A DNA stretch of 64,000 bases from NCBI GenBank assembly GCA_041652815.1, contig JBAZGN010000001.1:33363-97362 (forward strand). Direction: 5' to 3'. Below, in pieces: positions 1 to 64,000 of this stretch. Origin of the DNA: Candidatus Omnitrophota bacterium. Lineage in GTDB: Bacteria > Omnitrophota > Gorgyraeia > Duberdicusellales > 4484-171. How positions within the stretch are numbered: position 1 is the first letter of the stretch; every line of letters begins with the position of its first letter. Under the pieces are notes generated by a model. It saw nothing but the letters and a program-made list of their open reading frames with translations, was not told where the DNA came from and did no database searches. The position numbers and the translations under genes are program-made.

Positions 1-11
1 GAAGCTAATCA

Positions 12-203
12 TTATTTTTGCTCTCCTTCACCAACAGCATCTCCTGCCTGCTGGTAGACTCCGCTTATGTGGCGCTGAAGATAAGTTGAAATCATAACCA
101 AACCAAATGCTACGGCAGCGATTAATGCTGCATACATAAGGATTGTTTGGGAACTTTTAAGATTAATTATATTATTTTTTATCATAAAAATAGACAATAC
201 CAA
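12..203 (-). CDS. Small hypothetical protein with a pilin-like N-terminus (KSSQTILMY..., hydrophobic stretch) but lacking the conserved Glu
   Basis: N-terminal pattern resembles the K[AST]Q-x-x-[LI]-E-Y motif of the downstream pilin paralogs, with E replaced by M. Partly overlaps the 172..1080 ORF. Confidence 0.2.
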   Translation of the reverse strand: MVLSIFMIKNNIINLKSSQTILMYAALIAAVAFGLVMISTYLQRHISGVYQQAGDAVGEGEQK

Positions 204-1080
204 TTACCGTACTACCATAATCTTCCATAGCAGTTAAATCATAGGTTGTAGATTTAGAAAGTTCCACTGCGTCATCGAATGTATGAATAGTTACTATACA
301 TTTCTTGCTTTCTTTTTGAAAAGTTAATGTTATTCCTTTTATCTTAAGCAGTGGTATGTTATATTCGTAACATTTTGTGCAAAAATTGCTATATGGAGCG
401 ACCATTGCAACCCATTCAGAAAAAGCATACCTTCCTATATGTGGTTCTCTATCTGTTAGTTTCCATCCAAAAGAAGGCATATTTGTTATCATAAAATTTT
501 GTACTAAATCAGCATCATCATTAGCAAGATAGGCTATACTAATAGAAGGTGGGTTTTCCCATACAAGATACTCAAATTGTTTTGAGTTGGGATAAACTGG
601 CATAAAATCTAATTTACGAGGATCACTAATATTCTGGAAAATAGCTGAAATAAATGTTTCTGCCGACGCTCGAGGATATTTATCTTTAGCATCTGCGAGA
701 GGAAATTCATCGCCCATGATTAATGCATATCTGGTTATTTTACCTTGTTCTTCGGAGAAAAGCATAAAGGTCAAAGTTATGTTTTTTTGTTTAAGTTCAT
801 TTACAAAAAAGAATGTATTTTTTTCAGAAATATCATATTTGGTGTTTTTTTCCTCAAATTTTTCGTTCTTAAATACACTGTGGTAAAATTTTATTATTTG
901 CTCTTTAGATAATTTTGACTGATATTCATATATAACTAATTTATTTTCTTTGTCCTCTGTTTTATTAACCAATTCCGTACCAAACGGTTTTGATAAATCC
1001 AAGTATTCAGCATTTACATAAAAATTGAAACTAAACATGACAAAAAATATAGATAAAAATATTGTTTTGCTAAGTTTCAT
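172..1080 (-). CDS. Secreted hypothetical protein (N-terminal signal peptide)
   Basis: Hydrophobic N-terminal signal-like segment MKLSKTIFLSIFFVMFSFNFYVNA; no recognisable catalytic motif; distal end of the pilus gene cluster. Confidence 0.4.
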   Translation of the reverse strand: MKLSKTIFLSIFFVMFSFNFYVNAEYLDLSKPFGTELVNKTEDKENKLVIYEYQSKLSKEQIIKFYHSVFKNEKFEEKNTKYDISEKNTFFFVNELKQKNITLTFMLFSEEQGKITRYALIMGDEFPLADAKDKYPRASAETFISAIFQNISDPRKLDFMPVYPNSKQFEYLVWENPPSISIAYLANDDADLVQNFMITNMPSFGWKLTDREPHIGRYAFSEWVAMVAPYSNFCTKCYEYNIPLLKIKGITLTFQKESKKCIVTIHTFDDAVELSKSTTYDLTAMEDYGSTVIGIVYFYDKK

Positions 1081-1095
1081 ATTCTTTTCTATAAC

Positions 1096-2445
1096 TCACT
1101 GCGCTGATACAAGCGACGCATCATGGCTTGCCTGACCATTTTCAATATCCCCATTGCCTTGGAAAGATGCTGTTGAATCACTGAAAACCGGTGGATAGGC
1201 AGTCATTATATCTATGTCGCCACGCATACCCTTTACGGGGCTACCCATATGGAATTGGAAGTTAGAAGATTCAACTTGCCGATCGTGCTCAATGTCCTCT
1301 ATATAACAAATAATATCTTTATTTGTATCATCTTTTTTGCTACTCGATTTACTATCACCCTTACGTAAACCTGCCCTAGCATCTAACACCTTACTTATTG
1401 CCTCCTGCATTGCCATATCTGCTTCCTGCATCTGGAGATCCCCTGAGGCGTCATTCTCGGGACAAGAACATCCCGGTATGGATGTACATGGTACATAGGG
1501 AATACAACTAACTGCCGTTTGGTAATCATTTATTGCGTTTTGCACATCCATTTTAGCCTCTTCAGCAAGTTGCATTGCTTCGTCAAGTTTTTCTTTTATT
1601 TGTTGGCGGTTCTCAACGGTCTCTACCACTTTGTAGTTAAGCGCGTCTTGAATATTCACAATAGCGGTAACCGTGTGAGCTCTGCCTGCACCATCTACCC
1701 AAGAAAAAGTCTTTGCCTCGCCGCTGCGGACAGTTTCAGGTTTAATTTCCTCCAAGAATGCAGAATATTGTTTTTGATTAATTTTTCCTAAACGATGGCT
1801 TATGCCGCTATTATTAAAATTATACATATAGCCTAGATAAAGAGCATTATGGTATATATCATTTTGGCCCTCGTTATCATCCTGGACTCTTTCTCTTACG
1901 GCCTTATAAAAACTTTCCTGCAAATGTGCATAATTAGGTATTAACCCTATATCATTTTCTTTTTGGTCATCTTCTGAATTTGCTTCTGGCCAAGCATTTT
2001 TAATCAATTCGTTAACCTGGCCGATAAATCCTGTTCCTTTACCGGAACCTGCCTTTTTACCAATCTTGTCGTAAGCTTTCTGCGCAAGTTCTGGAGCAAG
2101 TACGATACTAAAACAACAAGTTTTTGATTGGGCTTGTGATGAAAGCTGTGTATATTCCATATAAAGTTTGCTAGTATTTTGTACATATTTTGTGACGGCT
2201 TGATCAAACTTTTCCCAATTCTTCTTAAATGTTTTATCGCCATCGCCGGCATTCGCATTTGCCACATAATTAAACGCGTAAGCCATAGCAGATGCTCCAG
2301 AAAGGGCTGAACCGTCCGTAGCATTGCCGCTATAGGTTTTATCGAGCGCGATTTTACCGATATTTACGGTTACAAAGGTAATGGCAATTAGAGTGGCAAT
2401 AACAATAATGAAAAAAATTGAGATTTGAGTAGAATTATTTTTCAT
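1096..2445 (-). CDS. Membrane-anchored hypothetical protein, possibly pilus-associated (TadG-like by position)
   Basis: Single N-terminal transmembrane helix followed by a large extracytoplasmic domain with Cys-rich segments; sits immediately downstream of the pilin gene array. Confidence 0.35.
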   Translation of the reverse strand: MKNNSTQISIFFIIVIATLIAITFVTVNIGKIALDKTYSGNATDGSALSGASAMAYAFNYVANANAGDGDKTFKKNWEKFDQAVTKYVQNTSKLYMEYTQLSSQAQSKTCCFSIVLAPELAQKAYDKIGKKAGSGKGTGFIGQVNELIKNAWPEANSEDDQKENDIGLIPNYAHLQESFYKAVRERVQDDNEGQNDIYHNALYLGYMYNFNNSGISHRLGKINQKQYSAFLEEIKPETVRSGEAKTFSWVDGAGRAHTVTAIVNIQDALNYKVVETVENRQQIKEKLDEAMQLAEEAKMDVQNAINDYQTAVSCIPYVPCTSIPGCSCPENDASGDLQMQEADMAMQEAISKVLDARAGLRKGDSKSSSKKDDTNKDIICYIEDIEHDRQVESSNFQFHMGSPVKGMRGDIDIMTAYPPVFSDSTASFQGNGDIENGQASHDASLVSAQ

Positions 2446-2534
2446 ACAATATTTGCCTTAAAAGCTCTAAATTTAATTTTCCAAACTTTAGATAAAATGA
2501 ACAAAAACAAAAATGCATAGATAAGTATTAGCCA

Positions 2535-2780
2535 TTAAAAGCAAGGGGCAGCCACGTATCTCGGCCAGGTTGCGCTTTTGTTTCCTCCGGATGCACCGCT
2601 TGCATCAACGCTACGGCTTGATGCCCCGGCTGTAACGCGTGTCGCCGTATAAGTAACTTGGCGCACCGGGATATGAGCATTTCCCCAAGCCCAGATACCC
2701 ATAGCCGCGCCTAAAATAGCGACCGCCGCCATATAAGCAACAGACGATTCAAGGGTTGCTTGAGCTTTTTTAATAAACAT
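2535..2780 (-). CDS. Flp/TadE-like prepilin
   Basis: N-terminus MFIKKAQATLESSVAYMAAVAILGAA: basic residues, then A-Q-A-T-L-E, then a hydrophobic helix (class III prepilin-like signal). Confidence 0.5.
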   Translation of the reverse strand: MFIKKAQATLESSVAYMAAVAILGAAMGIWAWGNAHIPVRQVTYTATRVTAGASSRSVDASGASGGNKSATWPRYVAAPCF

Positions 2781-2798
2781 CCGATACCTCCTAAAAAA

Positions 2799-3371
2799 TT
2801 AGCGGCTTGCGCCTGAGGCGCGGCCCTGCGGATAGCGTGTTTTATCTATCTTATAAGTCATAAATTCTGCAACGCCTGCTGAACGATTCGAACTAACTTG
2901 TCCGTCATTTCTATTAACGCTTACATTTACGGTTGTTGTGGTAACATACATCGGTGTTATTGCGCCACTACTTGCTTCTTCGCCTAAATCATACTCAATA
3001 GGCTGCCCAAACCTGCCGCCTGTTGAATTAATACCCATCCAAAGAGTTTTTTCGGGATCTTCTCCTTTATCCTCTACGCTTGGTATCGCCCACATAACAG
3101 CTCCAGAACCGCTTGAGGTTACTTTATGGCCTACTATCGGGTTACTCGCATCTGCCTGGCGCCGGTCATCCCAAGTGCCATAGGCAACAGCTTTATTATC
3201 GTTATGAGATTTCATAAGTGCCCTACGAAATGCCTGCATTAACTGGTATTGGTCACCGTTAAGCTTTGCGGCATAAGTTACAACAATGCCTACAGCCATA
3301 ACCACAATAGGCGCTAAGATTGCCATTTCCATCATTGCCTGAGCTTTTCTAGAAAAAAACTTTTGTTTCAT
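2799..3371 (-). CDS. TadE/TadF-like pseudopilin
   Basis: Start chosen at MKQKFFSRKAQAMMEMAILAPIVVM (GAGG RBS upstream). Prepilin-like N-terminus followed by a ~150 aa extracellular region. Confidence 0.5.
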   Translation of the reverse strand: MKQKFFSRKAQAMMEMAILAPIVVMAVGIVVTYAAKLNGDQYQLMQAFRRALMKSHNDNKAVAYGTWDDRRQADASNPIVGHKVTSSGSGAVMWAIPSVEDKGEDPEKTLWMGINSTGGRFGQPIEYDLGEEASSGAITPMYVTTTTVNVSVNRNDGQVSSNRSAGVAEFMTYKIDKTRYPQGRASGASR

Positions 3372-3391
3372 GATAAGCCTCATTATTATTC

Positions 3392-3865
3392 TTAACTTGA
3401 TACAAGCCAATCTTTATCATCCCACTTCTTATATTCAAGATCCGGGTAATCCGGTGTTACTGCAGCGCTCGGCGCATCCTGCACATGCAGGGCTGAACCT
3501 TTATGTTCCATTGCAGACCAACCCCTGATACTTGGAACAGGAGCCTGCAAAGTTGTCTGAGATATATTGCTTTGAGAAGTAATGGTCATATTTCCGCCGA
3601 ATTCTTCGTTTTTTGTAAGCGTTGAACTGCTGCTTGAAAATGTCGTACTGCTACCCCATTCGAGCCCGGCGTGAGCAGCTCCGCCGCCGCTTCTTATGTA
3701 TTTATCGGTTAAATCTTTAACGTGAGACTGAATGGCTCTTTTCATAAAATAATGAACTCCTCCGATGACTGCCACAATTATAAAGATAAGTATCGCGTAT
3801 TCCGCAAATGCACTTGCTTTTTTTAAAATAACTTTTTTATTCGGTTTCTTTCCCATTTCCATCAT
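3392..3865 (-). CDS. TadE-like pseudopilin
   Basis: N-terminus ...KKASAFAEYAILIFIIVAVIGGV with E-Y at +5/+6 of the putative cleavage site. Confidence 0.5.
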   Translation of the reverse strand: MMEMGKKPNKKVILKKASAFAEYAILIFIIVAVIGGVHYFMKRAIQSHVKDLTDKYIRSGGGAAHAGLEWGSSTTFSSSSSTLTKNEEFGGNMTITSQSNISQTTLQAPVPSIRGWSAMEHKGSALHVQDAPSAAVTPDYPDLEYKKWDDKDWLVSS

Positions 3866-4307
3866 AGAGGTTGCCTTCGGGATTATGCTTTTTATATATA
3901 TCCTCTGCTACTTGGTCTAGCCGCCTTAAAGAAGCTTCTGTACCTGCATCAATTTGCCCCTCAGATGGCTGTAATATTATACTATCCGAACCGGCTGCAG
4001 TCAAAGAATTGCCCCCTATAACTTTGCTGCCGTTACCCCAAGAAGATACTTTATTATTGACATTTGCTTCATTAGCCTCAGTGTCAGGCTCAATCGGCGA
4101 GCGAGAAACATCTTTTCTTAAGTTCAAAACTTCCTGCGACATTGGATTACTTTTCTGGCCAGCACTATTTGCGGATATTAGCGTCCCTGAATCTTGGCCG
4201 TTTGCACTACCTACAAAATAATTTTGTATTAGAGACAAACAAACAACAACAGCTATAAACAACACGTATTTTACCGCCATATTTTGTATTTTTTTTGTTT
4301 TAACCAT
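3837..4307 (-). CDS. Secreted hypothetical protein in the pilin cluster
   Basis: Signal-peptide-like N-terminus; GGAGG RBS 7 nt upstream of the ATG at 4307; Ser/Gly/Asn-rich. Confidence 0.35.
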   Translation of the reverse strand: MVKTKKIQNMAVKYVLFIAVVVCLSLIQNYFVGSANGQDSGTLISANSAGQKSNPMSQEVLNLRKDVSRSPIEPDTEANEANVNNKVSSWGNGSKVIGGNSLTAAGSDSIILQPSEGQIDAGTEASLRRLDQVAEDIYKKHNPEGNLYDGNGKETE

Positions 4308-4332
4308 CGCTTAACCTCCTCGAAATTACTAC

Positions 4333-4707
4333 CTACTTGCTATTCGTTGCCGTAATCGTTGCTGTTTCTACCCTGTTTGTCGAACTTGTTGTTACTGCAA
4401 AACCTTTTTCCCCTTCGTAGCAAAAATCAGTAGTTGAACGGTTCGAATGGCCTTTAGAATTAAAAGACACGATTTTACCCACGTTATTATTAGTTGCTGC
4501 CGGAGAAACCCTATAACCGCTCTCCGGAAGAGGTATCGAAAAGGAAGACGAAAAATATTGGCTGCCTAACTGGTCTGCGGTATCCTTGAGTTTCCCTTGA
4601 ATGCTTCTGTTAAAATAATACTGCATTATCATAAGGGCAGCTGCCGTAGAAGCGATAATCATAGTATATTCCAATATTGCTTGAGATTTTCTAAATGCCT
4701 TTTTCAT
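4333..4707 (-). CDS. Flp/TadE-like prepilin
   Basis: MKKAFRKSQAILEYTMIIASTAAALMIM...: K-S-Q-A-I-L-E-Y plus hydrophobic helix. Confidence 0.55.
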   Translation of the reverse strand: MKKAFRKSQAILEYTMIIASTAAALMIMQYYFNRSIQGKLKDTADQLGSQYFSSSFSIPLPESGYRVSPAATNNNVGKIVSFNSKGHSNRSTTDFCYEGEKGFAVTTSSTNRVETATITATNSK

Positions 4708-4740
4708 ATAATTTTTACTTTGCTTACACTTTATATAAAT

Positions 4741-5067
4741 TTACCAAAGATGCAATTGCCTTTTTTTATATGAATTATATGAACCCCTGACTGCAGTCGA
4801 TGTTGTGGGATGGTCCCACCCCGGTGTGGTCGATTCATTAGTGCTTACATTTGATATATAAAGCTCATAATCTTTAGTATCAGCTACCTGATATTGTTCC
4901 CCCAGCTGATCGCCATAAAGCTGAATTCTGCCTTGCATGCTGCGCCTTATGTATACCTGCATAATAAGCGCAACACCTACCAGAACCGCGATAAGCAGGC
5001 TATATTGCAGCGTTGCCTGGGCTTTTCTATAAGTATTCATAATAATATTATACACTTCTTTTTTCAA
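4741..5067 (-). CDS. Flp/TadE-like prepilin (Gln at the conserved Glu position)
   Basis: ...YRKAQATLQYSLLIAVLVGVALIM...; paralog of neighbours, E at +5 replaced by Q. Confidence 0.5.
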   Translation of the reverse strand: MKKEVYNIIMNTYRKAQATLQYSLLIAVLVGVALIMQVYIRRSMQGRIQLYGDQLGEQYQVADTKDYELYISNVSTNESTTPGWDHPTTSTAVRGSYNSYKKRQLHLW

Positions 5068-5084
5068 AAATAGCTGATGATTCT

Positions 5085-5438
5085 TTACTGCGCCGTGGTT
5101 CCCTTGTCTTTACCTACCCATTTTTCACTCTCAAGAGATTTTATCTTACGAGTTGCATTCTGTGTTTGCTTCATACCGCCGATGTTAACTACAGTTTGCG
5201 TACTGTAACCTTTGGTAGTAGCTTCAGTCATCGGTGCAGTCAGGTTCGAAACCATTTCATCCTGCCGAAAGGTTAAACCCGGCGAATATTGCTCGCCTAT
5301 TTCATCAGCTGACGCTTGTAATCTTCCCTGAACGCTTCTTTTTAGATAATTCTGCATTGTAAGGAGCCCGCCTACTACAACGCTTATAAGAAGCGCGTAT
5401 TCCAATGTGCTTTGCGCTTGTCTAAGTTTTGTTAACAC
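5085..5438 (-). CDS. Flp/TadE-like prepilin
   Basis: MLTKLRQAQSTLEYALLISVVVGGLLTM... Confidence 0.55.
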   Translation of the reverse strand: MLTKLRQAQSTLEYALLISVVVGGLLTMQNYLKRSVQGRLQASADEIGEQYSPGLTFRQDEMVSNLTAPMTEATTKGYSTQTVVNIGGMKQTQNATRKIKSLESEKWVGKDKGTTAQ

Positions 5439-5457
5439 TTTAGCACCTCCTTTTAAA

Positions 5458-5763
5458 TTATTTACTTTCTTGTGATGTCCAAACAGCAGTACTGGTATCG
5501 GTTGTAGTTATCCAAGGTTCGTCACTGCCGGCTGTAACATAATTTTCTGTTCTTACACGATTTTGCGACTGCTCTGTAGTCGTTTTAATGCCGGTTGTAG
5601 GTTCATATTCCTGGTTGTTTGAAAGCACCATTGCTGCATCGTGAATTCGTGCCTGAATAGCGCGCTTTACTTCAGCCTGTATGCCCATCGCTGCAGCAAC
5701 AACAAGCGAAAGAAGTATCGCGTATTCCGCTGTAGATTGCGCTTTTCTTAATTTTCTTAACAT
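5458..5763 (-). CDS. Flp/TadE-like prepilin
   Basis: MLRKLRKAQSTAEYAILLSLVVAAAMG... Confidence 0.55.
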   Translation of the reverse strand: MLRKLRKAQSTAEYAILLSLVVAAAMGIQAEVKRAIQARIHDAAMVLSNNQEYEPTTGIKTTTEQSQNRVRTENYVTAGSDEPWITTTDTSTAVWTSQESK

Positions 5764-5788
5764 TTTATTACACCTCCTTTAAGTAAGC

Positions 5789-5977
5789 TTAGTTTCCGCC
5801 TACGTTGCTACGAAAATTAGTAGATGCATCCTCAATAGTTCCTGATGCTTCGCCAAACATCTTATCCACTGCTTTTGTCACAACGCCGTTTTTCCCTGTA
5901 GCTGCAACTACTGCTGCAACTATTGCCGAAAGGACCAGTATATACTCAAGGATACTTTGAGCTTTTTTCACTACCAT
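5789..5977 (-). CDS. flp: Flp-family pilin (62 aa)
   Basis: MVVKKAQSILEYILVLSAIVAAVVAATG...; size and architecture typical of Flp pilins. Confidence 0.6.
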   Translation of the reverse strand: MVVKKAQSILEYILVLSAIVAAVVAATGKNGVVTKAVDKMFGEASGTIEDASTNFRSNVGGN

Positions 5978-5999
5978 TTCAATTCACCCCCCCCTTATT

Positions 6000-6158
6000 T
6001 TATCGGACACCATTCATTGGATCGCTTAAGTCAGCTTTTATATGATAAAATCTTGCATTGATTGAACGAATTATATATCCACTCATTGTAGCAAGAGAAA
6101 TAGATACTATAGCGATTAGAAGTGCGTAGTCGAGAAAACTTTGAGCTTTTTTTAACAT
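6000..6158 (-). CDS. flp: Flp-family pilin (52 aa, below ORF-track cutoff)
   Basis: Manual translation of the minus strand: MLKKAQSFLDYALLIAIVSISLATMSGYIIRSINARFYHIKADLSDPMNGVR. Same N-terminal motif as neighbours (D replaces E). Confidence 0.5.
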   Translation of the reverse strand: MLKKAQSFLDYALLIAIVSISLATMSGYIIRSINARFYHIKADLSDPMNGVR

Positions 6159-6161
6159 AAT

Positions 6162-6341
6162 TTATTGTGCATATTTACCTATGCCGGCCTGTAAATTGGT
6201 TAATCCCCTTTTTACACCTATACGCAAAACTCCTGTTCCAACTACAATAGCCACGATTATTGCCCCTACAACAATTAAATATTCAATGATAACCTGCGAT
6301 TTAAGATATCCAATTTTGATTTTTTTACCTGTTAGTTTCAT
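6162..6341 (-). CDS. flp: Flp-family pilin (59 aa, below ORF-track cutoff)
   Basis: Manual translation: MKLTGKKIKIGYLKSQVIIEYLIVVGAIIVAIVVGTGVLRIGVKRGLTNLQAGIGKYAQ. Confidence 0.5.
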   Translation of the reverse strand: MKLTGKKIKIGYLKSQVIIEYLIVVGAIIVAIVVGTGVLRIGVKRGLTNLQAGIGKYAQ

Positions 6342-6477
6342 TTAACTCCTGGGCTAAATGCCTCATCCTGATATCAACTTCTCTTCTTATATATGTACTC
6401 ATTGCCGTCAACGCAAGAGAAACAATCACTATTAGGCCTGCGTATTCAATTATGCTTTGTGTTTTTTTATTTTTCAT
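6325..6477 (-). CDS. flp: Flp-family pilin (50 aa, below ORF-track cutoff)
   Basis: Manual translation: MKNKKTQSIIEYAGLIVIVSLALTAMSTYIRREVDIRMRHLAQELNETNR; its 3' end overlaps the next pilin gene by 17 nt. Confidence 0.45.
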   Translation of the reverse strand: MKNKKTQSIIEYAGLIVIVSLALTAMSTYIRREVDIRMRHLAQELNETNR

Positions 6478-6489
6478 ATACTTTAAGAA

Positions 6490-6651
6490 TTACTCTGTAT
6501 CTAACATTTGATTGGCAACTTTATTCTGATAACCTGAAAAGTTTGTGCCGTTTGTTGCAAAATACGCTGCTACGCCAATTGCTGCAAACATAACGGCAAC
6601 GCATATATATTCGATAATCGACTGCGTTTTTTTAAGTTTTTTGTTTTTCAT
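6490..6651 (-). CDS. flp: Flp-family pilin (53 aa); first gene of the pilin array
   Basis: Internal start of the 137-aa ORF at MKNKKLKKTQSIIEYICVAVMFAAIGVAAYFA...; AGGAGG RBS 7 nt upstream. The longer ORF upstream of this Met is the GC-rich structured leader, not coding. Confidence 0.55.
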   Translation of the reverse strand: MKNKKLKKTQSIIEYICVAVMFAAIGVAAYFATNGTNFSGYQNKVANQMLDTE

Positions 6652-6663
6652 GCCTTTCCTCCT

Positions 6664-6714
6664 AAAAATAAAAAACCGGACTGCCGACTCATAGTGAGAC
6701 GTTCGGCAGCCCGG
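6664..6714 (-). terminator. Intrinsic terminator hairpin within the pilin leader (minus strand CCGGGCUGCCGA-loop-UCGGCAGUCCGG followed by UUUUUU)
   Basis: An 11-12 bp GC-rich stem plus U6 tract, ending about 20 nt before the RBS of the first pilin gene. Confidence 0.5.
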
Positions 6715-6940
6715 TTGTCCTATTAAAACAGGGACCCGTAACTTAAACTTGTTTTGGACCCGTGGCTTTGCTCCTCCCGACTTTGCGCCGGGACTTGCCC
6801 TTTCGTCGCCTCCTGTACCATATAAGTATACCATATTAAAACTTAAAAAATCAACCCAGTCCTGATTATTTTTGAAACCGCTTACAATTAAATTAGCTAA
6901 CAAATACGGGTATTTTTAGGCTGGGCTTGATTAAATTTTA
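6715..6940 (-). promoter_or_regulatory. Structured 5' leader (riboswitch/attenuator-like) plus putative promoter upstream of the pilin array
   Basis: Locally GC-rich, non-coding. Minus strand carries GCAAAG twice and GAGCAAAGCCACGGGUCC; extended -10-like TGTATAAAAT around 6935-6946 (minus strand). Confidence 0.3.
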
Positions 6941-7096
6941 TACAATTTATTTATATACTGGCGGGTAATTGGGGCAAGTAAGCTACGCGGCCCAAAAACT
7001 AAGGCTGATTCTACTGGCATACGCAGGCTAAAAGCCCACGTTTTTTGAATACTTCTGGCTCGGCTATCGCCAGGCCGTAAGCCCGGCAGGTTAAAC

Positions 7097-8521
7097 TTAA
7101 ACCGCGAAAACCCTTCTCTGCCCTATGTAAAGACTGGCGTTATTGATTTCTTTCTTTGTTTCGAAAGATAAACTCTTCATTATTATTTTACAAAAATCTT
7201 TTCCTAAAACGTACTGGCCGAAGCTGTTCGTAAAAGATGCTACCCCGAATTGCTCTTTAAATACCTCAACAAGAATGTCGGTGATTTGCTTAAAATCCGA
7301 TTCTTTTTCCAAATTCAAAATATCGGGCATATATTTTACCAAATTCTTTTTGCTTTCTTTATTAAGAAAATAGTTCTCTATTGTTTTCATATCGCCTAAA
7401 AATACCCTTTCCATATAAGGCCAGACGAGTAAGTATTTTTTTAAAAGGTAAGCTAAGTTGGTTTTCCGGTCAGTTAAAACTGCCCAATTCGGCAGCATTC
7501 TTTCTTTGGTTTTTGTCAAAATATTATTCAGTATAACCGCTTGGTTTCCTTTTGGCTGTGAAAATCTTGTAAGCACGGGCACATAGAAAGTTTCACTCTC
7601 TATAAGCAGCAACCTCTTAAATCTCTTGGCTTTTTCCAAAAATGCTGCGCCTTTATTCAATATTTTTGGATAATACCCCATTAAAAAAGCAGGGTTAGAT
7701 AAATTACATTCTATTCTTTCTAATACTTTACCTTTTTCATCCAATAGCTCTATTTTGTTAATTCCGGAAGATATGCCGCTTATAAAGCTTATAGTAAGCG
7801 TTGAAAGATAATCAAAGCTTTTAGTATATCCGATAATTATAGTTTTATCTTTCAAAAGCCGGGAGACTGAAGCCCTTACATGATATAAAGGCATAAAGAA
7901 ATCATCGATATTGCAGGGACCGTCCCAAAGTGTGGTTAATTTTGCATCGGAAAATCCGATTGTCTCATTTAGAAAATAAAACTTTACCGTTGAAACGAGT
8001 TTAAGCCTTTCTTTTATTTTCTCTAAGCTTATTGCCGGTTTATAATTAACCGTTCGTAAAGAAAAGTATTTTACGCTTTTTGCGGGATAAAAAAAACATT
8101 CGCAAAGCCGTAAAAACCCCGGCCTTTTTACATTTTTCTCTACCTGGCCGCCGATATAAGAAGAAAAACTAAACATTATTATAAGCTTCTTTATCAAATT
8201 TACGCTTAAATGCGGGAAATAGGCGCGTAATTCTTCTTTTAAAAAATCATAGAAACCAACCTGCGAATCTATGGCCTTCAGTAACAATAGCCCGCAGTCT
8301 TGAATGGATTTACCCTGATACAAAAGAAGATGTTTTTTCCTGCCGCGCGCGGATTGTGTGCCTTTTGTTTTTAAAACAGTACTGATTGTACTTTTAGAAA
8401 TGTTTAGCTGGTGTTTTTCTTTTAAAAGCCGGGATAATCCTCTTACGCCAAGATGGGGGTTTCTTTTGGCTTCAGATAGAATGAGATTCTTGTTGATAGA
8501 ATTTGTCTTAACTCGCATCAA
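7097..8521 (-). CDS. Hypothetical protein with N-terminal helix-turn-helix (transposase-like N-terminus; no clear DDE)
   Basis: N-terminus ...ILSEAKRNPHLGVRGLSRLLKEKHQLNISKSTISTVLKTKG resembles HTH domains of IS630/Tc1-type transposases; remainder unassignable by eye. Confidence 0.3.
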   Translation of the reverse strand: MMRVKTNSINKNLILSEAKRNPHLGVRGLSRLLKEKHQLNISKSTISTVLKTKGTQSARGRKKHLLLYQGKSIQDCGLLLLKAIDSQVGFYDFLKEELRAYFPHLSVNLIKKLIIMFSFSSYIGGQVEKNVKRPGFLRLCECFFYPAKSVKYFSLRTVNYKPAISLEKIKERLKLVSTVKFYFLNETIGFSDAKLTTLWDGPCNIDDFFMPLYHVRASVSRLLKDKTIIIGYTKSFDYLSTLTISFISGISSGINKIELLDEKGKVLERIECNLSNPAFLMGYYPKILNKGAAFLEKAKRFKRLLLIESETFYVPVLTRFSQPKGNQAVILNNILTKTKERMLPNWAVLTDRKTNLAYLLKKYLLVWPYMERVFLGDMKTIENYFLNKESKKNLVKYMPDILNLEKESDFKQITDILVEVFKEQFGVASFTNSFGQYVLGKDFCKIIMKSLSFETKKEINNASLYIGQRRVFAV

Positions 8522-8530
8522 TTAAATAAT

Positions 8531-8670
8531 CAATAACCAAGATACAAGATACAAATAATAACCAAGTTCCAATATCCAATGATCAAACAAAACATTGCGC
8601 TCCCCTTTTGTTCATTGGGATTTGGTTATTGGTCATTGTTTGGTTATTGTATCTTGGAGCTTGGTTATTT
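8531..8670. repeat. Long imperfect palindrome built from 'aataaccaa/ttggttatt' units (family A, copy 1)
   Basis: Left arm caataaccaagatacaag...ccaatatccaatgatcaaac; right arm ...gttcattgggatttggttattggtcattgtttggttattgtatcttgg. Confidence 0.7.
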
Positions 8671-8693
8671 TTAATTCTATGGCGGGAAATAGG

Positions 8694-9761
8694 TTAAGCC
8701 ATCTCCGAGAAAATCTTTTCATCAAGAAGCCCTAACCGGTTAAATTCAGCAAAAAAGCGGGGATACATTCTCATTACTGTCCTAAATTTTCCTTTTATTC
8801 TTCCGTCCGGGGTTCTACCTTCGCGCCTAAAAATAAATAAATCCTGAAGCGCCACTTCGCCGCGTTCGACTCCACGCGCCTCAGATATATGGGTTATCCT
8901 TCTTACCCCGTCAGGGAAACGTTCTTGCTGGACTATTACATGCAAGGTATTACCTATCATTCTTCTTATTTCTTCAATCGGCAGCTTAATTCCGCTTGAT
9001 AAAATAAGGGTCTCCATACGACTGGTCACTTCCTGGGGGCTATTAGCATGGATTACGGCGAGAGTTCCGCGATGGCCGGTTGACATTGCCTGAATCATAT
9101 CGAGCGCTTCCGGGCCTCTGACTTCACCGACGATAATTCTATCCGGCCGCATACGAAGAGCATTTCTTATCAAATCACGCAAAGTAACTTCGCCTTTTCC
9201 GTCTTTATCCGGTGCGCGCGTTTCCATAGGCACAAGGTTTTCCTGATGCAAAATCAATTCCGCAGTATCTTCAATGGTTACAACCCGCTCCTGCTCAGGA
9301 ATATGATAAGAAAGCATTTCCATTGTTGTGGTTTTTCCTGAACCGGTGGCTCCTGAGAAAAGCACGTTTACTTTTCCGTGGATACAGGCAATTAGAAAAT
9401 CCGCCATTTTTTTGCTCATTGTGCCTTCCTTCATAAGGTCTTCCAGGCTATGAAGGTTTCGGTTAAATTTCCTGATGGTTATTGCTGTGCCGCGGCGGGA
9501 AAGCGGGTAAGTTATAAGATTCATACGCGAGCCATCCGGAAGGGCAACGTCGCCGAAAGGGTTATAGTAAGATATGGGCTTACCGGCTTTAGCGTAAAAT
9601 TCCTCTATGATATCGTTTATATCTTCTTCCGTAAAAGTCAGCTCAATCTTACTCTTGACGCCGCCTATTTCCAGAAAAGTATCTTTGGACCCATTTATCA
9701 TAATTTCGGTAATTTTGGGGTCCTTCAGCAATTGCCTTATTTTATCTGCGCCTAATCCCAT
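8694..9761 (-). CDS. cpaF: CpaF/TadA-family pilus assembly ATPase (short form, ATPase core only)
   Basis: Walker A GATGSGKTT, Asp/His boxes; T2SS/T4SS-E ATPase fold; 355 aa. Confidence 0.8.
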   Translation of the reverse strand: MGLGADKIRQLLKDPKITEIMINGSKDTFLEIGGVKSKIELTFTEEDINDIIEEFYAKAGKPISYYNPFGDVALPDGSRMNLITYPLSRRGTAITIRKFNRNLHSLEDLMKEGTMSKKMADFLIACIHGKVNVLFSGATGSGKTTTMEMLSYHIPEQERVVTIEDTAELILHQENLVPMETRAPDKDGKGEVTLRDLIRNALRMRPDRIIVGEVRGPEALDMIQAMSTGHRGTLAVIHANSPQEVTSRMETLILSSGIKLPIEEIRRMIGNTLHVIVQQERFPDGVRRITHISEARGVERGEVALQDLFIFRREGRTPDGRIKGKFRTVMRMYPRFFAEFNRLGLLDEKIFSEMA

Positions 9762-9857
9762 ATCTTCCTCACTTCGTTCGGCAGAAACCAGATTACAGTT
9801 TATAGAAACCAGAAAAAATCAGCTCTGGTTTCTGTACTCTGGTTTCCGGTTTCTGTC

Positions 9858-12023
9858 TTAATCTTTCGGTACAAATATTTCCCTCGATAAATCAACACCC
9901 CTGGCTCTTATTTCATCATAGAAAGTAGGTATATAGCCAAGCGGGGTGAAATAACCTATAACATTACCTTCCGCATCAACACCGGTTTGCCTATGCGTAA
10001 ATATATCCTGCAAATTGATATGCGTTTCATCAAGCATGCCGACGACTTCGGTAATCCCGGTAACCTTTCTTGAACCGTCGGACAAACGCGCAGTTTGTAC
10101 TATAACATGTATAGCTGAAGCAACTTGCTCTCGTATAGCACGAATGGGCAGCTCTATCCCCGCCATAAGAATCATACTGTCAAGCCTTATCAAAACATCA
10201 TGAGTTGAATTAGCATGGATTGTAGACATACTCCCATCGTGGCCTGTATTCATAGCCTGCAACATATCTAAAACTTCCTTTCCTCTTACTTCGCCAACGA
10301 TAATTCTATCCGGCCTCATACGCAAAGTGTTTCTGAATAAATCTCTTATTGTGATTTCTCCTTTTCCTTCTATGTTTGGGGGACGAGCTTCAAGCCGTAT
10401 CCAATGCCTCTGGTTCAATTTAAGTTCTGCCGAATCTTCAATTGTAACTATACGCTCCCGCTCTGGTATACAGGACGAAAGTATATTTAAAAATGTAGTT
10501 TTACCCGAACCGGTGCCGCCTGAAACCAGTATGTTTTTTCTCGATTTAACCGCAGCTTCCAGAAAAAGCGCCATATCCGGGGTAAGACTTGCGAAACGGT
10601 TAATCAAGTCATCCATTGTCCAGCGTTGACGGGCAAATTTTCTTATGGTAAGTGTTGGCCCCGTCAAAGATAAAGGCGAAATTATTGCATTAACACGCGA
10701 GCCGTCAGGAAGCCTGGCATCAACATAAGGAATTGATTCGTCAATGCGCCTGCCAAGCGGCGCAAGTATCCTTTCTATCACTATACGCACTTGTTCATTA
10801 CTCGTAAATTTTTTGCTGGTTAATTCAATTTTTCCAAATCTCTCTATGTATATCTGGTCTTTATTATTAACCATAATTTCCGTAACCGTTACGTCTTTAA
10901 GTAGGTCCTCAAGCGGCCCAAGGCCCAAAGCCTCTTCTACTATTTCTTTAGTTATTTTTCTCCTGATTTCCGTTGAAGCAATAAAGCCCCCTGCTTCTTT
11001 ACTGATAACGTTTGAAACAATTTTTTCTGCTTTTGCCCGTAACTCAGCCATTTTCTGGGCGCTGCCGGCATACATTTCAACCTGCACTCTTTTTAAATCA
11101 AGCTCTTCGATGAGCTTTTCATGCACTGTTTTTTTAAATTTTATTATTTGGTCTTCTTCTTCAAGGAGAGTGGTTTTCTCTGCTTTTTCCATCACGCCCA
11201 CGCGCTGCCAGAAAACTTCCTCTCCTTCAAAAGCCTCTTTAACCACTCTTACTTCACTTAAAGTTTTATGGCTTATATAAATATCTTTTCTTTCGATTAT
11301 ATCTTTGGCGAGCTTTTGTATGGCGCTTGTAAATTTACATTGCGGGTTGTCTATAATCAGAGGCACTCCACGGTTAACGGCAAGGCCGGCGGCTTTTCCC
11401 TCCGAGGGAATGAGCCCGATAATTTCCGAAGGAAGCAGTGTTTTTATTTCCTGCCAGGTTATTGCCCCTTTGCTTTCCGCGCGGTTAAGCACTATTTTTG
11501 TCATCGTCAGCGGAAAACCAAGGCTCTGGAGAGTATCCAACAACCACTGTGTTTGATAAACCGATAAAATATCCGGCGTAAGCACAAGGCTTATAAGGTT
11601 AGAACTTTCAAGGGTTGCTATGAGATTATCCGTTAAGCTTGAGCCTGCATCTATTATAATATAATCAAAATCATTCCATATAATCGATATGAAATCTTTC
11701 ATCATTTGCGGAGTAAAAGATGTACGCTGGGACATTTTGAAGATTGCCGGAAGAAATACCAGATTGCCCCTATAAATTGCGCTGTAATTATCTATGGTTC
11801 TTTTTTTCTCTTTAAAATCTTTAAGGTAATCTAAGAGGTTGAAAAGGCAGTATTTACTCTCAACTCCCAGCAGCTTTGACGTTGCCTGTGGAGCTCCTAA
11901 ATCAAAATCCAGCAAAAATACTTTTTTGTTTTGCAGGGAAAGTTGAACGGCAAGATTTAAGGAAACAAGCGTTTTTCCTACGCCGCCCTTGGTGCTAAAG
12001 AAAGAAATTACCTTCGCCTCCAT
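9858..12023 (-). CDS. Fusion protein: TadZ/CpaE-like ParA/MinD ATPase domain (N) + full CpaF/TadA secretion ATPase (C)
   Basis: N-terminus FFSTKGGVGKTLVSLNLA (deviant Walker A of MinD/ParA/CpaE); C-terminal half has GGTGSGKTT and the CpaF core; 721 aa. Confidence 0.7.
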   Translation of the reverse strand: MEAKVISFFSTKGGVGKTLVSLNLAVQLSLQNKKVFLLDFDLGAPQATSKLLGVESKYCLFNLLDYLKDFKEKKRTIDNYSAIYRGNLVFLPAIFKMSQRTSFTPQMMKDFISIIWNDFDYIIIDAGSSLTDNLIATLESSNLISLVLTPDILSVYQTQWLLDTLQSLGFPLTMTKIVLNRAESKGAITWQEIKTLLPSEIIGLIPSEGKAAGLAVNRGVPLIIDNPQCKFTSAIQKLAKDIIERKDIYISHKTLSEVRVVKEAFEGEEVFWQRVGVMEKAEKTTLLEEEDQIIKFKKTVHEKLIEELDLKRVQVEMYAGSAQKMAELRAKAEKIVSNVISKEAGGFIASTEIRRKITKEIVEEALGLGPLEDLLKDVTVTEIMVNNKDQIYIERFGKIELTSKKFTSNEQVRIVIERILAPLGRRIDESIPYVDARLPDGSRVNAIISPLSLTGPTLTIRKFARQRWTMDDLINRFASLTPDMALFLEAAVKSRKNILVSGGTGSGKTTFLNILSSCIPERERIVTIEDSAELKLNQRHWIRLEARPPNIEGKGEITIRDLFRNTLRMRPDRIIVGEVRGKEVLDMLQAMNTGHDGSMSTIHANSTHDVLIRLDSMILMAGIELPIRAIREQVASAIHVIVQTARLSDGSRKVTGITEVVGMLDETHINLQDIFTHRQTGVDAEGNVIGYFTPLGYIPTFYDEIRARGVDLSREIFVPKD

Positions 12024-12079
12024 ATTATATATTATACCTTATTTCGCAGGAAATTTCTACTCCAAGCGGAGTTTGCGGG

Positions 12080-13690
12080 TTAACGCTTATTTTTTTCGCG
12101 GTAAACTATCGGCACGTCAATATTCAATTCCCGTATATCGCTGTCTGGCGGAAACGGCGGGAATGTCAAGCTTCTTACAAGCTTTACTGCGTCGGTATCG
12201 AATATCCTATGGCCGGAAGATTTTGTAATTTTCACGTCTTTAATGTCACCTGTTTGGTTGATATTTAATTTCAAAACAACCATTCCTTCCCAGCCCGTCT
12301 GCATAAGCGAAGGCGGATATGAAATATTGTTTGCTATTTCATCCTGCACATCCAATACGTAATTTTGTAAATTGTTAGGTATTATTCCGGTATATAGTTC
12401 CAGGTTCTTTTTCTCCGATACTTCTTTTACTTCGGGAATTTCCTCTTTATCATCCAACGGTATAACTTTGGGGGTAAGCGATATTACCAATTCTGTTTGC
12501 GAGTTTTGAAATTCCTTTGACCGGAATAACGCTCCAATTACCGGTAAATTACCCAAAGCAGGCAGTTTGTCTATGCTTTCGGAGTCTTTCTGTTTTATGA
12601 GCCCTGCTATAAATATCGTATCTCCTGATTTAAGATTCAAAACGGTTTCCGCAATTCTTGTAGTAAATGCCGGAACCCTCGTACCTGAAACCGTTATGGC
12701 ATTTACCAAATCCAAGGCGCTTACTTCCGCACGCATACTTGCATAAATCTTTTTATTATCGCTTGAAACTATCGGCCTTATTTTTAAAATGACTCCGTAT
12801 TCCTTATAAGAAACACTGACTGAAGTTCCGGCTGAACCCGTAGTTGAACCGCTTAGATACGGCACTTCTCCACCTACCGACAGTTTAGCTTCCTCGCCGC
12901 TTAAACATAATAACTTTGGCCTGGACAATTCTTTGCCTTTGCCGTCACGAACAAGCATATCAATTCTTGCGGTTAACGCATCTCTTGACCAGCTTCCCAT
13001 ACCCCAGGCAGCAGTCCATGGCTTTTGAATGTTAAGTGTGGTTGACACGCCGGTGGCACTTGCAGCAGGAGCAACATAAGGCTCCTGGCGGATTTGTATA
13101 TATTCCTGCCATTTTACACCGAGCCTGTCGAGGTCGCTTTTGTTTAATTCAAGGATGCGGGCTTCTATTTCAACCATCTTAGTTTCTTTCTTTACGGTCA
13201 AAATGTTGTCAACCCTGTCCTTAAAAGACTCAACAACCTTGTCTATTTGTTCTTTCTCAATACTGGTTATGTCTCCTGCGATAATTATTTTTCCTGTAGC
13301 TTCATTTTTCTTTAAAACCACGTTGCTTATTTTCAAATCTCGCCTTATAAGCTTCTCCAGCCGCATCAATACCCTGTCGAGGTCTTGCGAATATACGGTT
13401 ATATAATAAGTCTTTTCCCCGTCTTTATTCCAGATGGTTAGCGTTGTTTCGCCGGGCTTTTTAGCTACAATTACTATTTCTTTATCCGATACTTTTGTTA
13501 TATCAGCTGTTTCAGGGTCGCGCATGGAAACTCTCTGAGGGAAAGAAACTGCTATTGCCATAGCCTCTCCGGAAACTAAAGTATATTCATCTTCGGCTAA
13601 TGGCTCAAAAATATTTTGCGAAAAGGAAAATGAATTGGTTAGTAAGAAGACGATAAAACTTATATGTATGAATATTTTTCTTAGCATCAA
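12080..13690 (-). CDS. cpaC: CpaC/RcpA-like secretin with an additional C-terminal TonB_C-like domain
   Basis: Secretin core ...GDTIFIAGLIKQKDSESIDKLPALGNLPVIGALFRSKEFQNSQTELVISLTPKVI. C-terminal YPPSLMQTGWEGMVVLKLNINQTGDIKDVKITKSSGHRIFDTDAVKLVRSLTFPPFP matches the TonB C-terminal domain pattern. Confidence 0.75.
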   Translation of the reverse strand: MMLRKIFIHISFIVFLLTNSFSFSQNIFEPLAEDEYTLVSGEAMAIAVSFPQRVSMRDPETADITKVSDKEIVIVAKKPGETTLTIWNKDGEKTYYITVYSQDLDRVLMRLEKLIRRDLKISNVVLKKNEATGKIIIAGDITSIEKEQIDKVVESFKDRVDNILTVKKETKMVEIEARILELNKSDLDRLGVKWQEYIQIRQEPYVAPAASATGVSTTLNIQKPWTAAWGMGSWSRDALTARIDMLVRDGKGKELSRPKLLCLSGEEAKLSVGGEVPYLSGSTTGSAGTSVSVSYKEYGVILKIRPIVSSDNKKIYASMRAEVSALDLVNAITVSGTRVPAFTTRIAETVLNLKSGDTIFIAGLIKQKDSESIDKLPALGNLPVIGALFRSKEFQNSQTELVISLTPKVIPLDDKEEIPEVKEVSEKKNLELYTGIIPNNLQNYVLDVQDEIANNISYPPSLMQTGWEGMVVLKLNINQTGDIKDVKITKSSGHRIFDTDAVKLVRSLTFPPFPPDSDIRELNIDVPIVYREKNKR

Positions 13691-13706
13691 TCGCCTCCCT
13701 TTGTTT

Positions 13707-14519
13707 TTATCGTTCTACAGGAATCTCTTCCTGCTTAGCGCCTTTATAAATTTCTATGGTCGGGGGTTTTTCCTGCGGAATAGTGCGCTGTATTAATCCC
13801 AATTTATTTAAAAGCCCCTCGAGCGTAAGTGCGGAATATTCGGGCTCTCCGGCTTTATCCAAAGGCGTCCTTAATACCAGGCGTATTTTGCCAAGCTCAA
13901 GCGAATACGTCAGCAATTTTGTACCATCCGGGTCAAGCGCAAGCGTAATTGTATCGGCTTTTCCTTCTGCCCGGTAAGGAGACAGATTTTTGTTGGTGGC
14001 AAGGACTTTTACGTTTTGAAAAAGCGTAATTACAATAGGTGGGCTTGCTCCTTTTTCGGCAGGAAAGCTGAATGTACCTATAATATCAACTATATCTCCC
14101 GGCTTAATCAACCCCTCTACCGCAGAAAGTTTATCTACGGAAATAGTAATTGCGCGTTTACCTTCAGGAACGGCGTCAGAAAGGTATTTAAAACCAATTA
14201 ACGGCTTAACTGCTTCACTGTTTAAATGCTGGTCTTTTAAAACATCTGTTATGGCAAACTTTCCTATAACTGAATCAACTGACGTTAAATCGCCGGGCTG
14301 TAAAGTTTTCGAAGCAACAGTGGCGAGTTTTACCATATCCGAAGTAATTGTGGTTTCTCTTGCGATATCTTCTTTTGCCACAACAACCTCAACCAATTGC
14401 CCTTTCTTAATAAGTTCCTGGATAAGCCGTTCTCGTGTTTGCATCTGGGCGTTTATAACGATGATAGCAATAATTGCAATACCTACGCCGATTAATAAGT
14501 TCACGATCCTTTTATCCAT
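13707..14519 (-). CDS. cpaB: CpaB/RcpC-like Flp pilus assembly protein
   Basis: N-terminal TM helix, SAF-like domain; first gene of the cpaB-cpaC-ATPase order. Confidence 0.7.
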   Translation of the reverse strand: MDKRIVNLLIGVGIAIIAIIVINAQMQTRERLIQELIKKGQLVEVVVAKEDIARETTITSDMVKLATVASKTLQPGDLTSVDSVIGKFAITDVLKDQHLNSEAVKPLIGFKYLSDAVPEGKRAITISVDKLSAVEGLIKPGDIVDIIGTFSFPAEKGASPPIVITLFQNVKVLATNKNLSPYRAEGKADTITLALDPDGTKLLTYSLELGKIRLVLRTPLDKAGEPEYSALTLEGLLNKLGLIQRTIPQEKPPTIEIYKGAKQEEIPVER

Positions 14520-14535
14520 TTACACTCCTTATTTT

Positions 14536-14627
14536 TAGAAGCGGATTACCGCGGATGTTTACGCGGATTTACGCACGGTAATTTGCTTGCGTTTATCCGC
14601 GTTTAGATCCGCGGATATCCGCTTCTA
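14536..14627. repeat. 'gcggat' palindromic element, complete copy without cargo (arm1 tagaagcggattaccgcggatgtttacgcggat; arm2 atccgcgtttagatccgcggatatccgcttcta)
   Basis: Two inverted arms about 35 bp each separated by about 25 bp; the same arms recur at 20843-20885/21282-21320, 27536-27578/27975-28013 and 32673-32847. Confidence 0.75.
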
Positions 14628-15515
14628 TTTTAACAAATCTTCTGATTTTTCTACGCGCGCTTTCGCCTTAAAACTTTCGATTAATTTATTAACCTCTTGT
14701 TCGGTTTTGTCTTCCCGCAATGCGTCTTCAAGTTTTTTCTCTACGTCAGCGAAAGAAACCTCTCCACCGCCCTTTGCTTCTTCAACTTTTATTATATAAT
14801 ATTTGCCGTCATCGGCCTTGAAATAATTTGACAATCTTCCCGGCTCAACCGTAGCAATAGCTGCCCAAAATTTTGCGTTTTTTTGCAAATCTTCAAGCGA
14901 GGGAGTTAGCCAGCCGCGGTCTCCCCCCTTATCCCTGGAAGGCGCAACAGATTCCTGGCGGGCTATTTTCTCAAAATCTTCGCCCGTGAGTAACCTAACA
15001 TAAATATTCTTTGCATCAGCCTCGGAATTTACTGCTATTTCTCTAATCTTTATTTGGCGCGGTTCTTTAAAAAATTCCTTGTTTTTATCGTAAAAAGCGC
15101 GGACTTCTGCGTACGAAACGGTTACGCTTTTTTCTATATCTTTTCTAATTTTTGCCGCAAGCAGCGTGTCGCGCGTATCCCTCAATGCCCTTGCGATATC
15201 ATCACTTTTATCAATTCCTTTTTCTGTAGCTATTTGAGCCAGTATTTGGTTCTTGATAAGGTCGTTAAGAAACTTAATTTTGAAGTCTGTGCTGTTTACG
15301 TTTATGTTTTGCTGGGTAGCTATTGGCTCTATGCTTCTTAAATAATTTTTAAAATCGTCCAAGCCTATCGCCCAACTATTTACTCTGGCGAGCAGCGCGC
15401 CGTGAATAGCCACTTCTTCATTTGTTTCGGCTGGCTTCGGCGGAAAAACTTTATCACAGCCGATAAAAACTGCGATAAGAAATATAAGTGTAACAACTGG
15501 AAACGCCTTACGCAT
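14625..15515 (-). CDS. PrsA/SurA-like parvulin-type peptidyl-prolyl isomerase lipoprotein
   Basis: Lipobox-like FIGC; PpiC-type motif region IKIREIAV...ESVAPSRDKGGDRGWL. Confidence 0.6.
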   Translation of the reverse strand: MRKAFPVVTLIFLIAVFIGCDKVFPPKPAETNEEVAIHGALLARVNSWAIGLDDFKNYLRSIEPIATQQNINVNSTDFKIKFLNDLIKNQILAQIATEKGIDKSDDIARALRDTRDTLLAAKIRKDIEKSVTVSYAEVRAFYDKNKEFFKEPRQIKIREIAVNSEADAKNIYVRLLTGEDFEKIARQESVAPSRDKGGDRGWLTPSLEDLQKNAKFWAAIATVEPGRLSNYFKADDGKYYIIKVEEAKGGGEVSFADVEKKLEDALREDKTEQEVNKLIESFKAKARVEKSEDLLK

Positions 15516-15840
15516 TGAACCTCCTCTATAGTTATAAGTTTATCAATATAACCTTATTAAATCAAGATTTTTTTTAAAAATAAATCCGGCCAGGAAACTC
15601 ATCCCGTTTAGAGATTTATTCCTAACAGGATAAGCTGCATAATTTTTATCGTTGCCTTTGGGGCAAATTTAGTTTAGAATATAGCAATGAACCCAGCCCT
15701 TCCAAGGTGTTATACTTATCCAAACAGTATAGTAAATTTGTTAGGAACAAGGCTGGTTAGTTTAGGCTGCAAAAATAATTTTCAGAAATTTACCGTTTGA
15801 AATAATTCATAAAACACTACTCGAAAAAAGGAAGGGCTGG

Positions 15841-16425
15841 GTGAAAAAACCAGTAAAGATAACTCTCGATACCAGTATTTTCGTAAATCCCGATTCAAGA
15901 GTATTTTTTGGCCAAACCCCGGAGAATGCTTTGAAAAATTTTCTGGAAAAGCTGGAAAAACAAAATGATGTTTCCTGCTATATGCCTCCATCGGTTTATG
16001 AAGAACTGATGAAGTTTATGGAAAACAAACCCTCGCTCAAAGAAACGCTTCTTATCCAGAAGAAGCCGCCGGCCTCTTATGAAACGCCAATTCCTTCTAT
16101 ATTTCTGTATGAATTTATTGAAGAATTCCGGGCAAGAATAAATAAAGGCTTACGCATTGCCGAAAAATACGCAAGGCAGGAACTAAAAATAACGCCGCCG
16201 AAAGAAAAAACAGAAGAAGAAATAATAAAACGTTTAAGAGAAGAATACCGAGTGGCTCTTCGGGAAGGCATTATTGACAGTAAGGAAGATTTCGACCTTC
16301 TGCTTTTAGCTCGTGAGCTTGGCTCATTTCTAGCTACCTCAGACCAGGGCCTTGTAAAATGGGCACAAAAACTAGGCATACCCGCGCTATCCGCCGAGGA
16401 ACTAAAAGAAATTCTGGAGCATTAA
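15841..16425 (+). CDS. PIN-like protein resembling the HARP family (protein-only minimal RNase P, Aq_880-like)
   Basis: N-terminus ITLDTSIFVNP..., central YMPPSVYEEL, FLYEFIEEFRARINKGLRIAEK, C-terminal LATSDQGL; 194 aa, the size of HARP proteins. GTG start. Confidence 0.5.
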   Translation: MKKPVKITLDTSIFVNPDSRVFFGQTPENALKNFLEKLEKQNDVSCYMPPSVYEELMKFMENKPSLKETLLIQKKPPASYETPIPSIFLYEFIEEFRARINKGLRIAEKYARQELKITPPKEKTEEEIIKRLREEYRVALREGIIDSKEDFDLLLLARELGSFLATSDQGLVKWAQKLGIPALSAEELKEILEH

Positions 16426-16449
16426 ACATCGGCCTTCTTTTTTAATAAT

Positions 16450-18402
16450 ATGAAAAGCTATAAATTGACGCCTTTTTTTTCGACAACCGAAATAAATTAC
16501 GAAGAAAACCTAAACCCACAACAGTTAAAAGTCGTAAAAGAAGCTGACGGCCCTTCGCTTGTATTAGCAGGAGCAGGAAGCGGTAAAACCCGTGTGCTGA
16601 TTTACAGGCTTGCCTATTTACTCCAAAAAGGAGTTCCAGCCGAAAATATACTGCTTGTAACTTTTACAAACAAAGCTTCCAAAGAAATGATTCACCGGGC
16701 TGAAGTGCTCCTTAAATCAAGTTTATCCGGGCTTTGGGCTGGGACATTTCATCATGCCGGAAATATGATTTTAAGGCACGAGGCGCAAACTATAGGGTAC
16801 TCTGCAAACTTCACTATTATAGACAGGGAAGATTCAAAAGATTTGCTTGAGGATTGTATAGAAGAATTAGGTTATACAAAAGACGCAAAACTTTTTCCCA
16901 AAAAAGATATCATCTCAAATATTTACAGCATTTGCGTAAACTCGCTCAAGAAAGTAGAAGATGTAATTTGCGAAACCTACCCTCACATCGAGGAATATTC
17001 ATCTCATATCAAAAAAGTCCTTGCGCGGTATGAACAAAAGAAAAAACAAAGCAACACCATGGACTTTAATGATTTACTTAAATATTGGCTGGAAATTCTT
17101 AAGATAGACGCGCTTTGCAAAAAATATTCCGGAAATTTCAAATACATACTCGTTGATGAATATCAGGATACAAATCATATTCAGTTTGAAATAATCAAGC
17201 GCCTGGCATCAATCCATAAAAACATATTGGTCGTCGGAGACGACGCACAATCAATATATTCTTTTAGGGGCGCTGACATAAATAACCTTTTGGATTTTCC
17301 AAAAACTTTTGAAGGCGCAAAAATTTACAAGCTTGAAATAAATTATAGGTCTTCACCGCAAATTCTTTCATTAGCAAATAATATAATCACGCATAACATA
17401 AACCAGTTCCCCAAAGCCTTAAAGGCAGTTAAGGGCGCGGCGGAAAAACCACAAGCAGTAAAAACAAAAGATGTTTACGCGCAGGCAAAATTCGTAGCTC
17501 AGAAAGCGCTGGAACTGCACAACCAAGGCATACCGCTTCGCGAAATAGCCGTACTCTTTCGTTCGCACTTTCAGGTGTTGGAGCTGGAAATAGAACTAAT
17601 GAAAAGAAACATCCCCTATATTATGCGCGGTGGTGTGCGCTTCTTCGAACAGGCACACATAAAAGATGTTATGTCTTATCTTAAAATAATAAATAACCCC
17701 AATGATGAATTATCGTTTAAACGGGCGGTTTCGTTATATAAAGGAATAGGCAGAAGTTATGCTACAAAAATATGGAAAATGGTAGTTACCGAAAAAAAAT
17801 CCATAGATGAGGTGATAAAGGCGCTTCCCAAAAGACAGCAACAGGGCTTTCGTGAGTTTTCAAAAGTATTTGAAAAAATCAGGACTATTGAAAAACCCCA
17901 AAATGCCGTAAGAGAAATTTTATCTTTCTATAAAGACTACTGCTATCTTTCATTCGATAATCCCGACGACAGAATCCTTGACCTGGAAGAACTTGCAAAA
18001 ATGGCAGCGGATTATCCTACCGTAAGAAGGTTTCTTACTGAATTAAGTTCATTTGAAGAATTTAAAGGCGAGTCAATGCTGTCGGCAAACGAAAAAAGAG
18101 AATTCCTTACGCTTTCAACAATACATCAGGCAAAAGGCCTTGAGTGGGAAGCTGTATTTATCGTAGGCTTTAGCGATTATGAATTCCCCCATCCTAAAGC
18201 GCTGGGAAAAGACGAAGCCCTTGAAGAAGAAAGAAGGCTCTTTTACGTTGCAACCACAAGGGCTAAACAAGTGCTTTACATAACCTATCCGGAAGCAAAA
18301 TATACTTTTAAAAACGGGGTTATAATCTGCCGGCCGTCGATGTTCCTTAATGAAATACCCTTCTCGAATTACGAAGAGATGTATGTTGAGGATGATTTTT
18401 GA
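16450..18402 (+). CDS. UvrD/PcrA/Rep-family SF1 DNA helicase
   Basis: Motifs AGAGSGKT, TFTNKASKEM, VDEYQDTN, VGDDAQSIYSFRGA, TIHQAKGLEW, VATTRAKQVLY. Confidence 0.8.
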   Translation: MKSYKLTPFFSTTEINYEENLNPQQLKVVKEADGPSLVLAGAGSGKTRVLIYRLAYLLQKGVPAENILLVTFTNKASKEMIHRAEVLLKSSLSGLWAGTFHHAGNMILRHEAQTIGYSANFTIIDREDSKDLLEDCIEELGYTKDAKLFPKKDIISNIYSICVNSLKKVEDVICETYPHIEEYSSHIKKVLARYEQKKKQSNTMDFNDLLKYWLEILKIDALCKKYSGNFKYILVDEYQDTNHIQFEIIKRLASIHKNILVVGDDAQSIYSFRGADINNLLDFPKTFEGAKIYKLEINYRSSPQILSLANNIITHNINQFPKALKAVKGAAEKPQAVKTKDVYAQAKFVAQKALELHNQGIPLREIAVLFRSHFQVLELEIELMKRNIPYIMRGGVRFFEQAHIKDVMSYLKIINNPNDELSFKRAVSLYKGIGRSYATKIWKMVVTEKKSIDEVIKALPKRQQQGFREFSKVFEKIRTIEKPQNAVREILSFYKDYCYLSFDNPDDRILDLEELAKMAADYPTVRRFLTELSSFEEFKGESMLSANEKREFLTLSTIHQAKGLEWEAVFIVGFSDYEFPHPKALGKDEALEEERRLFYVATTRAKQVLYITYPEAKYTFKNGVIICRPSMFLNEIPFSNYEEMYVEDDF

Positions 18403-18878
18403 GAAGAAGAATCCAGGCTAAAAATATCCAGAATAACATCCGTATTGTTTGAATCTTCAAAAACCAATTCCATTTCAATATCAACAATATCTTCTTTGGC
18501 TGCGTCAATTCGGCCTTTATTTATAATAGGTAACAACGAAAATGCGGCAATTATGACTAAAGTAACAACGGCAATCTGCGGCCTGTAGGCTAAGGCAGAT
18601 ATCATGCCTTGTACGATAAAAACTATTCTTTCCATCAGGCTAGAAATAACCGATACTGGCTGAGTTTGCGTTTCTATTTGTTTTAAAATATCATTTAAGC
18701 TATCGCGCGAAATATCCACTTTTTCTTTTTCTGCAATACAAAGGAATTTATTTAAGCTTTCATAATTTTTGCTGCAGCGGCTGCAATGCAAAAAATGTTC
18801 TTCGATAGGCTTTCTTTCTTCTCCCTTTATTTCGTTATAGAAAAACAATAGCATTTGTTTCTTTGAAAGGCATTTCAT
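18369..18878 (-). CDS. Zinc-dependent (ZAS-type) anti-sigma factor with one TM helix
   Basis: HFLHCSRCSKNY contains HxxxCxxC; TM segment VTLVIIAAFSLLPI. Start taken at MKCLSKK (GGAGG RBS); directly downstream of the ECF sigma gene. Confidence 0.55.
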   Translation of the reverse strand: MKCLSKKQMLLFFYNEIKGEERKPIEEHFLHCSRCSKNYESLNKFLCIAEKEKVDISRDSLNDILKQIETQTQPVSVISSLMERIVFIVQGMISALAYRPQIAVVTLVIIAAFSLLPIINKGRIDAAKEDIVDIEMELVFEDSNNTDVILDIFSLDSSSQKSSSTYISS

Positions 18879-18945
18879 GATATAACCTCCATTAATGAGC
18901 ACATCATTTTTTCAAGTGTATCAACACGTAGAAAAAATGATAGTG

Positions 18946-19064
18946 CGAATTAACCCCCCACCACTTTTAGTGATGAGTAGTTTTTGTAAAACATTTCTTT
19001 TCTCTAAAACCAACCGCGTCTTACAACAAGATGCTTTCTAAAAGTGGTGGGGGGGTCGAATTCG
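18946..19064. repeat. Inverted repeat with 24-27 bp arms (cgaattaaccccccaccacttttag / ctaaaagtggtgggggggtcgaattcg) and a 67-bp spacer, between the sigma and anti-sigma genes
   Basis: Read directly from sequence; a duplicate copy sits at 25639-25757. Confidence 0.7.
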
Positions 19065-19107
19065 GCTACGCAAATTTTCTGCGCTTCTGGCTTGAAAATT
19101 TGCTGCC

Positions 19108-19659
19108 TCATTCGACCTCCATCTTTTTCTGCAAGGCGCCTACGGCTCGTTTTAAATGTGTCTTTACTGCGCTCTGAGAGCAGCCTATCGCGTTACTTAT
19201 CTCTGCCATGCTTAGCCCCTCATAGTGCCTTAATATAAATACATTTTTTTGCCTGGCCGGCAAATTTGAAATTTCTTTTCTTAATAATGCCTGCCTGTCT
19301 TTAAGGTCTAACTCTTCTTTCAAAGAAGCATTTTCAATTTTTGGCTCGCTTTTATATCTTGTGCCAAGATTAAATATACTGCGGCGCCGGCGTAAAAAAT
19401 CCAACGAAGTATTTATGCTTATCCGATAAATCCAGGTAGAAAGCTTTGAAGCATTTTTAAAATATTTAAGGCCGTTATGTATTTTTAAAAGCGAAACCTG
19501 CAAGGCGTCTTTTGCATCTTCCATATTTGCCAAATAACGGTAAGAAATATTTAGAATATCCGAATATATAAGCTTTGCCAGTTCAGAAAAGGCACTACTC
19601 TCACCGCCTATAAAACTATCCGCCAGCTTTTTTATATCTTCCTCTTTATGTTTAAGCAC
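19108..19659 (-). CDS. ECF (sigma-70 family group IV) RNA polymerase sigma factor
   Basis: Region 2 and region 4 features; C-terminal HTH LSMAEISNAIGCSQSAVKTHLKRA. Confidence 0.75.
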   Translation of the reverse strand: MLKHKEEDIKKLADSFIGGESSAFSELAKLIYSDILNISYRYLANMEDAKDALQVSLLKIHNGLKYFKNASKLSTWIYRISINTSLDFLRRRRSIFNLGTRYKSEPKIENASLKEELDLKDRQALLRKEISNLPARQKNVFILRHYEGLSMAEISNAIGCSQSAVKTHLKRAVGALQKKMEVE

Positions 19660-19667
19660 GTTTTATT

Positions 19668-20150
19668 TTATAAATTGTTTTCCATTGAACGATTCTTTCT
19701 GCGGTCTTGAATTCTATTTTTAAGCTCTTCATATTTCTGCGGGTCGTTTTCTTTAAGATAATTAAGCCGCTCTTTAAGATGCTCTCTTCTTTTGGCTTTT
19801 AACTCTTCATATTTTTGGGGATTGTTTTTCTTAAGTTCCGCAAGGCGGCTTCTTATCTTCGTTCTTGCCTCCTGTATCAGAGCTTTAAACTTTTCCGGGT
19901 CATTTTTTTCCAGAGCTTCAAGCTCTTGTTTTTTTGCAACAAGCTTTTCTTTTAAAATAGCTTTAAACTTTTCTTTATCGGTTTTTCTAAGCTCAATAAG
20001 CTCTTTTTTCTCGCTTTCCGGAAGCGCTTCAAAAACCAAAACTCTGGCTATTGCTTTTTCCCGGAAAGTATTTTTAGCATAAACGCTGTTTCCAAGAATA
20101 AAGATAACCATAAACAGAACCAGACAGATTCCAAAATATCTGATTTTCAT
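19668..20150 (-). CDS. Secreted coiled-coil repeat protein (periplasmic stress-protein-like)
   Basis: Signal peptide, then charged repeats (ENDPQKYEELK, KNDPEKFKALI, KNNPQKYEELK); immediately upstream of the ECF sigma gene in the same operon. Confidence 0.4.
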   Translation of the reverse strand: MKIRYFGICLVLFMVIFILGNSVYAKNTFREKAIARVLVFEALPESEKKELIELRKTDKEKFKAILKEKLVAKKQELEALEKNDPEKFKALIQEARTKIRSRLAELKKNNPQKYEELKAKRREHLKERLNYLKENDPQKYEELKNRIQDRRKNRSMENNL

Positions 20151-20199
20151 ACTATCACCTCGAATATTTAGACGGTTTAAAAGCGTAAAAAGTCTACCC

Positions 20200-20270
20200 C
20201 GTTACAGATAACAGAGTACAGAATACAGAATAATTTTTTATTTCTTCTCTGTTCTCTGTATCTATCGCGA
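20200..20270. repeat. Palindrome of 'acagagtacagaataca / tctctgttctctgtatct' units at the folE 3' end; duplicate copy at 26893-26963
   Basis: Read directly from sequence. Confidence 0.6.
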
Positions 20271-20822
20271 AGTAGAAATTAAGCTTAAAGCTTCCTGGCG
20301 GGTCTTTTGGTTTGTAAGAAAGATTCCCCTGACAACGGAAGTTGTAGTTAATGTCCCCGGTTTCTTCACCCCGCGCATTGACATGCAAAGATGCTCCGCT
20401 TCAATAACTACCATTACGCCTTTTGGTTTTAGTTTTTTCATAATTACATCGGCTACTTCTGTAGTTAAACGTTCCTGCACCTGAAGGCGCTTTGAAAGGA
20501 CATCCACAACCCTTGCTATTTTGCTTAAACCGGTTATGCGCTTATCGGGAATATAGGCAACGTGCGCTTTTCCTATAAAGGGAAGCATGTGGTGCTCGCA
20601 CATCGAATATAACGGTATTCCCTTCAAAAGTATAATTTCATCGTGCTTTTGCTCAAGGATAACTTCCAACTCTTCTTCTGCGTCCTTGAACTGCCCGCTT
20701 AAAATTTCTCCATACATTTCAGCTACCCGCGCAGGCGTTATCGCGATATCTTTCTTTGTTAAATCTGCGCCGAGTGCTTCCAAAATAAGCTTAACGCCTT
20801 GTTCGATTTTTTTCTTATCCAT
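20262..20822 (-). CDS. folE: GTP cyclohydrolase I
   Basis: CEHHMLPFIGKAHVAYIP, GLSKIARVV, RLQVQERLT, AEHLCMSMRGVKK; start taken at MDKKKIEQ (AGGAG RBS). The longer ORF extends into the palindromic element. Confidence 0.85.
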   Translation of the reverse strand: MDKKKIEQGVKLILEALGADLTKKDIAITPARVAEMYGEILSGQFKDAEEELEVILEQKHDEIILLKGIPLYSMCEHHMLPFIGKAHVAYIPDKRITGLSKIARVVDVLSKRLQVQERLTTEVADVIMKKLKPKGVMVVIEAEHLCMSMRGVKKPGTLTTTSVVRGIFLTNQKTRQEALSLISTSR

Positions 20823-20865
20823 CTTTTTGTACTCCTGTTTTATAGAAGCGGATTTCCGCGGATAT

Positions 20866-21273
20866 TTACGCGGATAGACACACGGCATTTAAACGCGCAA
20901 AGTCATAAACCCGTCTTACTATTTCAAGTTTTTTTGTACCAAAGTTTATTAAAAATCCTAACTTATAGTTAGAACCCCTTAGATAATACCAGAATTGTTT
21001 TTTATCTTCTTGAAGTAACATTGGTTTAACTTTAATCTCCATAATTATTTTATCATTTATTACAAAATCAGGAACATAGCTACCGACTTTTTCTCCTTTA
21101 TATAGAATATTAATTTGCTTTTGTTGTTCTACAGATAAATTTCTTTCCTTGAATTCTTTGACTAATGCTTTCTGAATTATTCCCTCCTTAAAAGCACTTC
21201 CGAAATGATTCCATACCTCAAAACATGCTCCTCTTATTTGATAAGATTCTTCTTCGTATAATAATTTACCCAT
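20866..21273 (-). CDS. GxxExxY-family small protein (PD-(D/E)XK-like fold family), nested between inverted arms of the gcggat element
   Basis: Conserved layout IRGACFEVWNHFGSAFKEG...YKGEKVGSYVPDFVINDKIIMEIKVKP...LGFLINFG typical of the GxxExxY family; flanked by arm1 (20843-20885) and arm2 (21282-21320). Confidence 0.6.
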   Translation of the reverse strand: MGKLLYEEESYQIRGACFEVWNHFGSAFKEGIIQKALVKEFKERNLSVEQQKQINILYKGEKVGSYVPDFVINDKIIMEIKVKPMLLQEDKKQFWYYLRGSNYKLGFLINFGTKKLEIVRRVYDFARLNAVCLSA

Positions 21274-21317
21274 ATTTCTGTGCGTTCATCCGCGTTTAGA
21301 TCCGCGGGAATCCGCTT

Positions 21318-22208
21318 CTATTTTAACAAATCTTCTGATTTTTCTACGCGCGCTTTCGCCTTAAAACTTTCGATTAATTTATTAACCTCTTGTTCGGTTT
21401 TGTCTTCCCGCAATGCGTCTTCAAGTTTTTTCTCTACGTCAGCGAAAGAAACCTCTCCACCGCCCTTTGCTTCTTCAACTTTTATTATATAATATTTGCC
21501 GTCATCGGCCTTGAAATAATTTGACAATCTTCCCGGCTCAACCGTAGCAATAGCTGCCCAAAATTTTGCGTTTTTTTGCAAATCTTCAAGCGAGGGAGTT
21601 AGCCAGCCGCGGTCTCCCCCCTTATCCCTGGAAGGCGCAACAGATTCCTGGCGGGCTATTTTCTCAAAATCTTCGCCCGTGAGTAACCTAACATAAATAT
21701 TCTTTGCATCAGCCTCGGAATTTACTGCTATTTCTCTAATCTTTATTTGGCGCGGTTCTTTAAAAAATTCCTTGTTTTTATCGTAAAAAGCGCGGACTTC
21801 TGCGTACGAAACGGTTACGCTTTTTTCTATATCTTTTCTAATTTTTGCCGCAAGCAGCGTGTCGCGCGTATCCCTCAATGCCCTTGCGATATCATCACTT
21901 TTATCAATTCCTTTTTCTGTAGCTATTTGAGCCAGTATTTGGTTCTTGATAAGGTCGTTAAGAAACTTAATTTTGAAGTCTGTGCTGTTTACGTTTATGT
22001 TTTGCTGGGTAGCTATTGGCTCTATGCTTCTTAAATAATTTTTAAAATCGTCCAAGCCTATCGCCCAACTATTTACTCTGGCGAGCAGCGCGCCGTGAAT
22101 AGCCACTTCTTCATTTGTTTCGGCTGGCTTCGGCGGAAAAACTTTATCACAGCCGATAAAAACTGCGATAAGAAATATAAGTGTAACAACTGGAAACGCC
22201 TTACGCAT
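21318..22208 (-). CDS. PrsA/SurA-like PPIase (duplicate copy)
   Basis: Identical translation to 14625..15515. Confidence 0.6.
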   Translation of the reverse strand: MRKAFPVVTLIFLIAVFIGCDKVFPPKPAETNEEVAIHGALLARVNSWAIGLDDFKNYLRSIEPIATQQNINVNSTDFKIKFLNDLIKNQILAQIATEKGIDKSDDIARALRDTRDTLLAAKIRKDIEKSVTVSYAEVRAFYDKNKEFFKEPRQIKIREIAVNSEADAKNIYVRLLTGEDFEKIARQESVAPSRDKGGDRGWLTPSLEDLQKNAKFWAAIATVEPGRLSNYFKADDGKYYIIKVEEAKGGGEVSFADVEKKLEDALREDKTEQEVNKLIESFKAKARVEKSEDLLK

Positions 22209-22533
22209 TGAACCTCCTCTATAGTTATAAGTTTATCAATATAACCTTATTAAATCAAGATTTTTTTTAAAAATAAATCCGGCCAGGAAACTCATCCCGT
22301 TTAGAGATTTATTCCTAACAGGATAAGCTGCATAATTTTTATCGTTGCCTTTGGGGCAAATTTAGTTTAGAATATAGCAATGAACCCAGCCCTTCCAAGG
22401 TGTTATACTTATCCAAACAGTATAGTAAATTTGTTAGGAACAAGGCTGGTTAGTTTAGGCTGCAAAAATAATTTTCAGAAATTTACCGTTTGAAATAATT
22501 CATAAAACACTACTCGAAAAAAGGAAGGGCTGG

Positions 22534-23118
22534 GTGAAAAAACCAGTAAAGATAACTCTCGATACCAGTATTTTCGTAAATCCCGATTCAAGAGTATTTT
22601 TTGGCCAAACCCCGGAGAATGCTTTGAAAAATTTTCTGGAAAAGCTGGAAAAACAAAATGATGTTTCCTGCTATATGCCTCCATCGGTTTATGAAGAACT
22701 GATGAAGTTTATGGAAAACAAACCCTCGCTCAAAGAAACGCTTCTTATCCAGAAGAAGCCGCCGGCCTCTTATGAAACGCCAATTCCTTCTATATTTCTG
22801 TATGAATTTATTGAAGAATTCCGGGCAAGAATAAATAAAGGCTTACGCATTGCCGAAAAATACGCAAGGCAGGAACTAAAAATAACGCCGCCGAAAGAAA
22901 AAACAGAAGAAGAAATAATAAAACGTTTAAGAGAAGAATACCGAGTGGCTCTTCGGGAAGGCATTATTGACAGTAAGGAAGATTTCGACCTTCTGCTTTT
23001 AGCTCGTGAGCTTGGCTCATTTCTAGCTACCTCAGACCAGGGCCTTGTAAAATGGGCACAAAAACTAGGCATACCCGCGCTATCCGCCGAGGAACTAAAA
23101 GAAATTCTGGAGCATTAA
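22534..23118 (+). CDS. HARP-like PIN protein (duplicate copy)
   Basis: Identical translation to 15841..16425. Confidence 0.5.
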   Translation: MKKPVKITLDTSIFVNPDSRVFFGQTPENALKNFLEKLEKQNDVSCYMPPSVYEELMKFMENKPSLKETLLIQKKPPASYETPIPSIFLYEFIEEFRARINKGLRIAEKYARQELKITPPKEKTEEEIIKRLREEYRVALREGIIDSKEDFDLLLLARELGSFLATSDQGLVKWAQKLGIPALSAEELKEILEH

Positions 23119-23142
23119 ACATCGGCCTTCTTTTTTAATAAT

Positions 23143-25095
23143 ATGAAAAGCTATAAATTGACGCCTTTTTTTTCGACAACCGAAATAAATTACGAAGAAA
23201 ACCTAAACCCACAACAGTTAAAAGTCGTAAAAGAAGCTGACGGCCCTTCGCTTGTATTAGCAGGAGCAGGAAGCGGTAAAACCCGTGTGCTGATTTACAG
23301 GCTTGCCTATTTACTCCAAAAAGGAGTTCCAGCCGAAAATATACTGCTTGTAACTTTTACAAACAAAGCTTCCAAAGAAATGATTCACCGGGCTGAAGTG
23401 CTCCTTAAATCAAGTTTATCCGGGCTTTGGGCTGGGACATTTCATCATGCCGGAAATATGATTTTAAGGCACGAGGCGCAAACTATAGGGTACTCTGCAA
23501 ACTTCACTATTATAGACAGGGAAGATTCAAAAGATTTGCTTGAGGATTGTATAGAAGAATTAGGTTATACAAAAGACGCAAAACTTTTTCCCAAAAAAGA
23601 TATCATCTCAAATATTTACAGCATTTGCGTAAACTCGCTCAAGAAAGTAGAAGATGTAATTTGCGAAACCTACCCTCACATCGAGGAATATTCATCTCAT
23701 ATCAAAAAAGTCCTTGCGCGGTATGAACAAAAGAAAAAACAAAGCAACACCATGGACTTTAATGATTTACTTAAATATTGGCTGGAAATTCTTAAGATAG
23801 ACGCGCTTTGCAAAAAATATTCCGGAAATTTCAAATACATACTCGTTGATGAATATCAGGATACAAATCATATTCAGTTTGAAATAATCAAGCGCCTGGC
23901 ATCAATCCATAAAAACATATTGGTCGTCGGAGACGACGCACAATCAATATATTCTTTTAGGGGCGCTGACATAAATAACCTTTTGGATTTTCCAAAAACT
24001 TTTGAAGGCGCAAAAATTTACAAGCTTGAAATAAATTATAGGTCTTCACCGCAAATTCTTTCATTAGCAAATAATATAATCACGCATAACATAAACCAGT
24101 TCCCCAAAGCCTTAAAGGCAGTTAAGGGCGCGGCGGAAAAACCACAAGCAGTAAAAACAAAAGATGTTTACGCGCAGGCAAAATTCGTAGCTCAGAAAGC
24201 GCTGGAACTGCACAACCAAGGCATACCGCTTCGCGAAATAGCCGTACTCTTTCGTTCGCACTTTCAGGTGTTGGAGCTGGAAATAGAACTAATGAAAAGA
24301 AACATCCCCTATATTATGCGCGGTGGTGTGCGCTTCTTCGAACAGGCACACATAAAAGATGTTATGTCTTATCTTAAAATAATAAATAACCCCAATGATG
24401 AATTATCGTTTAAACGGGCGGTTTCGTTATATAAAGGAATAGGCAGAAGTTATGCTACAAAAATATGGAAAATGGTAGTTACCGAAAAAAAATCCATAGA
24501 TGAGGTGATAAAGGCGCTTCCCAAAAGACAGCAACAGGGCTTTCGTGAGTTTTCAAAAGTATTTGAAAAAATCAGGACTATTGAAAAACCCCAAAATGCC
24601 GTAAGAGAAATTTTATCTTTCTATAAAGACTACTGCTATCTTTCATTCGATAATCCCGACGACAGAATCCTTGACCTGGAAGAACTTGCAAAAATGGCAG
24701 CGGATTATCCTACCGTAAGAAGGTTTCTTACTGAATTAAGTTCATTTGAAGAATTTAAAGGCGAGTCAATGCTGTCGGCAAACGAAAAAAGAGAATTCCT
24801 TACGCTTTCAACAATACATCAGGCAAAAGGCCTTGAGTGGGAAGCTGTATTTATCGTAGGCTTTAGCGATTATGAATTCCCCCATCCTAAAGCGCTGGGA
24901 AAAGACGAAGCCCTTGAAGAAGAAAGAAGGCTCTTTTACGTTGCAACCACAAGGGCTAAACAAGTGCTTTACATAACCTATCCGGAAGCAAAATATACTT
25001 TTAAAAACGGGGTTATAATCTGCCGGCCGTCGATGTTCCTTAATGAAATACCCTTCTCGAATTACGAAGAGATGTATGTTGAGGATGATTTTTGA
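23143..25095 (+). CDS. UvrD-family helicase (duplicate copy)
   Basis: Identical translation to 16450..18402. Confidence 0.8.
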   Translation: MKSYKLTPFFSTTEINYEENLNPQQLKVVKEADGPSLVLAGAGSGKTRVLIYRLAYLLQKGVPAENILLVTFTNKASKEMIHRAEVLLKSSLSGLWAGTFHHAGNMILRHEAQTIGYSANFTIIDREDSKDLLEDCIEELGYTKDAKLFPKKDIISNIYSICVNSLKKVEDVICETYPHIEEYSSHIKKVLARYEQKKKQSNTMDFNDLLKYWLEILKIDALCKKYSGNFKYILVDEYQDTNHIQFEIIKRLASIHKNILVVGDDAQSIYSFRGADINNLLDFPKTFEGAKIYKLEINYRSSPQILSLANNIITHNINQFPKALKAVKGAAEKPQAVKTKDVYAQAKFVAQKALELHNQGIPLREIAVLFRSHFQVLELEIELMKRNIPYIMRGGVRFFEQAHIKDVMSYLKIINNPNDELSFKRAVSLYKGIGRSYATKIWKMVVTEKKSIDEVIKALPKRQQQGFREFSKVFEKIRTIEKPQNAVREILSFYKDYCYLSFDNPDDRILDLEELAKMAADYPTVRRFLTELSSFEEFKGESMLSANEKREFLTLSTIHQAKGLEWEAVFIVGFSDYEFPHPKALGKDEALEEERRLFYVATTRAKQVLYITYPEAKYTFKNGVIICRPSMFLNEIPFSNYEEMYVEDDF

Positions 25096-25571
25096 GAAGA
25101 AGAATCCAGGCTAAAAATATCCAGAATAACATCCGTATTGTTTGAATCTTCAAAAACCAATTCCATTTCAATATCAACAATATCTTCTTTGGCTGCGTCA
25201 ATTCGGCCTTTATTTATAATAGGTAACAACGAAAATGCGGCAATTATGACTAAAGTAACAACGGCAATCTGCGGCCTGTAGGCTAAGGCAGATATCATGC
25301 CTTGTACGATAAAAACTATTCTTTCCATCAGGCTAGAAATAACCGATACTGGCTGAGTTTGCGTTTCTATTTGTTTTAAAATATCATTTAAGCTATCGCG
25401 CGAAATATCCACTTTTTCTTTTTCTGCAATACAAAGGAATTTATTTAAGCTTTCATAATTTTTGCTGCAGCGGCTGCAATGCAAAAAATGTTCTTCGATA
25501 GGCTTTCTTTCTTCTCCCTTTATTTCGTTATAGAAAAACAATAGCATTTGTTTCTTTGAAAGGCATTTCAT
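25062..25571 (-). CDS. ZAS-type anti-sigma factor (duplicate copy)
   Basis: Identical translation to 18369..18878. Confidence 0.55.
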   Translation of the reverse strand: MKCLSKKQMLLFFYNEIKGEERKPIEEHFLHCSRCSKNYESLNKFLCIAEKEKVDISRDSLNDILKQIETQTQPVSVISSLMERIVFIVQGMISALAYRPQIAVVTLVIIAAFSLLPIINKGRIDAAKEDIVDIEMELVFEDSNNTDVILDIFSLDSSSQKSSSTYISS

Positions 25572-25800
25572 GATATAACCTCCATTAATGAGCACATCAT
25601 TTTTTCAAGTGTATCAACACGTAGAAAAAATGATAGTGCGAATTAACCCCCCACCACTTTTAGTGATGAGTAGTTTTTGTAAAACATTTCTTTTCTCTAA
25701 AACCAACCGCGTCTTACAACAAGATGCTTTCTAAAAGTGGTGGGGGGGTCGAATTCGGCTACGCAAATTTTCTGCGCTTCTGGCTTGAAAATTTGCTGCC

Positions 25801-26352
25801 TCATTCGACCTCCATCTTTTTCTGCAAGGCGCCTACGGCTCGTTTTAAATGTGTCTTTACTGCGCTCTGAGAGCAGCCTATCGCGTTACTTATCTCTGCC
25901 ATGCTTAGCCCCTCATAGTGCCTTAATATAAATACATTTTTTTGCCTGGCCGGCAAATTTGAAATTTCTTTTCTTAATAATGCCTGCCTGTCTTTAAGGT
26001 CTAACTCTTCTTTCAAAGAAGCATTTTCAATTTTTGGCTCGCTTTTATATCTTGTGCCAAGATTAAATATACTGCGGCGCCGGCGTAAAAAATCCAACGA
26101 AGTATTTATGCTTATCCGATAAATCCAGGTAGAAAGCTTTGAAGCATTTTTAAAATATTTAAGGCCGTTATGTATTTTTAAAAGCGAAACCTGCAAGGCG
26201 TCTTTTGCATCTTCCATATTTGCCAAATAACGGTAAGAAATATTTAGAATATCCGAATATATAAGCTTTGCCAGTTCAGAAAAGGCACTACTCTCACCGC
26301 CTATAAAACTATCCGCCAGCTTTTTTATATCTTCCTCTTTATGTTTAAGCAC
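25801..26352 (-). CDS. ECF sigma factor (duplicate copy)
   Basis: Identical translation to 19108..19659. Confidence 0.75.
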   Translation of the reverse strand: MLKHKEEDIKKLADSFIGGESSAFSELAKLIYSDILNISYRYLANMEDAKDALQVSLLKIHNGLKYFKNASKLSTWIYRISINTSLDFLRRRRSIFNLGTRYKSEPKIENASLKEELDLKDRQALLRKEISNLPARQKNVFILRHYEGLSMAEISNAIGCSQSAVKTHLKRAVGALQKKMEVE

Positions 26353-26360
26353 GTTTTATT

Positions 26361-26843
26361 TTATAAATTGTTTTCCATTGAACGATTCTTTCTGCGGTCT
26401 TGAATTCTATTTTTAAGCTCTTCATATTTCTGCGGGTCGTTTTCTTTAAGATAATTAAGCCGCTCTTTAAGATGCTCTCTTCTTTTGGCTTTTAACTCTT
26501 CATATTTTTGGGGATTGTTTTTCTTAAGTTCCGCAAGGCGGCTTCTTATCTTCGTTCTTGCCTCCTGTATCAGAGCTTTAAACTTTTCCGGGTCATTTTT
26601 TTCCAGAGCTTCAAGCTCTTGTTTTTTTGCAACAAGCTTTTCTTTTAAAATAGCTTTAAACTTTTCTTTATCGGTTTTTCTAAGCTCAATAAGCTCTTTT
26701 TTCTCGCTTTCCGGAAGCGCTTCAAAAACCAAAACTCTGGCTATTGCTTTTTCCCGGAAAGTATTTTTAGCATAAACGCTGTTTCCAAGAATAAAGATAA
26801 CCATAAACAGAACCAGACAGATTCCAAAATATCTGATTTTCAT
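26361..26843 (-). CDS. Secreted coiled-coil repeat protein (duplicate copy)
   Basis: Identical translation to 19668..20150. Confidence 0.4.
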   Translation of the reverse strand: MKIRYFGICLVLFMVIFILGNSVYAKNTFREKAIARVLVFEALPESEKKELIELRKTDKEKFKAILKEKLVAKKQELEALEKNDPEKFKALIQEARTKIRSRLAELKKNNPQKYEELKAKRREHLKERLNYLKENDPQKYEELKNRIQDRRKNRSMENNL

Positions 26844-26954
26844 ACTATCACCTCGAATATTTAGACGGTTTAAAAGCGTAAAAAGTCTACCCCGTTACAG
26901 ATAACAGAGTACAGAATACAGAATAATTTTTTATTTCTTCTCTGTTCTCTGTAT

Positions 26955-27515
26955 CTATCGCGAAGTAGAAATTAAGCTTAAAGCTTCCTGGCGGGTCTTT
27001 TGGTTTGTAAGAAAGATTCCCCTGACAACGGAAGTTGTAGTTAATGTCCCCGGTTTCTTCACCCCGCGCATTGACATGCAAAGATGCTCCGCTTCAATAA
27101 CTACCATTACGCCTTTTGGTTTTAGTTTTTTCATAATTACATCGGCTACTTCTGTAGTTAAACGTTCCTGCACCTGAAGGCGCTTTGAAAGGACATCCAC
27201 AACCCTTGCTATTTTGCTTAAACCGGTTATGCGCTTATCGGGAATATAGGCAACGTGCGCTTTTCCTATAAAGGGAAGCATGTGGTGCTCGCACATCGAA
27301 TATAACGGTATTCCCTTCAAAAGTATAATTTCATCGTGCTTTTGCTCAAGGATAACTTCCAACTCTTCTTCTGCGTCCTTGAACTGCCCGCTTAAAATTT
27401 CTCCATACATTTCAGCTACCCGCGCAGGCGTTATCGCGATATCTTTCTTTGTTAAATCTGCGCCGAGTGCTTCCAAAATAAGCTTAACGCCTTGTTCGAT
27501 TTTTTTCTTATCCAT
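26955..27515 (-). CDS. folE: GTP cyclohydrolase I (duplicate copy)
   Basis: Identical translation to 20262..20822. Confidence 0.85.
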   Translation of the reverse strand: MDKKKIEQGVKLILEALGADLTKKDIAITPARVAEMYGEILSGQFKDAEEELEVILEQKHDEIILLKGIPLYSMCEHHMLPFIGKAHVAYIPDKRITGLSKIARVVDVLSKRLQVQERLTTEVADVIMKKLKPKGVMVVIEAEHLCMSMRGVKKPGTLTTTSVVRGIFLTNQKTRQEALSLISTSR

Positions 27516-27558
27516 CTTTTTGTACTCCTGTTTTATAGAAGCGGATTTCCGCGGATAT

Positions 27559-27966
27559 TTACGCGGATAGACACACGGCATTTAAACGCGCAAAGTCATA
27601 AACCCGTCTTACTATTTCAAGTTTTTTTGTACCAAAGTTTATTAAAAATCCTAACTTATAGTTAGAACCCCTTAGATAATACCAGAATTGTTTTTTATCT
27701 TCTTGAAGTAACATTGGTTTAACTTTAATCTCCATAATTATTTTATCATTTATTACAAAATCAGGAACATAGCTACCGACTTTTTCTCCTTTATATAGAA
27801 TATTAATTTGCTTTTGTTGTTCTACAGATAAATTTCTTTCCTTGAATTCTTTGACTAATGCTTTCTGAATTATTCCCTCCTTAAAAGCACTTCCGAAATG
27901 ATTCCATACCTCAAAACATGCTCCTCTTATTTGATAAGATTCTTCTTCGTATAATAATTTACCCAT
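27559..27966 (-). CDS. GxxExxY-family protein (duplicate copy)
   Basis: Identical translation to 20866..21273; flanked by arms at 27536-27578 and 27975-28013. Confidence 0.6.
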   Translation of the reverse strand: MGKLLYEEESYQIRGACFEVWNHFGSAFKEGIIQKALVKEFKERNLSVEQQKQINILYKGEKVGSYVPDFVINDKIIMEIKVKPMLLQEDKKQFWYYLRGSNYKLGFLINFGTKKLEIVRRVYDFARLNAVCLSA

Positions 27967-28010
27967 ATTTCTGTGCGTTCATCCGCGTTTAGATCCGCGG
28001 GAATCCGCTT

Positions 28011-29504
28011 CTATTTTCCAATACAAAACTGACTAAAAATATTCTCCAATAATTCTTCGCAAAATACTTCTCCAGTTAATTTCCCCAAATTATCCAAAGC
28101 ATTTTTTAAGGATAAATTTACTAAATCAACTTCCCGGCCTTGGCTTAAATATATTTGCGCTTCCTGAATATCTTTATATACGTCCTTGAGTATTTCGCTC
28201 TGATATTTATTAAGAAAAACCAAATCCTCTCTCTTGCTGCCAAATTGAGCTGCTACCTTAACTATAGCCTCTTCCAAATGCTCTATGCCTTCTTTTTTTA
28301 AAGCACTTAATTTTACCCTAAAACCTTTTAAGCGTGAAACATTTTTTAGATTGAGCTTTTGCTTTAAATCGCTTTTATTTATTATGATTATAATGCCCTT
28401 TACATTATCGGCTGCGTTATTATTCTTTTTATTATGTAAATTTTCGATTTTATTTAATAAAAACAGGTCGTCTTTTTCTAAATGCCTTGAGCCATCGAGC
28501 ACCAGCATAATCAAATCAGCTTCATTAAAAACTTTTGATGATTTTTCCAAGGCTTTTTTTTCGATAAAATTGCGGGGTGTTAAAATTCCGGCTGTATCAT
28601 AAATACACAAAGGTATTCCTTTTACATTTATGGTTTCTTCAATCGTGTCACGAGTGGTCCCGGGGATTTCGCTTACAATTACCCGCTCTTCCTGCAATAA
28701 ACAATTAAAAAGCGTGGATTTGCCGGCGTTGGTTTTTCCGCAGATAACACACCTTAGCCCGTCTTTTGCTACTTTTGATTTTTTATCCGCCTCCAAAATA
28801 TCTTTTATGTTTGCATCTATCTTTTTTATCTTATTTTTTATATTGTTAAATTCTATCGTAGTATTATCTTCGGGAAAATTAATATCCACTTCGGTTGATA
28901 AAAATACATCTTTTATCGCCTGTTTTACTTTATTAAATTTTTCAAATGATTCTCCTTTTAACTGGGAAACTGCGGTTTGCAAGGCTTTGTCGGTTTTTGC
29001 CTCGACTATATTACGTATGCCTTCAGCCTGTAGCAAGTCTATGCGGCCGTTTAAAAAAGCTCTATAGGTAAATTCGCCTGGCCGGGCGAGCCGGGCACCT
29101 TCTTTTAAGATTACATCTAAAATTTTACTAAGCGCAACTGTTCCACCGTGGGAAGAGATTTCAACCACATCTTCGCAAGTGTAGGAGCAGGGTTTTCTCA
29201 TTATGCTCACCAACACCTCATCAATTGCAACCTGGGACGTGGGACGTGAGACGTGAGACGTTTTATTCTTTACGCTATGCGCCATATGCTTTGCGCTATG
29301 CGATACAATCCATCCATAATGCAGAGTATAAGTTTTTGCGTTTCTTATGTCTTTTTTACGCCTGGGAATGAAAATTTTATGAATTATGCTTATAGCTTTT
29401 TTACCGGAAATTTTAACTACGCCTAGGGCGGATTTCGATGGAAAGGTTGCGATGGCAACGATTGTATCGTTAGTATTGTAATCCTTAAGTTTTATCAAGC
29501 TCAT
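28011..29504 (-). CDS. mnmE: tRNA modification GTPase MnmE/TrmE (with an in-frame repeat-derived insertion near the N-terminus)
   Basis: N-terminal DTIVAIATFP...VVKISG, G domain GKTNAGKSTLFNCLL...GTTRD, C-terminal ...FCIGK; insertion HMAHSVKNKTSHVSRPTSQ encoded by gacgtg repeats at 29235-29260. Confidence 0.85.
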   Translation of the reverse strand: MSLIKLKDYNTNDTIVAIATFPSKSALGVVKISGKKAISIIHKIFIPRRKKDIRNAKTYTLHYGWIVSHSAKHMAHSVKNKTSHVSRPTSQVAIDEVLVSIMRKPCSYTCEDVVEISSHGGTVALSKILDVILKEGARLARPGEFTYRAFLNGRIDLLQAEGIRNIVEAKTDKALQTAVSQLKGESFEKFNKVKQAIKDVFLSTEVDINFPEDNTTIEFNNIKNKIKKIDANIKDILEADKKSKVAKDGLRCVICGKTNAGKSTLFNCLLQEERVIVSEIPGTTRDTIEETINVKGIPLCIYDTAGILTPRNFIEKKALEKSSKVFNEADLIMLVLDGSRHLEKDDLFLLNKIENLHNKKNNNAADNVKGIIIIINKSDLKQKLNLKNVSRLKGFRVKLSALKKEGIEHLEEAIVKVAAQFGSKREDLVFLNKYQSEILKDVYKDIQEAQIYLSQGREVDLVNLSLKNALDNLGKLTGEVFCEELLENIFSQFCIGK

Positions 29505-29600
29505 AATTTAGCCAAATTAAACACTCCATAGATACTAGATGCTGGATACTGGATACTTGTTGTTTTTTACTAGCATATAAGATCAAGTATCTAGCATCTA
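29505..29600. repeat. Palindrome of 'gatact/agtatc' units (atactagatgctggatactggatacttg ... caagtatctagcatcta)
   Basis: Read directly; between folC and mnmE. Confidence 0.6.
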
Positions 29601-30983
29601 TTTAATTCTTCGTTTCTGCACTAGCGCTTTCGCTTCACTCACTAAAAACAGCGAACCGCTTATAACTATAATTGAGCCATTATTATATAATTGTTTTCCG
29701 ATTTCCAAAGCTTTTTTAACATTCTCTGCGAGATATGCATCTTTGATATTGCATATATTTTTTAAATCTTCCGGTGCAAATGAGCGTGGATTATTGAAAC
29801 GGGTAAGTATCAAGTGTTTGTATTTTATTTTCTTAAGCATTTTTTTTACGTCTTTATCGTTTGATGCGGCAAAGATAAGAATTATTTCCTTTGCCGGGTA
29901 GTAAAATTTTAAGTTCTCAGATAATGCACAGAAGGAAGGTTCATTGTGCGCAATATCAGAAACAATTAAAGGCTTATTTTTCAAAACCTCAAACCTGCCC
30001 TCCAAAAATAAATTACGCAATGCGTCTTTGAAATTTAAATTACCGGATAATTGCCCTTTTTCTTTTAAAAGAAAAATCGAAGCTATGGCTAATGACGCAT
30101 TTTCTATCTGATATTTTCCGCGAAGTAATATTTTAGAGCCCTTAAGATTTTTTTTGCCGAAATGAAAATCAAAGCTTGTATCCTGGCTGCCTAAATATTC
30201 ATTTGTTGACTGGAAAGCTCTACCAAAGCTAAATAATCTTGATTTCATTTTACGAGCTGCTACGCTGATAACCCGGCGAATAGAAGGGGCCTGGCGCGCC
30301 GAGACAACATCAATATTTTTTTTAATAATTCCCGCCTTCTCTTGCGCTATTTCAGCCAAGGTGTCCCCAAGTTTATCCATATGGTCATAGCCTATGTGTG
30401 TAATTATGCTAACCAGCGGCGAAACCACATTAGTTGCATCAAGCCTCCCGCCCAAGCCCGTTTCTAAAACGACAAAATCAACTTTTTTTTCAAGAAAGTA
30501 TTTAAAAGCAAGTGCGGTGTAAACCTCAAAAAAGCTTAAAGCTCCAAGCTCCTTAGTATATCTTAATTTTTCCAATTGCGACTGCATTTCTCTTATCAGC
30601 CTTACCACATCATTCTTCGAAATCAAACTGCTTTTTATTTTTTTTCTGTACTCTGTACTCTGTTTTCTGTTCTCTGTTAGGATTTGTATTCTTTCTCTGA
30701 AATCAAAAAAATGAGGCGATGTGTAAAGCCCTGTCTTGCAGCCGGCACTTGCCAATAGACTGGCACAAAAGCACGCAGTTGAACCTTTGCCTTTTGTGCC
30801 GGCAATATGAATACTTTTAAACTTCGTACAATCTATATCGAGGCTTTTTAAAAGGCTTTCTACTCTTTTAAGCTTAAGTGTTTTACCGTAAGGATATCTT
30901 GTATTCTTTTCATAGTTTACAAAAGTATCAAGATAGTTTTTTGCATCGTTAAAATTTTTTATTGAATAGTTTTTGTAACTCAT
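29598..30983 (-). CDS. folC: Folylpolyglutamate synthase / dihydrofolate synthase
   Basis: Mur-ligase P-loop HIAGTKGKGST and the overall FolC layout; contains in-frame ctgtactctgt repeats at 30644-30680. Confidence 0.8.
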   Translation of the reverse strand: MSYKNYSIKNFNDAKNYLDTFVNYEKNTRYPYGKTLKLKRVESLLKSLDIDCTKFKSIHIAGTKGKGSTACFCASLLASAGCKTGLYTSPHFFDFRERIQILTENRKQSTEYRKKIKSSLISKNDVVRLIREMQSQLEKLRYTKELGALSFFEVYTALAFKYFLEKKVDFVVLETGLGGRLDATNVVSPLVSIITHIGYDHMDKLGDTLAEIAQEKAGIIKKNIDVVSARQAPSIRRVISVAARKMKSRLFSFGRAFQSTNEYLGSQDTSFDFHFGKKNLKGSKILLRGKYQIENASLAIASIFLLKEKGQLSGNLNFKDALRNLFLEGRFEVLKNKPLIVSDIAHNEPSFCALSENLKFYYPAKEIILIFAASNDKDVKKMLKKIKYKHLILTRFNNPRSFAPEDLKNICNIKDAYLAENVKKALEIGKQLYNNGSIIVISGSLFLVSEAKALVQKRRIK

Positions 30984-30997
30984 GTGTCTATGGTTTT

Positions 30998-31136
30998 ATA
31001 AATAACCAAGCTCCAATTTCCAATAACCAAATCCCAATAATCAAACGGGGGAATAAATAGAATTGCTTGGTAATTGGTTATTGGGTGTTAGGTATTGAAA
31101 TTTGTTTGGTTATTGTATCTTGGTTATTGGTTATTA
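30998..31136. repeat. Family A palindrome (aataaccaa/ttggttatt units), copy 2
   Basis: aaataaccaagctccaatttccaataaccaaatcccaataatcaaac ... ttggtaattggttattgggtgttaggtattgaaatttgtttggttattgtatcttggttattggttatt. Confidence 0.7.
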
Positions 31137-31142
31137 TATGAA

Positions 31143-32657
31143 TTAATGGCGGAAGTGGCGAATACCCGTAAAAACCATACTGATTCTTAATTTATCGCAA
31201 AGCTTAATCAAATCATTGTCTTTTATCGAACCTCCGGGCTGGATTATTGCCCTGATTCCCTTTTTGTAGGCAATTTTAATAGCATCTTCTTTGGGGAAAA
31301 ACCCGTCAGAAGCAAGCACTGCGCCATGGCATGATTTCTTCGCCATGCCAAGGGCAATCTTTGCAGCTCCCACCCTTGAGGGCTGGCCACCTCCTAATCC
31401 AAGAACTGTTTGGTTCTTGACGAGCACAATTGCGTTTGACCGTACGTATTTAGCTATCTTCCACGCAAGCATCATGTCTTTTAATTCCTGCTGCGTAGGT
31501 TTTTTTCTGGTAACTATTTTCAGGTTTGTTTTTTCGATGTTAACCGTATCCCTATCCTGTAAAAGAAAACCAAAACTCGTTGCCCTTATGTCTTTATAGT
31601 TTAGTTTCTGATGAAAATCCGCCTCAAGTACACGAAGATTTTTTTTGGCGGAAAAAACCTTTAATGCCTCTTTTGAATAGGAAGGCGCAATAACGCATTC
31701 CTTAAAATCGCTTTTCATAAATTGCTCGGCGGTATCCTTATCAACTTTTCTGTTAATACCGACTATTCCTCCAAAGCTTGAAATAGGGTCGCAAACGTAG
31801 GCTTTCTTATAGGCTTGCGACAACCTCTTATCAACGCCAACTCCGCATATGGATGCGTGCTTTACTATTGACACAGCGCATTCGGCAAAATCGCGCACCA
31901 CCGAAACTGCCGTATCTAAATCAAGAAGGTTATTATAAGAAAGTTCCTTGCCCTGAATTTGCTTGTATTTTATCTCCTGCGCTTTGGCTAATTTATATAA
32001 GGCGCCTCTTTGATGCGGGTTTTCTCCGTAGCGTAAATTAGCGATTTTCTCCAAATCTAAAGTTAATACTTCCTTTGACGCAAAATAGTTATATATGCTG
32101 TTATCATATTCTTTGGTGGTGTAAAAAGCTTCCTGCGCCAAGGCCTTTAAGGTTTCATCGCAGATGTCCCCTTTATTTTTATCAAGTTCTTCAATCAGCA
32201 TTTTGTACTGCGAGGGAGCGCTTACCGAAGCTACATTTTTAAAATTCTTTGCTGCGGCACGAAGTAATGACACTCCGCCGATATCAATATATTCCATCAT
32301 ATCGTCAAAAGTAAGTTTTTCGTTAAGCTTTGATAAAAACGGATAAAGGTTAACCACAACCATATCTATGGGTTCAATGCTAAGAGATTTTATTTCTTCC
32401 ATGTGCAGGGGATGTTTTTTATTCGCAAGAATGCCCCCGAATATTTTTGGATGCAAAGTTTTGACGCGGCCGGAAAGTATCTCGGGAAATGAGGTAACCG
32501 AAGAAACTTCTTTTACCGGTATCGAACTTGCACGTAGCAGAGACGCGGTTTTTCCGGTTGAAATAATTTCTACTTTGTATTCTGCAAGTTTTCTTGCAAG
32601 CTCCAGAACCCCTTTTTTCTCCCACACACTAATCAATGCTCTTCTTACTTTTACCAT
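31143..32657 (-). CDS. purH: Bifunctional AICAR transformylase / IMP cyclohydrolase
   Basis: N-terminal MGS-like ALISVWEKKGVLELARKL...IISTGKTA; AICARFT domain; 504 aa. Confidence 0.85.
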   Translation of the reverse strand: MVKVRRALISVWEKKGVLELARKLAEYKVEIISTGKTASLLRASSIPVKEVSSVTSFPEILSGRVKTLHPKIFGGILANKKHPLHMEEIKSLSIEPIDMVVVNLYPFLSKLNEKLTFDDMMEYIDIGGVSLLRAAAKNFKNVASVSAPSQYKMLIEELDKNKGDICDETLKALAQEAFYTTKEYDNSIYNYFASKEVLTLDLEKIANLRYGENPHQRGALYKLAKAQEIKYKQIQGKELSYNNLLDLDTAVSVVRDFAECAVSIVKHASICGVGVDKRLSQAYKKAYVCDPISSFGGIVGINRKVDKDTAEQFMKSDFKECVIAPSYSKEALKVFSAKKNLRVLEADFHQKLNYKDIRATSFGFLLQDRDTVNIEKTNLKIVTRKKPTQQELKDMMLAWKIAKYVRSNAIVLVKNQTVLGLGGGQPSRVGAAKIALGMAKKSCHGAVLASDGFFPKEDAIKIAYKKGIRAIIQPGGSIKDNDLIKLCDKLRISMVFTGIRHFRH

Positions 32658-32672
32658 TATAGTACTTGTTTG

Positions 32673-32847
32673 TAGAAGCGGATATCCGCGGATATTGACG
32701 CGGATTTACGCCCGCTAATTGAATCAGGAAACCATTAATAAAATTCCTGATTCTTTTCCATCGTATTAATTCTTCTCAAATAAACAAATTAACTTACCTT
32801 ATTACTGTGCGTCTATCCGCGTTTAGATCCGCGAGAATCCGCTTCTA
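32673..32847. repeat. gcggat palindromic element, complete copy with about 100-bp AT-rich spacer and no ORF
   Basis: arm1 tagaagcggatatccgcggatattgacgcggat (32673-32705); arm2 atccgcgtttagatccgcgagaatccgcttcta (32815-32847). Confidence 0.75.
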
Positions 32848-33537
32848 TTACACACTGAACTTTATTTCTATGATATTACCTTCCTGCATTATGTAATCCC
32901 TGTCAACCGACTTAGCAAATCCACGTGCGCGAGCTTCAGCCAGATTATAAAAACTGTCCAGGTCTTTACACTCGATTACTTCGCCCTTAATAAACCCTCT
33001 CGCAAGGTCAGTATGAATCTTACCTGCAGCTTCAACGATTGTGCTACCCTTTTTAACTTCCCAGGCATGCACCTCTTTTTCTCCGGCTGTGAAAAAAAGC
33101 AAATTTTGCGCTTTTTTGAGTATCTCATCGATTAAGCTATTCATATCAGAAACATCACTTTTGCCTATACAGGGCTTAAAAGTCACAGGCATAATATTTT
33201 TAAGAAAATTTTTCTCTTCTTCGCTAAATTCCTGGTCGCAAAGAAGATTTTCTTTTTCTAAAATTCCCGTAATTTTCTTCAAGAATTCTTTCTCTTTTTC
33301 ATCGGTTGTTTTTTGCTGGCGGTTTTCTATCTTTTCCAAGTCTATAAAAATGAAATCCAGCTTTTTATCCACATCAAAAACAATTGCATCGGCTTTTGCA
33401 AAATCTTCGCCTATAAATTCCACAACGTATGGGGTTGTTTTCTTAGGTGAAAATTTTTTAACAAGCTTTTCAAAACATTCACAGCTATATTTTTGTTTAC
33501 CCGGCTCGATGCTTAAACCAAAAGTGGCCACTTTCAT
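32848..33537 (-). CDS. YchF C-terminal (TGS) domain protein lacking the GTPase domain
   Basis: C-terminal ...AAGKIHTDLARGFIKGEVIECKDLDSFYNLAEARARGFAKSVDRDYIMQEGNIIEIKFSV matches the YchF/Obg-family TGS tail; no G1-G4 motifs in the N-terminal 130 aa. Confidence 0.45.
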   Translation of the reverse strand: MKVATFGLSIEPGKQKYSCECFEKLVKKFSPKKTTPYVVEFIGEDFAKADAIVFDVDKKLDFIFIDLEKIENRQQKTTDEKEKEFLKKITGILEKENLLCDQEFSEEEKNFLKNIMPVTFKPCIGKSDVSDMNSLIDEILKKAQNLLFFTAGEKEVHAWEVKKGSTIVEAAGKIHTDLARGFIKGEVIECKDLDSFYNLAEARARGFAKSVDRDYIMQEGNIIEIKFSV

Positions 33538-33555
33538 TTTATTGAACTCCTTGTA

Positions 33556-33672
33556 TTGATGTTACGAAGGTTACAGATGTTACGAAAGTTACGAATGTTA
33601 CATTAAAAACATCGTGATTTAGTGTAACCTTCGTAACCTACGTAACCTGCGTAACTTTCGTAACCTTATAAT
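33556..33672. repeat. Palindrome of 'gttacgaa/ttcgtaac' units
   Basis: gttacgaaggttacagatgttacgaaagttacgaatgttaca ... gtgtaaccttcgtaacctacgtaacctgcgtaactttcgtaacc. Confidence 0.7.
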
Positions 33673-35682
33673 TTATTCTACCTTCGCTACCTTATCAGCT
33701 TCTTTTTTTGCCCCTTCGATAATTGTTTGAGCTAATCTTGCCGGAACAATTTCATAGTGGGAAAATGTCATCGAGTAGCTTCCCCGGCCTCCGGTAACTG
33801 ACCGCAGGTCAGATGCATATTTAAACATTTCAACCAGGGCAATCTGTGCTTTTACGACTTCGCTCTTTCCTTTTACTTCCATCCCGAGCACTCTTCCGCG
33901 CCGGGAGTTTATGTCTCCGGTAACCTGGCCCATAAATTCTCCCGGAACCGTAATCTCAACATCCATTATCGGCTCAAGAAGCACACTGCCTGCCGCCTCA
34001 AGCGCTTTTTTAAAAGCCATTGAACCTGCAATCTGAAAGGCTATATCGGAAGAATCAACATCGTGATAAGAACCATCATAAAGTGTCACTCGTATATCAG
34101 CAACCGGATAACCGGCCAAAATTCCGCTGTCTAAGCTCTTTCTGATGCCTTTTTCAACAGAAGGTATAAAGTTACGGGGAATGGCCCCTCCGAATATCTT
34201 ATCCACAAATTCAAAACCTTTTCCCCTCGAGAGAGGCTCAAGTTCAATCCAGACATCGCCGTATTGGCCGCGGCCGCCTGATTGCTTTTTATGTTTTCCC
34301 TGCACCTTGACGGAACGCGTAACTGTTTCCATGTAAGCTACCTTGGGAGTGCCTAGCTCAACGTTTGCCTGGTACTTGCGTTTCATTCTTTCGATAATAA
34401 CGCTTAAATGCAGCTCTCCCATTCCTGAGATTATCAATTCTTTTGTCTGCGCGTCGCGGGATACTTTAAATGTCGCATCTTCGCTGGTTAAACGCGAAAG
34501 GACCGCGGATATTTTATCCTCATCCTGCCTTGTCTTCGGTTTAACCGAAGCAGAAAAAGAAGGAGCCGGAAACTCTATGGAGCTAAATTCAAGAGGAAAT
34601 GATTGTTCGCAGAAAGTGTCCTGCGTTGATGTATTTCTTAATTTAGCGATAGCTCCGATTTCCCCGGCACAAATTGCATCTTGATTATTTTCTTGCTTGC
34701 CTTGCGGAGTATAAATATGGCTGATTTTTTCTTTTTCGCCTTTTGTTGAATTGTATATTTCGCTATTTGAAGATATTTTTCCGGAAAATACCCTGAAAAT
34801 ATTTAGCTGCCCCACAAAAGGGTCAATTACTGTCTTAAAAACCTGCGCCGCCAAATGCGCATTTACTTTTGGCGTAACTTCCAGGCTTTCTCCCGTCTTT
34901 GCATTCTTTACAAGACGAGGCTTTCCTTCTGCCACAGAAGGCATAACCTCTAAAAGCATTTCCAGTAAACAATCACTCCCTATTTCCTGTAAAGCTATCA
35001 TGGGGATAACCGGAAATATTTGCGCATTTATTATTGCTTTTTTAAGCGCGATTGCCAATTCTTTTTCATCAATTGCCCCTTTTTCAAGATATTTGGCAAG
35101 CAGCGCATCGTCGCTTTCAGCAACAGCTTCAATTACATTTCCGTAATTAGGATTATTTTTATCTTTTAATATATTCACAACTTTTCCATCTACAAAATCT
35201 GCAAAGGCAATTGCTTTCTTTGTTAAACTACCCCTGATATCCTCAACGGTTTTTTCATAATCCGTACTTTCTTTATCAAGTTTGTTTACTATAAAAAGGC
35301 AAGGTAGATTTTCTTTTCTTAAAATATCCCATGCTTTTTCAGTGCCAACTTCAACTCCGCTTGTTGCATCAATTACAACCACACCAAAATCAACGGCGCG
35401 GCTTGCGGAAATCATTTCTCCTATAAAATCCAGGTAACCGGGAACATCTATGAATTGTAGAAATGAACCTTTGCGTTCGGCATAAAGAACTGACATGTTT
35501 ATCGAACTTTTTCTTATCTTTTCATCATCTTCGTAATCACTTATGGTGGTACCTTCGTCAACTCTACCCAAGCGGGTTGAGGCTCCACACTTAAAAAGAA
35601 TGGCTTCGGAAATTGAAGTTTTACCTGACTGGGCGTGTCCGCATAAAAGGAAAATCCTCTTTTTGGTTAAATCATCTCGCAT
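33673..35682 (-). CDS. Elongation factor G family GTPase (EF-G paralog)
   Basis: G domain AQSGKTS...DVPGYLDF...NKLD plus EF-G domains II-V; 669 aa; shorter and more divergent than canonical FusA. Confidence 0.7.
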   Translation of the reverse strand: MRDDLTKKRIFLLCGHAQSGKTSISEAILFKCGASTRLGRVDEGTTISDYEDDEKIRKSSINMSVLYAERKGSFLQFIDVPGYLDFIGEMISASRAVDFGVVVIDATSGVEVGTEKAWDILRKENLPCLFIVNKLDKESTDYEKTVEDIRGSLTKKAIAFADFVDGKVVNILKDKNNPNYGNVIEAVAESDDALLAKYLEKGAIDEKELAIALKKAIINAQIFPVIPMIALQEIGSDCLLEMLLEVMPSVAEGKPRLVKNAKTGESLEVTPKVNAHLAAQVFKTVIDPFVGQLNIFRVFSGKISSNSEIYNSTKGEKEKISHIYTPQGKQENNQDAICAGEIGAIAKLRNTSTQDTFCEQSFPLEFSSIEFPAPSFSASVKPKTRQDEDKISAVLSRLTSEDATFKVSRDAQTKELIISGMGELHLSVIIERMKRKYQANVELGTPKVAYMETVTRSVKVQGKHKKQSGGRGQYGDVWIELEPLSRGKGFEFVDKIFGGAIPRNFIPSVEKGIRKSLDSGILAGYPVADIRVTLYDGSYHDVDSSDIAFQIAGSMAFKKALEAAGSVLLEPIMDVEITVPGEFMGQVTGDINSRRGRVLGMEVKGKSEVVKAQIALVEMFKYASDLRSVTGGRGSYSMTFSHYEIVPARLAQTIIEGAKKEADKVAKVE

Positions 35683-35700
35683 ATTTTCTTCCTCCTTTCA

Positions 35701-35858
35701 CACACAGATTAGCACAGATTGTAAAACAGATGATCGCAGATAGAAAATTAAAAATAGAAAAGTTAAGAGCTACTAAAAGAGAGTCAAGCTTCGCCTATCT
35801 ATCTTCGCCCTTTATTATCTGTGATCATCTGTGTCTGCCATCTGTGACCATCTGTGTT
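35701..35858. repeat. Palindrome of 'cacagat/atctgtg' units (family C)
   Basis: cacacagattagcacagattgtaaaacagatgatcgcagataga ... tatctgtgatcatctgtgtctgccatctgtgaccatctgtg. Confidence 0.7.
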
Positions 35859-36072
35859 TATATAAGTGGCCTTGGAAGTTATATTTTGCGCGAAAGAGCG
35901 GATTTCGCCAGATTTTTTATTATATTAGAAATAAGCCCCTAAGTCAATTAAGAACTAATCTTTTTTACTATATTTAAGCTATTGCTGCACAATAAGTTAC
36001 ATCAAATTTGCCACTATTACAGAATGACTTGGAAGGTTGATAAAGGGTTTTCTAATGAGTCAGGGGTTATTT

Positions 36073-37128
36073 TCAGGCGATAAACATTGCATCGCCGAAG
36101 CTGAAAAAGCGGAAATTTACGGTTTTTGCATAAGCGTAAGCTTTTTGGGTAAGTGCTAAACCGCAAAAAGAAGACACAAGTATAAGGTTTGTTGAAAGCG
36201 GGGTGTGGAAATTGGTAATAAGTGCATCCACTATCCTAAATTTATAGCCTGGCGTAATATAAAAACTGGTTTCGAATGTTTTATCTTTTATATGGAACTC
36301 GCCTGCCGGGTTTAAGAAACTCGCAGCTTCAAGGCTTCTTACGGATGTAGTTCCAACCGCAATGACCCTTGACCCTTTATCTTTTGCATCGTTTATGGTA
36401 GAAGCAGATTCTACTGATATTTCGATACATTCACTATCCATCTTATGTTCCCGAATATCTGCACATTTCACCGGCCTAAACGTAGCAAGGCCACAATGCA
36501 AAGTAACATACACAATGTTAACGCCTTTTTGCTTAATCTGCGAAATTAACTTCTCGGTAAAATGCAAGCCCGCAGTTGGTGCCGCCACAGCACCTTCTCT
36601 TTTAGAATATATAGTCTGATATTTTTCAAAGTCATCAATTTCTTTTTTTATATAATGCGGTAATGGGGGCTTACCAAGTTCATCGAGGTACGATGCAAAA
36701 TCTTTGGGAAAAAATTCAAAGATCCTTCCGCCTTGCAGGGTTTTATCGATTATTTTTGCATAAAACCCTTTCTTTCCGAAGCTAATTTCTTCGCCCAGTT
36801 TTGCTTTTTTACCAGGCCTTACCAGAGTTTCCCAAATTCCTTTTTCTTTCTCCTTCAGCAATAAAATTTCAATTTTACCGCCGGTTTTATTCTTACCGAT
36901 AAGTTTTGCCTTAATAACCCTTGTATCGTTTAATACCAAAACATCGTCTTTATTTAATAACTCTGTAATGTTTTTAAAAATTGTTTCGTGAAGGCTATTA
37001 TTTTTTCTATTTACAACCAAAAGCCTTGAGCTATCACGCTCTTGTAGAGGTTGCTGAGCGATTAAACCTCTTGGCAACTCATAATTGAAATTAGAAAGGT
37101 TGTATAAATCTTTTTCCATGGAGAGCAT
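36073..37128 (-). CDS. queA: S-adenosylmethionine:tRNA ribosyltransferase-isomerase
   Basis: FNYELPRGLIAQQPLQERDSSRLLVV and the overall QueA layout; the start may be the internal Met at 37119. Confidence 0.8.
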   Translation of the reverse strand: MLSMEKDLYNLSNFNYELPRGLIAQQPLQERDSSRLLVVNRKNNSLHETIFKNITELLNKDDVLVLNDTRVIKAKLIGKNKTGGKIEILLLKEKEKGIWETLVRPGKKAKLGEEISFGKKGFYAKIIDKTLQGGRIFEFFPKDFASYLDELGKPPLPHYIKKEIDDFEKYQTIYSKREGAVAAPTAGLHFTEKLISQIKQKGVNIVYVTLHCGLATFRPVKCADIREHKMDSECIEISVESASTINDAKDKGSRVIAVGTTSVRSLEAASFLNPAGEFHIKDKTFETSFYITPGYKFRIVDALITNFHTPLSTNLILVSSFCGLALTQKAYAYAKTVNFRFFSFGDAMFIA

Positions 37129-37150
37129 TGATTATATTTGAGAGGCTGGA

Positions 37151-38305
37151 TTAGAAAGCAAGTTCAACTCTGTTTTTCCCTTCTCTCTTTGCCTTATAAA
37201 GCGCCATGTCGGCTTTTCGTATCAAGGCATCTTTTTCCAGGCCGTCTTGAGGGTAATTTGAGAGGCCGATACTTACGGTAAATTTACATCCTGCTATATT
37301 ATTTTCCGCTAAGTTTTTTCTTAACATTTCTGCAATAGTAAGCGCTTCTTCTTTGTTTGTAAAAGGCAGTATCACGGAAAATTCCTCTCCGCCGTAGCGG
37401 CAGATAATATCTATGTCCCTTACGTTTTTCTTAAACTGTTCGCTAACTTTTTTTAGGGCCTCATCTCCTTGTATGTGGCCGTAAGCATCGTTAAATTTTT
37501 TGAAATCATCCAGGTCAATCATAAGTATTGAAATCGGGTAATTTTTCGATTTGGCTTTAAGCAGTTCTTCGTCCAGTTTATATTGAAAATAGCCGTGGTT
37601 CCATAAAGAGGTAAGAGTATCTGTATGGGCCCTGATGAGCGTATCTTCAAAGGCGCGTGAATTTTCTATCGCGCCTGTCGCTTGCTCTACAAACATATTA
37701 AATATCCTTATATCAGCTTCATGTATCGGTTTTTTGGTCACATAGTTATCAACAATGATAACTCCTTCCGGTTTATCTTTTATCCATAACGAAGCTATTA
37801 AAAACTCTCCGAGTTGAAGTTTCACACAAAGCGAGTCATCCTTAAGCTCCGCTGTTTTACCGTCTTTTATGTGCAAGGTGCCTCTTTCCCATAAAGCGCT
37901 GTAGAGAAAGCCGCTGGTTTCATTTAAATCAAAAGAAAGAGACTGGACATACTCCATAAATTTTGGCTTTACTGTTTCTTCCTTTATTCTATGATAAGTT
38001 TTAATCAGGTCGTAGAGGTCCATCTTCTGCTGTTCTATGCTGCGCCAAATTGAGGTTGCTTCCTGCATATACATAGGCCCTATACCCATAAACCCGTTTA
38101 TTTTTTTAGCCTCTTCGTCAACGAGAAACAGAATTGCCCTGTTAAAGGAAAGCCCTTCGTGAGCGGTTAAGCCAGTAAGAATAATATAAACTATTTCCTC
38201 AAGCCTAAGTGTCGTTCTCATTGCTTTATTCAATTCATAAAGTATATAAAGCTGAGAACGTGTTTTTTCCAGTTCTTCTTTTATTTTCTTAATGTCTTCT
38301 TCCAT
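37151..38305 (-). CDS. GGDEF-domain diguanylate cyclase with N-terminal GAF-like sensor
   Basis: GGEEF active-site motif (RYGGEEFSVIL) and the inhibitory-site-like region; start at MEEDIKK with GAGG RBS. Confidence 0.8.
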   Translation of the reverse strand: MEEDIKKIKEELEKTRSQLYILYELNKAMRTTLRLEEIVYIILTGLTAHEGLSFNRAILFLVDEEAKKINGFMGIGPMYMQEATSIWRSIEQQKMDLYDLIKTYHRIKEETVKPKFMEYVQSLSFDLNETSGFLYSALWERGTLHIKDGKTAELKDDSLCVKLQLGEFLIASLWIKDKPEGVIIVDNYVTKKPIHEADIRIFNMFVEQATGAIENSRAFEDTLIRAHTDTLTSLWNHGYFQYKLDEELLKAKSKNYPISILMIDLDDFKKFNDAYGHIQGDEALKKVSEQFKKNVRDIDIICRYGGEEFSVILPFTNKEEALTIAEMLRKNLAENNIAGCKFTVSIGLSNYPQDGLEKDALIRKADMALYKAKREGKNRVELAF

Positions 38306-38483
38306 ATGAAAACCTCTGCAAAACAAGCCCTACCTAGTGATATCCACCGAAGCTGACAAGCGAAGGTGGATAACTTTAATAAATAACATATTTGAGGTTA
38401 AAAGTCAATGCCGAGGGAGACCAAAGACTAAAGACCTTTTAAAAAAATCCACCAAAAATCTTCTTCGCTAACATTGTTATCCG

Positions 38484-38592
38484 GTTACGTTTTTCGTCAA
38501 TCGGTTACGCTACTCGTTTCGTCATACGGTTACGTTATACGTTTAACGCAACCGTGACGAGCTGCGTAACCGCAACCGATTGACGTAACTAT
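38484..38592. repeat. 'ggttacg/cgtaacc' palindromic element (family D), near-duplicate of 52855-52990
   Basis: Shared blocks cgtcaatcggttacgc, ctcgtttcgtcatacg, aacgcaaccgtgac and aaccgcaaccg, in the same order at both loci. Confidence 0.65.
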
Positions 38593-38629
38593 CTATTTTT
38601 CAAATCTTGGTCTTTGGTCTGGGACTGGT

Positions 38630-41600
38630 TTAGGCGGGGGCTTGCGTTTGCTCTTTCTCGGGAGCATCTGTCGGAATAGCTTGGCTGCCTTGGCCATTCG
38701 TTGCAAATTTAACTGATACCAGTTTAGACACTCCTTTTTCCTGCATAGTTACTCCGTAAAGGATATCAGCTCTGCTCATAGTTTTCTTATTGTGAGTAAT
38801 TACGATAAACTGTGAATTTGCCGAAAATTGTTTTAGGATATGATTAAACCTATCAACATTTGATTCATCCAGAGGAGCGTCTATTTCATCAAGCACGCAT
38901 ATAGGAGAAGGCCTGACTTTAAAAATAGCAAAAATAAGGGCTATGGTAGTAAGCGCTTTTTCTCCACCTGACAAAAGTGCAACATTTTGAGTTTTTTTGC
39001 CGGGAGGCTGGACTTCTATTTCAACTCCTGACTCAAGCACATCATCCTGGTCAAGCAATATCAGCTGGGCGCGGCCTCCGCCAAAAAGAAAACGGAAATT
39101 ATTCTTAAATTCCTCTTCTATTTTAGCAAATGTTTCAAGGAACAATTCGCGCGATGTCTTGTTTATCTTTTGAATTGCTTTTTTAAGATTTTCTTTTGAA
39201 GTAACCAGGTCATTTTTTTGGTTATCCAGAAATTCTTCTCTTTTCTTAAGCTCATCGAACTCTTCAATCGCAACCAAGTTAACATCGCCGAGTGATTCCA
39301 GTTTTTTCTTCAGGCTTTCTTTATCCTCGTTGAATTTATCAAGGCTTGAACCTTCCTCAAGCGGGGCGGCAACCCAATCAGCATTAAATTCAACCGTATA
39401 AACCTGGCGTAGATAATCTTTTATTTTTTCTTTCTCGTAATCAAGGCTTTGGGTTTCAAGTTTTTTGTTATACACTGCCGAGCGTAACTCCTCCAAATTG
39501 CCTTCAGCTACCTCAAGCAGTTTTCTGTCTTCTTCGATTTTTGCAAGTAATCCGTTTTCTTCTTTCTCAAGTTCATCTTTTTTCTGCGAATAAACATTTA
39601 TTTTTTCTTTATCCGAACTTATCACGAGTTCAATTTTTTGTATTTCCTGTAAAAGAGTTTCGCTCTTTTGGATATTTTCTGATTTTTCTTTGTCCATATC
39701 CGCAAGATTTTTAAGGATATTTTCTTTCTCCTCGCAAAACAGTAATACCCTTGAATTCAAACTTTCTTTTTCTCTGGATAAGGACTGCCTGTGCGTTTCA
39801 GATTTGGCAGAATCAACGTCTATTTCATTAATACGTTTTGAACTACTTAAAACAATCTCATGGAAGCCGGCCATACTCGTCTTAGAAACATTTAAGCTCT
39901 CTTCACAGGTAGCTATTTCAGCTTCCAGCTCTTTTTGCTTTGTCTCGCGGCTTTCGAGTTCCTGCCGGTTCGCTTCAAGCTCTTTTTCGACAAGCTCAAA
40001 CTCTTCGTTAAACCTTGCCAGGTCTCTGTTAAGAGTTTCTTTTTCCTGAAACAAGCCTTGATAGCGCTTTTCTTCTTCCTCTACCTGGGAATTCTGCGCT
40101 AAAGATTGCTCGCTGACTTGTTTCTTCTGGTTTTCTGTATTCTCAAGTTCCTGTTTTAAAGTTTCTATTTCCGCCCTTATCACGTCCATTTTTTCTTTTA
40201 ACTCATCTTCCTCAAGTGAAATAACCTTTGCTTCAATTACTGCTTTATATGCATTTCCTTCTTTAGTAAATTGCGCTCCTTTTAAGGAAATTATGAGCTT
40301 TTTTACATCTTTGGGTTCTTCATCGAAAACAATTGTAATTTTTTTGCTCGCGGAAAATGTATCATACTTTGTACGCAGGTCTTTTAAAAAGTCGTAATAG
40401 GAATTAAGCTCAACGAGCTTCTTTTCTTTCTCAATTATTTTTGCCTGCAGGCTTTCTTTGGTAGAAGCCAGGGCCTGCTCTTTTAAAACTAGGCTTGACT
40501 TTATACCCCGCAAGCCGCTTAACTTGCTATCCAAATCAGCAAGTTCAACTGAAAGCTCTTCCTTCGTAGCCTTCCTCTCACTGGATAAATTCTCTATCCT
40601 GGCCTTGTCCAGCGATAGCCTTTTTTTCCTATTAGCTAAAGAAGAAACCTGGGTCTGAAGCTCAATTAGGCCATTGCGAATGTTGACGCCCTTGCTTTCT
40701 AATTCAAATATCCTGATTTTTTCTTCTTCTATTTTTTTCTTTGCTTCTTCTATCGCGCCTAAAAGGCTGGTTTTTTCTTCTTTAAGTTTTTCTATCTGTG
40801 CATTTATTGAACTCACTTCCTGCTCTATACGAATCAGTTTGTTTTTTTCTTCCTCGATGCGGCTGTCCTGTAAGGTTATACGCTCTGAAAATGTTCTCTT
40901 TGACTGCTCTATTGCGTTGTTGCGCTCGTCTACTTCTATTATGCGCTGCTTGCTTACATTTATATAGCTGAGAGAAGTTTCTATCTGAGCGCTGAAAGAA
41001 AAAACCTGCGAACTTGCCGCTGCGAGCTCTTTTCGCATATCCCTGAGGCGCAGATTAAGCTCTTCCCATTTAGTTTTATTTTCTTTCAATTCATTATCTT
41101 TTGAATTTTCTTTCTCTTTCAAACTATTAAGCTCTTCAAGGATAACGTTTATTTTTTCTTCAAGGCCTTTGAACTTTAAAATCCCTATTTTCTTTTCAAT
41201 CTCAACAAGGTGCTCCTGGCATTCTTTGAATTTACGGGTTTTTTCCACCTGTCTTTCAAGGTAACGAATCTGGCGCTTTACTTCCGAAATAATGTCATCC
41301 AGCCTTACTAAATTTTCGTCTGTTTCTTCAAGTTTTTTTAAAGTTTCTCTTCGGCTTTCTTTATATTTAACTATTCCGCTTGCCTCATCAAAGATAAGGC
41401 GCTTATCTTCCGGCTTATAACTTAAAAATACTTCAATCTTGCCCTGCTCAATGAATGAATAAGTTGCCTCCCCTATGCCGGTACCCATAAAAAGAGCTTC
41501 TATATCTTTTAATCTTACTGGATTTTTATTTATAAGGTATTCGCTCTCCCCTGAACGGTATAATCTTCTTGTAATGGCAACTTCTTTATATTCTATCGGC

Positions 41601-41872
41601 AGGTATTTATCTTCGTTGGCAAAGGTAAGAGTTACTTCGGCGTAGTTTAACGCAGGGTGATTTTCGGTTCCGTTAAAAATGATATCTTCCATTTTGGAAC
41701 CGCGAAGCGACTTAGGGCTTTGTTCGCCAAGCGACCACTTCAAAGAATCCAGGACATTTGATTTCCCGCAGCCATTCGGCCCGACTATGACTGTTATGCC
41801 TGGTTCAAATTTTAGGGAGACTTTTTCCGGGAAGGATTTAAAACCGAAGATTTCGAGTTCTTTTAAAAACAT
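38630..41872 (-). CDS. smc: Chromosome segregation protein SMC
   Basis: N-terminal Walker A GPNGCGKSN, long coiled coils, C-terminal LSGGEK...DE...FIVITH. Confidence 0.85.
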   Translation of the reverse strand: MFLKELEIFGFKSFPEKVSLKFEPGITVIVGPNGCGKSNVLDSLKWSLGEQSPKSLRGSKMEDIIFNGTENHPALNYAEVTLTFANEDKYLPIEYKEVAITRRLYRSGESEYLINKNPVRLKDIEALFMGTGIGEATYSFIEQGKIEVFLSYKPEDKRLIFDEASGIVKYKESRRETLKKLEETDENLVRLDDIISEVKRQIRYLERQVEKTRKFKECQEHLVEIEKKIGILKFKGLEEKINVILEELNSLKEKENSKDNELKENKTKWEELNLRLRDMRKELAAASSQVFSFSAQIETSLSYINVSKQRIIEVDERNNAIEQSKRTFSERITLQDSRIEEEKNKLIRIEQEVSSINAQIEKLKEEKTSLLGAIEEAKKKIEEEKIRIFELESKGVNIRNGLIELQTQVSSLANRKKRLSLDKARIENLSSERKATKEELSVELADLDSKLSGLRGIKSSLVLKEQALASTKESLQAKIIEKEKKLVELNSYYDFLKDLRTKYDTFSASKKITIVFDEEPKDVKKLIISLKGAQFTKEGNAYKAVIEAKVISLEEDELKEKMDVIRAEIETLKQELENTENQKKQVSEQSLAQNSQVEEEEKRYQGLFQEKETLNRDLARFNEEFELVEKELEANRQELESRETKQKELEAEIATCEESLNVSKTSMAGFHEIVLSSSKRINEIDVDSAKSETHRQSLSREKESLNSRVLLFCEEKENILKNLADMDKEKSENIQKSETLLQEIQKIELVISSDKEKINVYSQKKDELEKEENGLLAKIEEDRKLLEVAEGNLEELRSAVYNKKLETQSLDYEKEKIKDYLRQVYTVEFNADWVAAPLEEGSSLDKFNEDKESLKKKLESLGDVNLVAIEEFDELKKREEFLDNQKNDLVTSKENLKKAIQKINKTSRELFLETFAKIEEEFKNNFRFLFGGGRAQLILLDQDDVLESGVEIEVQPPGKKTQNVALLSGGEKALTTIALIFAIFKVRPSPICVLDEIDAPLDESNVDRFNHILKQFSANSQFIVITHNKKTMSRADILYGVTMQEKGVSKLVSVKFATNGQGSQAIPTDAPEKEQTQAPA

Positions 41873-41983
41873 ATTTCTAGGCCCTGGCCTAAGAACAATA
41901 AATTTCTATTACTTTCTCAATTTCTACCAATCTCAATGCCTATCGAAATTGATAGAAATTTGCTTCGCGAAATTCGTTGAAAT

Positions 41984-43180
41984 TTATCGTGGTTCTTTAA
42001 ACTTTTTTATTAAAAGCGGGACTATACTAAATAAGTCTCCGACTATACCGTAATTAGCAACCTTAAAAATTGGCGCGTCCGGGTCTTTATTTATAGCCAC
42101 GATTATCTTTGATGACTGCATCCCGACAAGATGCTGAATCTGCCCGGAAATCCCGCAAGCGATGTATATTTTCGGCGCAACAGTTCTGCCGGTTTGGCCC
42201 ACCTGATGAGAATATGAAATCCAACCACTATCAACTGTGGCTCGCGATGCGCCCACAGCCCCCCCTAAAGTTTGCGCGAGTTCCTCAATGAGCTTAAAAT
42301 TTTTGCTATCCGCGATACCGCGTCCGCCTGAAACTATTATATCAGCATCTGATAAATTTACCTTACTTATTTCTTCCTGGATAAACTCTATAAATTTTAT
42401 TCGCGCGTCTATAAAAGGGCCATCTATAACTTCTTCAATAATTTCACCTTTCCTTTTTGCATCTTCTGCTTGCTCCTGCATAACCTTATGCCTGACTGTT
42501 GACATTTGCGGCCTGTAATTAGGGGTAATAATCTGCGCCATAATGTTTCCGCCAAAAGCCGGGCGAGTTTGCACGAGCAGGCGTTTTTCGCGGTCGATAT
42601 GAAGGCCGGTGCAGTCAGCGGTTAGGCCGGTGTATATCGTTACGGCTATACGCGATACAAGCGAACGGCCGCAAGTAGTTGCTCCAGCCAGGAAAATTTC
42701 CGGTTTATATTTTTTGATTAAGTGGGAAATTACGTTTGCGTAGTTTTCGGAAATGAAGTTTTCAAGCTCAGGCTTATCGACCAGTATTACTTTATCCGCT
42801 CCTTTGGAAATCAGTGTTTGAGCTTTTTCTTTTATATTTTTGCCTAAAAATACTGCAACAACTTTTGAATGTAGGTCATGAGCGAGTTCTTTCGCCTTTC
42901 CTAAAAGCTCAAAAGAAACCCCGCTGATTTTTCCTCTTTCGCTTTCTACAAATACCCAGACATCTTTATAGGAAGAAAAATCGCTTTTCGCTATTTGCGG
43001 CTTGAAAATTGTTATTGCTTCGAATTTGCAAGCGTCTTTGCAGGCACCGCAAAGGTTGCATTTGGCAAGATCAATTATCGCTTTTTTATTTACGATAGTA
43101 ATTGCGGAAAATGGACATACTTTTATACACAGCCCGCAACCGATACATTTCTCGACTATTACTTTTATTGAATCACTCAT
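41984..43180 (-). CDS. etfA: Electron transfer flavoprotein alpha subunit with N-terminal 2x[4Fe-4S] ferredoxin domain
   Basis: CIGCGLCIKVCP and CNLCGACKDAC clusters, then the EtfA FAD-binding C-terminus. Confidence 0.75.
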   Translation of the reverse strand: MSDSIKVIVEKCIGCGLCIKVCPFSAITIVNKKAIIDLAKCNLCGACKDACKFEAITIFKPQIAKSDFSSYKDVWVFVESERGKISGVSFELLGKAKELAHDLHSKVVAVFLGKNIKEKAQTLISKGADKVILVDKPELENFISENYANVISHLIKKYKPEIFLAGATTCGRSLVSRIAVTIYTGLTADCTGLHIDREKRLLVQTRPAFGGNIMAQIITPNYRPQMSTVRHKVMQEQAEDAKRKGEIIEEVIDGPFIDARIKFIEFIQEEISKVNLSDADIIVSGGRGIADSKNFKLIEELAQTLGGAVGASRATVDSGWISYSHQVGQTGRTVAPKIYIACGISGQIQHLVGMQSSKIIVAINKDPDAPIFKVANYGIVGDLFSIVPLLIKKFKEPR

Positions 43181-43205
43181 AGTGAACGCTACACGTCACA
43201 CGTAT

Positions 43206-43254
43206 CCTCGCCACCATATAAAAACATTTAGGCGAGTCCACTTGGAGTGGACGT
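43206..43254. repeat. 49-bp core cctcgccaccatataaaaacatttaggcgagtccacttggagtggacgt; inverted near-identical copy at 54916-54964
   Basis: One mismatch between copies; embedded in a cacgt-unit palindrome spanning 43185-43310. Confidence 0.75.
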
Positions 43255-43308
43255 AGCACGTCTTTCAAAACGTGTTACTTGTTACGTGTTACGTGATACC
43301 TATTAATT

Positions 43309-44097
43309 TTATATCAAATGTTTCTTCAATTCCCCAAATAACTTATCGACAACTACTTCCGGATCGCCCTCCAGAATCATTCCTTTCTCACGCGGAGGCG
43401 GCGTAAATATTTTTACTACCTGGGTAGGTGAACCTTTTAATCCAAGACTTTCTTCTTTTAAGCCTAAATCTTTATGCGTCCAGGTTGTTATGGCTTGGCT
43501 TCGCGCACGCATTTTGCCTCTTAGCGATGGCAAACGCGGCGTATTTATTTCTTTTACTACAGTCATAAGTAAAGGTATTGATACTTCAATTACTTCATAT
43601 CCGTCCTCAAGAAGCCTCTCTAAGCGGATAACTTTTTTTTCTAAATCGACATTGTCTACTTTACGGACGTATGTTGCCTGAGGAAGATTTATGTGCGTGG
43701 CAATTCCCGGGCCGACTTGAGCGGTATCGCCGTCGGAGGCTTGCTTTCCGCAAATAACTAAATCGAAGTTTCCTATTTTTTCTATTGCTTTTGCCAAAAC
43801 AAAACTTGTCGCCCAAGTGTCTGAGCCGGCAAAAGCGCGGTCGGAAAGTAAAATTGCCTGGTCAATACCCAGTGAAAGCGCCTCACGAAGCGCACCATCT
43901 GCCTGGGGAGGGCCCATAGTTATGACAATAGTTTCACCGCCGAATTTTTCCTTTAACTGCACTGCTTCCTCAATTGCATACATATCAAAAGGATTGATTA
44001 TGGAAGCAACACCCTCTCTTACCAGAGTATTGGTTTCAGGATTTATTCTTACCTCAGTTGTATCAGGAACTTGTTTTATGCAAACTATTATTTTCAT
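43309..44097 (-). CDS. etfB: Electron transfer flavoprotein beta subunit
   Basis: MKIIVCIKQVPDTTEVRINPETNTL... typical EtfB/FixA N-terminus; 262 aa. Confidence 0.8.
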   Translation of the reverse strand: MKIIVCIKQVPDTTEVRINPETNTLVREGVASIINPFDMYAIEEAVQLKEKFGGETIVITMGPPQADGALREALSLGIDQAILLSDRAFAGSDTWATSFVLAKAIEKIGNFDLVICGKQASDGDTAQVGPGIATHINLPQATYVRKVDNVDLEKKVIRLERLLEDGYEVIEVSIPLLMTVVKEINTPRLPSLRGKMRARSQAITTWTHKDLGLKEESLGLKGSPTQVVKIFTPPPREKGMILEGDPEVVVDKLFGELKKHLI

Positions 44098-44191
44098 ACC
44101 AACGCTAATTATCGCTAATCTAACGCGAATGGTCGCGAATAGTTCTATTGTATTTTTTCATTCGCGTTTAAAATAAAATACTATGTATTCG

Positions 44192-45394
44192 CTAAATGTC
44201 AATAAAATTTAGCGTTTTTAGCTTTTTTCTGGCAATTAAAAGGACAGGTATTGAGGCAAGTTGCACGACAACAGAAAAAGCAACTAAGAAGAAAACGTGC
44301 CTATCATATAAAATTCCCATAAGAGCGCTTCCTAAAAACCAAAATAATCCGTAACCTGTATTAAATATTCCGTAGGCTGAACCGCGCTTATTACTGGCCA
44401 CCATAGTTGCAACTGCTGCGCGCATAATAGATTCTTGGGCACCCATACCTATACCCCATACAGCCATACCTAAAAGTGCCAAGCCAAATCCTCCTAAAAA
44501 AACAAGCGGTGCAAAAAAAGCAGAAATCAATACTACAAAAATAAGAACACTCATTCCGATACGGTCAAAAAACTTTCCGCAGACTAAAGCGGAAATTGCA
44601 TCAACCGCCATGGCAATTGCGTAAAAAACAGGTATCCAGTTATCAGACACAATGATATTTTTTTTCAAATGAAATGCAATCAAAGGATAATCCGCGTAAC
44701 CCGCGGCAATTAAACCAATGGCTAAAAGATAAATCCAAAACACTCTCGGTAAACCTTTGCCTTCTAATTTTTTTCCTATCGGGTCAAAATCGCGTGGACT
44801 CGGATAAGTAATACGCGCTATAACAAGAACAGTTATGGCAAGCAGCGCGGGTATAGCTAAAGTTATAAAACCGGTTTTGTAGCCGCCTTTAAAATAAAGC
44901 ACTGCGGCAATTATCAACGGGCCGGTAAGCGCGCCAACCTGATCCATGGCTTCATGTATACCAAAACCCCAGCCCTGCCCCACCTGTTTAGTTGCATGAG
45001 AAAGTATGGCATCGCGTGCAGGAGAACGTATTGCCTTACCCATTCTTTCCATAATTATCAAGGCTGCGGCAACTTCCCAGCGGCCGGCAAGGGCAAGTAA
45101 AGGAACTGCTAAGAGGTTTACAGCATAGCCGGTAATCGTTAACGCCCAGTATTTTCCGGTTTTATCGCTAAAATATCCTGAGACAAGCCTTAATGCATAG
45201 CCGATAAATTCTCCAAGGCCGGAGAAAACTCCGACAACTGTTGCGCTTGCGCCAAGAATTGCAAAATAAGGCCCGATTACGCTGCGCGCGCCTTCATAGG
45301 TCACGTCAGCAAAAAGGCTGACGAAACCGAGCATTACAATAAATTTTAAAGCGGATTTTCTTGATACGTCGGTTGATCTGCTTTCCGTTGGCAT
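44192..45394 (-). CDS. MFS transporter
   Basis: 12 predicted TM helices, MFS-type loop motifs. Confidence 0.6.
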   Translation of the reverse strand: MPTESRSTDVSRKSALKFIVMLGFVSLFADVTYEGARSVIGPYFAILGASATVVGVFSGLGEFIGYALRLVSGYFSDKTGKYWALTITGYAVNLLAVPLLALAGRWEVAAALIIMERMGKAIRSPARDAILSHATKQVGQGWGFGIHEAMDQVGALTGPLIIAAVLYFKGGYKTGFITLAIPALLAITVLVIARITYPSPRDFDPIGKKLEGKGLPRVFWIYLLAIGLIAAGYADYPLIAFHLKKNIIVSDNWIPVFYAIAMAVDAISALVCGKFFDRIGMSVLIFVVLISAFFAPLVFLGGFGLALLGMAVWGIGMGAQESIMRAAVATMVASNKRGSAYGIFNTGYGLFWFLGSALMGILYDRHVFFLVAFSVVVQLASIPVLLIARKKLKTLNFIDI

Positions 45395-45405
45395 ATTAAG
45401 GTAAT

Positions 45406-46161
45406 TTATTTTTCCAGTAATACTAAAGCGGCCATCATCGCCACTCCCAAAAGTAGAGAAATGAACTGTAAAGCTGCGGAAGAAATTTTTACATCACAAC
45501 CTTGATGAAGTTCAGGAATAAGATCTGAACCGGCGATATAAATAAACCCTCCAGCGGTTATCGGGACAAGTGCGGTGGTAAAGCCTTTCGCATGAGGGCC
45601 TATGCTAAGCGCAACTATCGCGCCTAAAATTGATGTTGCTGCGGAAAGAAAATTAAAGATTAATGCCTTTTTTATGGATAAGCCTCCATGGACAAGCACG
45701 CCGAAATCCCCTATCTCCTGAGGAATCTCATGCAATATAACTGCCAATGTCGTGGTCACACCCAGAGGAATACTTACACAATAAGTTGCTCCGATAATTA
45801 AACCGTCAATAAAATTATGTACACCGTCGCCAAGAAGATTCAAGGCAACTACCGGATGCAATTGATGCTCAGAAGCTGGAACATGGCAGTGGTGCCAGCG
45901 GATAAATTTTTCCAGAATGAAAAAAATTACAATGCCTAAAATTATATAAAGTGACGTTGTAAGATTTGCGCCTAATTCTTTAAAAGCTTCGGGAAGAAGA
46001 TGAATAAAAGCGTCGCCGAAAAGCCCGCCTACGGCAAAACTGACGAGAAATAGCAGAATTTTCTGCAGGAAATTTTTCTTTAAAGAAAGCGTAAAGACGC
46101 CGATTAAAGAAATAAGGCTTACGATAATTACGCTGACTAAACTATATACCCATGCTTGCAT
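45406..46161 (-). CDS. ZIP-family divalent metal transporter (ZupT-like)
   Basis: HNFIDGLIIGA and LHEIPQEIGDFGVL signature helices. Confidence 0.75.
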   Translation of the reverse strand: MQAWVYSLVSVIIVSLISLIGVFTLSLKKNFLQKILLFLVSFAVGGLFGDAFIHLLPEAFKELGANLTTSLYIILGIVIFFILEKFIRWHHCHVPASEHQLHPVVALNLLGDGVHNFIDGLIIGATYCVSIPLGVTTTLAVILHEIPQEIGDFGVLVHGGLSIKKALIFNFLSAATSILGAIVALSIGPHAKGFTTALVPITAGGFIYIAGSDLIPELHQGCDVKISSAALQFISLLLGVAMMAALVLLEK

Positions 46162-46388
46162 AGCGTATGTAAATTACCGCCGGATAGAGTCGGCGAATTT
46201 GCTATAATCCTGTACCCAAGATTGCTTCGCAATCACGATAAAGGAACAATTCGGCTATCCACCAGGCCTTCGGCCTGCTGGACTACGCAACTTTTCTGCA
46301 CTCCCTTCGGTAGCTTAAAAAGATTGCTGCTCCATTGAATTATATCTTAAATTTTATTATTACAAAAGCAGAAAGATTTAAAATTTTC

Positions 46389-47669
46389 TTATGCCATATG
46401 CACTTTTAAAAGTGCTTCTTTTAATTGCCTGGATTTAGCAGCAAACAATAATGCTCCTACAATAGAAAAAAATCCTCCAGAAATTAAAGTAAAGGGTGCT
46501 CCTATAATATTCGCCAAATAGCCGCTAAGAAGCCCTCCAAAAGGGGCAACCCCCATAAAACACATTGTATAAAAGCTCATCACGCGTCCGCGTTTACTAT
46601 CCTCTACTATAGTTTGCACAACGGTATTACTGGATGCGAGCTGTATCATCATACTAAAGCCGGCGACAAGTAATACCAATAATGAAAACCAAAAAGTATG
46701 TGAAAAAGAAAAAACGATTAAACTGGCTCCAAATATAGCAGATGCAGCGGGAATTTTATTAGCAAGATGCGAAACGCTTTTATGGGAAGCAAGATAAAGC
46801 GTGCCGGCTATTGCACCTATTCCTATAGCAGCCATTAAAAGCCCGTAAATTTGCGGGCCTCCTCCAAAAACATCAACCGCAAAAACCGGCATAAGCACAG
46901 CATAAGACATACCGGTCAAACTGGCCAGGGCTGTAAGAAAAAGAATTGCCTTTATGGGTAAAAATCCGAAAGTATAAGAAAACCCTTCTTTAAAATCTTT
47001 CAAAACATCTCCTCTTTGCGCGGTGCCTTTATGTTTCTTAACCTGCATTCTCGTTAGCGCCCAGATAACGGCGATATAACTTAAGCCGTTTATCAAAAAA
47101 CAAATACTTTCTCCGGTTATAGCGATAAGGATACCGGCAACCGACGGGCCTACGAGCCGCGCTGCGTTAAATATAAAAGAGTTAAGCGCGATGGCATTAC
47201 CTAAATCTTTTTTATTTTCAACCATTTCAACGATAAATGACTGGCGCGTAGGGATATCAAAAGCATTTACTATGCCGAGAAACATACTAAGCGCAATAAT
47301 AAGCCCCACGCTCACTAAAGAATTAGAGGCAAGAAAAAAAAGAACAAAAGCCTGCAGCATTGAAAGGCTTTGCGTAATTATCAGCATGCGGTGCCTATTG
47401 TAGCGGTCAACAAAAACACCGATAAAAGGGCTTAAGAAAAAAGCAAATATCTGGCTTGAGAAAGCAATCATACCTAAAATGAGTGGCGAATTAGTAATGC
47501 GATAAACAAGCCAGCTCATTGCTATTGTCTGCATCCAGGTGCCGATAAGAGAAATGATCTGGCCGCTAAAAAAAAGCCTGAAATTTTTGTAACGCAAAGA
47601 GCGGAAAATAATACCAAGCTCAGTTATGTTAAATCTGGAATTTTTATTTTTTTCCATAGCTCCTTGCAT
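46389..47669 (-). CDS. MFS transporter
   Basis: 12 TM helices; MFS_1-like. Confidence 0.6.
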   Translation of the reverse strand: MQGAMEKNKNSRFNITELGIIFRSLRYKNFRLFFSGQIISLIGTWMQTIAMSWLVYRITNSPLILGMIAFSSQIFAFFLSPFIGVFVDRYNRHRMLIITQSLSMLQAFVLFFLASNSLVSVGLIIALSMFLGIVNAFDIPTRQSFIVEMVENKKDLGNAIALNSFIFNAARLVGPSVAGILIAITGESICFLINGLSYIAVIWALTRMQVKKHKGTAQRGDVLKDFKEGFSYTFGFLPIKAILFLTALASLTGMSYAVLMPVFAVDVFGGGPQIYGLLMAAIGIGAIAGTLYLASHKSVSHLANKIPAASAIFGASLIVFSFSHTFWFSLLVLLVAGFSMMIQLASSNTVVQTIVEDSKRGRVMSFYTMCFMGVAPFGGLLSGYLANIIGAPFTLISGGFFSIVGALLFAAKSRQLKEALLKVHMA

Positions 47670-47709
47670 GATTTTGGTGTAGAAAGATTTGAACTAAAAC
47701 AACTTTAGG

Positions 47710-48600
47710 CTATAACTCTATACCGGCAAGAACCTTTAGGGCTTCTTTATATTTAGCCTCTGTTTTTTTAATAACTTCCTGGGGCAATTGCGGGGCAGGG
47801 GGGGTTTTATCCCAATTTATAGACTCGAGATAATCGCGTACGAATTGCTTATCGTAACTCGCCTGCGAATGACCAGGCTTAAACTCTGCCTTGGGCCAGA
47901 AACGGGAAGAATCCGGAGTAAGCACTTCATCTATCAAGATAATCTTATCGTTATCAAACCCGAATTCAAATTTTGTATCAGCAATAATTATGCCTTTCGT
48001 TTCTGCATAATTGGCGCATTTTTTATAAATTGCAAGGCTCGCTTCTTTTAAAAAAGAGCTTGTTTTTTTACCAAGCCTCTCCTCCATATAAGCGCCGCTA
48101 ACATTCATATCGTGGCCTACTTCTTCTTTTGTAGCTGGAGTAAATATGGGCTCGGGTAGCTTGTCGCTTTCTTTTAAACCGGGCGGCAATTTAATTGCAC
48201 AGATACTTTGGGTTTTGTTATATTCTTTTTGTCCCGAACCTGCCAGATAGCCCCTTACAACGCACTCAAAAGAAATGGGATTTGTTTTTTTAACAAGCAT
48301 TGAACGATTGACGAGGGCATCTCTATATTTTTTTAGATTTTCTGGATATTCATCAACATCCGCCGTTATAAAATGATTTGGAATTATATCTTTTGTAAAG
48401 TTAAACCAAAAAACCGATATTTTATTTAAAACCGCGCCCTTGTTTGGAATGGCATTAGGAAGGATAACGTCAAATGCGGAAATTCTGTCGGTTGAGACAA
48501 TAAGCAGATACTTATCAACTTCGTAAACATCGCGCACTTTTCCGCGCCGGAAAAGTTTTAAATCAGGAAAATCCGTATGCAATACTTCTTTTGCGCACAT
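47710..48600 (-). CDS. purC: Phosphoribosylaminoimidazole-succinocarboxamide synthase (SAICAR synthetase)
   Basis: LFRRGKVRDVYEV...STDRISAFDVILP signature. Confidence 0.85.
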   Translation of the reverse strand: MCAKEVLHTDFPDLKLFRRGKVRDVYEVDKYLLIVSTDRISAFDVILPNAIPNKGAVLNKISVFWFNFTKDIIPNHFITADVDEYPENLKKYRDALVNRSMLVKKTNPISFECVVRGYLAGSGQKEYNKTQSICAIKLPPGLKESDKLPEPIFTPATKEEVGHDMNVSGAYMEERLGKKTSSFLKEASLAIYKKCANYAETKGIIIADTKFEFGFDNDKIILIDEVLTPDSSRFWPKAEFKPGHSQASYDKQFVRDYLESINWDKTPPAPQLPQEVIKKTEAKYKEALKVLAGIEL

Positions 48601-48601
48601 C

Positions 48602-50386
48602 TTAACTTTTTAATTTTTTCTCTAAGATATCAAATTCTTCGTGCAACTCTCGAGGCATATGCGCCCCGAATTTCTCAAAAAACTCTTCAGCTTCTTTTAG
48701 CTCAGTGCCCCATTTTCCTTCATCTATCGAAAAAACTTTTTTCATATCACTATCACCAATGGATAACCCCGTCCTGTCAAAACTCTGTAAATCAGGCACC
48801 AAACCGATATGGGTTTCCTGTGCTTTGGCTTTATTTTTTGTGCGCTCGATAATCCACTTAAGCACCCTTATGTTTTCGCCAAATCCCGGCCAGAGGAATT
48901 TTCCGTTTTCATCTTTCCTAAACCAGTTTACGAAAAATATTTTAGGCGCATTTTTAATAACCTTGCCCATTTTAAGCCAATGGGCAAAATAATCACCCAT
49001 ATTGTAGCCACAAAACGGAAGCATTGCCATCGGGTCGCGCCGCAGTACCCCGACTTTATGCTGTGCAGCCGCGGTTGTTTCAGAGCCCATCATCGCTCCA
49101 CAGAATACACCGTGATCCCAATCAAAGCTTTCATATACTAAAGGTATAAGGTTAGAGCGCCTGCCGCCTAAAATTATCGCGGAAATCGGCACTCCTTTGG
49201 GATTATTAAATTCTTTTGATAAAGTAGCGCATTGATTTATAGATACCGTAAAACGTGAATTTGGATGCGCACACTTTTCGCTGGAAGCTTTATCAAATTT
49301 ATTACCCTGCCAATCTAATAAATTAGGTGGATAATCTTCTGTCAGCGCCTCCCACCATGGTTCGTTTGTGTCTGTATTTAAAGCTGTGTTTGTAAAAAGA
49401 GTAGGATAAAATGTGCCTGCCTTAAGCGTATCTATCATGCAAGGATTTGTGTTATAAGATGTGCCTGGGGCAACGCCGAAGAACCCTGCTTCCGGATTAG
49501 ATGCCCAAAGACGTCCATCATCTCCCACTATAAGCCAGGCTATATCATCGCCAAGGGTCCAGATTTTATATCCGGGAAGAACCGAGCGAAGCATGGCAAG
49601 ATTTGTTTTTCCGCAGGCGCTAGGAAGAGCTGCCACAAGATAATCAATGTTACCATTAGGATCTTCAACGCCGATTATAATCATATGTTCAGCAAGCCAG
49701 CCTTCACGAAACCCGAGATAAGAAGCAAGCCTTAGCGATATGCACTTTTTGCCAAGCAAAGCATTTCCTCCGTAGCCTGAACCGATACTCCAAACTAAAC
49801 TTTCTTCCGGAAAATGCATTATATACCTGCGACTAGGGTCAAGGTCTCCTATAGAATGCAGTCCTTTTATGAAGTCATTTCTTGTGCCGATACGTTTAAG
49901 AACATCAGCACCCATACGTGTCATAATACGCATGCTTGTTGCTACATAACTTACATCTGTCACCTGCACGCAAAATTTTGCAAAAGGCGAATCAGGGTTA
50001 CCCATTACAAAAGGCAATACATACATGGTTCTGCCCTTCATACAGCCCCGGCTTAAATTTGTCATTACTTCTTTTGCTTGTTGTGGCGCCATCCAATTAT
50101 TATTGGGGCCTGTCATCTCTTTAGAAGAATGGCAAACAAAGGTAAGATTTTCCGTACGCGCGACATCAGAAGGATGGCTTGTGTGCAGGTAAGAATTTGG
50201 CCAGTTTTTTTGATTTAACTCATGAAAAACGGGTTTTCCATTTATTTTTTCTTCCTTTATGCCCCGCTCAATAAGCCAGCGCGCTTCTTTATCAGAACCA
50301 TCGCACCAATGGATATCGCGAGGCGCAGTTACTTTGGCTACTTCTTCAATCCATTTTTCTACAGCATTTGCCATATGTTTATGCAC
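48602..50386 (-). CDS. pckG: Phosphoenolpyruvate carboxykinase (GTP)
   Basis: GTP-PEPCK signature regions, kinase-1a P-loop-like SACGKTN; 594 aa; start is GTG at 50386 or ATG at 50374. Confidence 0.85.
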   Translation of the reverse strand: MHKHMANAVEKWIEEVAKVTAPRDIHWCDGSDKEARWLIERGIKEEKINGKPVFHELNQKNWPNSYLHTSHPSDVARTENLTFVCHSSKEMTGPNNNWMAPQQAKEVMTNLSRGCMKGRTMYVLPFVMGNPDSPFAKFCVQVTDVSYVATSMRIMTRMGADVLKRIGTRNDFIKGLHSIGDLDPSRRYIMHFPEESLVWSIGSGYGGNALLGKKCISLRLASYLGFREGWLAEHMIIIGVEDPNGNIDYLVAALPSACGKTNLAMLRSVLPGYKIWTLGDDIAWLIVGDDGRLWASNPEAGFFGVAPGTSYNTNPCMIDTLKAGTFYPTLFTNTALNTDTNEPWWEALTEDYPPNLLDWQGNKFDKASSEKCAHPNSRFTVSINQCATLSKEFNNPKGVPISAIILGGRRSNLIPLVYESFDWDHGVFCGAMMGSETTAAAQHKVGVLRRDPMAMLPFCGYNMGDYFAHWLKMGKVIKNAPKIFFVNWFRKDENGKFLWPGFGENIRVLKWIIERTKNKAKAQETHIGLVPDLQSFDRTGLSIGDSDMKKVFSIDEGKWGTELKEAEEFFEKFGAHMPRELHEEFDILEKKLKS

Positions 50387-50728
50387 GAATAACCACGTCC
50401 CGCTCCTTAATATTTTTATTTAGCGGCCTGCCTGTCGGCAAGGCAGGGATCCCGCCAAAGGCGGGAAATCATAAACGAATTATCACGAATAAATAATAAA
50501 TTCGTGTATATTCGTATGAAATCTATGATTATTAGTGTCTATTATAAGATATAATGTATTACAGAAAAATCAAGCGGAAATTTAAAAAAATTGGCTTTAT
50601 CCCGTTAGAAAAACCATCCCCATTAGCAAATTTATCTCTAATATGACCCACGCAGCATATGAGATTCTGTGTTCGTAAAATTTGGAATATACTCTTGCTG
50701 CAAATCGTAGGATGTTTTCTAACGGGAT

Positions 50729-51202
50729 TTACTGGGGTATTTTTTTGAGATGTGTAGGAGCAAGGTCAACTATATCTTCCACATCTATTTCTATTAGATA
50801 CTCTGGATGCGGGAATTTTGCTTCAGGATGATGGCCTGATTTTTTATAATCTTTAATGCTTTTTATCACTCTTTTTGAAATCCTCTGTATCACTCGCTCT
50901 TCCCATGCTTTTATGATATGGCTTTTTATTCTATCCCTATCAACAATTTTGGCTGTTCCTTTAAGAGTATAGCCCATAAACAGATGCTCATCGATTGAAG
51001 TTATGCTTATTGTAGGATTTCTCTGTAAATTTTTGAAAGTTTCTGCCTTGTATAAATCTATGAGAAAAACTTTTCCTTTTTTTTCTATACCAACAATGCC
51101 TTTTGCGGAACAATGTATTCTGCCGTTAGCATCCAGCGTAGAAACAATGCTAAAACCTTGTCTTTCCAGAAAATTTACTATGTCATCTGATAGTGTTTTC
51201 AT
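50729..51202 (-). CDS. Pyridoxamine 5'-phosphate oxidase-like FMN-binding split-barrel protein
   Basis: Size and pattern of PNPOx-like split-barrel proteins. Confidence 0.45.
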   Translation of the reverse strand: MKTLSDDIVNFLERQGFSIVSTLDANGRIHCSAKGIVGIEKKGKVFLIDLYKAETFKNLQRNPTISITSIDEHLFMGYTLKGTAKIVDRDRIKSHIIKAWEERVIQRISKRVIKSIKDYKKSGHHPEAKFPHPEYLIEIDVEDIVDLAPTHLKKIPQ

Positions 51203-51257
51203 AATTATTACGGAAGCCAGAGGTCAGATTTTTCTGTCATCTGCCATCTGCTATCTG

Positions 51258-52172
51258 TTATCTGAATCTATGCGTTAATAAATACCTAAATGCCGAGAGA
51301 GCTGCCTTTGAACCTTCTCCGCAGGCAATTATAATTTGTTTTTCCGGAACGGTTGTTACGTCTCCCGCGGCAAATATCCCCTCAATATTTGTCGAGTTAT
51401 GGCAATTGACTATCACCTCTCCATATTCATTGTGCTTAGTAATTTTATCGAACTCTGAGTTAGGAGTTAAACCAGCTTCAATGAATATTCCTTCAACGTC
51501 AAGGCTATAACTCTTTCCTTCTTTTTCTATCGCTATACTTTTAACAAATTTATCTCCGGTAATTTCTTTTACTTTTGAGCTATTAAATATTTCTACGTTA
51601 TCGCTTTTTTCTACGCTCTCAATCATTATGGGATCTCCCGTAAGGGATGAGGCAATATTTATAATATAAACTTTTGGAGAAATTTTCATAAGCTGTAAAG
51701 TAGCATCCAAAGCGGAATTACCTCCTCCTATGACAGCTACTTTTTTCCCTTTAAATAAAGGCCCGTCACAGGTTGCGCAATAGGTTACACCTTTATTTTT
51801 AAATTCTTTTTCACCTGGCACATTAAGCATCCTGGGGTGTTTTCCGGTTGCAATAATTATTGTTTTAGAAATATATTCATTTTTGTCAGTTGTTACTTTT
51901 ATTAAATCTTTTTCTTTCTGTATATCCTGCGCTGCCTCCGGCATATTTAGGGGCGCAGAAAAAGCTTTCATGTGCTCCTCGAATTTTAAAGTTAGTTCCG
52001 GCCCGGTAATAAATTGATACCCGGTATAATTTTCTATATCTCCGCTCCAGGCAGTTTGCCCTCCAACGTCTAAGCTAAGAACTAAAAAATCCATCTTTTT
52101 TCTGGCAGCATAAACCGAGGCAGTAATTCCGGCAGGCCCCGCACCTAAAATTATAAGGTCGTATATCTTCAT
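51258..52172 (-). CDS. trxB: Thioredoxin-disulfide reductase
   Basis: FAD motif GAGPAG, redox-active CATC, NAD(P) motif GGGNSA. Confidence 0.8.
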   Translation of the reverse strand: MKIYDLIILGAGPAGITASVYAARKKMDFLVLSLDVGGQTAWSGDIENYTGYQFITGPELTLKFEEHMKAFSAPLNMPEAAQDIQKEKDLIKVTTDKNEYISKTIIIATGKHPRMLNVPGEKEFKNKGVTYCATCDGPLFKGKKVAVIGGGNSALDATLQLMKISPKVYIINIASSLTGDPIMIESVEKSDNVEIFNSSKVKEITGDKFVKSIAIEKEGKSYSLDVEGIFIEAGLTPNSEFDKITKHNEYGEVIVNCHNSTNIEGIFAAGDVTTVPEKQIIIACGEGSKAALSAFRYLLTHRFR

Positions 52173-52245
52173 AAATATTTAGTATTACGTTGCACGTAAC
52201 AAGCAACACGTTTTAAAAACCGTGCTACGTGGGACATGTTACGTT

Positions 52246-52458
52246 TCAATGGCAACCTGAACAATCTCCCCCCGAACAAGAACCGCATTTAGAAGAACCT
52301 TTTCCGGAACTACCGGAAACTCTAAAAGGGGCAAATTGTTTTTCTAAATCCTTGCTGCCGCACTTTGGGCATTTAAGTTCGGTTTTATCCTGGCTCATTC
52401 CAACAAGTATATCAAATTTCTCCAGGCACTTTTTGCACTGGTAGGTAAAAATAGGCAT
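52246..52458 (-). CDS. FmdB-family zinc-ribbon protein
   Basis: YQCKKC...CPKCG zinc ribbon plus Gly/Ser/Cys-rich tail; start taken at MPIFTYQC. Confidence 0.5.
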   Translation of the reverse strand: MPIFTYQCKKCLEKFDILVGMSQDKTELKCPKCGSKDLEKQFAPFRVSGSSGKGSSKCGSCSGGDCSGCH

Positions 52459-52465
52459 CTTTTTT

Positions 52466-52600
52466 AAAATAACCAATGACCAAGATACAAATTCCAAACA
52501 ATATTCAAATTATAATAACCAAACATATTTTTCCTGTTTGAATATTGAAATTTGGTTATTGGTCATTGTTTGGTTATTGGAAATTGGAACTTGGTTATTT
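52466..52600. repeat. Family A palindrome (aataaccaa/ttggttatt units), copy 3
   Basis: aaaataaccaatgaccaagatacaaattccaaacaatattc ... gaatattgaaatttggttattggtcattgtttggttattggaaattggaacttggttatttt. Confidence 0.7.
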
Positions 52601-52825
52601 TACTAAAAGTTCTTCTATCCTTGCTTTATCAAAACCTACGATGATTTGTCCGTTTATAACTATCGTGGGGACGCCCATTTGCCCTGAAAGCTTTACCATT
52701 TCTTCCATAGCCTGGTGGTTGGCTGAAATGTCAAAATCCTCGTAGCTTAAGCCTTTGGAAGAAAAATATTGCTTCGCGAGCTTGCAGTAAGGGCATGTTG
52801 GAGTTGAATAAATTTTTATATCCAT
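52595..52825 (-). CDS. Glutaredoxin-family small redox protein
   Basis: CPYC active site (YSTPTCPYCKLAK), thioredoxin fold; 76 aa. Confidence 0.65.
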   Translation of the reverse strand: MDIKIYSTPTCPYCKLAKQYFSSKGLSYEDFDISANHQAMEEMVKLSGQMGVPTIVINGQIIVGFDKARIEELLVK

Positions 52826-52854
52826 TTTTAGCCTCCTGTTTGCATAGATTTTGT

Positions 52855-52990
52855 CTATCGTAAATCGTCAATCGGTTACGCGGCTCGTTTCGTCATACGT
52901 TAATCGGTTGCGTCTTACTGACGTTAAACGCCTAACGCAACCGTGACAAGCTCGTCCGCCTCCGGCGGGCAGGCAACCGCAACCGCTTAA
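52855..52990. repeat. Family D element, near-duplicate of 38484-38592
   Basis: cgtcaatcggttacgcggctcgtttcgtcatacg...aacgcaaccgtgacaagct...aaccgcaaccg. Confidence 0.65.
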
Positions 52991-53017
52991 CGCAACCTCT
53001 ATCCGTGATCATCTGTG

Positions 53018-53500
53018 TTATTTCCCAAGTTTATCCTTCAGGATAGTAAGTTTAACAAGATGATTTTTTTCCTCATCTATAACTTTATCCAGAACCGCAT
53101 GCTTTTCGGCAAGAATATACCCGCGCAAGGCTGAATAAGTAAGGATTGATTCCTTTTCAATATAAATTCCGAAATCTATGGCCTCTAAATCGGATTTAAA
53201 TCCTTCTTTAGTTTTTTTCTCTATGAGTTCCTGGGTAAAAATATAACCTGCGGCAATCGCTTTTATATAAGCATCATACTCTCCCGGGCTAAATTCATAA
53301 ACTATATAATCTCCCACATTATCGAGCATAGCTTGAAAAGTTTTTCTGTGCAGTTCTTCTTGATCCTTTAAATAGGCCCACACTTCGCGCATAATTTCAT
53401 TGCCTGTTTTTTTCTCAAGTATCGCATAAAGTTTTTTACCGTTTTCTTCAACTCTTATCGCGATTCTCAATATTTCCTGCGGGCTGAATATATTTGCCAT
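53018..53500 (-). CDS. Ferritin-like / rubrerythrin-family diiron protein
   Basis: Two ExxH motifs (EELH, EEKNH) in a four-helix-bundle-sized protein. Confidence 0.45.
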   Translation of the reverse strand: MANIFSPQEILRIAIRVEENGKKLYAILEKKTGNEIMREVWAYLKDQEELHRKTFQAMLDNVGDYIVYEFSPGEYDAYIKAIAAGYIFTQELIEKKTKEGFKSDLEAIDFGIYIEKESILTYSALRGYILAEKHAVLDKVIDEEKNHLVKLTILKDKLGK

Positions 53501-53643
53501 AGATACTCCTCCTTAATTTTTCCGACGAATGTCGGGAAAATTAACCCCGAAGCGCTTCGTGTAAATTTTCTCGGCCTCCGGCCAGGAAAATTTACACGAT
53601 ATACAGGCGCAAGGGGTATAATTTCAAACTTTCATAGAGCACA

Positions 53644-54864
53644 TCATTTTTCCTGCGGATTACCTTGGAAAAATGCTGGCTTCATTTCAAATAAATTTTT
53701 AATTTTACCAACTATATCTTTTAAACCCTCTAGCTCTGTATCGTCCGGGACGTAGTTTAAGTACCTTCCCTCAGATATCAATTCCATTCCTGCTTCTTTA
53801 AGTGAATCTTCGAGCTCTTTAAACCCTACTTTTGCCCAACCATAAGAACCAAAGGTAAAGGCGTATCTATTCTTAGGTTTAAGCCCTTTTAAATAGGTAA
53901 GGAAAGCTCCCATATTCGGCAAAACTTTGTTATTTAAAATCGGAGAGCCCACCATCACTACTTTTGCAGAAATTATTTCCGCGATTATGTCGGAAATGTG
54001 GGTATTTTGAAGGTTATACAATTTAACCGGAATATTTTCACAATCAATAAACTCGTATAATGTTTGTGCTATCATTTCCGTTGAATGCCACATTGTATCG
54101 TAGACTATAACGATTGATTTTCCAGTTTCATAATTTGCCCATTTTTTATAAAGGGATAAAATTTTTTCTATATCCTCTTTCTTTCTCCAGATTAAACCAT
54201 GGGAAGGGCAAATCATATCTATCTTTACATCTTTAAGGGCCTCTAAAGCTTTCAATACCTGGCCACCATAAGGCATAACAATATTTGCATAATATTTAGT
54301 TGCTTCTTTAACAACAACATCAATACCAACTTCGTCCGCAAAACGCTCCGAGCTTGCATAATGCTGCCCAAAGGCATCATTGGGAAATAAAATGTTATCC
54401 TCGATAGAATACGTTGCCATTGAATCAGGCCAATGAACCATCGGCATCAGGAAAAATTTTAAATTCCTCCTACCGATATTCAAAGTGTTACCTGAATTGA
54501 CCACTTTAAAATTCCAATTTTTCTTGAAATGCCTTTTTAAACCCTCTTCTCCTTTTGGGGAACAAACAATCTGCGCGTTTGGACAAATCGACAATAATTT
54601 TTCTATTGAGCCAGAGTGGTCCATTTCCGTATGATTTGAAATTATATATTTAATCTTTGAAGGATCTATGATTTCTTTGATACGATAAAGTATTTCTTCA
54701 AACCCATAATGCTTTACCGTATCTATTAAAGTCGGCTGTTCATCGAGAATCAGGTAGGCATTGTAAGTAGAGCCTGATGGTGTTGAGTAGCCGTGAAAGT
54801 TTCTTAAATTCCAGTCAATATAACCTGTCCAGTAAATATTTTCGGCTATTTTAAGCATATGCAT
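53644..54864 (-). CDS. Flavodiiron protein (metallo-beta-lactamase-like + flavodoxin-like), FprA family
   Basis: HxExDH-like motif (NHTEMDHSG), C-terminal flavodoxin-like domain; 406 aa. Confidence 0.75.
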   Translation of the reverse strand: MHMLKIAENIYWTGYIDWNLRNFHGYSTPSGSTYNAYLILDEQPTLIDTVKHYGFEEILYRIKEIIDPSKIKYIISNHTEMDHSGSIEKLLSICPNAQIVCSPKGEEGLKRHFKKNWNFKVVNSGNTLNIGRRNLKFFLMPMVHWPDSMATYSIEDNILFPNDAFGQHYASSERFADEVGIDVVVKEATKYYANIVMPYGGQVLKALEALKDVKIDMICPSHGLIWRKKEDIEKILSLYKKWANYETGKSIVIVYDTMWHSTEMIAQTLYEFIDCENIPVKLYNLQNTHISDIIAEIISAKVVMVGSPILNNKVLPNMGAFLTYLKGLKPKNRYAFTFGSYGWAKVGFKELEDSLKEAGMELISEGRYLNYVPDDTELEGLKDIVGKIKNLFEMKPAFFQGNPQEK

Positions 54865-55002
54865 TAATTTTGTATCATGTCACACGTAGCACGTATCACG
54901 TCTTTAAAACCTGTTACGTCCACTCCAAGTGGACTCGCCTAAATATTTTTATATGGTGGCGAGGTTACCCGTGACGTGATACTTTAACTGGTGCGATTGA
55001 TT

Positions 55003-55164
55003 TCACGTTACTACTTCAAATTGGCTCTTATCCGCCCCGCAAACCGGGCATAACCAGGTATCTGGAAGTTTTTCGAAAGCTATCCCTGGTTCGATGCCTC
55101 CGTCTGGGTCTCCTATTTCCGGGTCATAAATATAACCGCAAACTATACATTTGTACTTTGCCAT
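55003..55164 (-). CDS. Rubredoxin (53 aa, below ORF-track cutoff)
   Basis: Manual translation: [53 protein letters not shown]. Two CxxCG knuckles; GGAGG RBS. Confidence 0.7.
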
Positions 55165-55194
55165 TTTACACCTCCTGCTTACACAGATTAGTGC

Positions 55195-55380
55195 AGATTT
55201 GGAAACGAATAATCACAAATGTTTAAATCACAATACACAATGAACAAATCACAAACAATATACAATACCGAATACCAAAATCACAAACAAATCTACCGTT
55301 TTGGTCATTGTGATTTTGGTATTGTGATTTGTTTGTAATTTGTGTATTGTAATTTGTGATTTTTAAGAACACCCGTGCCT
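55195..55380. repeat. Palindrome of 'atcacaaa/tttgtgat' units
   Basis: aatcacaaatgtttaaatcacaatacacaatgaacaaatcacaaac ... ggtcattgtgattttggtattgtgatttgtttgtaatttgtgtattgtaatttgtgatt. Confidence 0.7.
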
Positions 55381-55442
55381 ATCCGTGCGTAAAAATTCTA
55401 TCACATATTTTACCAATGTGAAGCCATTAATGAGTATAATTT

Positions 55443-56396
55443 TTACAGTAATTTCTTGGCTCTATTAAACAAATCGTTTATCGCTTTTTTGTTATTAGAG
55501 ATATAACAACCGGCAACGTCAAAATGACCGCCACCGCCGTAATGCTCGGCGAGTTTAGCAACATTAATTTTTCCCTTGGAACGTAAAGACACCCTTAAGG
55601 CATTGCCTTTTTCTCGTAACAATATAGTCACCTTTACGTCATGGATGCTACGCATTTCATCCGCTACCGCATCAACATCCTCTTCTTTACCTTTTATTTT
55701 TTCAAAATCCTTTCTTTTTATTATAGACCAGACTACCTTGCCGTTTTTAAAAAACTTGCAGCGAGAAAGTGCCAACCCTGAAAGGATAGCGGTTTCTTTG
55801 CTCCTCGACCAAAATATCATATCTGCCAACTTATAATAATTCACTCCCTTGTTTGCAAGATATTCGCAAGCCTTAAAGGTGAATGGCCTTACTTTTGGCA
55901 AACGGAAAGAATCGGTTTCAACAATAATTGAAGTTAGTATATTTTCAGCTATTTTCTCGGTAATAGTTACATTCAACTTACTAAGCAGGATAAAAGTAAT
56001 TTCACCCACAGCTGCTGCACCGTTATCTATCAGGGAAATATCTCCAAATGGCCTTCTGAAATCATGGTGGTCAATTTCAAGTATTTTTTTTGCGCGCTTA
56101 AATACCTTTTCGAAATTTTTTCCTAAAACGTCTTTGGCGCTGCAATCAACAGATATCGCCAAATCGCATCTTTTATCTGTTGTCCGCTTTATTTTACCTG
56201 CCGCCGGCAAGCGTTTGTATTTCTTCGGAACCCTATCCTCGCTTAGCATATAAACTTTTTTTCCAAGAGCCTCAAGCCCCATGCCTAAAGATAAAAGTGA
56301 ACCTATGGCGTCACCGTCAGGATTTATATGGCAAGAAACAACTATTGTCTTTGCTTGCAAAATCGCCTTTTCGGCTTTAACTAAATTTTCCAGCAT
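55443..56396 (-). CDS. DHH-family phosphoesterase, NrnA-like (oligoribonuclease / pAp phosphatase)
   Basis: DHH motifs CHINPDGDAIGS, IDHH; DHHA1-like C-terminus with GGGH. Confidence 0.7.
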   Translation of the reverse strand: MLENLVKAEKAILQAKTIVVSCHINPDGDAIGSLLSLGMGLEALGKKVYMLSEDRVPKKYKRLPAAGKIKRTTDKRCDLAISVDCSAKDVLGKNFEKVFKRAKKILEIDHHDFRRPFGDISLIDNGAAAVGEITFILLSKLNVTITEKIAENILTSIIVETDSFRLPKVRPFTFKACEYLANKGVNYYKLADMIFWSRSKETAILSGLALSRCKFFKNGKVVWSIIKRKDFEKIKGKEEDVDAVADEMRSIHDVKVTILLREKGNALRVSLRSKGKINVAKLAEHYGGGGHFDVAGCYISNNKKAINDLFNRAKKLL

Positions 56397-56418
56397 AATT
56401 ATAGTGAATTATTTTGGC

Positions 56419-57264
56419 TTACAACTCATCGATTATTCTCGCCATTATAAAATCATTCTCGCTAAGCCCGGAAACTGCGTGGGTTGTAAGCGTAATTTTT
56501 AATTTATTATAAATCAACGTAAACGTAGGATGATGCCCCTGTTCCTCGGCAATAACGCAAATAAGGTCAAGGAAATATTTTGCCTCGATAAAATCTTTGA
56601 ATTTAAATTCCTTAACTATTTTCTTGTCCTCAACCAATTGCCAATTATGGTACTGGGCAATTAATTTATTTATTTCCTCTTTCGTTAGCCCACCGGAGCC
56701 TACTTCGCAAGGCTCACAATGAGAAGGCAGCGTTTCATGCGTTTTTGCCTGCGGATTAGACACCGCACCATTAAGGGCCGTTAAAGCACTTTCGTAATCC
56801 AACTGGCTGGTAACCTCCGGAGCTATTTGCATATACCTAAGTACATTTGTTTTATCCACAATTGAAACGCTTCTTGCCAGAAGATTTAATTCTTTTATAA
56901 GCAAGCCGTAATTTATGCCGAAGGAAGAAAATCTGTAATCGGAAAGAGTTATCACATTTTTTATATTATTTAAATCGCAGAATCTTTTCTGCGCAAATGG
57001 AAGGTCTTTGCTTATGCCCAGTACAATGATATCTTTTGAAAACGCAACTGCTCTTTTGTTAAACTCTTTGACTTGTAAATCGCAAACCGGGGTATCCATT
57101 GAAGGAAAAGAAGTTATTATTTTTATCTTATCGTTAAAATCATTCAAGGTAACTTCTTTTAAGCCCGTGGAGATAACTTTAAAATTTGGGGCAGTTGCAT
57201 TTAGCTTTAAATTCCTGCCGACAAGCGTTAAAGGTGCGCCCTGGAATTTCGTTTGTCTTTCCAT
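56419..57264 (-). CDS. Fusion: thiol peroxidase (Tpx-type peroxiredoxin) + pterin-4a-carbinolamine dehydratase-like domain
   Basis: N-terminal FPSMDTPVC (Tpx peroxidatic Cys) and resolving Cys; C-terminal ...EEQGHHPTF...YNKLKITLTTH... PCD/DCoH-like. Confidence 0.55.
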   Translation of the reverse strand: MERQTKFQGAPLTLVGRNLKLNATAPNFKVISTGLKEVTLNDFNDKIKIITSFPSMDTPVCDLQVKEFNKRAVAFSKDIIVLGISKDLPFAQKRFCDLNNIKNVITLSDYRFSSFGINYGLLIKELNLLARSVSIVDKTNVLRYMQIAPEVTSQLDYESALTALNGAVSNPQAKTHETLPSHCEPCEVGSGGLTKEEINKLIAQYHNWQLVEDKKIVKEFKFKDFIEAKYFLDLICVIAEEQGHHPTFTLIYNKLKITLTTHAVSGLSENDFIMARIIDEL

Positions 57265-57465
57265 GATTCCTCCCTTTTACGCAGATTAGGATAGTTAAAT
57301 CATAACAGCGCAAAGGATTATCTGCGCTTATTTGTTTATAAATGTGGGGCTCTGTGTTAATAATGATAGTAGCAAAGATAGAATAGGTCAATAATTAAAT
57401 TCTATACAGAATGGGCTTTTTTACCATAAAATCCCCTATAAATCGTTATTTCTATTCTTGTTATC

Positions 57466-58407
57466 GTGTTTTACCCCGCGCCTCACGCCCCACGCCTAAC
57501 GTCCCGCATCCTACATTATTCTGTATGGTATAATATTTATATGCCTTTAATTACGCCATTTGACCCCTGGAGAAACCAATACTGCACCTGTCCGGATAAA
57601 TTCAGCCTATCCCCCTATACCGGCTGCGGACACGCCTGCCTTTACTGTTATGCTTCTTCGTATATAAGAAATTTTTCAAACCCCCGGCCCAAGAAAGATT
57701 TCCTCAAAAGGCTTGAGAACCAGATAAAAAAAATAACAAAGAATTCGATAATAACCATTGCGAATTCATCCGACCCCTATCAACCCATAGAAAAAGAACT
57801 AAAATTAACCCGCAAAATGCTTATACTTTTAGAAAAGTGTGAATTAAAAATAAATATCGTGACGAAATCTATATTGATTTCAAGAGACCTTGACGTTTTA
57901 AAAAATCTGGGAAATGTTGTCGTAAGTTTCACTTTCACCTGCATGGATGAACGGCTGGCACAAAGGCTCGAACCGGGTTGTATTTGCCGGCCTTTGGAGA
58001 AACTTAGAACTATAAGTATGCTTTCAAAATATATTCCTGTAGCTGCACGATTTGACCCTTTGATTTATCCCTTGAATACAACAAATATAAAAGAAACTGT
58101 AAACGCCCTGAGCGATTCCGGAGTAAAACAAATTATTACTTCAACCTATAAAACAAAACCGGATAATTTTAAACGTATGTGCGCACAATTTCCCGAACAT
58201 GCTTTGTTGTGGAAAAATCTCTATTTAACTTGCGGCGAGAGAAAAGGCGGATATAATTACCTTGCTCTTAGCTTGCGGCAAAAACTGGTTGAAGAAGTAA
58301 AAGAAGCGGCCCTCAGCGAGAAACTTAAATTTTCAACTTGCCGGGAGGGATTTTATAACGCGAATACCACCAATTGTGACGGTTCATCACTATTTATCTT
58401 TTCATAA
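57466..58407 (+). CDS. Radical SAM protein, SplB/DNA-photolyase-like family
   Basis: CGHACLYC = CxxxCxxC near the N-terminus; real start probably the Met at 57541 (MPLITPF). Confidence 0.55.
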   Translation: MFYPAPHAPRLTSRILHYSVWYNIYMPLITPFDPWRNQYCTCPDKFSLSPYTGCGHACLYCYASSYIRNFSNPRPKKDFLKRLENQIKKITKNSIITIANSSDPYQPIEKELKLTRKMLILLEKCELKINIVTKSILISRDLDVLKNLGNVVVSFTFTCMDERLAQRLEPGCICRPLEKLRTISMLSKYIPVAARFDPLIYPLNTTNIKETVNALSDSGVKQIITSTYKTKPDNFKRMCAQFPEHALLWKNLYLTCGERKGGYNYLALSLRQKLVEEVKEAALSEKLKFSTCREGFYNANTTNCDGSSLFIFS

Positions 58408-60372
58408 CTCTTTTCCCGCTACAATAAATGTTATATCATCGTGTTGCTCGCGGCTATCGGAAAATTTTAATATATTTTCTCTTATGGCTTCATTTATAGT
58501 TTTGGTATCAAGCGATGCGTTTTGTAATATTAATTTTTTGACATTTTCTATTCCAAATTCTTCGCCTTTACTATTACGCGCCTCATAGAGGCCGTCCGTA
58601 AATAAAAATAGCTTATCTCCTTTTCCTATTGTGCATCTTACCTCTTCATAACTTACCTCTTCAATTATCCCTAACGGAAAACCCGCAGCCAAATCAACAT
58701 CAATTAATTTGCGGCTTGAATTTTTATATACAAATAGCGGAGCATGCCCCGCTGAAGAAATATGCAGAAGATTCTGGCTAATATCTATAATTATATAAAG
58801 ACAGGTAACAAAGCTTCCCTGGAATTTTCCGTAAAGCTCTTTATTCAGCATATTTAGAACAGTTGAACAATTTGAATTTTGACGGCAAAAAATCCTAAAC
58901 TGCGATATAGCCTGAGCCATTATCAAAGCGGCAGAAACGCCTTTTCCGGAAACATCTCCTATTAAAATACCCAGTTTATTTTTATCAAGTTCAACTATAT
59001 CGTATAAATCTCCGGCGACAAATTTTGCAGCCTGCATAAAAGAAGCAACTGCTATGCCGTTAAATTCCTTAGCGGCCTGCGGCAGGAAGCTACGTTGTAT
59101 TGTCCGGGCTATATCAAGTTCATTTTCAAGAATCTGCCTCTTTCTTTCTTCCCGCAAAAATTTGTAAATACCTGAAGCTGAATAAGTAATGACTATGATA
59201 AATAAAGGGAAAAAAGAATCTATCAATATACCGCCATACATAAGAAATATAAATGTGCCAAAGAAATAAACCGCGCCAAGGGCGATGTTAATCAAAAATG
59301 CCTTAAGCGGTGCGAATTTAAGGCATAAACTTAAACTTGTTAGAAAAATAATTATACCTATTAATGCATTGGCGCACGCGCCTATATCTCTTATAAATTT
59401 TTTCTGTATTATGCTGTTAAAAACGGATGCCTGTAATCCCAGCATAGGGTAACTTTTTTCTACTGGAATTGCTCTAAGGTCTGACGTACCTGTTGCGGTT
59501 AAACCTACGAAACAGATTTTATCTTTAAGCATAGATAGATTCAGGTATGGGGTTTTACCTTTATTTATGTCACTATAGGCTTTTAAAATCTCAAAATAAG
59601 AAAGGTGCAAAAACGAGTCTTTCCATTTCGCAGGATAATTAACCAGGAAAGACGCACCTGAAGATACGGGTATAGACAATTTATCATCTATTATTATTGT
59701 GCCGGGTTTTAATAAAACCTTATCTACCTTTAAGCCCAGATAATTGCAGGCTGCGGCAAGAGATAAATGGGGAAAAAGTTTATCCTTATATTTTATAAAA
59801 AGAGGTATTCTCCTCACTTTCCCGTCACTATCAATGAATGTATTGATATGTCCGTATCCGGCAACATGGATTTTGAAAATACTACGGATATCAGAAATCA
59901 TTTCTTCGCTTTCGGCAAAGCTTTGAGTTTTCTTATTTTTATCTTGAGGATAAAACGCAACAGGCAGATATACATTTCCGGATTCTTCCAGCGCAGCGCG
60001 AAACATCTCATCGTTTAGCGTAGGCTCAGCAAAAAGGACATCGATAATTATTTGCTTTACACCATATTCCTTAAGCACTCTTATCAAACTTCCGTGGAAA
60101 TCCCTGGGAAGCGGCCATTTGCCTAAATTTTTTACGGTATCATCAGCTACTTCAATAATTATTATTTTATCCGAAACGGGGAGGCTGGGACGAAGTATGA
60201 GCTTTAAATCATAAAAAATAAGCTCATAGTTATTGAATACCCTGAAATAGGAAAGCAAAAATACCGAAAGGCAGGCAAAAAATATAATCAGAAATTTTAT
60301 TGATATTTTTTTCTTTAAATCTGAAAAAAAAACGAGGCTGCTGACGTAAAAAAGACTTTTAAATTTGTACAT
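58402..60372 (-). CDS. CHASE2 sensor domain protein fused to PP2C/SpoIIE-type serine phosphatase
   Basis: N-terminal TM + CHASE2-like periplasmic region, further TM helices, C-terminal SpoIIE-like (GDVSGKGVSAAL...). Confidence 0.6.
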   Translation of the reverse strand: MYKFKSLFYVSSLVFFSDLKKKISIKFLIIFFACLSVFLLSYFRVFNNYELIFYDLKLILRPSLPVSDKIIIIEVADDTVKNLGKWPLPRDFHGSLIRVLKEYGVKQIIIDVLFAEPTLNDEMFRAALEESGNVYLPVAFYPQDKNKKTQSFAESEEMISDIRSIFKIHVAGYGHINTFIDSDGKVRRIPLFIKYKDKLFPHLSLAAACNYLGLKVDKVLLKPGTIIIDDKLSIPVSSGASFLVNYPAKWKDSFLHLSYFEILKAYSDINKGKTPYLNLSMLKDKICFVGLTATGTSDLRAIPVEKSYPMLGLQASVFNSIIQKKFIRDIGACANALIGIIIFLTSLSLCLKFAPLKAFLINIALGAVYFFGTFIFLMYGGILIDSFFPLFIIVITYSASGIYKFLREERKRQILENELDIARTIQRSFLPQAAKEFNGIAVASFMQAAKFVAGDLYDIVELDKNKLGILIGDVSGKGVSAALIMAQAISQFRIFCRQNSNCSTVLNMLNKELYGKFQGSFVTCLYIIIDISQNLLHISSAGHAPLFVYKNSSRKLIDVDLAAGFPLGIIEEVSYEEVRCTIGKGDKLFLFTDGLYEARNSKGEEFGIENVKKLILQNASLDTKTINEAIRENILKFSDSREQHDDITFIVAGKEL

Positions 60373-60392
60373 GAAGCCTGTAAGTGCGCTTA

Positions 60393-61415
60393 TTAAAAAT
60401 AATACTGCCAGCCGCAGTTTATAACACTTTCGGAATATTCTGCAATATTATCATTGGATGAATTCTGCCGGTAAGTATAATATACAGAAAGGTCATTTTG
60501 TTTGTTCATCTGGTAAGAAAAACCCAATGTCCCCGTATAAAGGCTGTCTCTTTCTTTATAACTCCTTGAAGTCACAACACGCTCATCAAAAATTTTCCTG
60601 ACATAAGAAAGATTGGAAATAAGATACAGCCTCTTTGCTAACTGATAATCGAAATTTAGCGCCCCTTCGTATGATTCATAATCATAAAAATCAACGTAAG
60701 AAACATTTGAATCATTGACTGTAGCTTTTAATTTTAGGGCAAAAATCAGTTTCTTAATAATATTAGAGCCTATTTTATACTCTATGCTGGCGCGCGTATC
60801 GGTGCGGTTATCATCCTGATAGGTATTTATTGTGTCAGCCAAAGCCTTCCTGTCGGTATAATTTTTAAGCCCCGCCTCTAGCTGTAACTTGTGATAAAAG
60901 TTTTTTGATATTTTATGCTTTATATAAGCAAATGCCTTATGGAAAAGAAAATCTTCGTCATCATTGTGCGGATAATAAAATACGCCTAAATCATAGCCTG
61001 CTCCAGTTGTAAATGTAGAAATTTCTTTATGCATGCCCAGCCTAAAATGGTTAAGCAAACTTGAGGCATCGGTAACTTTGTTGTAGTTTAAATAATCCAA
61101 ATCATAATCGAAAGTAAAATTGAGTGTTTTATCGAATTTCTTGGACAAGTTGAAAGAATATAATATCTCTTCATATACATCTTTTGTTCTTACCGGGCTC
61201 AGATTTACATTAGTATCGTAGCCGACGAATAAATTTAACCGTGAAGAAAATTTATAATCCGGGGGAAGCTTAGGCACAATATTTATAGCCCGGGACTTTT
61301 CTTCTTTTTCCTCTTTAAGCTGGCAATACGGAGTATGAGCGCTAAAAACCAAACAGATAGAGAAAAATAGTGGAATTGAAGCTAATTTAATTCGCATAAT
61401 ATCTCCTTGAATCAA
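60393..61415 (-). CDS. Putative outer-membrane beta-barrel protein
   Basis: Signal peptide, alternating amphipathic strands, C-terminal aromatic ...GWQYYF. Confidence 0.4.
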   Translation of the reverse strand: MIQGDIMRIKLASIPLFFSICLVFSAHTPYCQLKEEKEEKSRAINIVPKLPPDYKFSSRLNLFVGYDTNVNLSPVRTKDVYEEILYSFNLSKKFDKTLNFTFDYDLDYLNYNKVTDASSLLNHFRLGMHKEISTFTTGAGYDLGVFYYPHNDDEDFLFHKAFAYIKHKISKNFYHKLQLEAGLKNYTDRKALADTINTYQDDNRTDTRASIEYKIGSNIIKKLIFALKLKATVNDSNVSYVDFYDYESYEGALNFDYQLAKRLYLISNLSYVRKIFDERVVTSRSYKERDSLYTGTLGFSYQMNKQNDLSVYYTYRQNSSNDNIAEYSESVINCGWQYYF

Positions 61416-61426
61416 AACTAATCCTA

Positions 61427-62209
61427 TTATTTATCATAGCGGCCATCGCTATCATCACTGCTTGAACTTTTATGGCTGTTTTCTTCATCCCTTCTTCTAT
61501 CTTCTAGGTTATCGTCTCCATAATCTAACCTGCGCTCATCAAGTGCATCGTTTAACGAATCGCCTTCACCATCATCGACAGAACTATTGTCTCTTAAGTC
61601 ATCTACGTTACTTAAAAATTCTTCCCACTGTAATAAGTCTTCCTTAGAAAGAGCAAATTGCTCGCCTAGTGTTCCACCCTCACACGCCTTGACGCCAAAA
61701 CCGCTTGTTAAACCCCGTTCCCCTGTAGTATCACCCTGGTTAGTAAGCCCTTGTACATATACATTATTTTCAAAGCATTTCACGTTGGCACAACCGGAAG
61801 AAAACTCAACGGACTCGCCTGTTCCTCTTACTCCGGCGATAGCGGTGGGTGTCCTTATTTCGAATTTTTCCACCTTGGCTATATCTTCAATAAGAGAAAA
61901 AACCCTTCCTTTTGGAAGAGATATATCTACTGGCTTTAAATTCTCTAGTTTTATTTGAGAATTTTCTTTTATAGTTAAAATATTTTTAAATTCTTCGTCA
62001 AAGGTAAGCGTGCATTCAGCGCTAACGCCGGTTTTAATTTCCGCCTGCTTATCAAGAAACGTATTTATTTTTGCCTTTTTCCATGCAGAATTTGCTTCTT
62101 TTTTTACCTGGACATCGCCCTTTGTTTCAATAATTTTTGCTGTTTGCGCAAATGCCGCCACAGAAAACATAAACAAAAAAAGCGCAAAGAATGCTATAAT
62201 TTTCTTCAT
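61427..62209 (-). CDS. Secreted FecR-domain protein with acidic C-terminal tail
   Basis: Signal peptide; FecR-like beta-sandwich region; D/E/S-rich tail. Confidence 0.4.
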   Translation of the reverse strand: MKKIIAFFALFLFMFSVAAFAQTAKIIETKGDVQVKKEANSAWKKAKINTFLDKQAEIKTGVSAECTLTFDEEFKNILTIKENSQIKLENLKPVDISLPKGRVFSLIEDIAKVEKFEIRTPTAIAGVRGTGESVEFSSGCANVKCFENNVYVQGLTNQGDTTGERGLTSGFGVKACEGGTLGEQFALSKEDLLQWEEFLSNVDDLRDNSSVDDGEGDSLNDALDERRLDYGDDNLEDRRRDEENSHKSSSSDDSDGRYDK

Positions 62210-62214
62210 ATCAA

Positions 62215-62823
62215 TTACCTCCCCTTTGGTTTGGATAAAAGTTTCCAGGGATTATTTTTTAAATCAGCAGTTAACTCTTCAACATTTTGGGATGTAGATT
62301 CGAGATTCTTGATGATAGAAGAAACTTTATCCTGATTACTGGTAACAGTGTAATTAAGGCTTGCTGAAAGTTTCTTAGCTTCTCCGGTTAAAGCTTCTGT
62401 CTCTTCCATAAGCGCATCTAAATCCATATATGGCTTACCTGTAACAGTGCTTTCAGGTTTCATGAAGCTGCCGCCGTGGGACGCAATCTGTATATATTTT
62501 TCACCCATAAGCCCTAAAGTTTTTATGGAGATAACCGCACCCTCCCTTACCTTTGCCTGAACCGGAAGCCAGAGTTTTAAGGTAATTTTTGTATTATCGC
62601 TATCGTAGCTTACAATAATATCGTCAACTTTTCCAACCTCCAGGCCGTTTAACATAACCGGCGCTTTTTTAGTTAACCCGGCAATTTCATCGAATGTAGC
62701 GTACAAAAAATAACCGGGTTTTTTTATATCAACCTTGCCGGTCCTGAAAGTAATAAAAATAAGTACGCCGATTGAGGCTAACACGAACAATCCCACTTTA
62801 AATTCGTTACCATATTTTTTCAT
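62215..62823 (-). CDS. mlaD: MCE-domain protein MlaD
   Basis: N-terminal TM anchor plus MCE domain. Confidence 0.7.
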   Translation of the reverse strand: MKKYGNEFKVGLFVLASIGVLIFITFRTGKVDIKKPGYFLYATFDEIAGLTKKAPVMLNGLEVGKVDDIIVSYDSDNTKITLKLWLPVQAKVREGAVISIKTLGLMGEKYIQIASHGGSFMKPESTVTGKPYMDLDALMEETEALTGEAKKLSASLNYTVTSNQDKVSSIIKNLESTSQNVEELTADLKNNPWKLLSKPKGR

Positions 62824-62840
62824 GTTACACTCCTTTCATT

Positions 62841-62930
62841 ACACAGATTAGCACAGATGGCACATCACAGATTACCGCAGATAAATTTATCTGTGCACAT
62901 CTGTGATTTATTATCTGTGGTCATCTGTGT
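62841..62930. repeat. Family C palindrome (cacagat/atctgtg units)
   Basis: cacagattagcacagatggcacatcacagattaccgcagataaa / tttatctgtgcacatctgtgatttattatctgtggtcatctgtg. Confidence 0.7.
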
Positions 62931-62932
62931 TT

Positions 62933-63745
62933 TTATAAGCCAAATATTTCTCCGATTCCTATATCTTCCTTAAAAAAATCAATCGGCCCGGTGGGCCTGC
63001 CGTTTATAAATTGCTGGATATAAGGATTTTGCGAGCTGCGCAATTCATCGGGTGTAGTAATGTCTATGATTCTACCCTTATGAATCATTGCAACTCTATC
63101 TGCAATATTAAAAACACTTTGCATATCGTGGGTTATAACTACGGAAGTAATCAGGAGTTTTTCGCTAAGCTCTTTTATCAACTTATCAATAACTCCGCCA
63201 ACAACCGGATCAAGCCCGGAAGTCGGTTCATCGTAAAAAACTATATCCGGGTCAAGTGCAATTGCCCTTGCCAGGCCAACACGCTTACGCATGCCTCCTG
63301 AAATCTGGGAAGGATAATATTTCTCATAGCCGCGTAACCCCACCAATGAAAGTTTCATTTTTATAATTATATCTATAATTTCCTGCGCAAGGCTGGTGTG
63401 TTCTTTAAGCGGCAATGAAACATTTTCTTCAACCGTTAATGAATCAAGGAGCGCGGAATACTGAAAAAGCATCCCGAATGATTTCCTGACTTCATCCAAT
63501 TCTTCACCGCTAATTTTGGATATATCTTTGCCTTTAACAAAAATATTCCCCTCTTCGGGCTTAAGGATTCCGGTCATAAGCCGAAGAAGAGTGCTTTTAC
63601 CCGAACCCGAGCAGCCCATGATAACGAAGGTTTCTCCGCGAAAAATATCAAAACTTACATTATCTATAGTCTTGTTTCCATAGAAATATTTGGAAACATT
63701 TTTAAAGGAAATTATCGGCTCAGCTTTGGAATCTTTTTTTATCAT
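62933..63745 (-). CDS. mlaF: ABC transporter ATP-binding protein MlaF
   Basis: Walker A GCSGSGKST, ABC signature, Walker B; start at MIKKDSK overlapping the mlaE stop (ATGA). Confidence 0.8.
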   Translation of the reverse strand: MIKKDSKAEPIISFKNVSKYFYGNKTIDNVSFDIFRGETFVIMGCSGSGKSTLLRLMTGILKPEEGNIFVKGKDISKISGEELDEVRKSFGMLFQYSALLDSLTVEENVSLPLKEHTSLAQEIIDIIIKMKLSLVGLRGYEKYYPSQISGGMRKRVGLARAIALDPDIVFYDEPTSGLDPVVGGVIDKLIKELSEKLLITSVVITHDMQSVFNIADRVAMIHKGRIIDITTPDELRSSQNPYIQQFINGRPTGPIDFFKEDIGIGEIFGL

Positions 63746-64000
63746 AGCTTGGAAAAATAAAATATGGATGTAACAATGCAATCCGCAAGTATTATAAGTA
63801 TAAAACTTATAACTACGCTTCTTGTCGTAGCCCTGCCTACACCTTCTGCCCCGCCTTTTGTATTTAGGCCCTCAAAACAGCCAATCAGCGCTATTATTAT
63901 AGCAAACACAAAAGATTTGGTAATACCTGTATAAATATCCTTTATTTCAAGATATTTGAAAGTGGTTTGTATATATAAATCTGGATTAATGTTTAAGCTA
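63742..64000 (-). CDS. mlaE: MlaE permease, C-terminal fragment (runs off the window)
   Basis: Manual translation ...VFAIIIALIGCFEGLNTKGGAEGVGRATTRSVVISFILIILADCIVTSIFYFSKL* matches the conserved MlaE C-terminus. Confidence 0.6.
   Translation of the reverse strand, partial: SLNINPDLYIQTTFKYLEIKDIYTGITKSFVFAIIIALIGCFEGLNTKGGAEGVGRATTRSVVISFILIILADCIVTSIFYFSKL

Follow-up and report, generated by a model that had tools for sequence, protein, structure and literature searches.

A tandem duplication of 6,693 bp

The 64,000-nt stretch of DNA analysed here (the window) carries what we judge, at a probability of about 80%, to be a genuine head-to-tail duplication, in direct orientation, of a chromosomal segment of 6,693 bp, produced by misaligned exchange between the second arms (arm2) of two hairpin elements, E1 and E2. 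Comparison of the window with itself at an offset of 6,693 showed that 14617-21324 and 21310-28017 are identical over 6,708 bp with no mismatches. This reproduces the original prediction of eight genes occurring twice at that offset, with identity running from 14617 to 28017. The duplicated sequence contains no N bases, and a perfect repeat of 6.7 kb cannot be due to chance. Upstream of the perfect tract the match at this offset extends over 14595-14614, beyond two mismatches at 14615-14616.

The two copies of the unit lie head to tail in the layout repeat-unit-repeat-unit-repeat (R-D-R-D-R), with a 15-bp block, ATCCGCTTCTATTTT, present three times. The same repeat is thus found at both outer boundaries and where the two copies meet. 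At this inner junction it is a hybrid of both parental repeats, R-type in its interior and L-type in its outer flank.

14617-21309: duplication copy 1 (6,693 bp), identical to 21310-28002
21310-28002: duplication copy 2 (6,693 bp), all of it covered by contig L002 (ERZ27247358) at 100% identity
14617-14631: R1, the block ATCCGCTTCTATTTT, which marks the left boundary and forms the outer end of E1 arm2; Logan unitigs L006 and L007 begin exactly at 14617
21310-21324: R2, junction block and crossover interval, with R-type arm2 interior (GGGA) to its left and the prsA 3' end to its right; present in L002
28003-28017: R3, the block at the right boundary, beyond which the mnmE sequence is unique; Logan unitig L004 stops precisely at 28017/21324

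Each copy holds eight ORFs, which are intact in both, and no chimeric gene is formed at the junction.

14625-15515 (copy 2, 21318-22208), minus strand: prsA-like PPIase (Rotamase_2)
15841-16425 (copy 2, 22534-23118), plus strand: PIN_5 'RNA ligase partner' (TIGR03875, PF08745)
16450-18402 (copy 2, 23143-25095), plus strand: UvrD/PcrA-family helicase (family match)
18369-18902 (copy 2, 25062-25595), minus strand: 177-aa ORF downstream of the ECF sigma gene (no family match)
19108-19659 (copy 2, 25801-26352), minus strand: ECF sigma factor (family match)
19668-20150 (copy 2, 26361-26843), minus strand: 160-aa ORF with 78-nt internal repeats (no family match)
20262-20822 (copy 2, 26955-27515), minus strand: folE, GTP cyclohydrolase I (family match)
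20866-21273 in copy 1, minus strand: GxxExxY/PDDEXK_3 ORF inside E2 (TIGR04256, PF13366)

The 177-aa ORF, which is called as 169 aa on other contigs, putatively encodes an anti-sigma factor. Translation of folE likely starts at the ATG at 20822, after a Shine-Dalgarno site. The GxxExxY ORF scores 111 bits against TIGR04256 (cut-off 35) and 112.9 bits against PF13366 (cut-off 22), and has an intact PD...(D/E)xK motif (VPDF...MEIK); its product is a putative nuclease, and a PDB sequence search returned no relative of this protein.

The adjacency of mnmE and folE is conserved in another Omnitrophota genome (L009), and the GC content of the unit (37.9%) is close to that of the whole window (38.6%), both of which point to a chromosomal origin. 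We considered and rejected the idea that the unit is a plasmid or mobile island, because it lacks a replication or integration gene, matches its flanks in GC and preserves mnmE-folE synteny.

The boundaries lie in arms of foldback hairpins

The boundary repeats belong to GCGGAT hairpin elements, which occur in the window as E1, E2 (in two copies) and E3.

14530-14631, minus strand: E1, gene-less GCGGAT foldback hairpin between prsA and cpaB (arm2 14580-14631, arm1 14536-14585)
20838-21324, minus strand: E2 copy 1 (arm1 20842-20883, GxxExxY ORF 20866-21273, arm2 21280-21321)
27531-28017, minus strand: E2 copy 2, in the parental position between mnmE and folE
32658-32847, minus strand: E3, the third GCGGAT element, which has no gene, a loop of about 76 nt and no part in the duplication

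These hairpins sit within same-strand gene strings, and their fold z-scores range from -5.3 to -11.3. E1 has a minimum free energy of -53.1 kcal/mol (z = -11.3). The arms of E2 pair around the GxxExxY ORF, which sits in the hairpin loop (z = -5.3), and the homology of E2 to contig L117 is confined to 20838-21320, stopping exactly at the arm ends. Rfam at gathering thresholds contained no family for any of the hairpins. When 13 hairpins were folded both ways, 7 were more stable as the antisense strand. The sense strand thus has no consistent advantage in stability, and selection on the hairpins at the RNA level is not supported.

The arm2 sequences of E1 and E2 form a pair of direct repeats separated by 6.7 kb; over 53 nt they share 81% identity, including perfect blocks of 20 bp and 15 bp. 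At the crossover the identity is 15 bp if only the perfect block is counted, or 35 of 37 positions over 14595-14631. The expectation that each copy would end in the same arm2 of about 40 bp was thus correct for the junction and the right-hand arm2, which are identical, but not for the diverged left-hand arm2 of E1.

The TAG stop codon of prsA (14625-14627) falls within an arm of E1 and that of mnmE (28011-28013) within an arm of E2 copy 2; an arm TAG also serves as the stop of the upstream gene in L089 and L117. At E3, the upstream gene ends with a TAA just before the arm. We rejected the arm TAG as a general stop for upstream host genes, as it has this role in only 11 of 102 arms, equal to a shifted control frame.

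The junction is found in separate read sets

The original prediction allowed that the repeat might be an assembly artefact, and the wider concern is that the junction exists in no DNA molecule at all: perfectly identical long repeats are a common warning sign of assembly or scaffolding error, and the source is a MAG. Other assemblies and unitigs speak strongly against this. Contig L002, from a different MEGAHIT assembly, corresponds to 28958-21206 of the window at 100% identity and spans mnmE, the unit, the junction and another 119 nt. A second contig of that assembly (L088) leads out of the unit into cpaB, and the end of the unit is therefore continued there by two different sequences. In two SRA runs, SRR6484325 and SRR18595300, Logan k=31 unitigs break off precisely at positions 14617 and 21324/28017, with L004 ending at 28017/21324 and L006 and L007 starting at 14617/21310. 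In a k=31 de Bruijn simulation, a single-copy reference gave no branch node in 14000-29000, whereas the duplicated sequence gave branch nodes exactly at the observed unitig ends. The junction in L002 and the unitig ends at predicted branch points together effectively rule out an artefact of one assembler. Furthermore, exact matches between the two arm contexts do not exceed 20 nt, which leaves no spurious k-mer path at k of at least 21. The probability of a pure artefact is consequently very close to zero. The read sets are independent in the sense that they are separate, and the samples may share one site or come from related sites.

In a de Bruijn graph, a tandem duplication looks the same as a single copy together with an excised circle carrying the same junction. 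The chromosome might accordingly hold one copy, with the junction contributed by excised 6.7-kb circles or a small subpopulation and the loop written out as two copies by the assembler. Single-copy contigs in other samples would fit this explanation, as would the overlaps of L002 and L088 with the unit, which at 119 and 107 nt are shorter than k-1 = 140 and suggest that junction k-mers are sparse at k=141. However, a non-replicating circle formed by a 15-bp exchange should be extremely rare, yet junction k-mers are abundant enough to give branches or contigs in three read sets, and the unit has no gene with which a circle could replicate or integrate. A duplication carried by a subpopulation, moreover, would still be real. 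We regard the single-copy explanation as improbable.

The linkage of mnmE, unit, junction, unit and cpaB on one molecule rests on the window's own assembly, and both the identity of the copies and the count of exactly two could reflect the assembler's minimal traversal of a loop in the graph; a copy number above two is possible. Among deposited records, two GxxExxY accessions whose numbers differ by eight belong to one NCBI MAG, and another MAG has one. An exact-pattern scan for the left, junction and right boundaries found no match in a metagenome contig collection that evidently lacks the relevant samples. This gap in the collection can be seen from contigs L003 and L005 (JGI 3300014205), which do hold matching sequence.

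Related strains carry the single-copy allele

A further contig (L001, ERZ27247363) can be aligned over its whole length to the window without copy 2, with two differences within the unit and unchanged left and right arms. L003 and L005 (JGI sample LW3) cross the right and left boundaries without a break. Relatives therefore carry the parental single-copy R-D-R allele, with both arm2 variants unaltered. Together with the exact hybrid junction, this allele bears out the earlier proposal of unequal recombination or slippage between direct arm2 copies.

The existence of single-copy contigs with the same two flanking repeats indicates that the duplication varies within the population. Judged from these sequences, it is polymorphic in a very shallow, nearly clonal population in which some members have it and others do not. 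The zero divergence between the copies had been read, as one of several possibilities, as the sign of a very recent event. It says little about age, however, as the strains are only about 2 SNPs per unit apart and an assembler that works on a graph takes the two copies from a single edge. The host, a Candidatus Omnitrophota bacterium, is uncultured and comes from landfill-type metagenomes.

The junction repeat belongs to a dispersed cassette family

The repeat at the junction is an arm of a dispersed cassette in which a GxxExxY (PD-(D/E)XK) gene is nested in a foldback hairpin of repeated short words. GxxExxY genes are consistently flanked by inverted word arrays, and the word varies with the protein clade. 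Gene-less hairpins outnumber gene-bearing ones (35 versus 8 classified arms). REP units are short palindromes of 20-40 nt that have a conserved GTAG head and are set as inverted doublets. The present arms consist of three or four GCGGAT words in place of a single REP palindrome. Of 111 arms, 48 have G and another 48 have A as the base preceding TAGAAGC, which is A or T in the window arms; this gives little sign of a conserved GTAG head. Neither the hairpins nor the cassette architecture turned up in a literature search on GxxExxY, PDDEXK_3 and Omnitrophota intergenic palindromes.

MITEs, REPINs and foldback elements are non-autonomous hairpin derivatives of a gene-carrying parent. The GCGGAT elements resemble them in that gene-less copies dominate and homology ends at the arm ends, and their arms are built of short repeats as in foldback transposons; they differ in having no transposase, target-site duplication or demonstrated transposition.

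A second likeness is to the intervening sequences of 23S rRNA, whose extended stem-loops are excised by RNase III. Some of these sequences carry an ORF in the loop that encodes a four-helix-bundle protein of the 23S_rRNA_IVP family. In contig L100, a GCGGAT hairpin (11865-11961) lies as an intervening sequence inside the LSU (23S) rRNA gene (9115-12180), so that long stem-loops of this family are inserted in transcribed host RNA, including rRNA, and E2 likewise holds an ORF in its loop. Moreover, 23S_rRNA_IVP genes adjoin GxxExxY genes in other Omnitrophota loci, with word arrays of their own. In contrast to 23S rRNA intervening sequences, the window elements lie between protein-coding operon genes and the ORF encodes a PD-(D/E)XK protein.

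Proposed origin of the duplication

The parental order was cpaB, the E1 hairpin, prsA through folE, E2 (arm1, GxxExxY, arm2) and mnmE. A misaligned exchange inside the outermost 15-bp block would then have fused the end of one unit with the beginning of its neighbour and converted R-D-R to R-D-R-D-R. Such an exchange could have been an unequal crossover between sister chromatids, or it could have come about when a nascent strand, stalled at the hairpin base, switched template. We infer the enzymology from the arms: their homology is too short and too diverged for RecA to act on efficiently, which makes template switching or annealing without RecA somewhat more likely than RecA exchange. The case is borderline between classes, since the arm2 match of 35/37 (94.6%) just meets the homologous-recombination criterion of the 'Tandem' tool (at least 35 bp at 92% or more; bioRxiv 10.64898/2026.05.22.727201), whereas the perfect tract of 15 bp falls in the 5-25 bp range usually given to RecA-independent annealing or template switching. 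The timing of the event, and whatever advantage a double dose of folE, the ECF sigma pair, uvrD and prsA may bring, are likewise things that we infer.

Misaligned exchange at these arms resembles well-studied cases. The step from R-D-R to R-D-R-D-R is a classical one, familiar from REP, IS and rrn repeats. Shyamala, Schneider and Ames reportedly described tandem duplications with REP elements at the join in Salmonella and E. coli in 1990, and a 2015 review by Reams and Roth is said to cover them. As in REP-joined duplications, the join here lies in short, dispersed, intergenic and imperfectly palindromic direct repeats in an R-D-R-D-R arrangement, the duplicated genes are intact, and the duplication appears unstable and polymorphic in populations. 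As in amplification between IS or rrn direct repeats, the flanking repeat is found at both outer boundaries and at the inner junction. Unlike REP, however, the repeat in the window is a hairpin of about 90-100 nt in which each arm repeats a 6-nt word three or four times, and its relatives include a gene-carrying cassette. REP/REPIN-RAYT systems have a cognate RAYT (IS200/IS605-like Y1 transposase) gene in the genome; none of the scanned ORFs of the 64-kb window is of this kind. The setting also differs, being uncultured Omnitrophota in natural metagenomes rather than laboratory selection.

The crossover maps to the 15 bp at the arm's outer edge, and one of the recombining elements encodes a protein with an intact PD...ExK motif. 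The duplication could therefore have been driven by the element itself in a site-specific manner, if the GxxExxY nuclease or another factor acting on the word-array arms cut the outer edge of arm2 and the arm2 ends, in direct orientation, were joined directly or through a re-inserted circle. The covariation of word and protein clade would agree with this, as it suggests that the protein recognises its own arms. However, the crossover interval is one of the two longest perfect blocks between the arms, as a plain homology-driven exchange predicts, and no second rearrangement with the same breakpoint was seen. Furthermore, neither nuclease activity nor a mobility mechanism is known for the GxxExxY family, whose function is listed as unknown (PMC3424549). 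There is little chance, in our view, that the element acted in this way, and we favour misaligned exchange.

A broader conjecture is that the cassettes form an undescribed selfish class whose nuclease recognises its own arm words and which spreads to spacers and rRNA genes in Omnitrophota, Verrucomicrobiota and CPR-like bacteria, leaving gene-less hairpins behind, with cleavage or stalling at the arms driving rearrangements that include the 6.7-kb duplication. The architecture and the covariation of word and clade are observed. Arm recognition, mobility and a causal role in the duplication are conjecture, and the proposal as a whole is unlikely.

Implications

The mechanism of duplication is itself ordinary and of the textbook kind, whereas the hairpin repeat family is poorly known. 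The locus provides a clean natural example in which the parental and duplicated alleles coexist in a near-clonal uncultured Omnitrophota population and the breakpoint is resolved to 15 bp. It illustrates how dispersed hairpin repeats shape gene dosage in the wild, here of folE, the ECF sigma pair, uvrD and prsA. The wider significance lies in a by-product of the analysis, the consistent nesting of GxxExxY/PDDEXK_3 genes in word-array hairpins. Such hairpins are also present within a 23S rRNA gene, as an intervening sequence, and are abundant without a gene. Should it be confirmed, this cassette pattern would offer a testable hypothesis for the widespread orphan GxxExxY/PDDEXK_3 family and for where the unusually dense intergenic hairpins of this genome come from.

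Structure and setting of the duplication

Comparison of the window with itself showed that 14617-21324 and 21310-28017 are identical at an offset of 6,693 bp, with 0 mismatches over 6,708 bp and no N bases anywhere in the window. Positions 14595-14614 are also identical at this offset, and are parted from the main block by mismatches at 14615-14616. The identity at this offset defines a structure of two copies and a third short block:

14617-21309: copy 1 of the duplicated unit
21310-28002: copy 2 of the unit
28003-28017: third 15-bp block, ATCCGCTTCTATTTT, with unique sequence beyond

Each copy contains eight ORFs, six of which have a clear family match: a PrsA-like PPIase, a PIN_5 'RNA ligase partner' protein, a UvrD/PcrA helicase, an ECF sigma factor, FolE and a GxxExxY/PDDEXK_3 protein. 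Family searches with the other two ORFs, of 177 and 160 aa, gave no match. On the left the duplication borders on cpaB (Flp/Tad pilus), and on the right it borders on mnmE. Neither copy has a damaged gene, and the junction creates no gene fusion. The original prediction of a perfect 6,693-bp tandem duplication in which eight genes occur twice is thus borne out. The 160-aa ORF includes three tandem 78-nt repeats (19719-19913; 26412-26606 in copy 2). The 23 differences between the window and a JGI contig, L003, cluster in these repeats, and this gene is therefore variable between strains.

The nearest species-representative genomes are Candidatus Omnitrophota MAGs (top UvrD match L008, 65% identity), and identical proteins at NCBI, likewise from MAGs, are annotated as Candidatus Omnitrophica/Omnitrophota. 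Genes in the window lie almost all on the minus strand, and plus-strand GC skew is uniform along it at about -0.10. Because the GC content of the unit (37.9%) resembles that of the whole window (38.6%), and mnmE and folE are neighbours in another Omnitrophota genome (L009) too, we regard the unit as ordinary chromosome and reject a foreign-island origin. A c-di-GMP-I riboswitch (RF01051, 42.9 bits) is located at 6702-6809 on the minus strand, in a large spacer upstream of a pilin-like cluster.

Single-copy and junction sequences in other assemblies

Comparison contigs were fetched from other assemblies by exact-protein look-up and aligned to the window. L001 (ENA ERZ27247363, MEGAHIT, 8,968 bp) can be aligned over its whole length to the window minus copy 2 (12639-21309 plus 28003-28299), with just two differences within the unit and both variants of arm2, the 3' arm of the flanking hairpin element, unaltered. 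It represents the parental single-copy allele of a closely related strain. Among contigs of JGI 3300014205, L003 crosses the right boundary unbroken and L005 the left boundary, the latter at 99.97% identity to the window, left flank included. This contributing sample comes from leachate well LW3 of a municipal landfill in Southern Ontario (PMC9723747). Across the genes for cpaB and the Tad/Flp pilus secretin (12639-14000), L001 is only ~88% identical to the window, and in the adjacent unit >99.9%, which marks these genes as a local focus of divergence or recombination between strains.

The junction sequence (...GCGGGAATCCGCTTCTATTTTAACAAATC...) was also recovered. L002 (ENA ERZ27247358, 7,753 bp) matches window 28958-21206 at 100% identity and comprises mnmE, the whole unit, the junction and then 119 nt of the next unit. 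L088 belongs to the same assembly and leads out of the unit into cpaB. With L002 crossing the junction, the end of the unit is followed by two different sequences in ERZ27247358. Logan unitigs are built at k=31. One of these (L004, SRR6484325) ends exactly at 28017/21324, and two others (L006, SRR6484325; L007, SRR18595300) start exactly at 14617/21310. We simulated de Bruijn graphs at k=31 for a single-copy reference and for the duplicated sequence. The former has zero branching nodes across 14000-29000; the latter branches solely at 14617/21310 and at the 31-mers ending at 21324/28017. Because the single-copy graph is unbranched and the longest exact stretch common to the two arm contexts is no more than 20 nt, these unitig ends require junction-containing reads. 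One NCBI MAG carries the identical GxxExxY protein under two accessions (MFA5304067 and MFA5304075) that are eight numbers apart, in agreement with an eight-gene repeat, and another has a single accession (MCK9614599).

A single chromosomal copy accompanied by excised circles with the same junction would give a graph like that of a tandem duplication, but such circles would not replicate and would be rare, and we therefore give this alternative a low rating. These sequences place the junction in the DNA of at least three read sets, and we conclude that single-copy and duplicated genomes occur side by side.

Mechanism of the exchange

Three GCGGAT hairpin elements are present in the window:

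14530-14631: E1, a contiguous hairpin
20838-21324, and its copy: E2, arms pairing around a 135-aa GxxExxY ORF (fold z = -5.3)
32658-32847: E3, gene-less, with a loop of ~76 nt

The left edge (L), inner junction (J) and right edge (R) align as follows:

Boundary L: ...CCGCGTTTAGATCCGCGGATATCCGCTTCTATTTTAACAAATC...
Boundary J: ...CCGCGTTTAGATCCGCGGGAATCCGCTTCTATTTTAACAAATC...
Boundary R: ...CCGCGTTTAGATCCGCGGGAATCCGCTTCTATTTTCCAATAC...

J is a hybrid, with an R-type interior (GGGA) and an L-type outer flank (AACAAATC, the prsA 3' end), which places the exchange within the 15-bp block. The parental repeats are arm2 of two copies of the palindromic element, directly oriented and 6.7 kb apart, with 81% identity over 53 nt (family D5) and 35/37 matches in the outer part. 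The route is the classical one from repeat-unit-repeat to repeat-unit-repeat-unit-repeat. Both the hybrid junction and the parental allele uphold the earlier proposal of unequal recombination or slippage between direct arm2 repeats.

In the scheme of the 'Tandem' tool, the operational criterion for a homologous-recombination signature is at least 35 bp at 92% identity or more, and RecA-independent annealing or template switching usually involves 5-25 bp (bioRxiv 10.64898/2026.05.22.727201). The outer arm2 homology lies barely inside the first range and the perfect tract falls within the second, on account of which a RecA crossover seems to us slightly less likely than a template switch or a misaligned re-annealing. 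E1 has a predicted fold of -53 kcal/mol (z = -11.3); a polymerase entering this palindrome may stall, with the template switch taking place at the base of this very stable hairpin.

A dispersed foldback cassette

The arms have the layout TAGAAGCGGAT-nn-CCGCGGAT-nnnn-ACGCGGAT-nn-ACGCA and fold into ~8-bp helices alternating with symmetric internal loops. The same arms flank GxxExxY homologues on four further Omnitrophota contigs, where the surrounding host genes differ every time, and the match between the window and L117, a GxxExxY locus, is confined to 20838-21320, exactly arm, gene and arm. In L009 (18564-20544) the mnmE-folE gap is only 83 nt and lacks the GxxExxY gene, which argues that the E2 cassette inserted at a site that was empty in the ancestor.

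A scan of metagenomes for the arm pattern (21 specified bases; by rough estimate, <1 chance match expected) returned at least 112 loci. The matches listed include 35 gene-less hairpins (mode ~90 nt) and 8 elements that enclose a GxxExxY ORF; many others are single arms, and 64 arms lack a recognisable partner. Two such half arms (L099, ~8776-8830; L120, ~9336-9364) extend the frame of an opposite-strand Mur-ligase-like host gene, so that the arm appears to encode the C-terminal residues of the protein. Another GCGGAT-type hairpin (L100, 11865-11961, minus strand) is located inside a bacterial LSU rRNA gene (9115-12180, minus strand), ~220 nt from its 5' end, which makes it an intervening sequence (IVS) of 23S rRNA.

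An HMM of 120 homologues, run on all collected loci, identified 17 distinct GxxExxY ORFs whose flanks could be used. Flanking inverted repeats scoring at least 38 were found for 14 of the 17, compared with 1.06% of 568 size-matched control ORFs. GxxExxY/PDDEXK_3 genes lie inside loops of inverted word arrays in several phyla (loci L089, L092, L095, L096, L112, L117, L118, L125, L126, L132, L144, L150, L175, L195, L200, L025 and L045), and the arm word covaries with the protein clade.

Arm words and the GxxExxY loci that carry them
GCGGAT / GCTGAT: close homologues
CGCAGAAC: L118
ACACGGAT / ACACAGAT: L195
CACAGAT: L045, Chthoniobacterales
TACAAAT: L144
GGAAAGCAGGAA: L025, Verrucomicrobiae

This covariation suggests that the protein of such a cassette recognises the arms around its own gene. 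The GxxExxY family has no assigned function (PMC3424549), and the protein in the window retains a PD...ExK motif (VPDF...MEIK). The junction repeat is thus an arm shared by a dispersed, IVS-like foldback cassette and its MITE-like gene-less derivatives. It is improbable that the rearrangement was driven by the nuclease of the cassette through action on these word arrays. The literature searches turned up no account of such an architecture; one may exist elsewhere. On two other Omnitrophota contigs, 23S_rRNA_IVP (four-helix-bundle) genes adjoin GxxExxY genes (L089, 1167-1721; L095, 1093-1500) and have flanking word arrays of their own (CCCTTATCAA; GGGACGT), with modest inverted-repeat scores of 23-24.

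Other word hairpins in the window

Most intergenic spacers of the same-strand gene string in the window contain a long imperfect hairpin:

8522-8693, 9762-9857, 20151-20261, 29505-29597, 30984-31142
33538-33672, 38327-38629, 41873-41983, 43181-43308, 52173-52245
52460-52607, 55217-55364, 62824-62932 (CACAGAT at 62840-62932)

Each arm of these gene-less hairpins holds three to five repeats of a single 6-8-nt word with a period of ~10-12 nt, and the word varies by element (AATAACC, GAAACC, ACAGAG, GTATCC, GTTACG, AATTTC, GTAACA, CACAGAT and others). Fold z-scores were -6.5 to -7.0 for the three tested, and an Rfam search of the word hairpins in the window gave no family match. Three further Omnitrophota loci, each 22 kb long, have 0 or 1 word hairpin apiece. 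One hairpin-type element occurs in the window as two inverted 84-nt copies (43181-43264 and 54906-54989), which are 11.6 kb apart and 86% complementary and are a potential inversion substrate.

Age and class of the duplication

The original prediction took zero divergence between the copies as a sign of a very recent event, with an assembly artefact or a collapsed higher-copy amplification as alternatives. Zero divergence alone is weak evidence of recency, because the recovered strains differ at only ~2 positions per unit; moreover, a graph-based assembler would write identical copies, and exactly two, whatever the real state. Recency would be better argued from the coexistence of the single-copy and duplicated alleles, which share a near-identical background (99.97% in L005, left flank included).

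By its sequence features the duplication belongs with REP-, IS- or rrn-mediated tandem duplications: its two copies lie head to tail, the repeat occurs three times, the junction is a hybrid and a parental allele exists. On the features that could be checked, it does not look like a REP/RAYT case. The duplication is a real, ordinary event in an unusual organism. What lifts it above a routine duplication is the record of both alleles in natural populations, together with the repeat family that it exposes.

What the first reader, a model, noticed from the sequence alone, without database searches (positions are those of the whole stretch)
20843..21320. GxxExxY-family gene embedded between the inverted arms of a dispersed palindromic element: a REP/RAYT-like nuclease-repeat partnership
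The gcggat element occurs four times. The first is a complete palindrome with a 25-bp spacer (14536-14627). The fourth is a palindrome with a ~100-bp AT-rich spacer and no ORF (32673-32847). The two duplicate copies in between carry a 135-aa GxxExxY-family ORF, a family with a PD-(D/E)XK nuclease-like fold, exactly between arm1 (20843-20885) and arm2 (21282-21320), and again at 27536-28013. The C-terminal codons of the gene run into arm1. The layout mirrors REP elements flanking RAYT transposases. It suggests the GxxExxY protein is the cognate nuclease or mobilisation factor of this repeat family, or that the element is a homing site. The same arm served as the recombination substrate for the 6.7-kb duplication.
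Basis: inference. Interest (0 to 1): 0.75.

Follow-up and report, generated by a model that had tools for sequence, protein, structure and literature searches.

The report
Nuclease gene nested in palindromic repeat
A small nuclease gene sits exactly between the two arms of a repeated DNA palindrome, and the same gene-plus-arms unit recurs across many bacterial phyla with gene-less copies scattered around it, so it looks like an undescribed family of selfish DNA elements, though movement has not been shown.

Summary
The window (an Omnitrophota MAG) holds four copies of a palindrome built from GCGGAT words. Two copies carry an identical 135-aa GxxExxY / PD-(D/E)XK ORF, one is a 92-nt empty hairpin, and one is a 175-nt decayed copy that keeps the start of the gene.

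Comparative data support a gene-arm partnership. In 67 of 78 usable homologous metagenome loci the gene lies between inverted arrays of (A)CGCNGA(T/A) words. Similar word arms flank four of nine homologues at 27-55% identity in cultured bacteria (Bacteroides, Bernardetia, Sphingomonas, Treponema), and a fifth (Gemmatirosa) has a word hairpin downstream. The protein (dN/dS about 0.09) and the arms (4-14 times slower than synonymous sites) are both under purifying selection. About 90-nt empty copies reach 17 or more in 138 kb of a related MAG, in either orientation. In CPR bacteria the unit lies in frame inside LepA, RecG, AsnB and glycosyltransferases.

It is not REP/RAYT in the strict sense, because there is no HUH transposase. 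The best reading is a selfish palindromic element whose RecB-like nuclease acts on its own arms, with MITE-like empty derivatives. Mobility and nuclease specificity are untested. I found no prior description.

The parts
20843..21320 (-). E2: gene-bearing palindromic element (5' arm, GxxExxY ORF, 3' arm, read on the minus strand). It is the junction copy of the tandem duplication.
   Evidence: (I16)
21280..21320 (-). 5' arm of E2 in gene sense: TAGAAGCGGATTCCCGCGGATCTAAACGCGGATGAACGCAC. Its first three bases, TAG (21318-21320), are the stop codon of the upstream rotamase gene (21318-22208).
20866..21273 (-). 135-aa GxxExxY / PDDEXK_3 ORF with the RecB-like motif set E30, P68-D69, E79-x-K81 and Q93-xxx-Y97. 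No promoter of its own was found and there is no obvious SD sequence.
20843..20885 (-). 3' arm of E2 in gene sense. It overlaps the last 6 codons and the stop of the ORF, and ends 20 nt before the folE start codon (folE 20262-20822), leaving the AGGAG RBS intact.
27536..28013 (-). E3: the second, identical gene-bearing element (ORF 27559-27966). Its terminal TAG (28011-28013) is the stop codon of MnmE (28011-29504). The same MnmE-element-folE site is occupied in the related MAG locus L098.
14536..14627 (-). E1: 92-nt gene-less hairpin between the rotamase gene (its stop is the element's TAG) and the RcpC-like gene. It has the same length and architecture as the ~90-nt copies in other MAGs. The 3' half of its loop resembles the 3' end of the gene-bearing form.
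32673..32847 (-). E4: decayed element. Both arms are present, plus about 35 nt of the degenerate 5' end of the GxxExxY gene (ATG mutated) and unrelated filler. It is absent from the orthologous site in L098.
14628..28013 (.). Two perfect 6,693-bp tandem units (14628-21320 and 21321-28013). The crossover lies within ATCCGCTTCTATTTT, the 15 nt shared by the outer ends of E1 and E3.

Best explanation
The feature is a small selfish palindromic DNA element. Its full form is about 480 bp. It has a 5' arm (TAGAAGC followed by 3-4 copies of the word (A/C)CGCNGAT at roughly 11-nt spacing), a gene of about 130 codons for a minimal RecB/Cas4-like PD-(D/E)XK nuclease (GxxExxY), and an inverted 3' arm.

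Shown:
- Gene and arms are inherited and conserved together across phyla.
- The gene has no promoter of its own. It is co-oriented with the host operon, and the element's terminal TAG often serves as the upstream gene's stop codon.
- Gene-less hairpins of about 90 nt with the same arms are dispersed in either orientation.
- Intermediate decay stages exist (E4, and the catalytic-core deletion in P0029).

Inferred:
- The nuclease, probably as an oligomer, recognises the phased words on the arms at the DNA level.
- It makes or processes breaks at the element or at empty copies, so that recombinational repair copies the element (homing-like) or rearranges DNA between copies.
- The empty hairpins are non-autonomous deletion derivatives that persist and amplify like MITEs or REPINs.
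- The 6.7-kb duplication in this window is a by-product of exchange between two copies at their termini.
For: Unit conservation:
- 67 of 78 usable metagenome loci encoding homologues (50-87% identity) have flanks that form inverted repeats better than all 100 shuffles. Word density in the 80-nt flanks is 3.65 per 100 nt against 0.27 in the background. TAGAAGC (up to 1 mismatch) lies upstream in 44 of 80.
- Among the 75 gene-bearing elements whose arms aligned, all but four (L158, L183, L185, L191) have GC-N-GA-T/A words on both arms. N tracks the protein clades.

Distant relatives:
- Homologues at 27-55% identity in cultured bacteria carry related word arms: Bacteroides finegoldii CACAGAGG, Bernardetia CACAGAGA, Sphingomonas CGCGAAG (between fabD and fabG) and Treponema CACGGAT.
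- In Gemmatirosa, word arrays (CGCGGAT) or a complete word hairpin (CGCAGAGG) lie downstream of the gene only.

Selection:
- dN/dS has a median of 0.09. For the window against L116, dN is 0.069 and dS is 0.95.
- Arm divergence is 0.07-0.30 where dS is 0.95-1.36.

Nuclease:
- HMM matches; invariant or near-invariant E30, PD69, E79xK81 and Q93xxxY97.

Empties and decay:
- At least 17 strictly paired ~90-nt copies in 138 kb of MAG JBAZGZ01, all with one shared architecture.
- E4 keeps the gene's start.
- P0029, at the orthologous MnmE/folE site, has lost 24 codons including PD..ExK.
- The E4 site is differently occupied in the relative.

DNA level rather than RNA level:
- No G-U excess on the sense strand: GU 174 against AC 217.
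- The orientation of empties against flanking genes is about random, 14 to 11.

Exchange at termini:
- The duplication junction is confirmed in L002 and L201.
Against: - No movement was observed. There is no clear target-site duplication beyond a possible TA, and no filled-versus-empty pair at one site.
- Gene-bearing copies are rare relative to empties. The only gene seen in 138 kb of the related MAG is catalytically dead, so empties may not depend on it.
- A hydrolytic nuclease alone cannot integrate DNA.
- Several observations would also fit a host-beneficial role. These are the strong purifying selection and the long vertical persistence: the same two LepA sites in Saccharibacteria and Liptonbacteria, with the domain about as diverged as LepA, and the same MnmE/folE site in two Omnitrophota.
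- The hairpin architecture is not specific to the nuclease. The window has a dozen or more other word hairpins without genes.
- 23S_rRNA_IVP four-helix-bundle genes sit in analogous hairpins.
- Two distant homologues (Prevotella, Fusobacteria) have direct rather than inverted flanking repeats, and one (Persicobacter) has none.
Confidence: 0.55

Rival explanations
1. The hairpins are host cis-elements, for example REP-like mRNA stabilisers, terminators or RNase III sites placed between the stop codon and the next RBS. On this view the GxxExxY gene is only a passenger that colonised the loop, as S23p does in 23S rRNA intervening sequences, and the arms are conserved for the host's sake.
For: Almost every long intergenic gap in this co-directional gene array holds a word hairpin that starts at the stop codon and ends 10-20 nt before the next start codon. 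The site orthologous to E4 in L098 holds a different hairpin rather than nothing. Unrelated IVP genes occupy similar hairpins.
Against: The word type CNCNGA is tied to the GxxExxY family across phyla, whereas IVP arms use unrelated words. There is no G-U bias on the transcribed strand. Empties occur in both orientations. In CPR bacteria, 19 of 46 arrays lie inside open reading frames, where a terminator or processing site would be harmful.
Confidence: 0.17
2. The nuclease serves the host, for example by processing hairpins or cruciforms in a palindrome-rich genome, by acting as a recombination or repair exonuclease, or in defence. On this view the arms are its regulatory or loading sites, and the unit is domesticated rather than selfish.
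For: dN/dS is about 0.09. The catalytic residues are kept even in in-frame copies inside LepA, RecG and AsnB. There is long vertical persistence at the same sites. The fold is RecB/Cas4-like.
Against: Occupancy is patchy and the gene decays (E4 and P0029). There is no PADLOC or PHROGs match. The unit is inserted into unrelated operons and proteins with no conserved partner gene. Multi-copy gene-less derivatives are typical of selfish DNA.
Confidence: 0.15
3. The element is an RNA-level intervening sequence. The arms would pair in the transcript and the insert would be cut out, by RNase III or by the encoded EndA-like PD-(D/E)XK enzyme, and in CPR genes the exons would be rejoined.
Against: Intragenic copies are in frame and stop-free across both arms and the nuclease. 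12 of 80 loci read on for 60 or more codons into the downstream host ORF (two of these are also open upstream), and 1 more is open for 60 or more codons from the upstream side only; 99 of 149 top representatives are longer than 170 aa. That constraint is needless if the insert were spliced out. There is no G-U excess. The best fold matches are DNA nucleases.
Confidence: 0.05

Closest known systems
REP / RAYT (REPIN) systems of Proteobacteria
   Same: A single-copy gene is flanked by inverted copies of a short palindromic repeat that is also dispersed, gene-less, in many intergenic sites. The repeats sit just after stop codons.
   Different: RAYT is an HUH Y1 (IS200/IS605-type) transposase acting on ssDNA hairpins that carry a GTAG motif. 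Here the protein is a 135-aa RecB-like PD-(D/E)XK nuclease. The arms are about 42-nt arrays of 3-4 phased CGCNGAT words, and intragenic in-frame copies exist.
MITEs with a cognate autonomous element (e.g. Correia/CREE, ERIC, Stowaway-type TA-flanked MITEs)
   Same: About 90-nt gene-less copies share termini with a longer coding element. They are multi-copy, occur in both orientations, and have conserved termini (TA-GAAGC...GCTTC-TA).
   Different: There is no DDE or other transposase, and a target-site duplication is not demonstrable.
Homing endonuclease genes, especially the PD-(D/E)XK homing endonuclease I-Ssp6803I (from my own knowledge, not checked here)
   Same: A small PD-(D/E)XK nuclease is encoded inside an otherwise neutral insert. 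The gene is promoter-less and co-oriented with the host. A degeneration cycle is visible, and insertions lie at conserved sites of conserved genes (LepA, RecG).
   Different: There is no intron or intein, and the 'carrier' is a DNA palindrome. The motif set is RecB/Cas4-like (QxxxY). Cleavage of empty sites is untested.
23S rRNA intervening sequences with the S23p / 23S_rRNA_IVP ORF
   Same: A long imperfect stem encloses a small ORF. Sister elements with IVP genes in word hairpins were found in the same metagenomes and contigs (L091, L164, L169 and others).
   Different: The element is not in rRNA and carries a different protein family. No sign of RNA-level pairing was found.
Rickettsia palindromic elements (RPE) (from my own knowledge, not checked here)
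   Same: In CPR relatives the palindromic repeats are inserted in frame and stop-free inside protein-coding genes, at loops that tolerate insertions.
   Different: RPEs carry no gene. In this window all copies are intergenic.

Membership tests
GxxExxY protein (TIGR04256) / Pfam PDDEXK_3 (PF13366) | Profile HMM match above the curated cut-off | tested here: met
   PF13366 scored 112.9 bits against a cut-off of 22. TIGR04256 scored 111 bits against a cut-off of 35.
GxxExxY protein (TIGR04256) / Pfam PDDEXK_3 (PF13366) | PD-(D/E)XK catalytic motif and fold | tested here: met
REP/RAYT (REPIN) | The associated gene encodes an HUH Y1 transposase (IS200/IS605 TnpA-like) | tested here: not met
   The only Pfam and NCBIfam hits are PDDEXK_3 and GxxExxY. 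The fold is restriction-endonuclease-like.
REP/RAYT (REPIN) | The gene is flanked by inverted copies of the repeat, which is also dispersed and gene-less in intergenic DNA | tested here: met
   Window copies E1-E4. At least 17 paired copies in 138 kb of MAG JBAZGZ01.
REP/RAYT (REPIN) | REP sequence: a 20-40-nt imperfect palindrome with a conserved 5' GTAG | tested here: not met
   The arms are about 42 nt, start with TAGAAGC and consist of repeated CGCNGAT words.
MITE plus autonomous transposon | Short non-coding multi-copy element sharing terminal inverted repeats with a coding element | tested here: met
MITE plus autonomous transposon | Target-site duplication | tested here: inconclusive
   Only TA, which is itself part of the palindromic terminus, is constant. 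The flanks show no other direct repeat.
MITE plus autonomous transposon | The encoded protein is a transposase capable of strand transfer | tested here: not met
   The protein is a hydrolytic PD-(D/E)XK nuclease only. No other ORF lies in the element.
Homing endonuclease gene | The nuclease cleaves the gene-less allele and the gene is copied in by repair | not testable with these tools
   This needs biochemistry or genetics. The only indirect hint is that the E1-side flank is joined to a gene-bearing arm in L002 and in the window, which a tandem duplication explains equally well.
23S rRNA intervening sequence | Located in a 23S rRNA helix and excised by RNase III | tested here: not met
   No rRNA is present in the window, where Rfam at gathering score finds only a c-di-GMP-I riboswitch. 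All four copies lie between protein genes.
Rickettsia-palindromic-element-like in-frame repeats | Palindromic repeat inserted in frame inside ORFs | tested here: not met
   Not met for the window copies, which are all intergenic. Met in CPR relatives, where 19 of 46 arrays lie in open frames and insertions are seen in LepA, RecG, AsnB and glycosyltransferases.

The most novel reading that the evidence does not exclude
GxxExxY elements are a previously unrecognised, very widespread superfamily of autonomous selfish DNA. The family has 16,453 50%-identity cluster representatives at E<=1e-3. On this reading, a minimal RecB-like nuclease recognises phased CGCNGAT-type word arrays on its own palindromic arms and drives copying of the element. 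It leaves MITE-like hairpins in Omnitrophota and thousands of in-frame, translated insertions in essential CPR proteins. Together with the parallel 23S_rRNA_IVP hairpin elements, this would also explain where 23S rRNA intervening sequences come from.
Probability: 0.35. Interest if true: 0.9.

Novelty: new variant of a known kind. Interest (0 to 1): 0.78.

Why it matters
GxxExxY/PDDEXK_3 is a large family of unknown function. This search found 16,453 cluster representatives, and Steczkiewicz et al. 2012 (PMC3424549) list it as 'Unknown'.

Tying the family to a specific, conserved DNA partner gives it a testable function for the first time. The partner is a pair of inverted arrays of CNCNGA words, and short oligonucleotides would be enough to test binding and cleavage.

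If the nuclease mobilises the palindromes, this is a new enzyme class for repeat-gene partnerships alongside RAYT/REP. It would also explain several things:
- why Omnitrophota and CPR assemblies fragment at these genes;
- why CPR housekeeping proteins (LepA, RecG, AsnB, glycosyltransferases, prepilins) carry odd 150-190-aa insertions;
- how palindromic repeats seed rearrangements such as the 6.7-kb duplication seen here.

The parallel with 23S_rRNA_IVP genes in other word hairpins links the finding to the long-standing question of where rRNA intervening sequences originate.

Tried and rejected
- Rfam, both at gathering score on the whole window and at permissive E-value on E1, found no family for the hairpin.
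- A PDB sequence search with the family profile gave nothing meaningful.
- PADLOC and PHROGs gave no hit.
- IMG/VR viral contigs contained neither the gene subfamily nor the arm pattern, so a phage vector is not supported.
- Literature searches on GxxExxY, PDDEXK_3, PF13366/TIGR04256, IVS protein plus inverted repeat, Omnitrophota palindromes and CPR in-frame palindromic insertions found no description of this association.
- RNA-structure reading. The G-U versus A-C test on 75 gene-bearing elements showed no sense-strand bias. The orientation of empties was about random, but by a crude A/T-richness criterion. I therefore rejected this as the main explanation.
- Target-site duplication. The flanks of 25 or so empties show none beyond TA.
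- Empty-site comparison. The site in L098 orthologous to E4 holds a different hairpin, so the exact insertion boundaries could not be read.
- I first took the 6.7-kb duplication for an assembly artefact, because L001 shows a single unit. I withdrew that view. L002 and L201 from another assembly contain both junctions, and L001 may be a collapsed repeat.
- Protein-word covariation. The variable base N of GCNGAT tracks the protein clades, but this cannot be separated from shared ancestry, so I did not use it as evidence for direct recognition.
- The genome-wide census in this organism was not possible.
Full report
**1. Observation**

The window is 38.6% G+C and nearly all genes are on the minus strand. 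The 135-aa protein is 100% identical to a protein from a Candidatus Omnitrophica MAG, on an 810,962-bp contig.

The pattern GCGGATNNCCGCGGAT occurs 8 times, which is four elements with two arms each. The chance expectation is 0.15. The four elements are:
- E1, 14536-14627, a 92-nt hairpin. As ssDNA it folds at -35.5 kcal/mol, z = -9.5.
- E2, 20843-21320, and E3, 27536-28013. Their 42-nt arms are 83% complementary and 396 nt apart.
- E4, 32673-32847.

E2 and E3 each enclose a 135-aa ORF on the minus strand, whose last six codons and stop lie in the arm. The ORF matches PDDEXK_3 at 1.4e-32 and TIGR04256 GxxExxY at 4e-32.

**2. Local anatomy, read on the coding (minus) strand**
- Each element begins with TAGAAGC. 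In E1, E2 and E3 that TAG is the stop codon of the upstream gene (rotamase for E1 and E2, MnmE for E3). In E4 a TAA immediately precedes it.
- Each element ends 16-20 nt before the next start codon, which leaves the RBS intact.
- No promoter-like site precedes the nuclease ORF.
- The arms consist of helices formed by the words GCGGAT / CCGCGGAT / CGCGGAT at spacings of 10-12 nt, separated by non-complementary spacers.

**3. The duplication**

Units 14628-21320 and 21321-28013 are identical, with 0 mismatches in 6,693 bp. E2 is E3-type through its last distinguishing base and then continues into E1's flank. The exchange therefore lies within the shared 15 nt ATCCGCTTCTATTTT.

An independent assembly contains both junctions. 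L002 is 100% identical over 7,753 nt and runs into the E2 gene from the rotamase side. L201, from the same sample, has rotamase-E1-RcpC. L001 shows a single unit, which may be a variant or a collapsed repeat.

**4. Decay series**

E4 aligns to E2 over its first ~80 nt. That stretch includes about 35 nt of the gene's 5' end, with the ATG lost. The 3' half of E1's loop resembles the sequence at the gene's 3' end.

Locus L098, from Omnitrophota MAG JBAZGZ01, is syntenic with window 27038-33539 at 68-84% nucleotide identity. It carries the element at the same MnmE/folE site. Its protein, P0029, has lost 24 codons including PD..ExK. At the site orthologous to E4, L098 has an unrelated 59-nt hairpin.

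**5. Is the gene-arm association general?**

*Close homologues.* A metagenome scan found 506 relatives, of which 80 loci were kept.
- In 67 of 78 usable loci the flanks are inverted repeats that beat all 100 shuffles.
- Word density in the 80-nt flanks is 13.5 times the background.
- 44 of 80 have TAGAAGC upstream.
- The words are GC-N-GA-T/A almost throughout, and N tracks the protein clades.

*Distant homologues.* These are at 27-55% identity in cultured bacteria.
- They are likewise squeezed, co-directionally, between housekeeping genes: radA/FAD-dependent protein, ade/manC and fabD/fabG.
- Four of nine have inverted arms of related words: CACAGAGG, CACAGAGA, CGCGAAG and CACGGAT. A fifth, Gemmatirosa, has a CGCAGAGG word hairpin downstream of one gene copy and a CGCGGAT array downstream of another.
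- Prevotella and Fusobacteria have direct flanking repeats, and one homologue has none.

*Selection.* The median dN/dS is 0.09. For element pairs with dS of 0.95-1.36, arm divergence is only 0.07-0.30. Gene and arms are therefore one functional, co-conserved unit.

**6. Empty copies**

The hits are in Omnitrophota, MAGs labelled Planctomycetia, many CPR lineages, Elusimicrobia, Pyrinomonadaceae and others.

Most are hairpins of about 90 nt with a constant architecture: TAGAAGCGGAT-NN-CCGCGGAT-CTAAA-CGCGGAT-AA-ACGC-loop-GCGT-AA-ATCCGCG-TAGAT-ATCCGCGG-NN-ATCCGCTTCTA.

MAG JBAZGZ01 has at least 17 strictly paired copies in the 138 kb held, and one defective gene. The orientation of empties relative to flanking genes is about random, 14 to 11, by a crude criterion.

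**7. RNA level or DNA level?**

In 75 gene-bearing elements, arm mismatches that would be G-U on the sense strand number 174. Those that would be A-C number 217. There is thus no sign of selection for pairing in the transcript. No Rfam family matches.

**8. The protein**
- The alignment shows E30, P68-D69, E79-x-K81 and Q93-xxx-Y97 as invariant or nearly invariant. From general knowledge of nuclease families, this is the RecB/Cas4/lambda-exonuclease motif set.
- There is no PDB sequence relative, and no PADLOC or PHROGs family. Neither the gene nor the arms occur in IMG/VR.
- The family has 16,453 50%-identity representatives at E<=1e-3.

**9. Wider context found on the way**

(a) The window holds a dozen or more other 'word hairpins' with the same architecture but different words, in the same stop-codon-to-RBS position.

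(b) In related loci, 23S_rRNA_IVP (PF05635) genes are nested in analogous hairpins. Their words are unrelated and highly variable.

(c) In CPR bacteria the arm-nuclease-arm unit is in frame and stop-free inside host genes.
- The hosts include LepA (the same two sites in a Saccharibacteria MAG and a Liptonbacteria MAG, with the domain about as diverged as LepA), RecG (between the DEAD and Helicase_C domains), asparagine synthase and glycosyltransferases. It also lies directly before the prepilin G|FTLxE motif.
- 19 of 46 CPR arrays lie in open frames, against 1 of 40 in Omnitrophota.
- The frame constraint argues that the inserts are translated, not spliced out.

**10. Interpretation**

The unit behaves like selfish DNA.
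- It is promoter-less, compact and co-oriented with its host.
- It is inserted in unrelated operons and proteins, is patchy in occurrence and decays.
- It is accompanied by gene-less multi-copy derivatives.

The word type is conserved with this protein family even at about 30% protein identity, whereas IVP arms vary freely. This is best explained if the words are the nuclease's DNA sites. That step is inferred, not shown.

Because a hydrolytic nuclease cannot integrate DNA, I favour break-induced copying or exchange between copies (homing-like) over true transposition. The terminal-microhomology duplication in this window is consistent with that.

The rivals are set out with their tests in the Rival explanations section. 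They are host cis-element with a passenger gene, domesticated host nuclease, and RNA-level intervening sequence.

**11. Comparison and novelty**

The layout matches REP/RAYT and MITE/autonomous-element pairs, but membership of each fails on the enzyme. It resembles homing endonuclease genes in logic, 23S rRNA IVS/S23p in form, and Rickettsia palindromic elements in the CPR intragenic lifestyle.

I found no publication linking GxxExxY to palindromic arms. The only functional statement found lists PDDEXK_3 as 'Unknown', with multiple transfers (PMC3424549).

My verdict is a new variant of a known kind (a repeat-gene selfish partnership), well supported as a unit and unproven in mechanism.

Noticed in passing
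window 8522-8693, 9762-9857, 20151-20261, 29505-29597, 30984-31142, 33538-33672, 35683-36072, 38327-38629, 41873-41983, 43181-43308, 52173-52245, 52826-53017, 54865-55442, 62824-62932: Nearly every long intergenic gap holds a long imperfect hairpin built from one short word repeated at 9-12-nt spacing (AACCAA, GAAACCAG, ACAGAG, CUAGAU, GGUUACG, CACAGAU, CGUAACCG, ACGUAACA, AAUCACAA and others). Each starts at the upstream stop codon and ends just before the next RBS. Several families recur within the window. Their origin and function are unknown.
   Followed up: partly
L164 4275-4777, L169 808-1276, L091 4422-4880; also L181, L132, L186/L190, L185, L157: 23S_rRNA_IVP (PF05635, four-helix-bundle, bAvd-like) genes are nested between inverted word arrays, just as GxxExxY is, but with unrelated and highly variable words. 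Several lie within 1 kb of a GxxExxY element. There is no IVP gene in the window.
   Followed up: partly
L019 180-2543(-), L049 400-2829(-), L097, L133, L153, L171; proteins P0142, P0146, P0150, P0154, P0160, P0164, P0193: In CPR bacteria, arm-GxxExxY-arm units and empty hairpins are in frame inside LepA (the same two sites in two classes), RecG (between the DEAD and Helicase_C domains), asparagine synthase and GT4 glycosyltransferases. 99 of 149 top family representatives are longer than 170 aa. The catalytic residues are retained.
   Followed up: partly
L122, L123, L184, L174 (about 2470-3500 in each): The GxxExxY unit reads in frame straight into a type IV prepilin-like G|FTLxE N-terminus. 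If so, the nuclease would be made as an oversized leader peptide that the prepilin peptidase could cut off.
   Followed up: no
window 6702-6809 (-): c-di-GMP-I riboswitch (RF01051, 42.9 bits against a gathering score of 35), upstream of the ORF at 6490-6903 region.
   Followed up: no
window 43181-43264 and 54906-54989: An 84-nt module, 86% complementary between the two sites, sits in opposite orientation in two intergenic regions 11.6 kb apart. Each copy is nested inside an ACGUAACA-type word hairpin. It contains its own small hairpins (GUCCACU...AGUGGAC and CGCC...GGCG).
   Followed up: no
window 55003-55164 (-): A 53-aa rubredoxin-like ORF (CxxC...CxxC; [16 protein letters not shown]...) lies in the 578-nt 'intergenic' gap, between two word hairpins. 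It is too short for the default ORF list.
   Followed up: no
window 19719-19913 (and the duplicate at 26412-26606): The 160-aa ORF at 19668-20150 (no Pfam hit on record) contains three 78-nt (26-codon) tandem repeats encoding a lysine/glutamate-rich motif (NDPEKFKAL / NNPQKYEELK).
   Followed up: no
L203 (Prevotella nigrescens) 1330-2010; L197 (Fusobacteria bacterium ZRK30) 1390-1990: In these two distant GxxExxY loci the flanking repeats are direct, not inverted (for example CAGATTTAATCCGTGTACCTAT on both sides). This may be a different arrangement of the same partnership.
   Followed up: no
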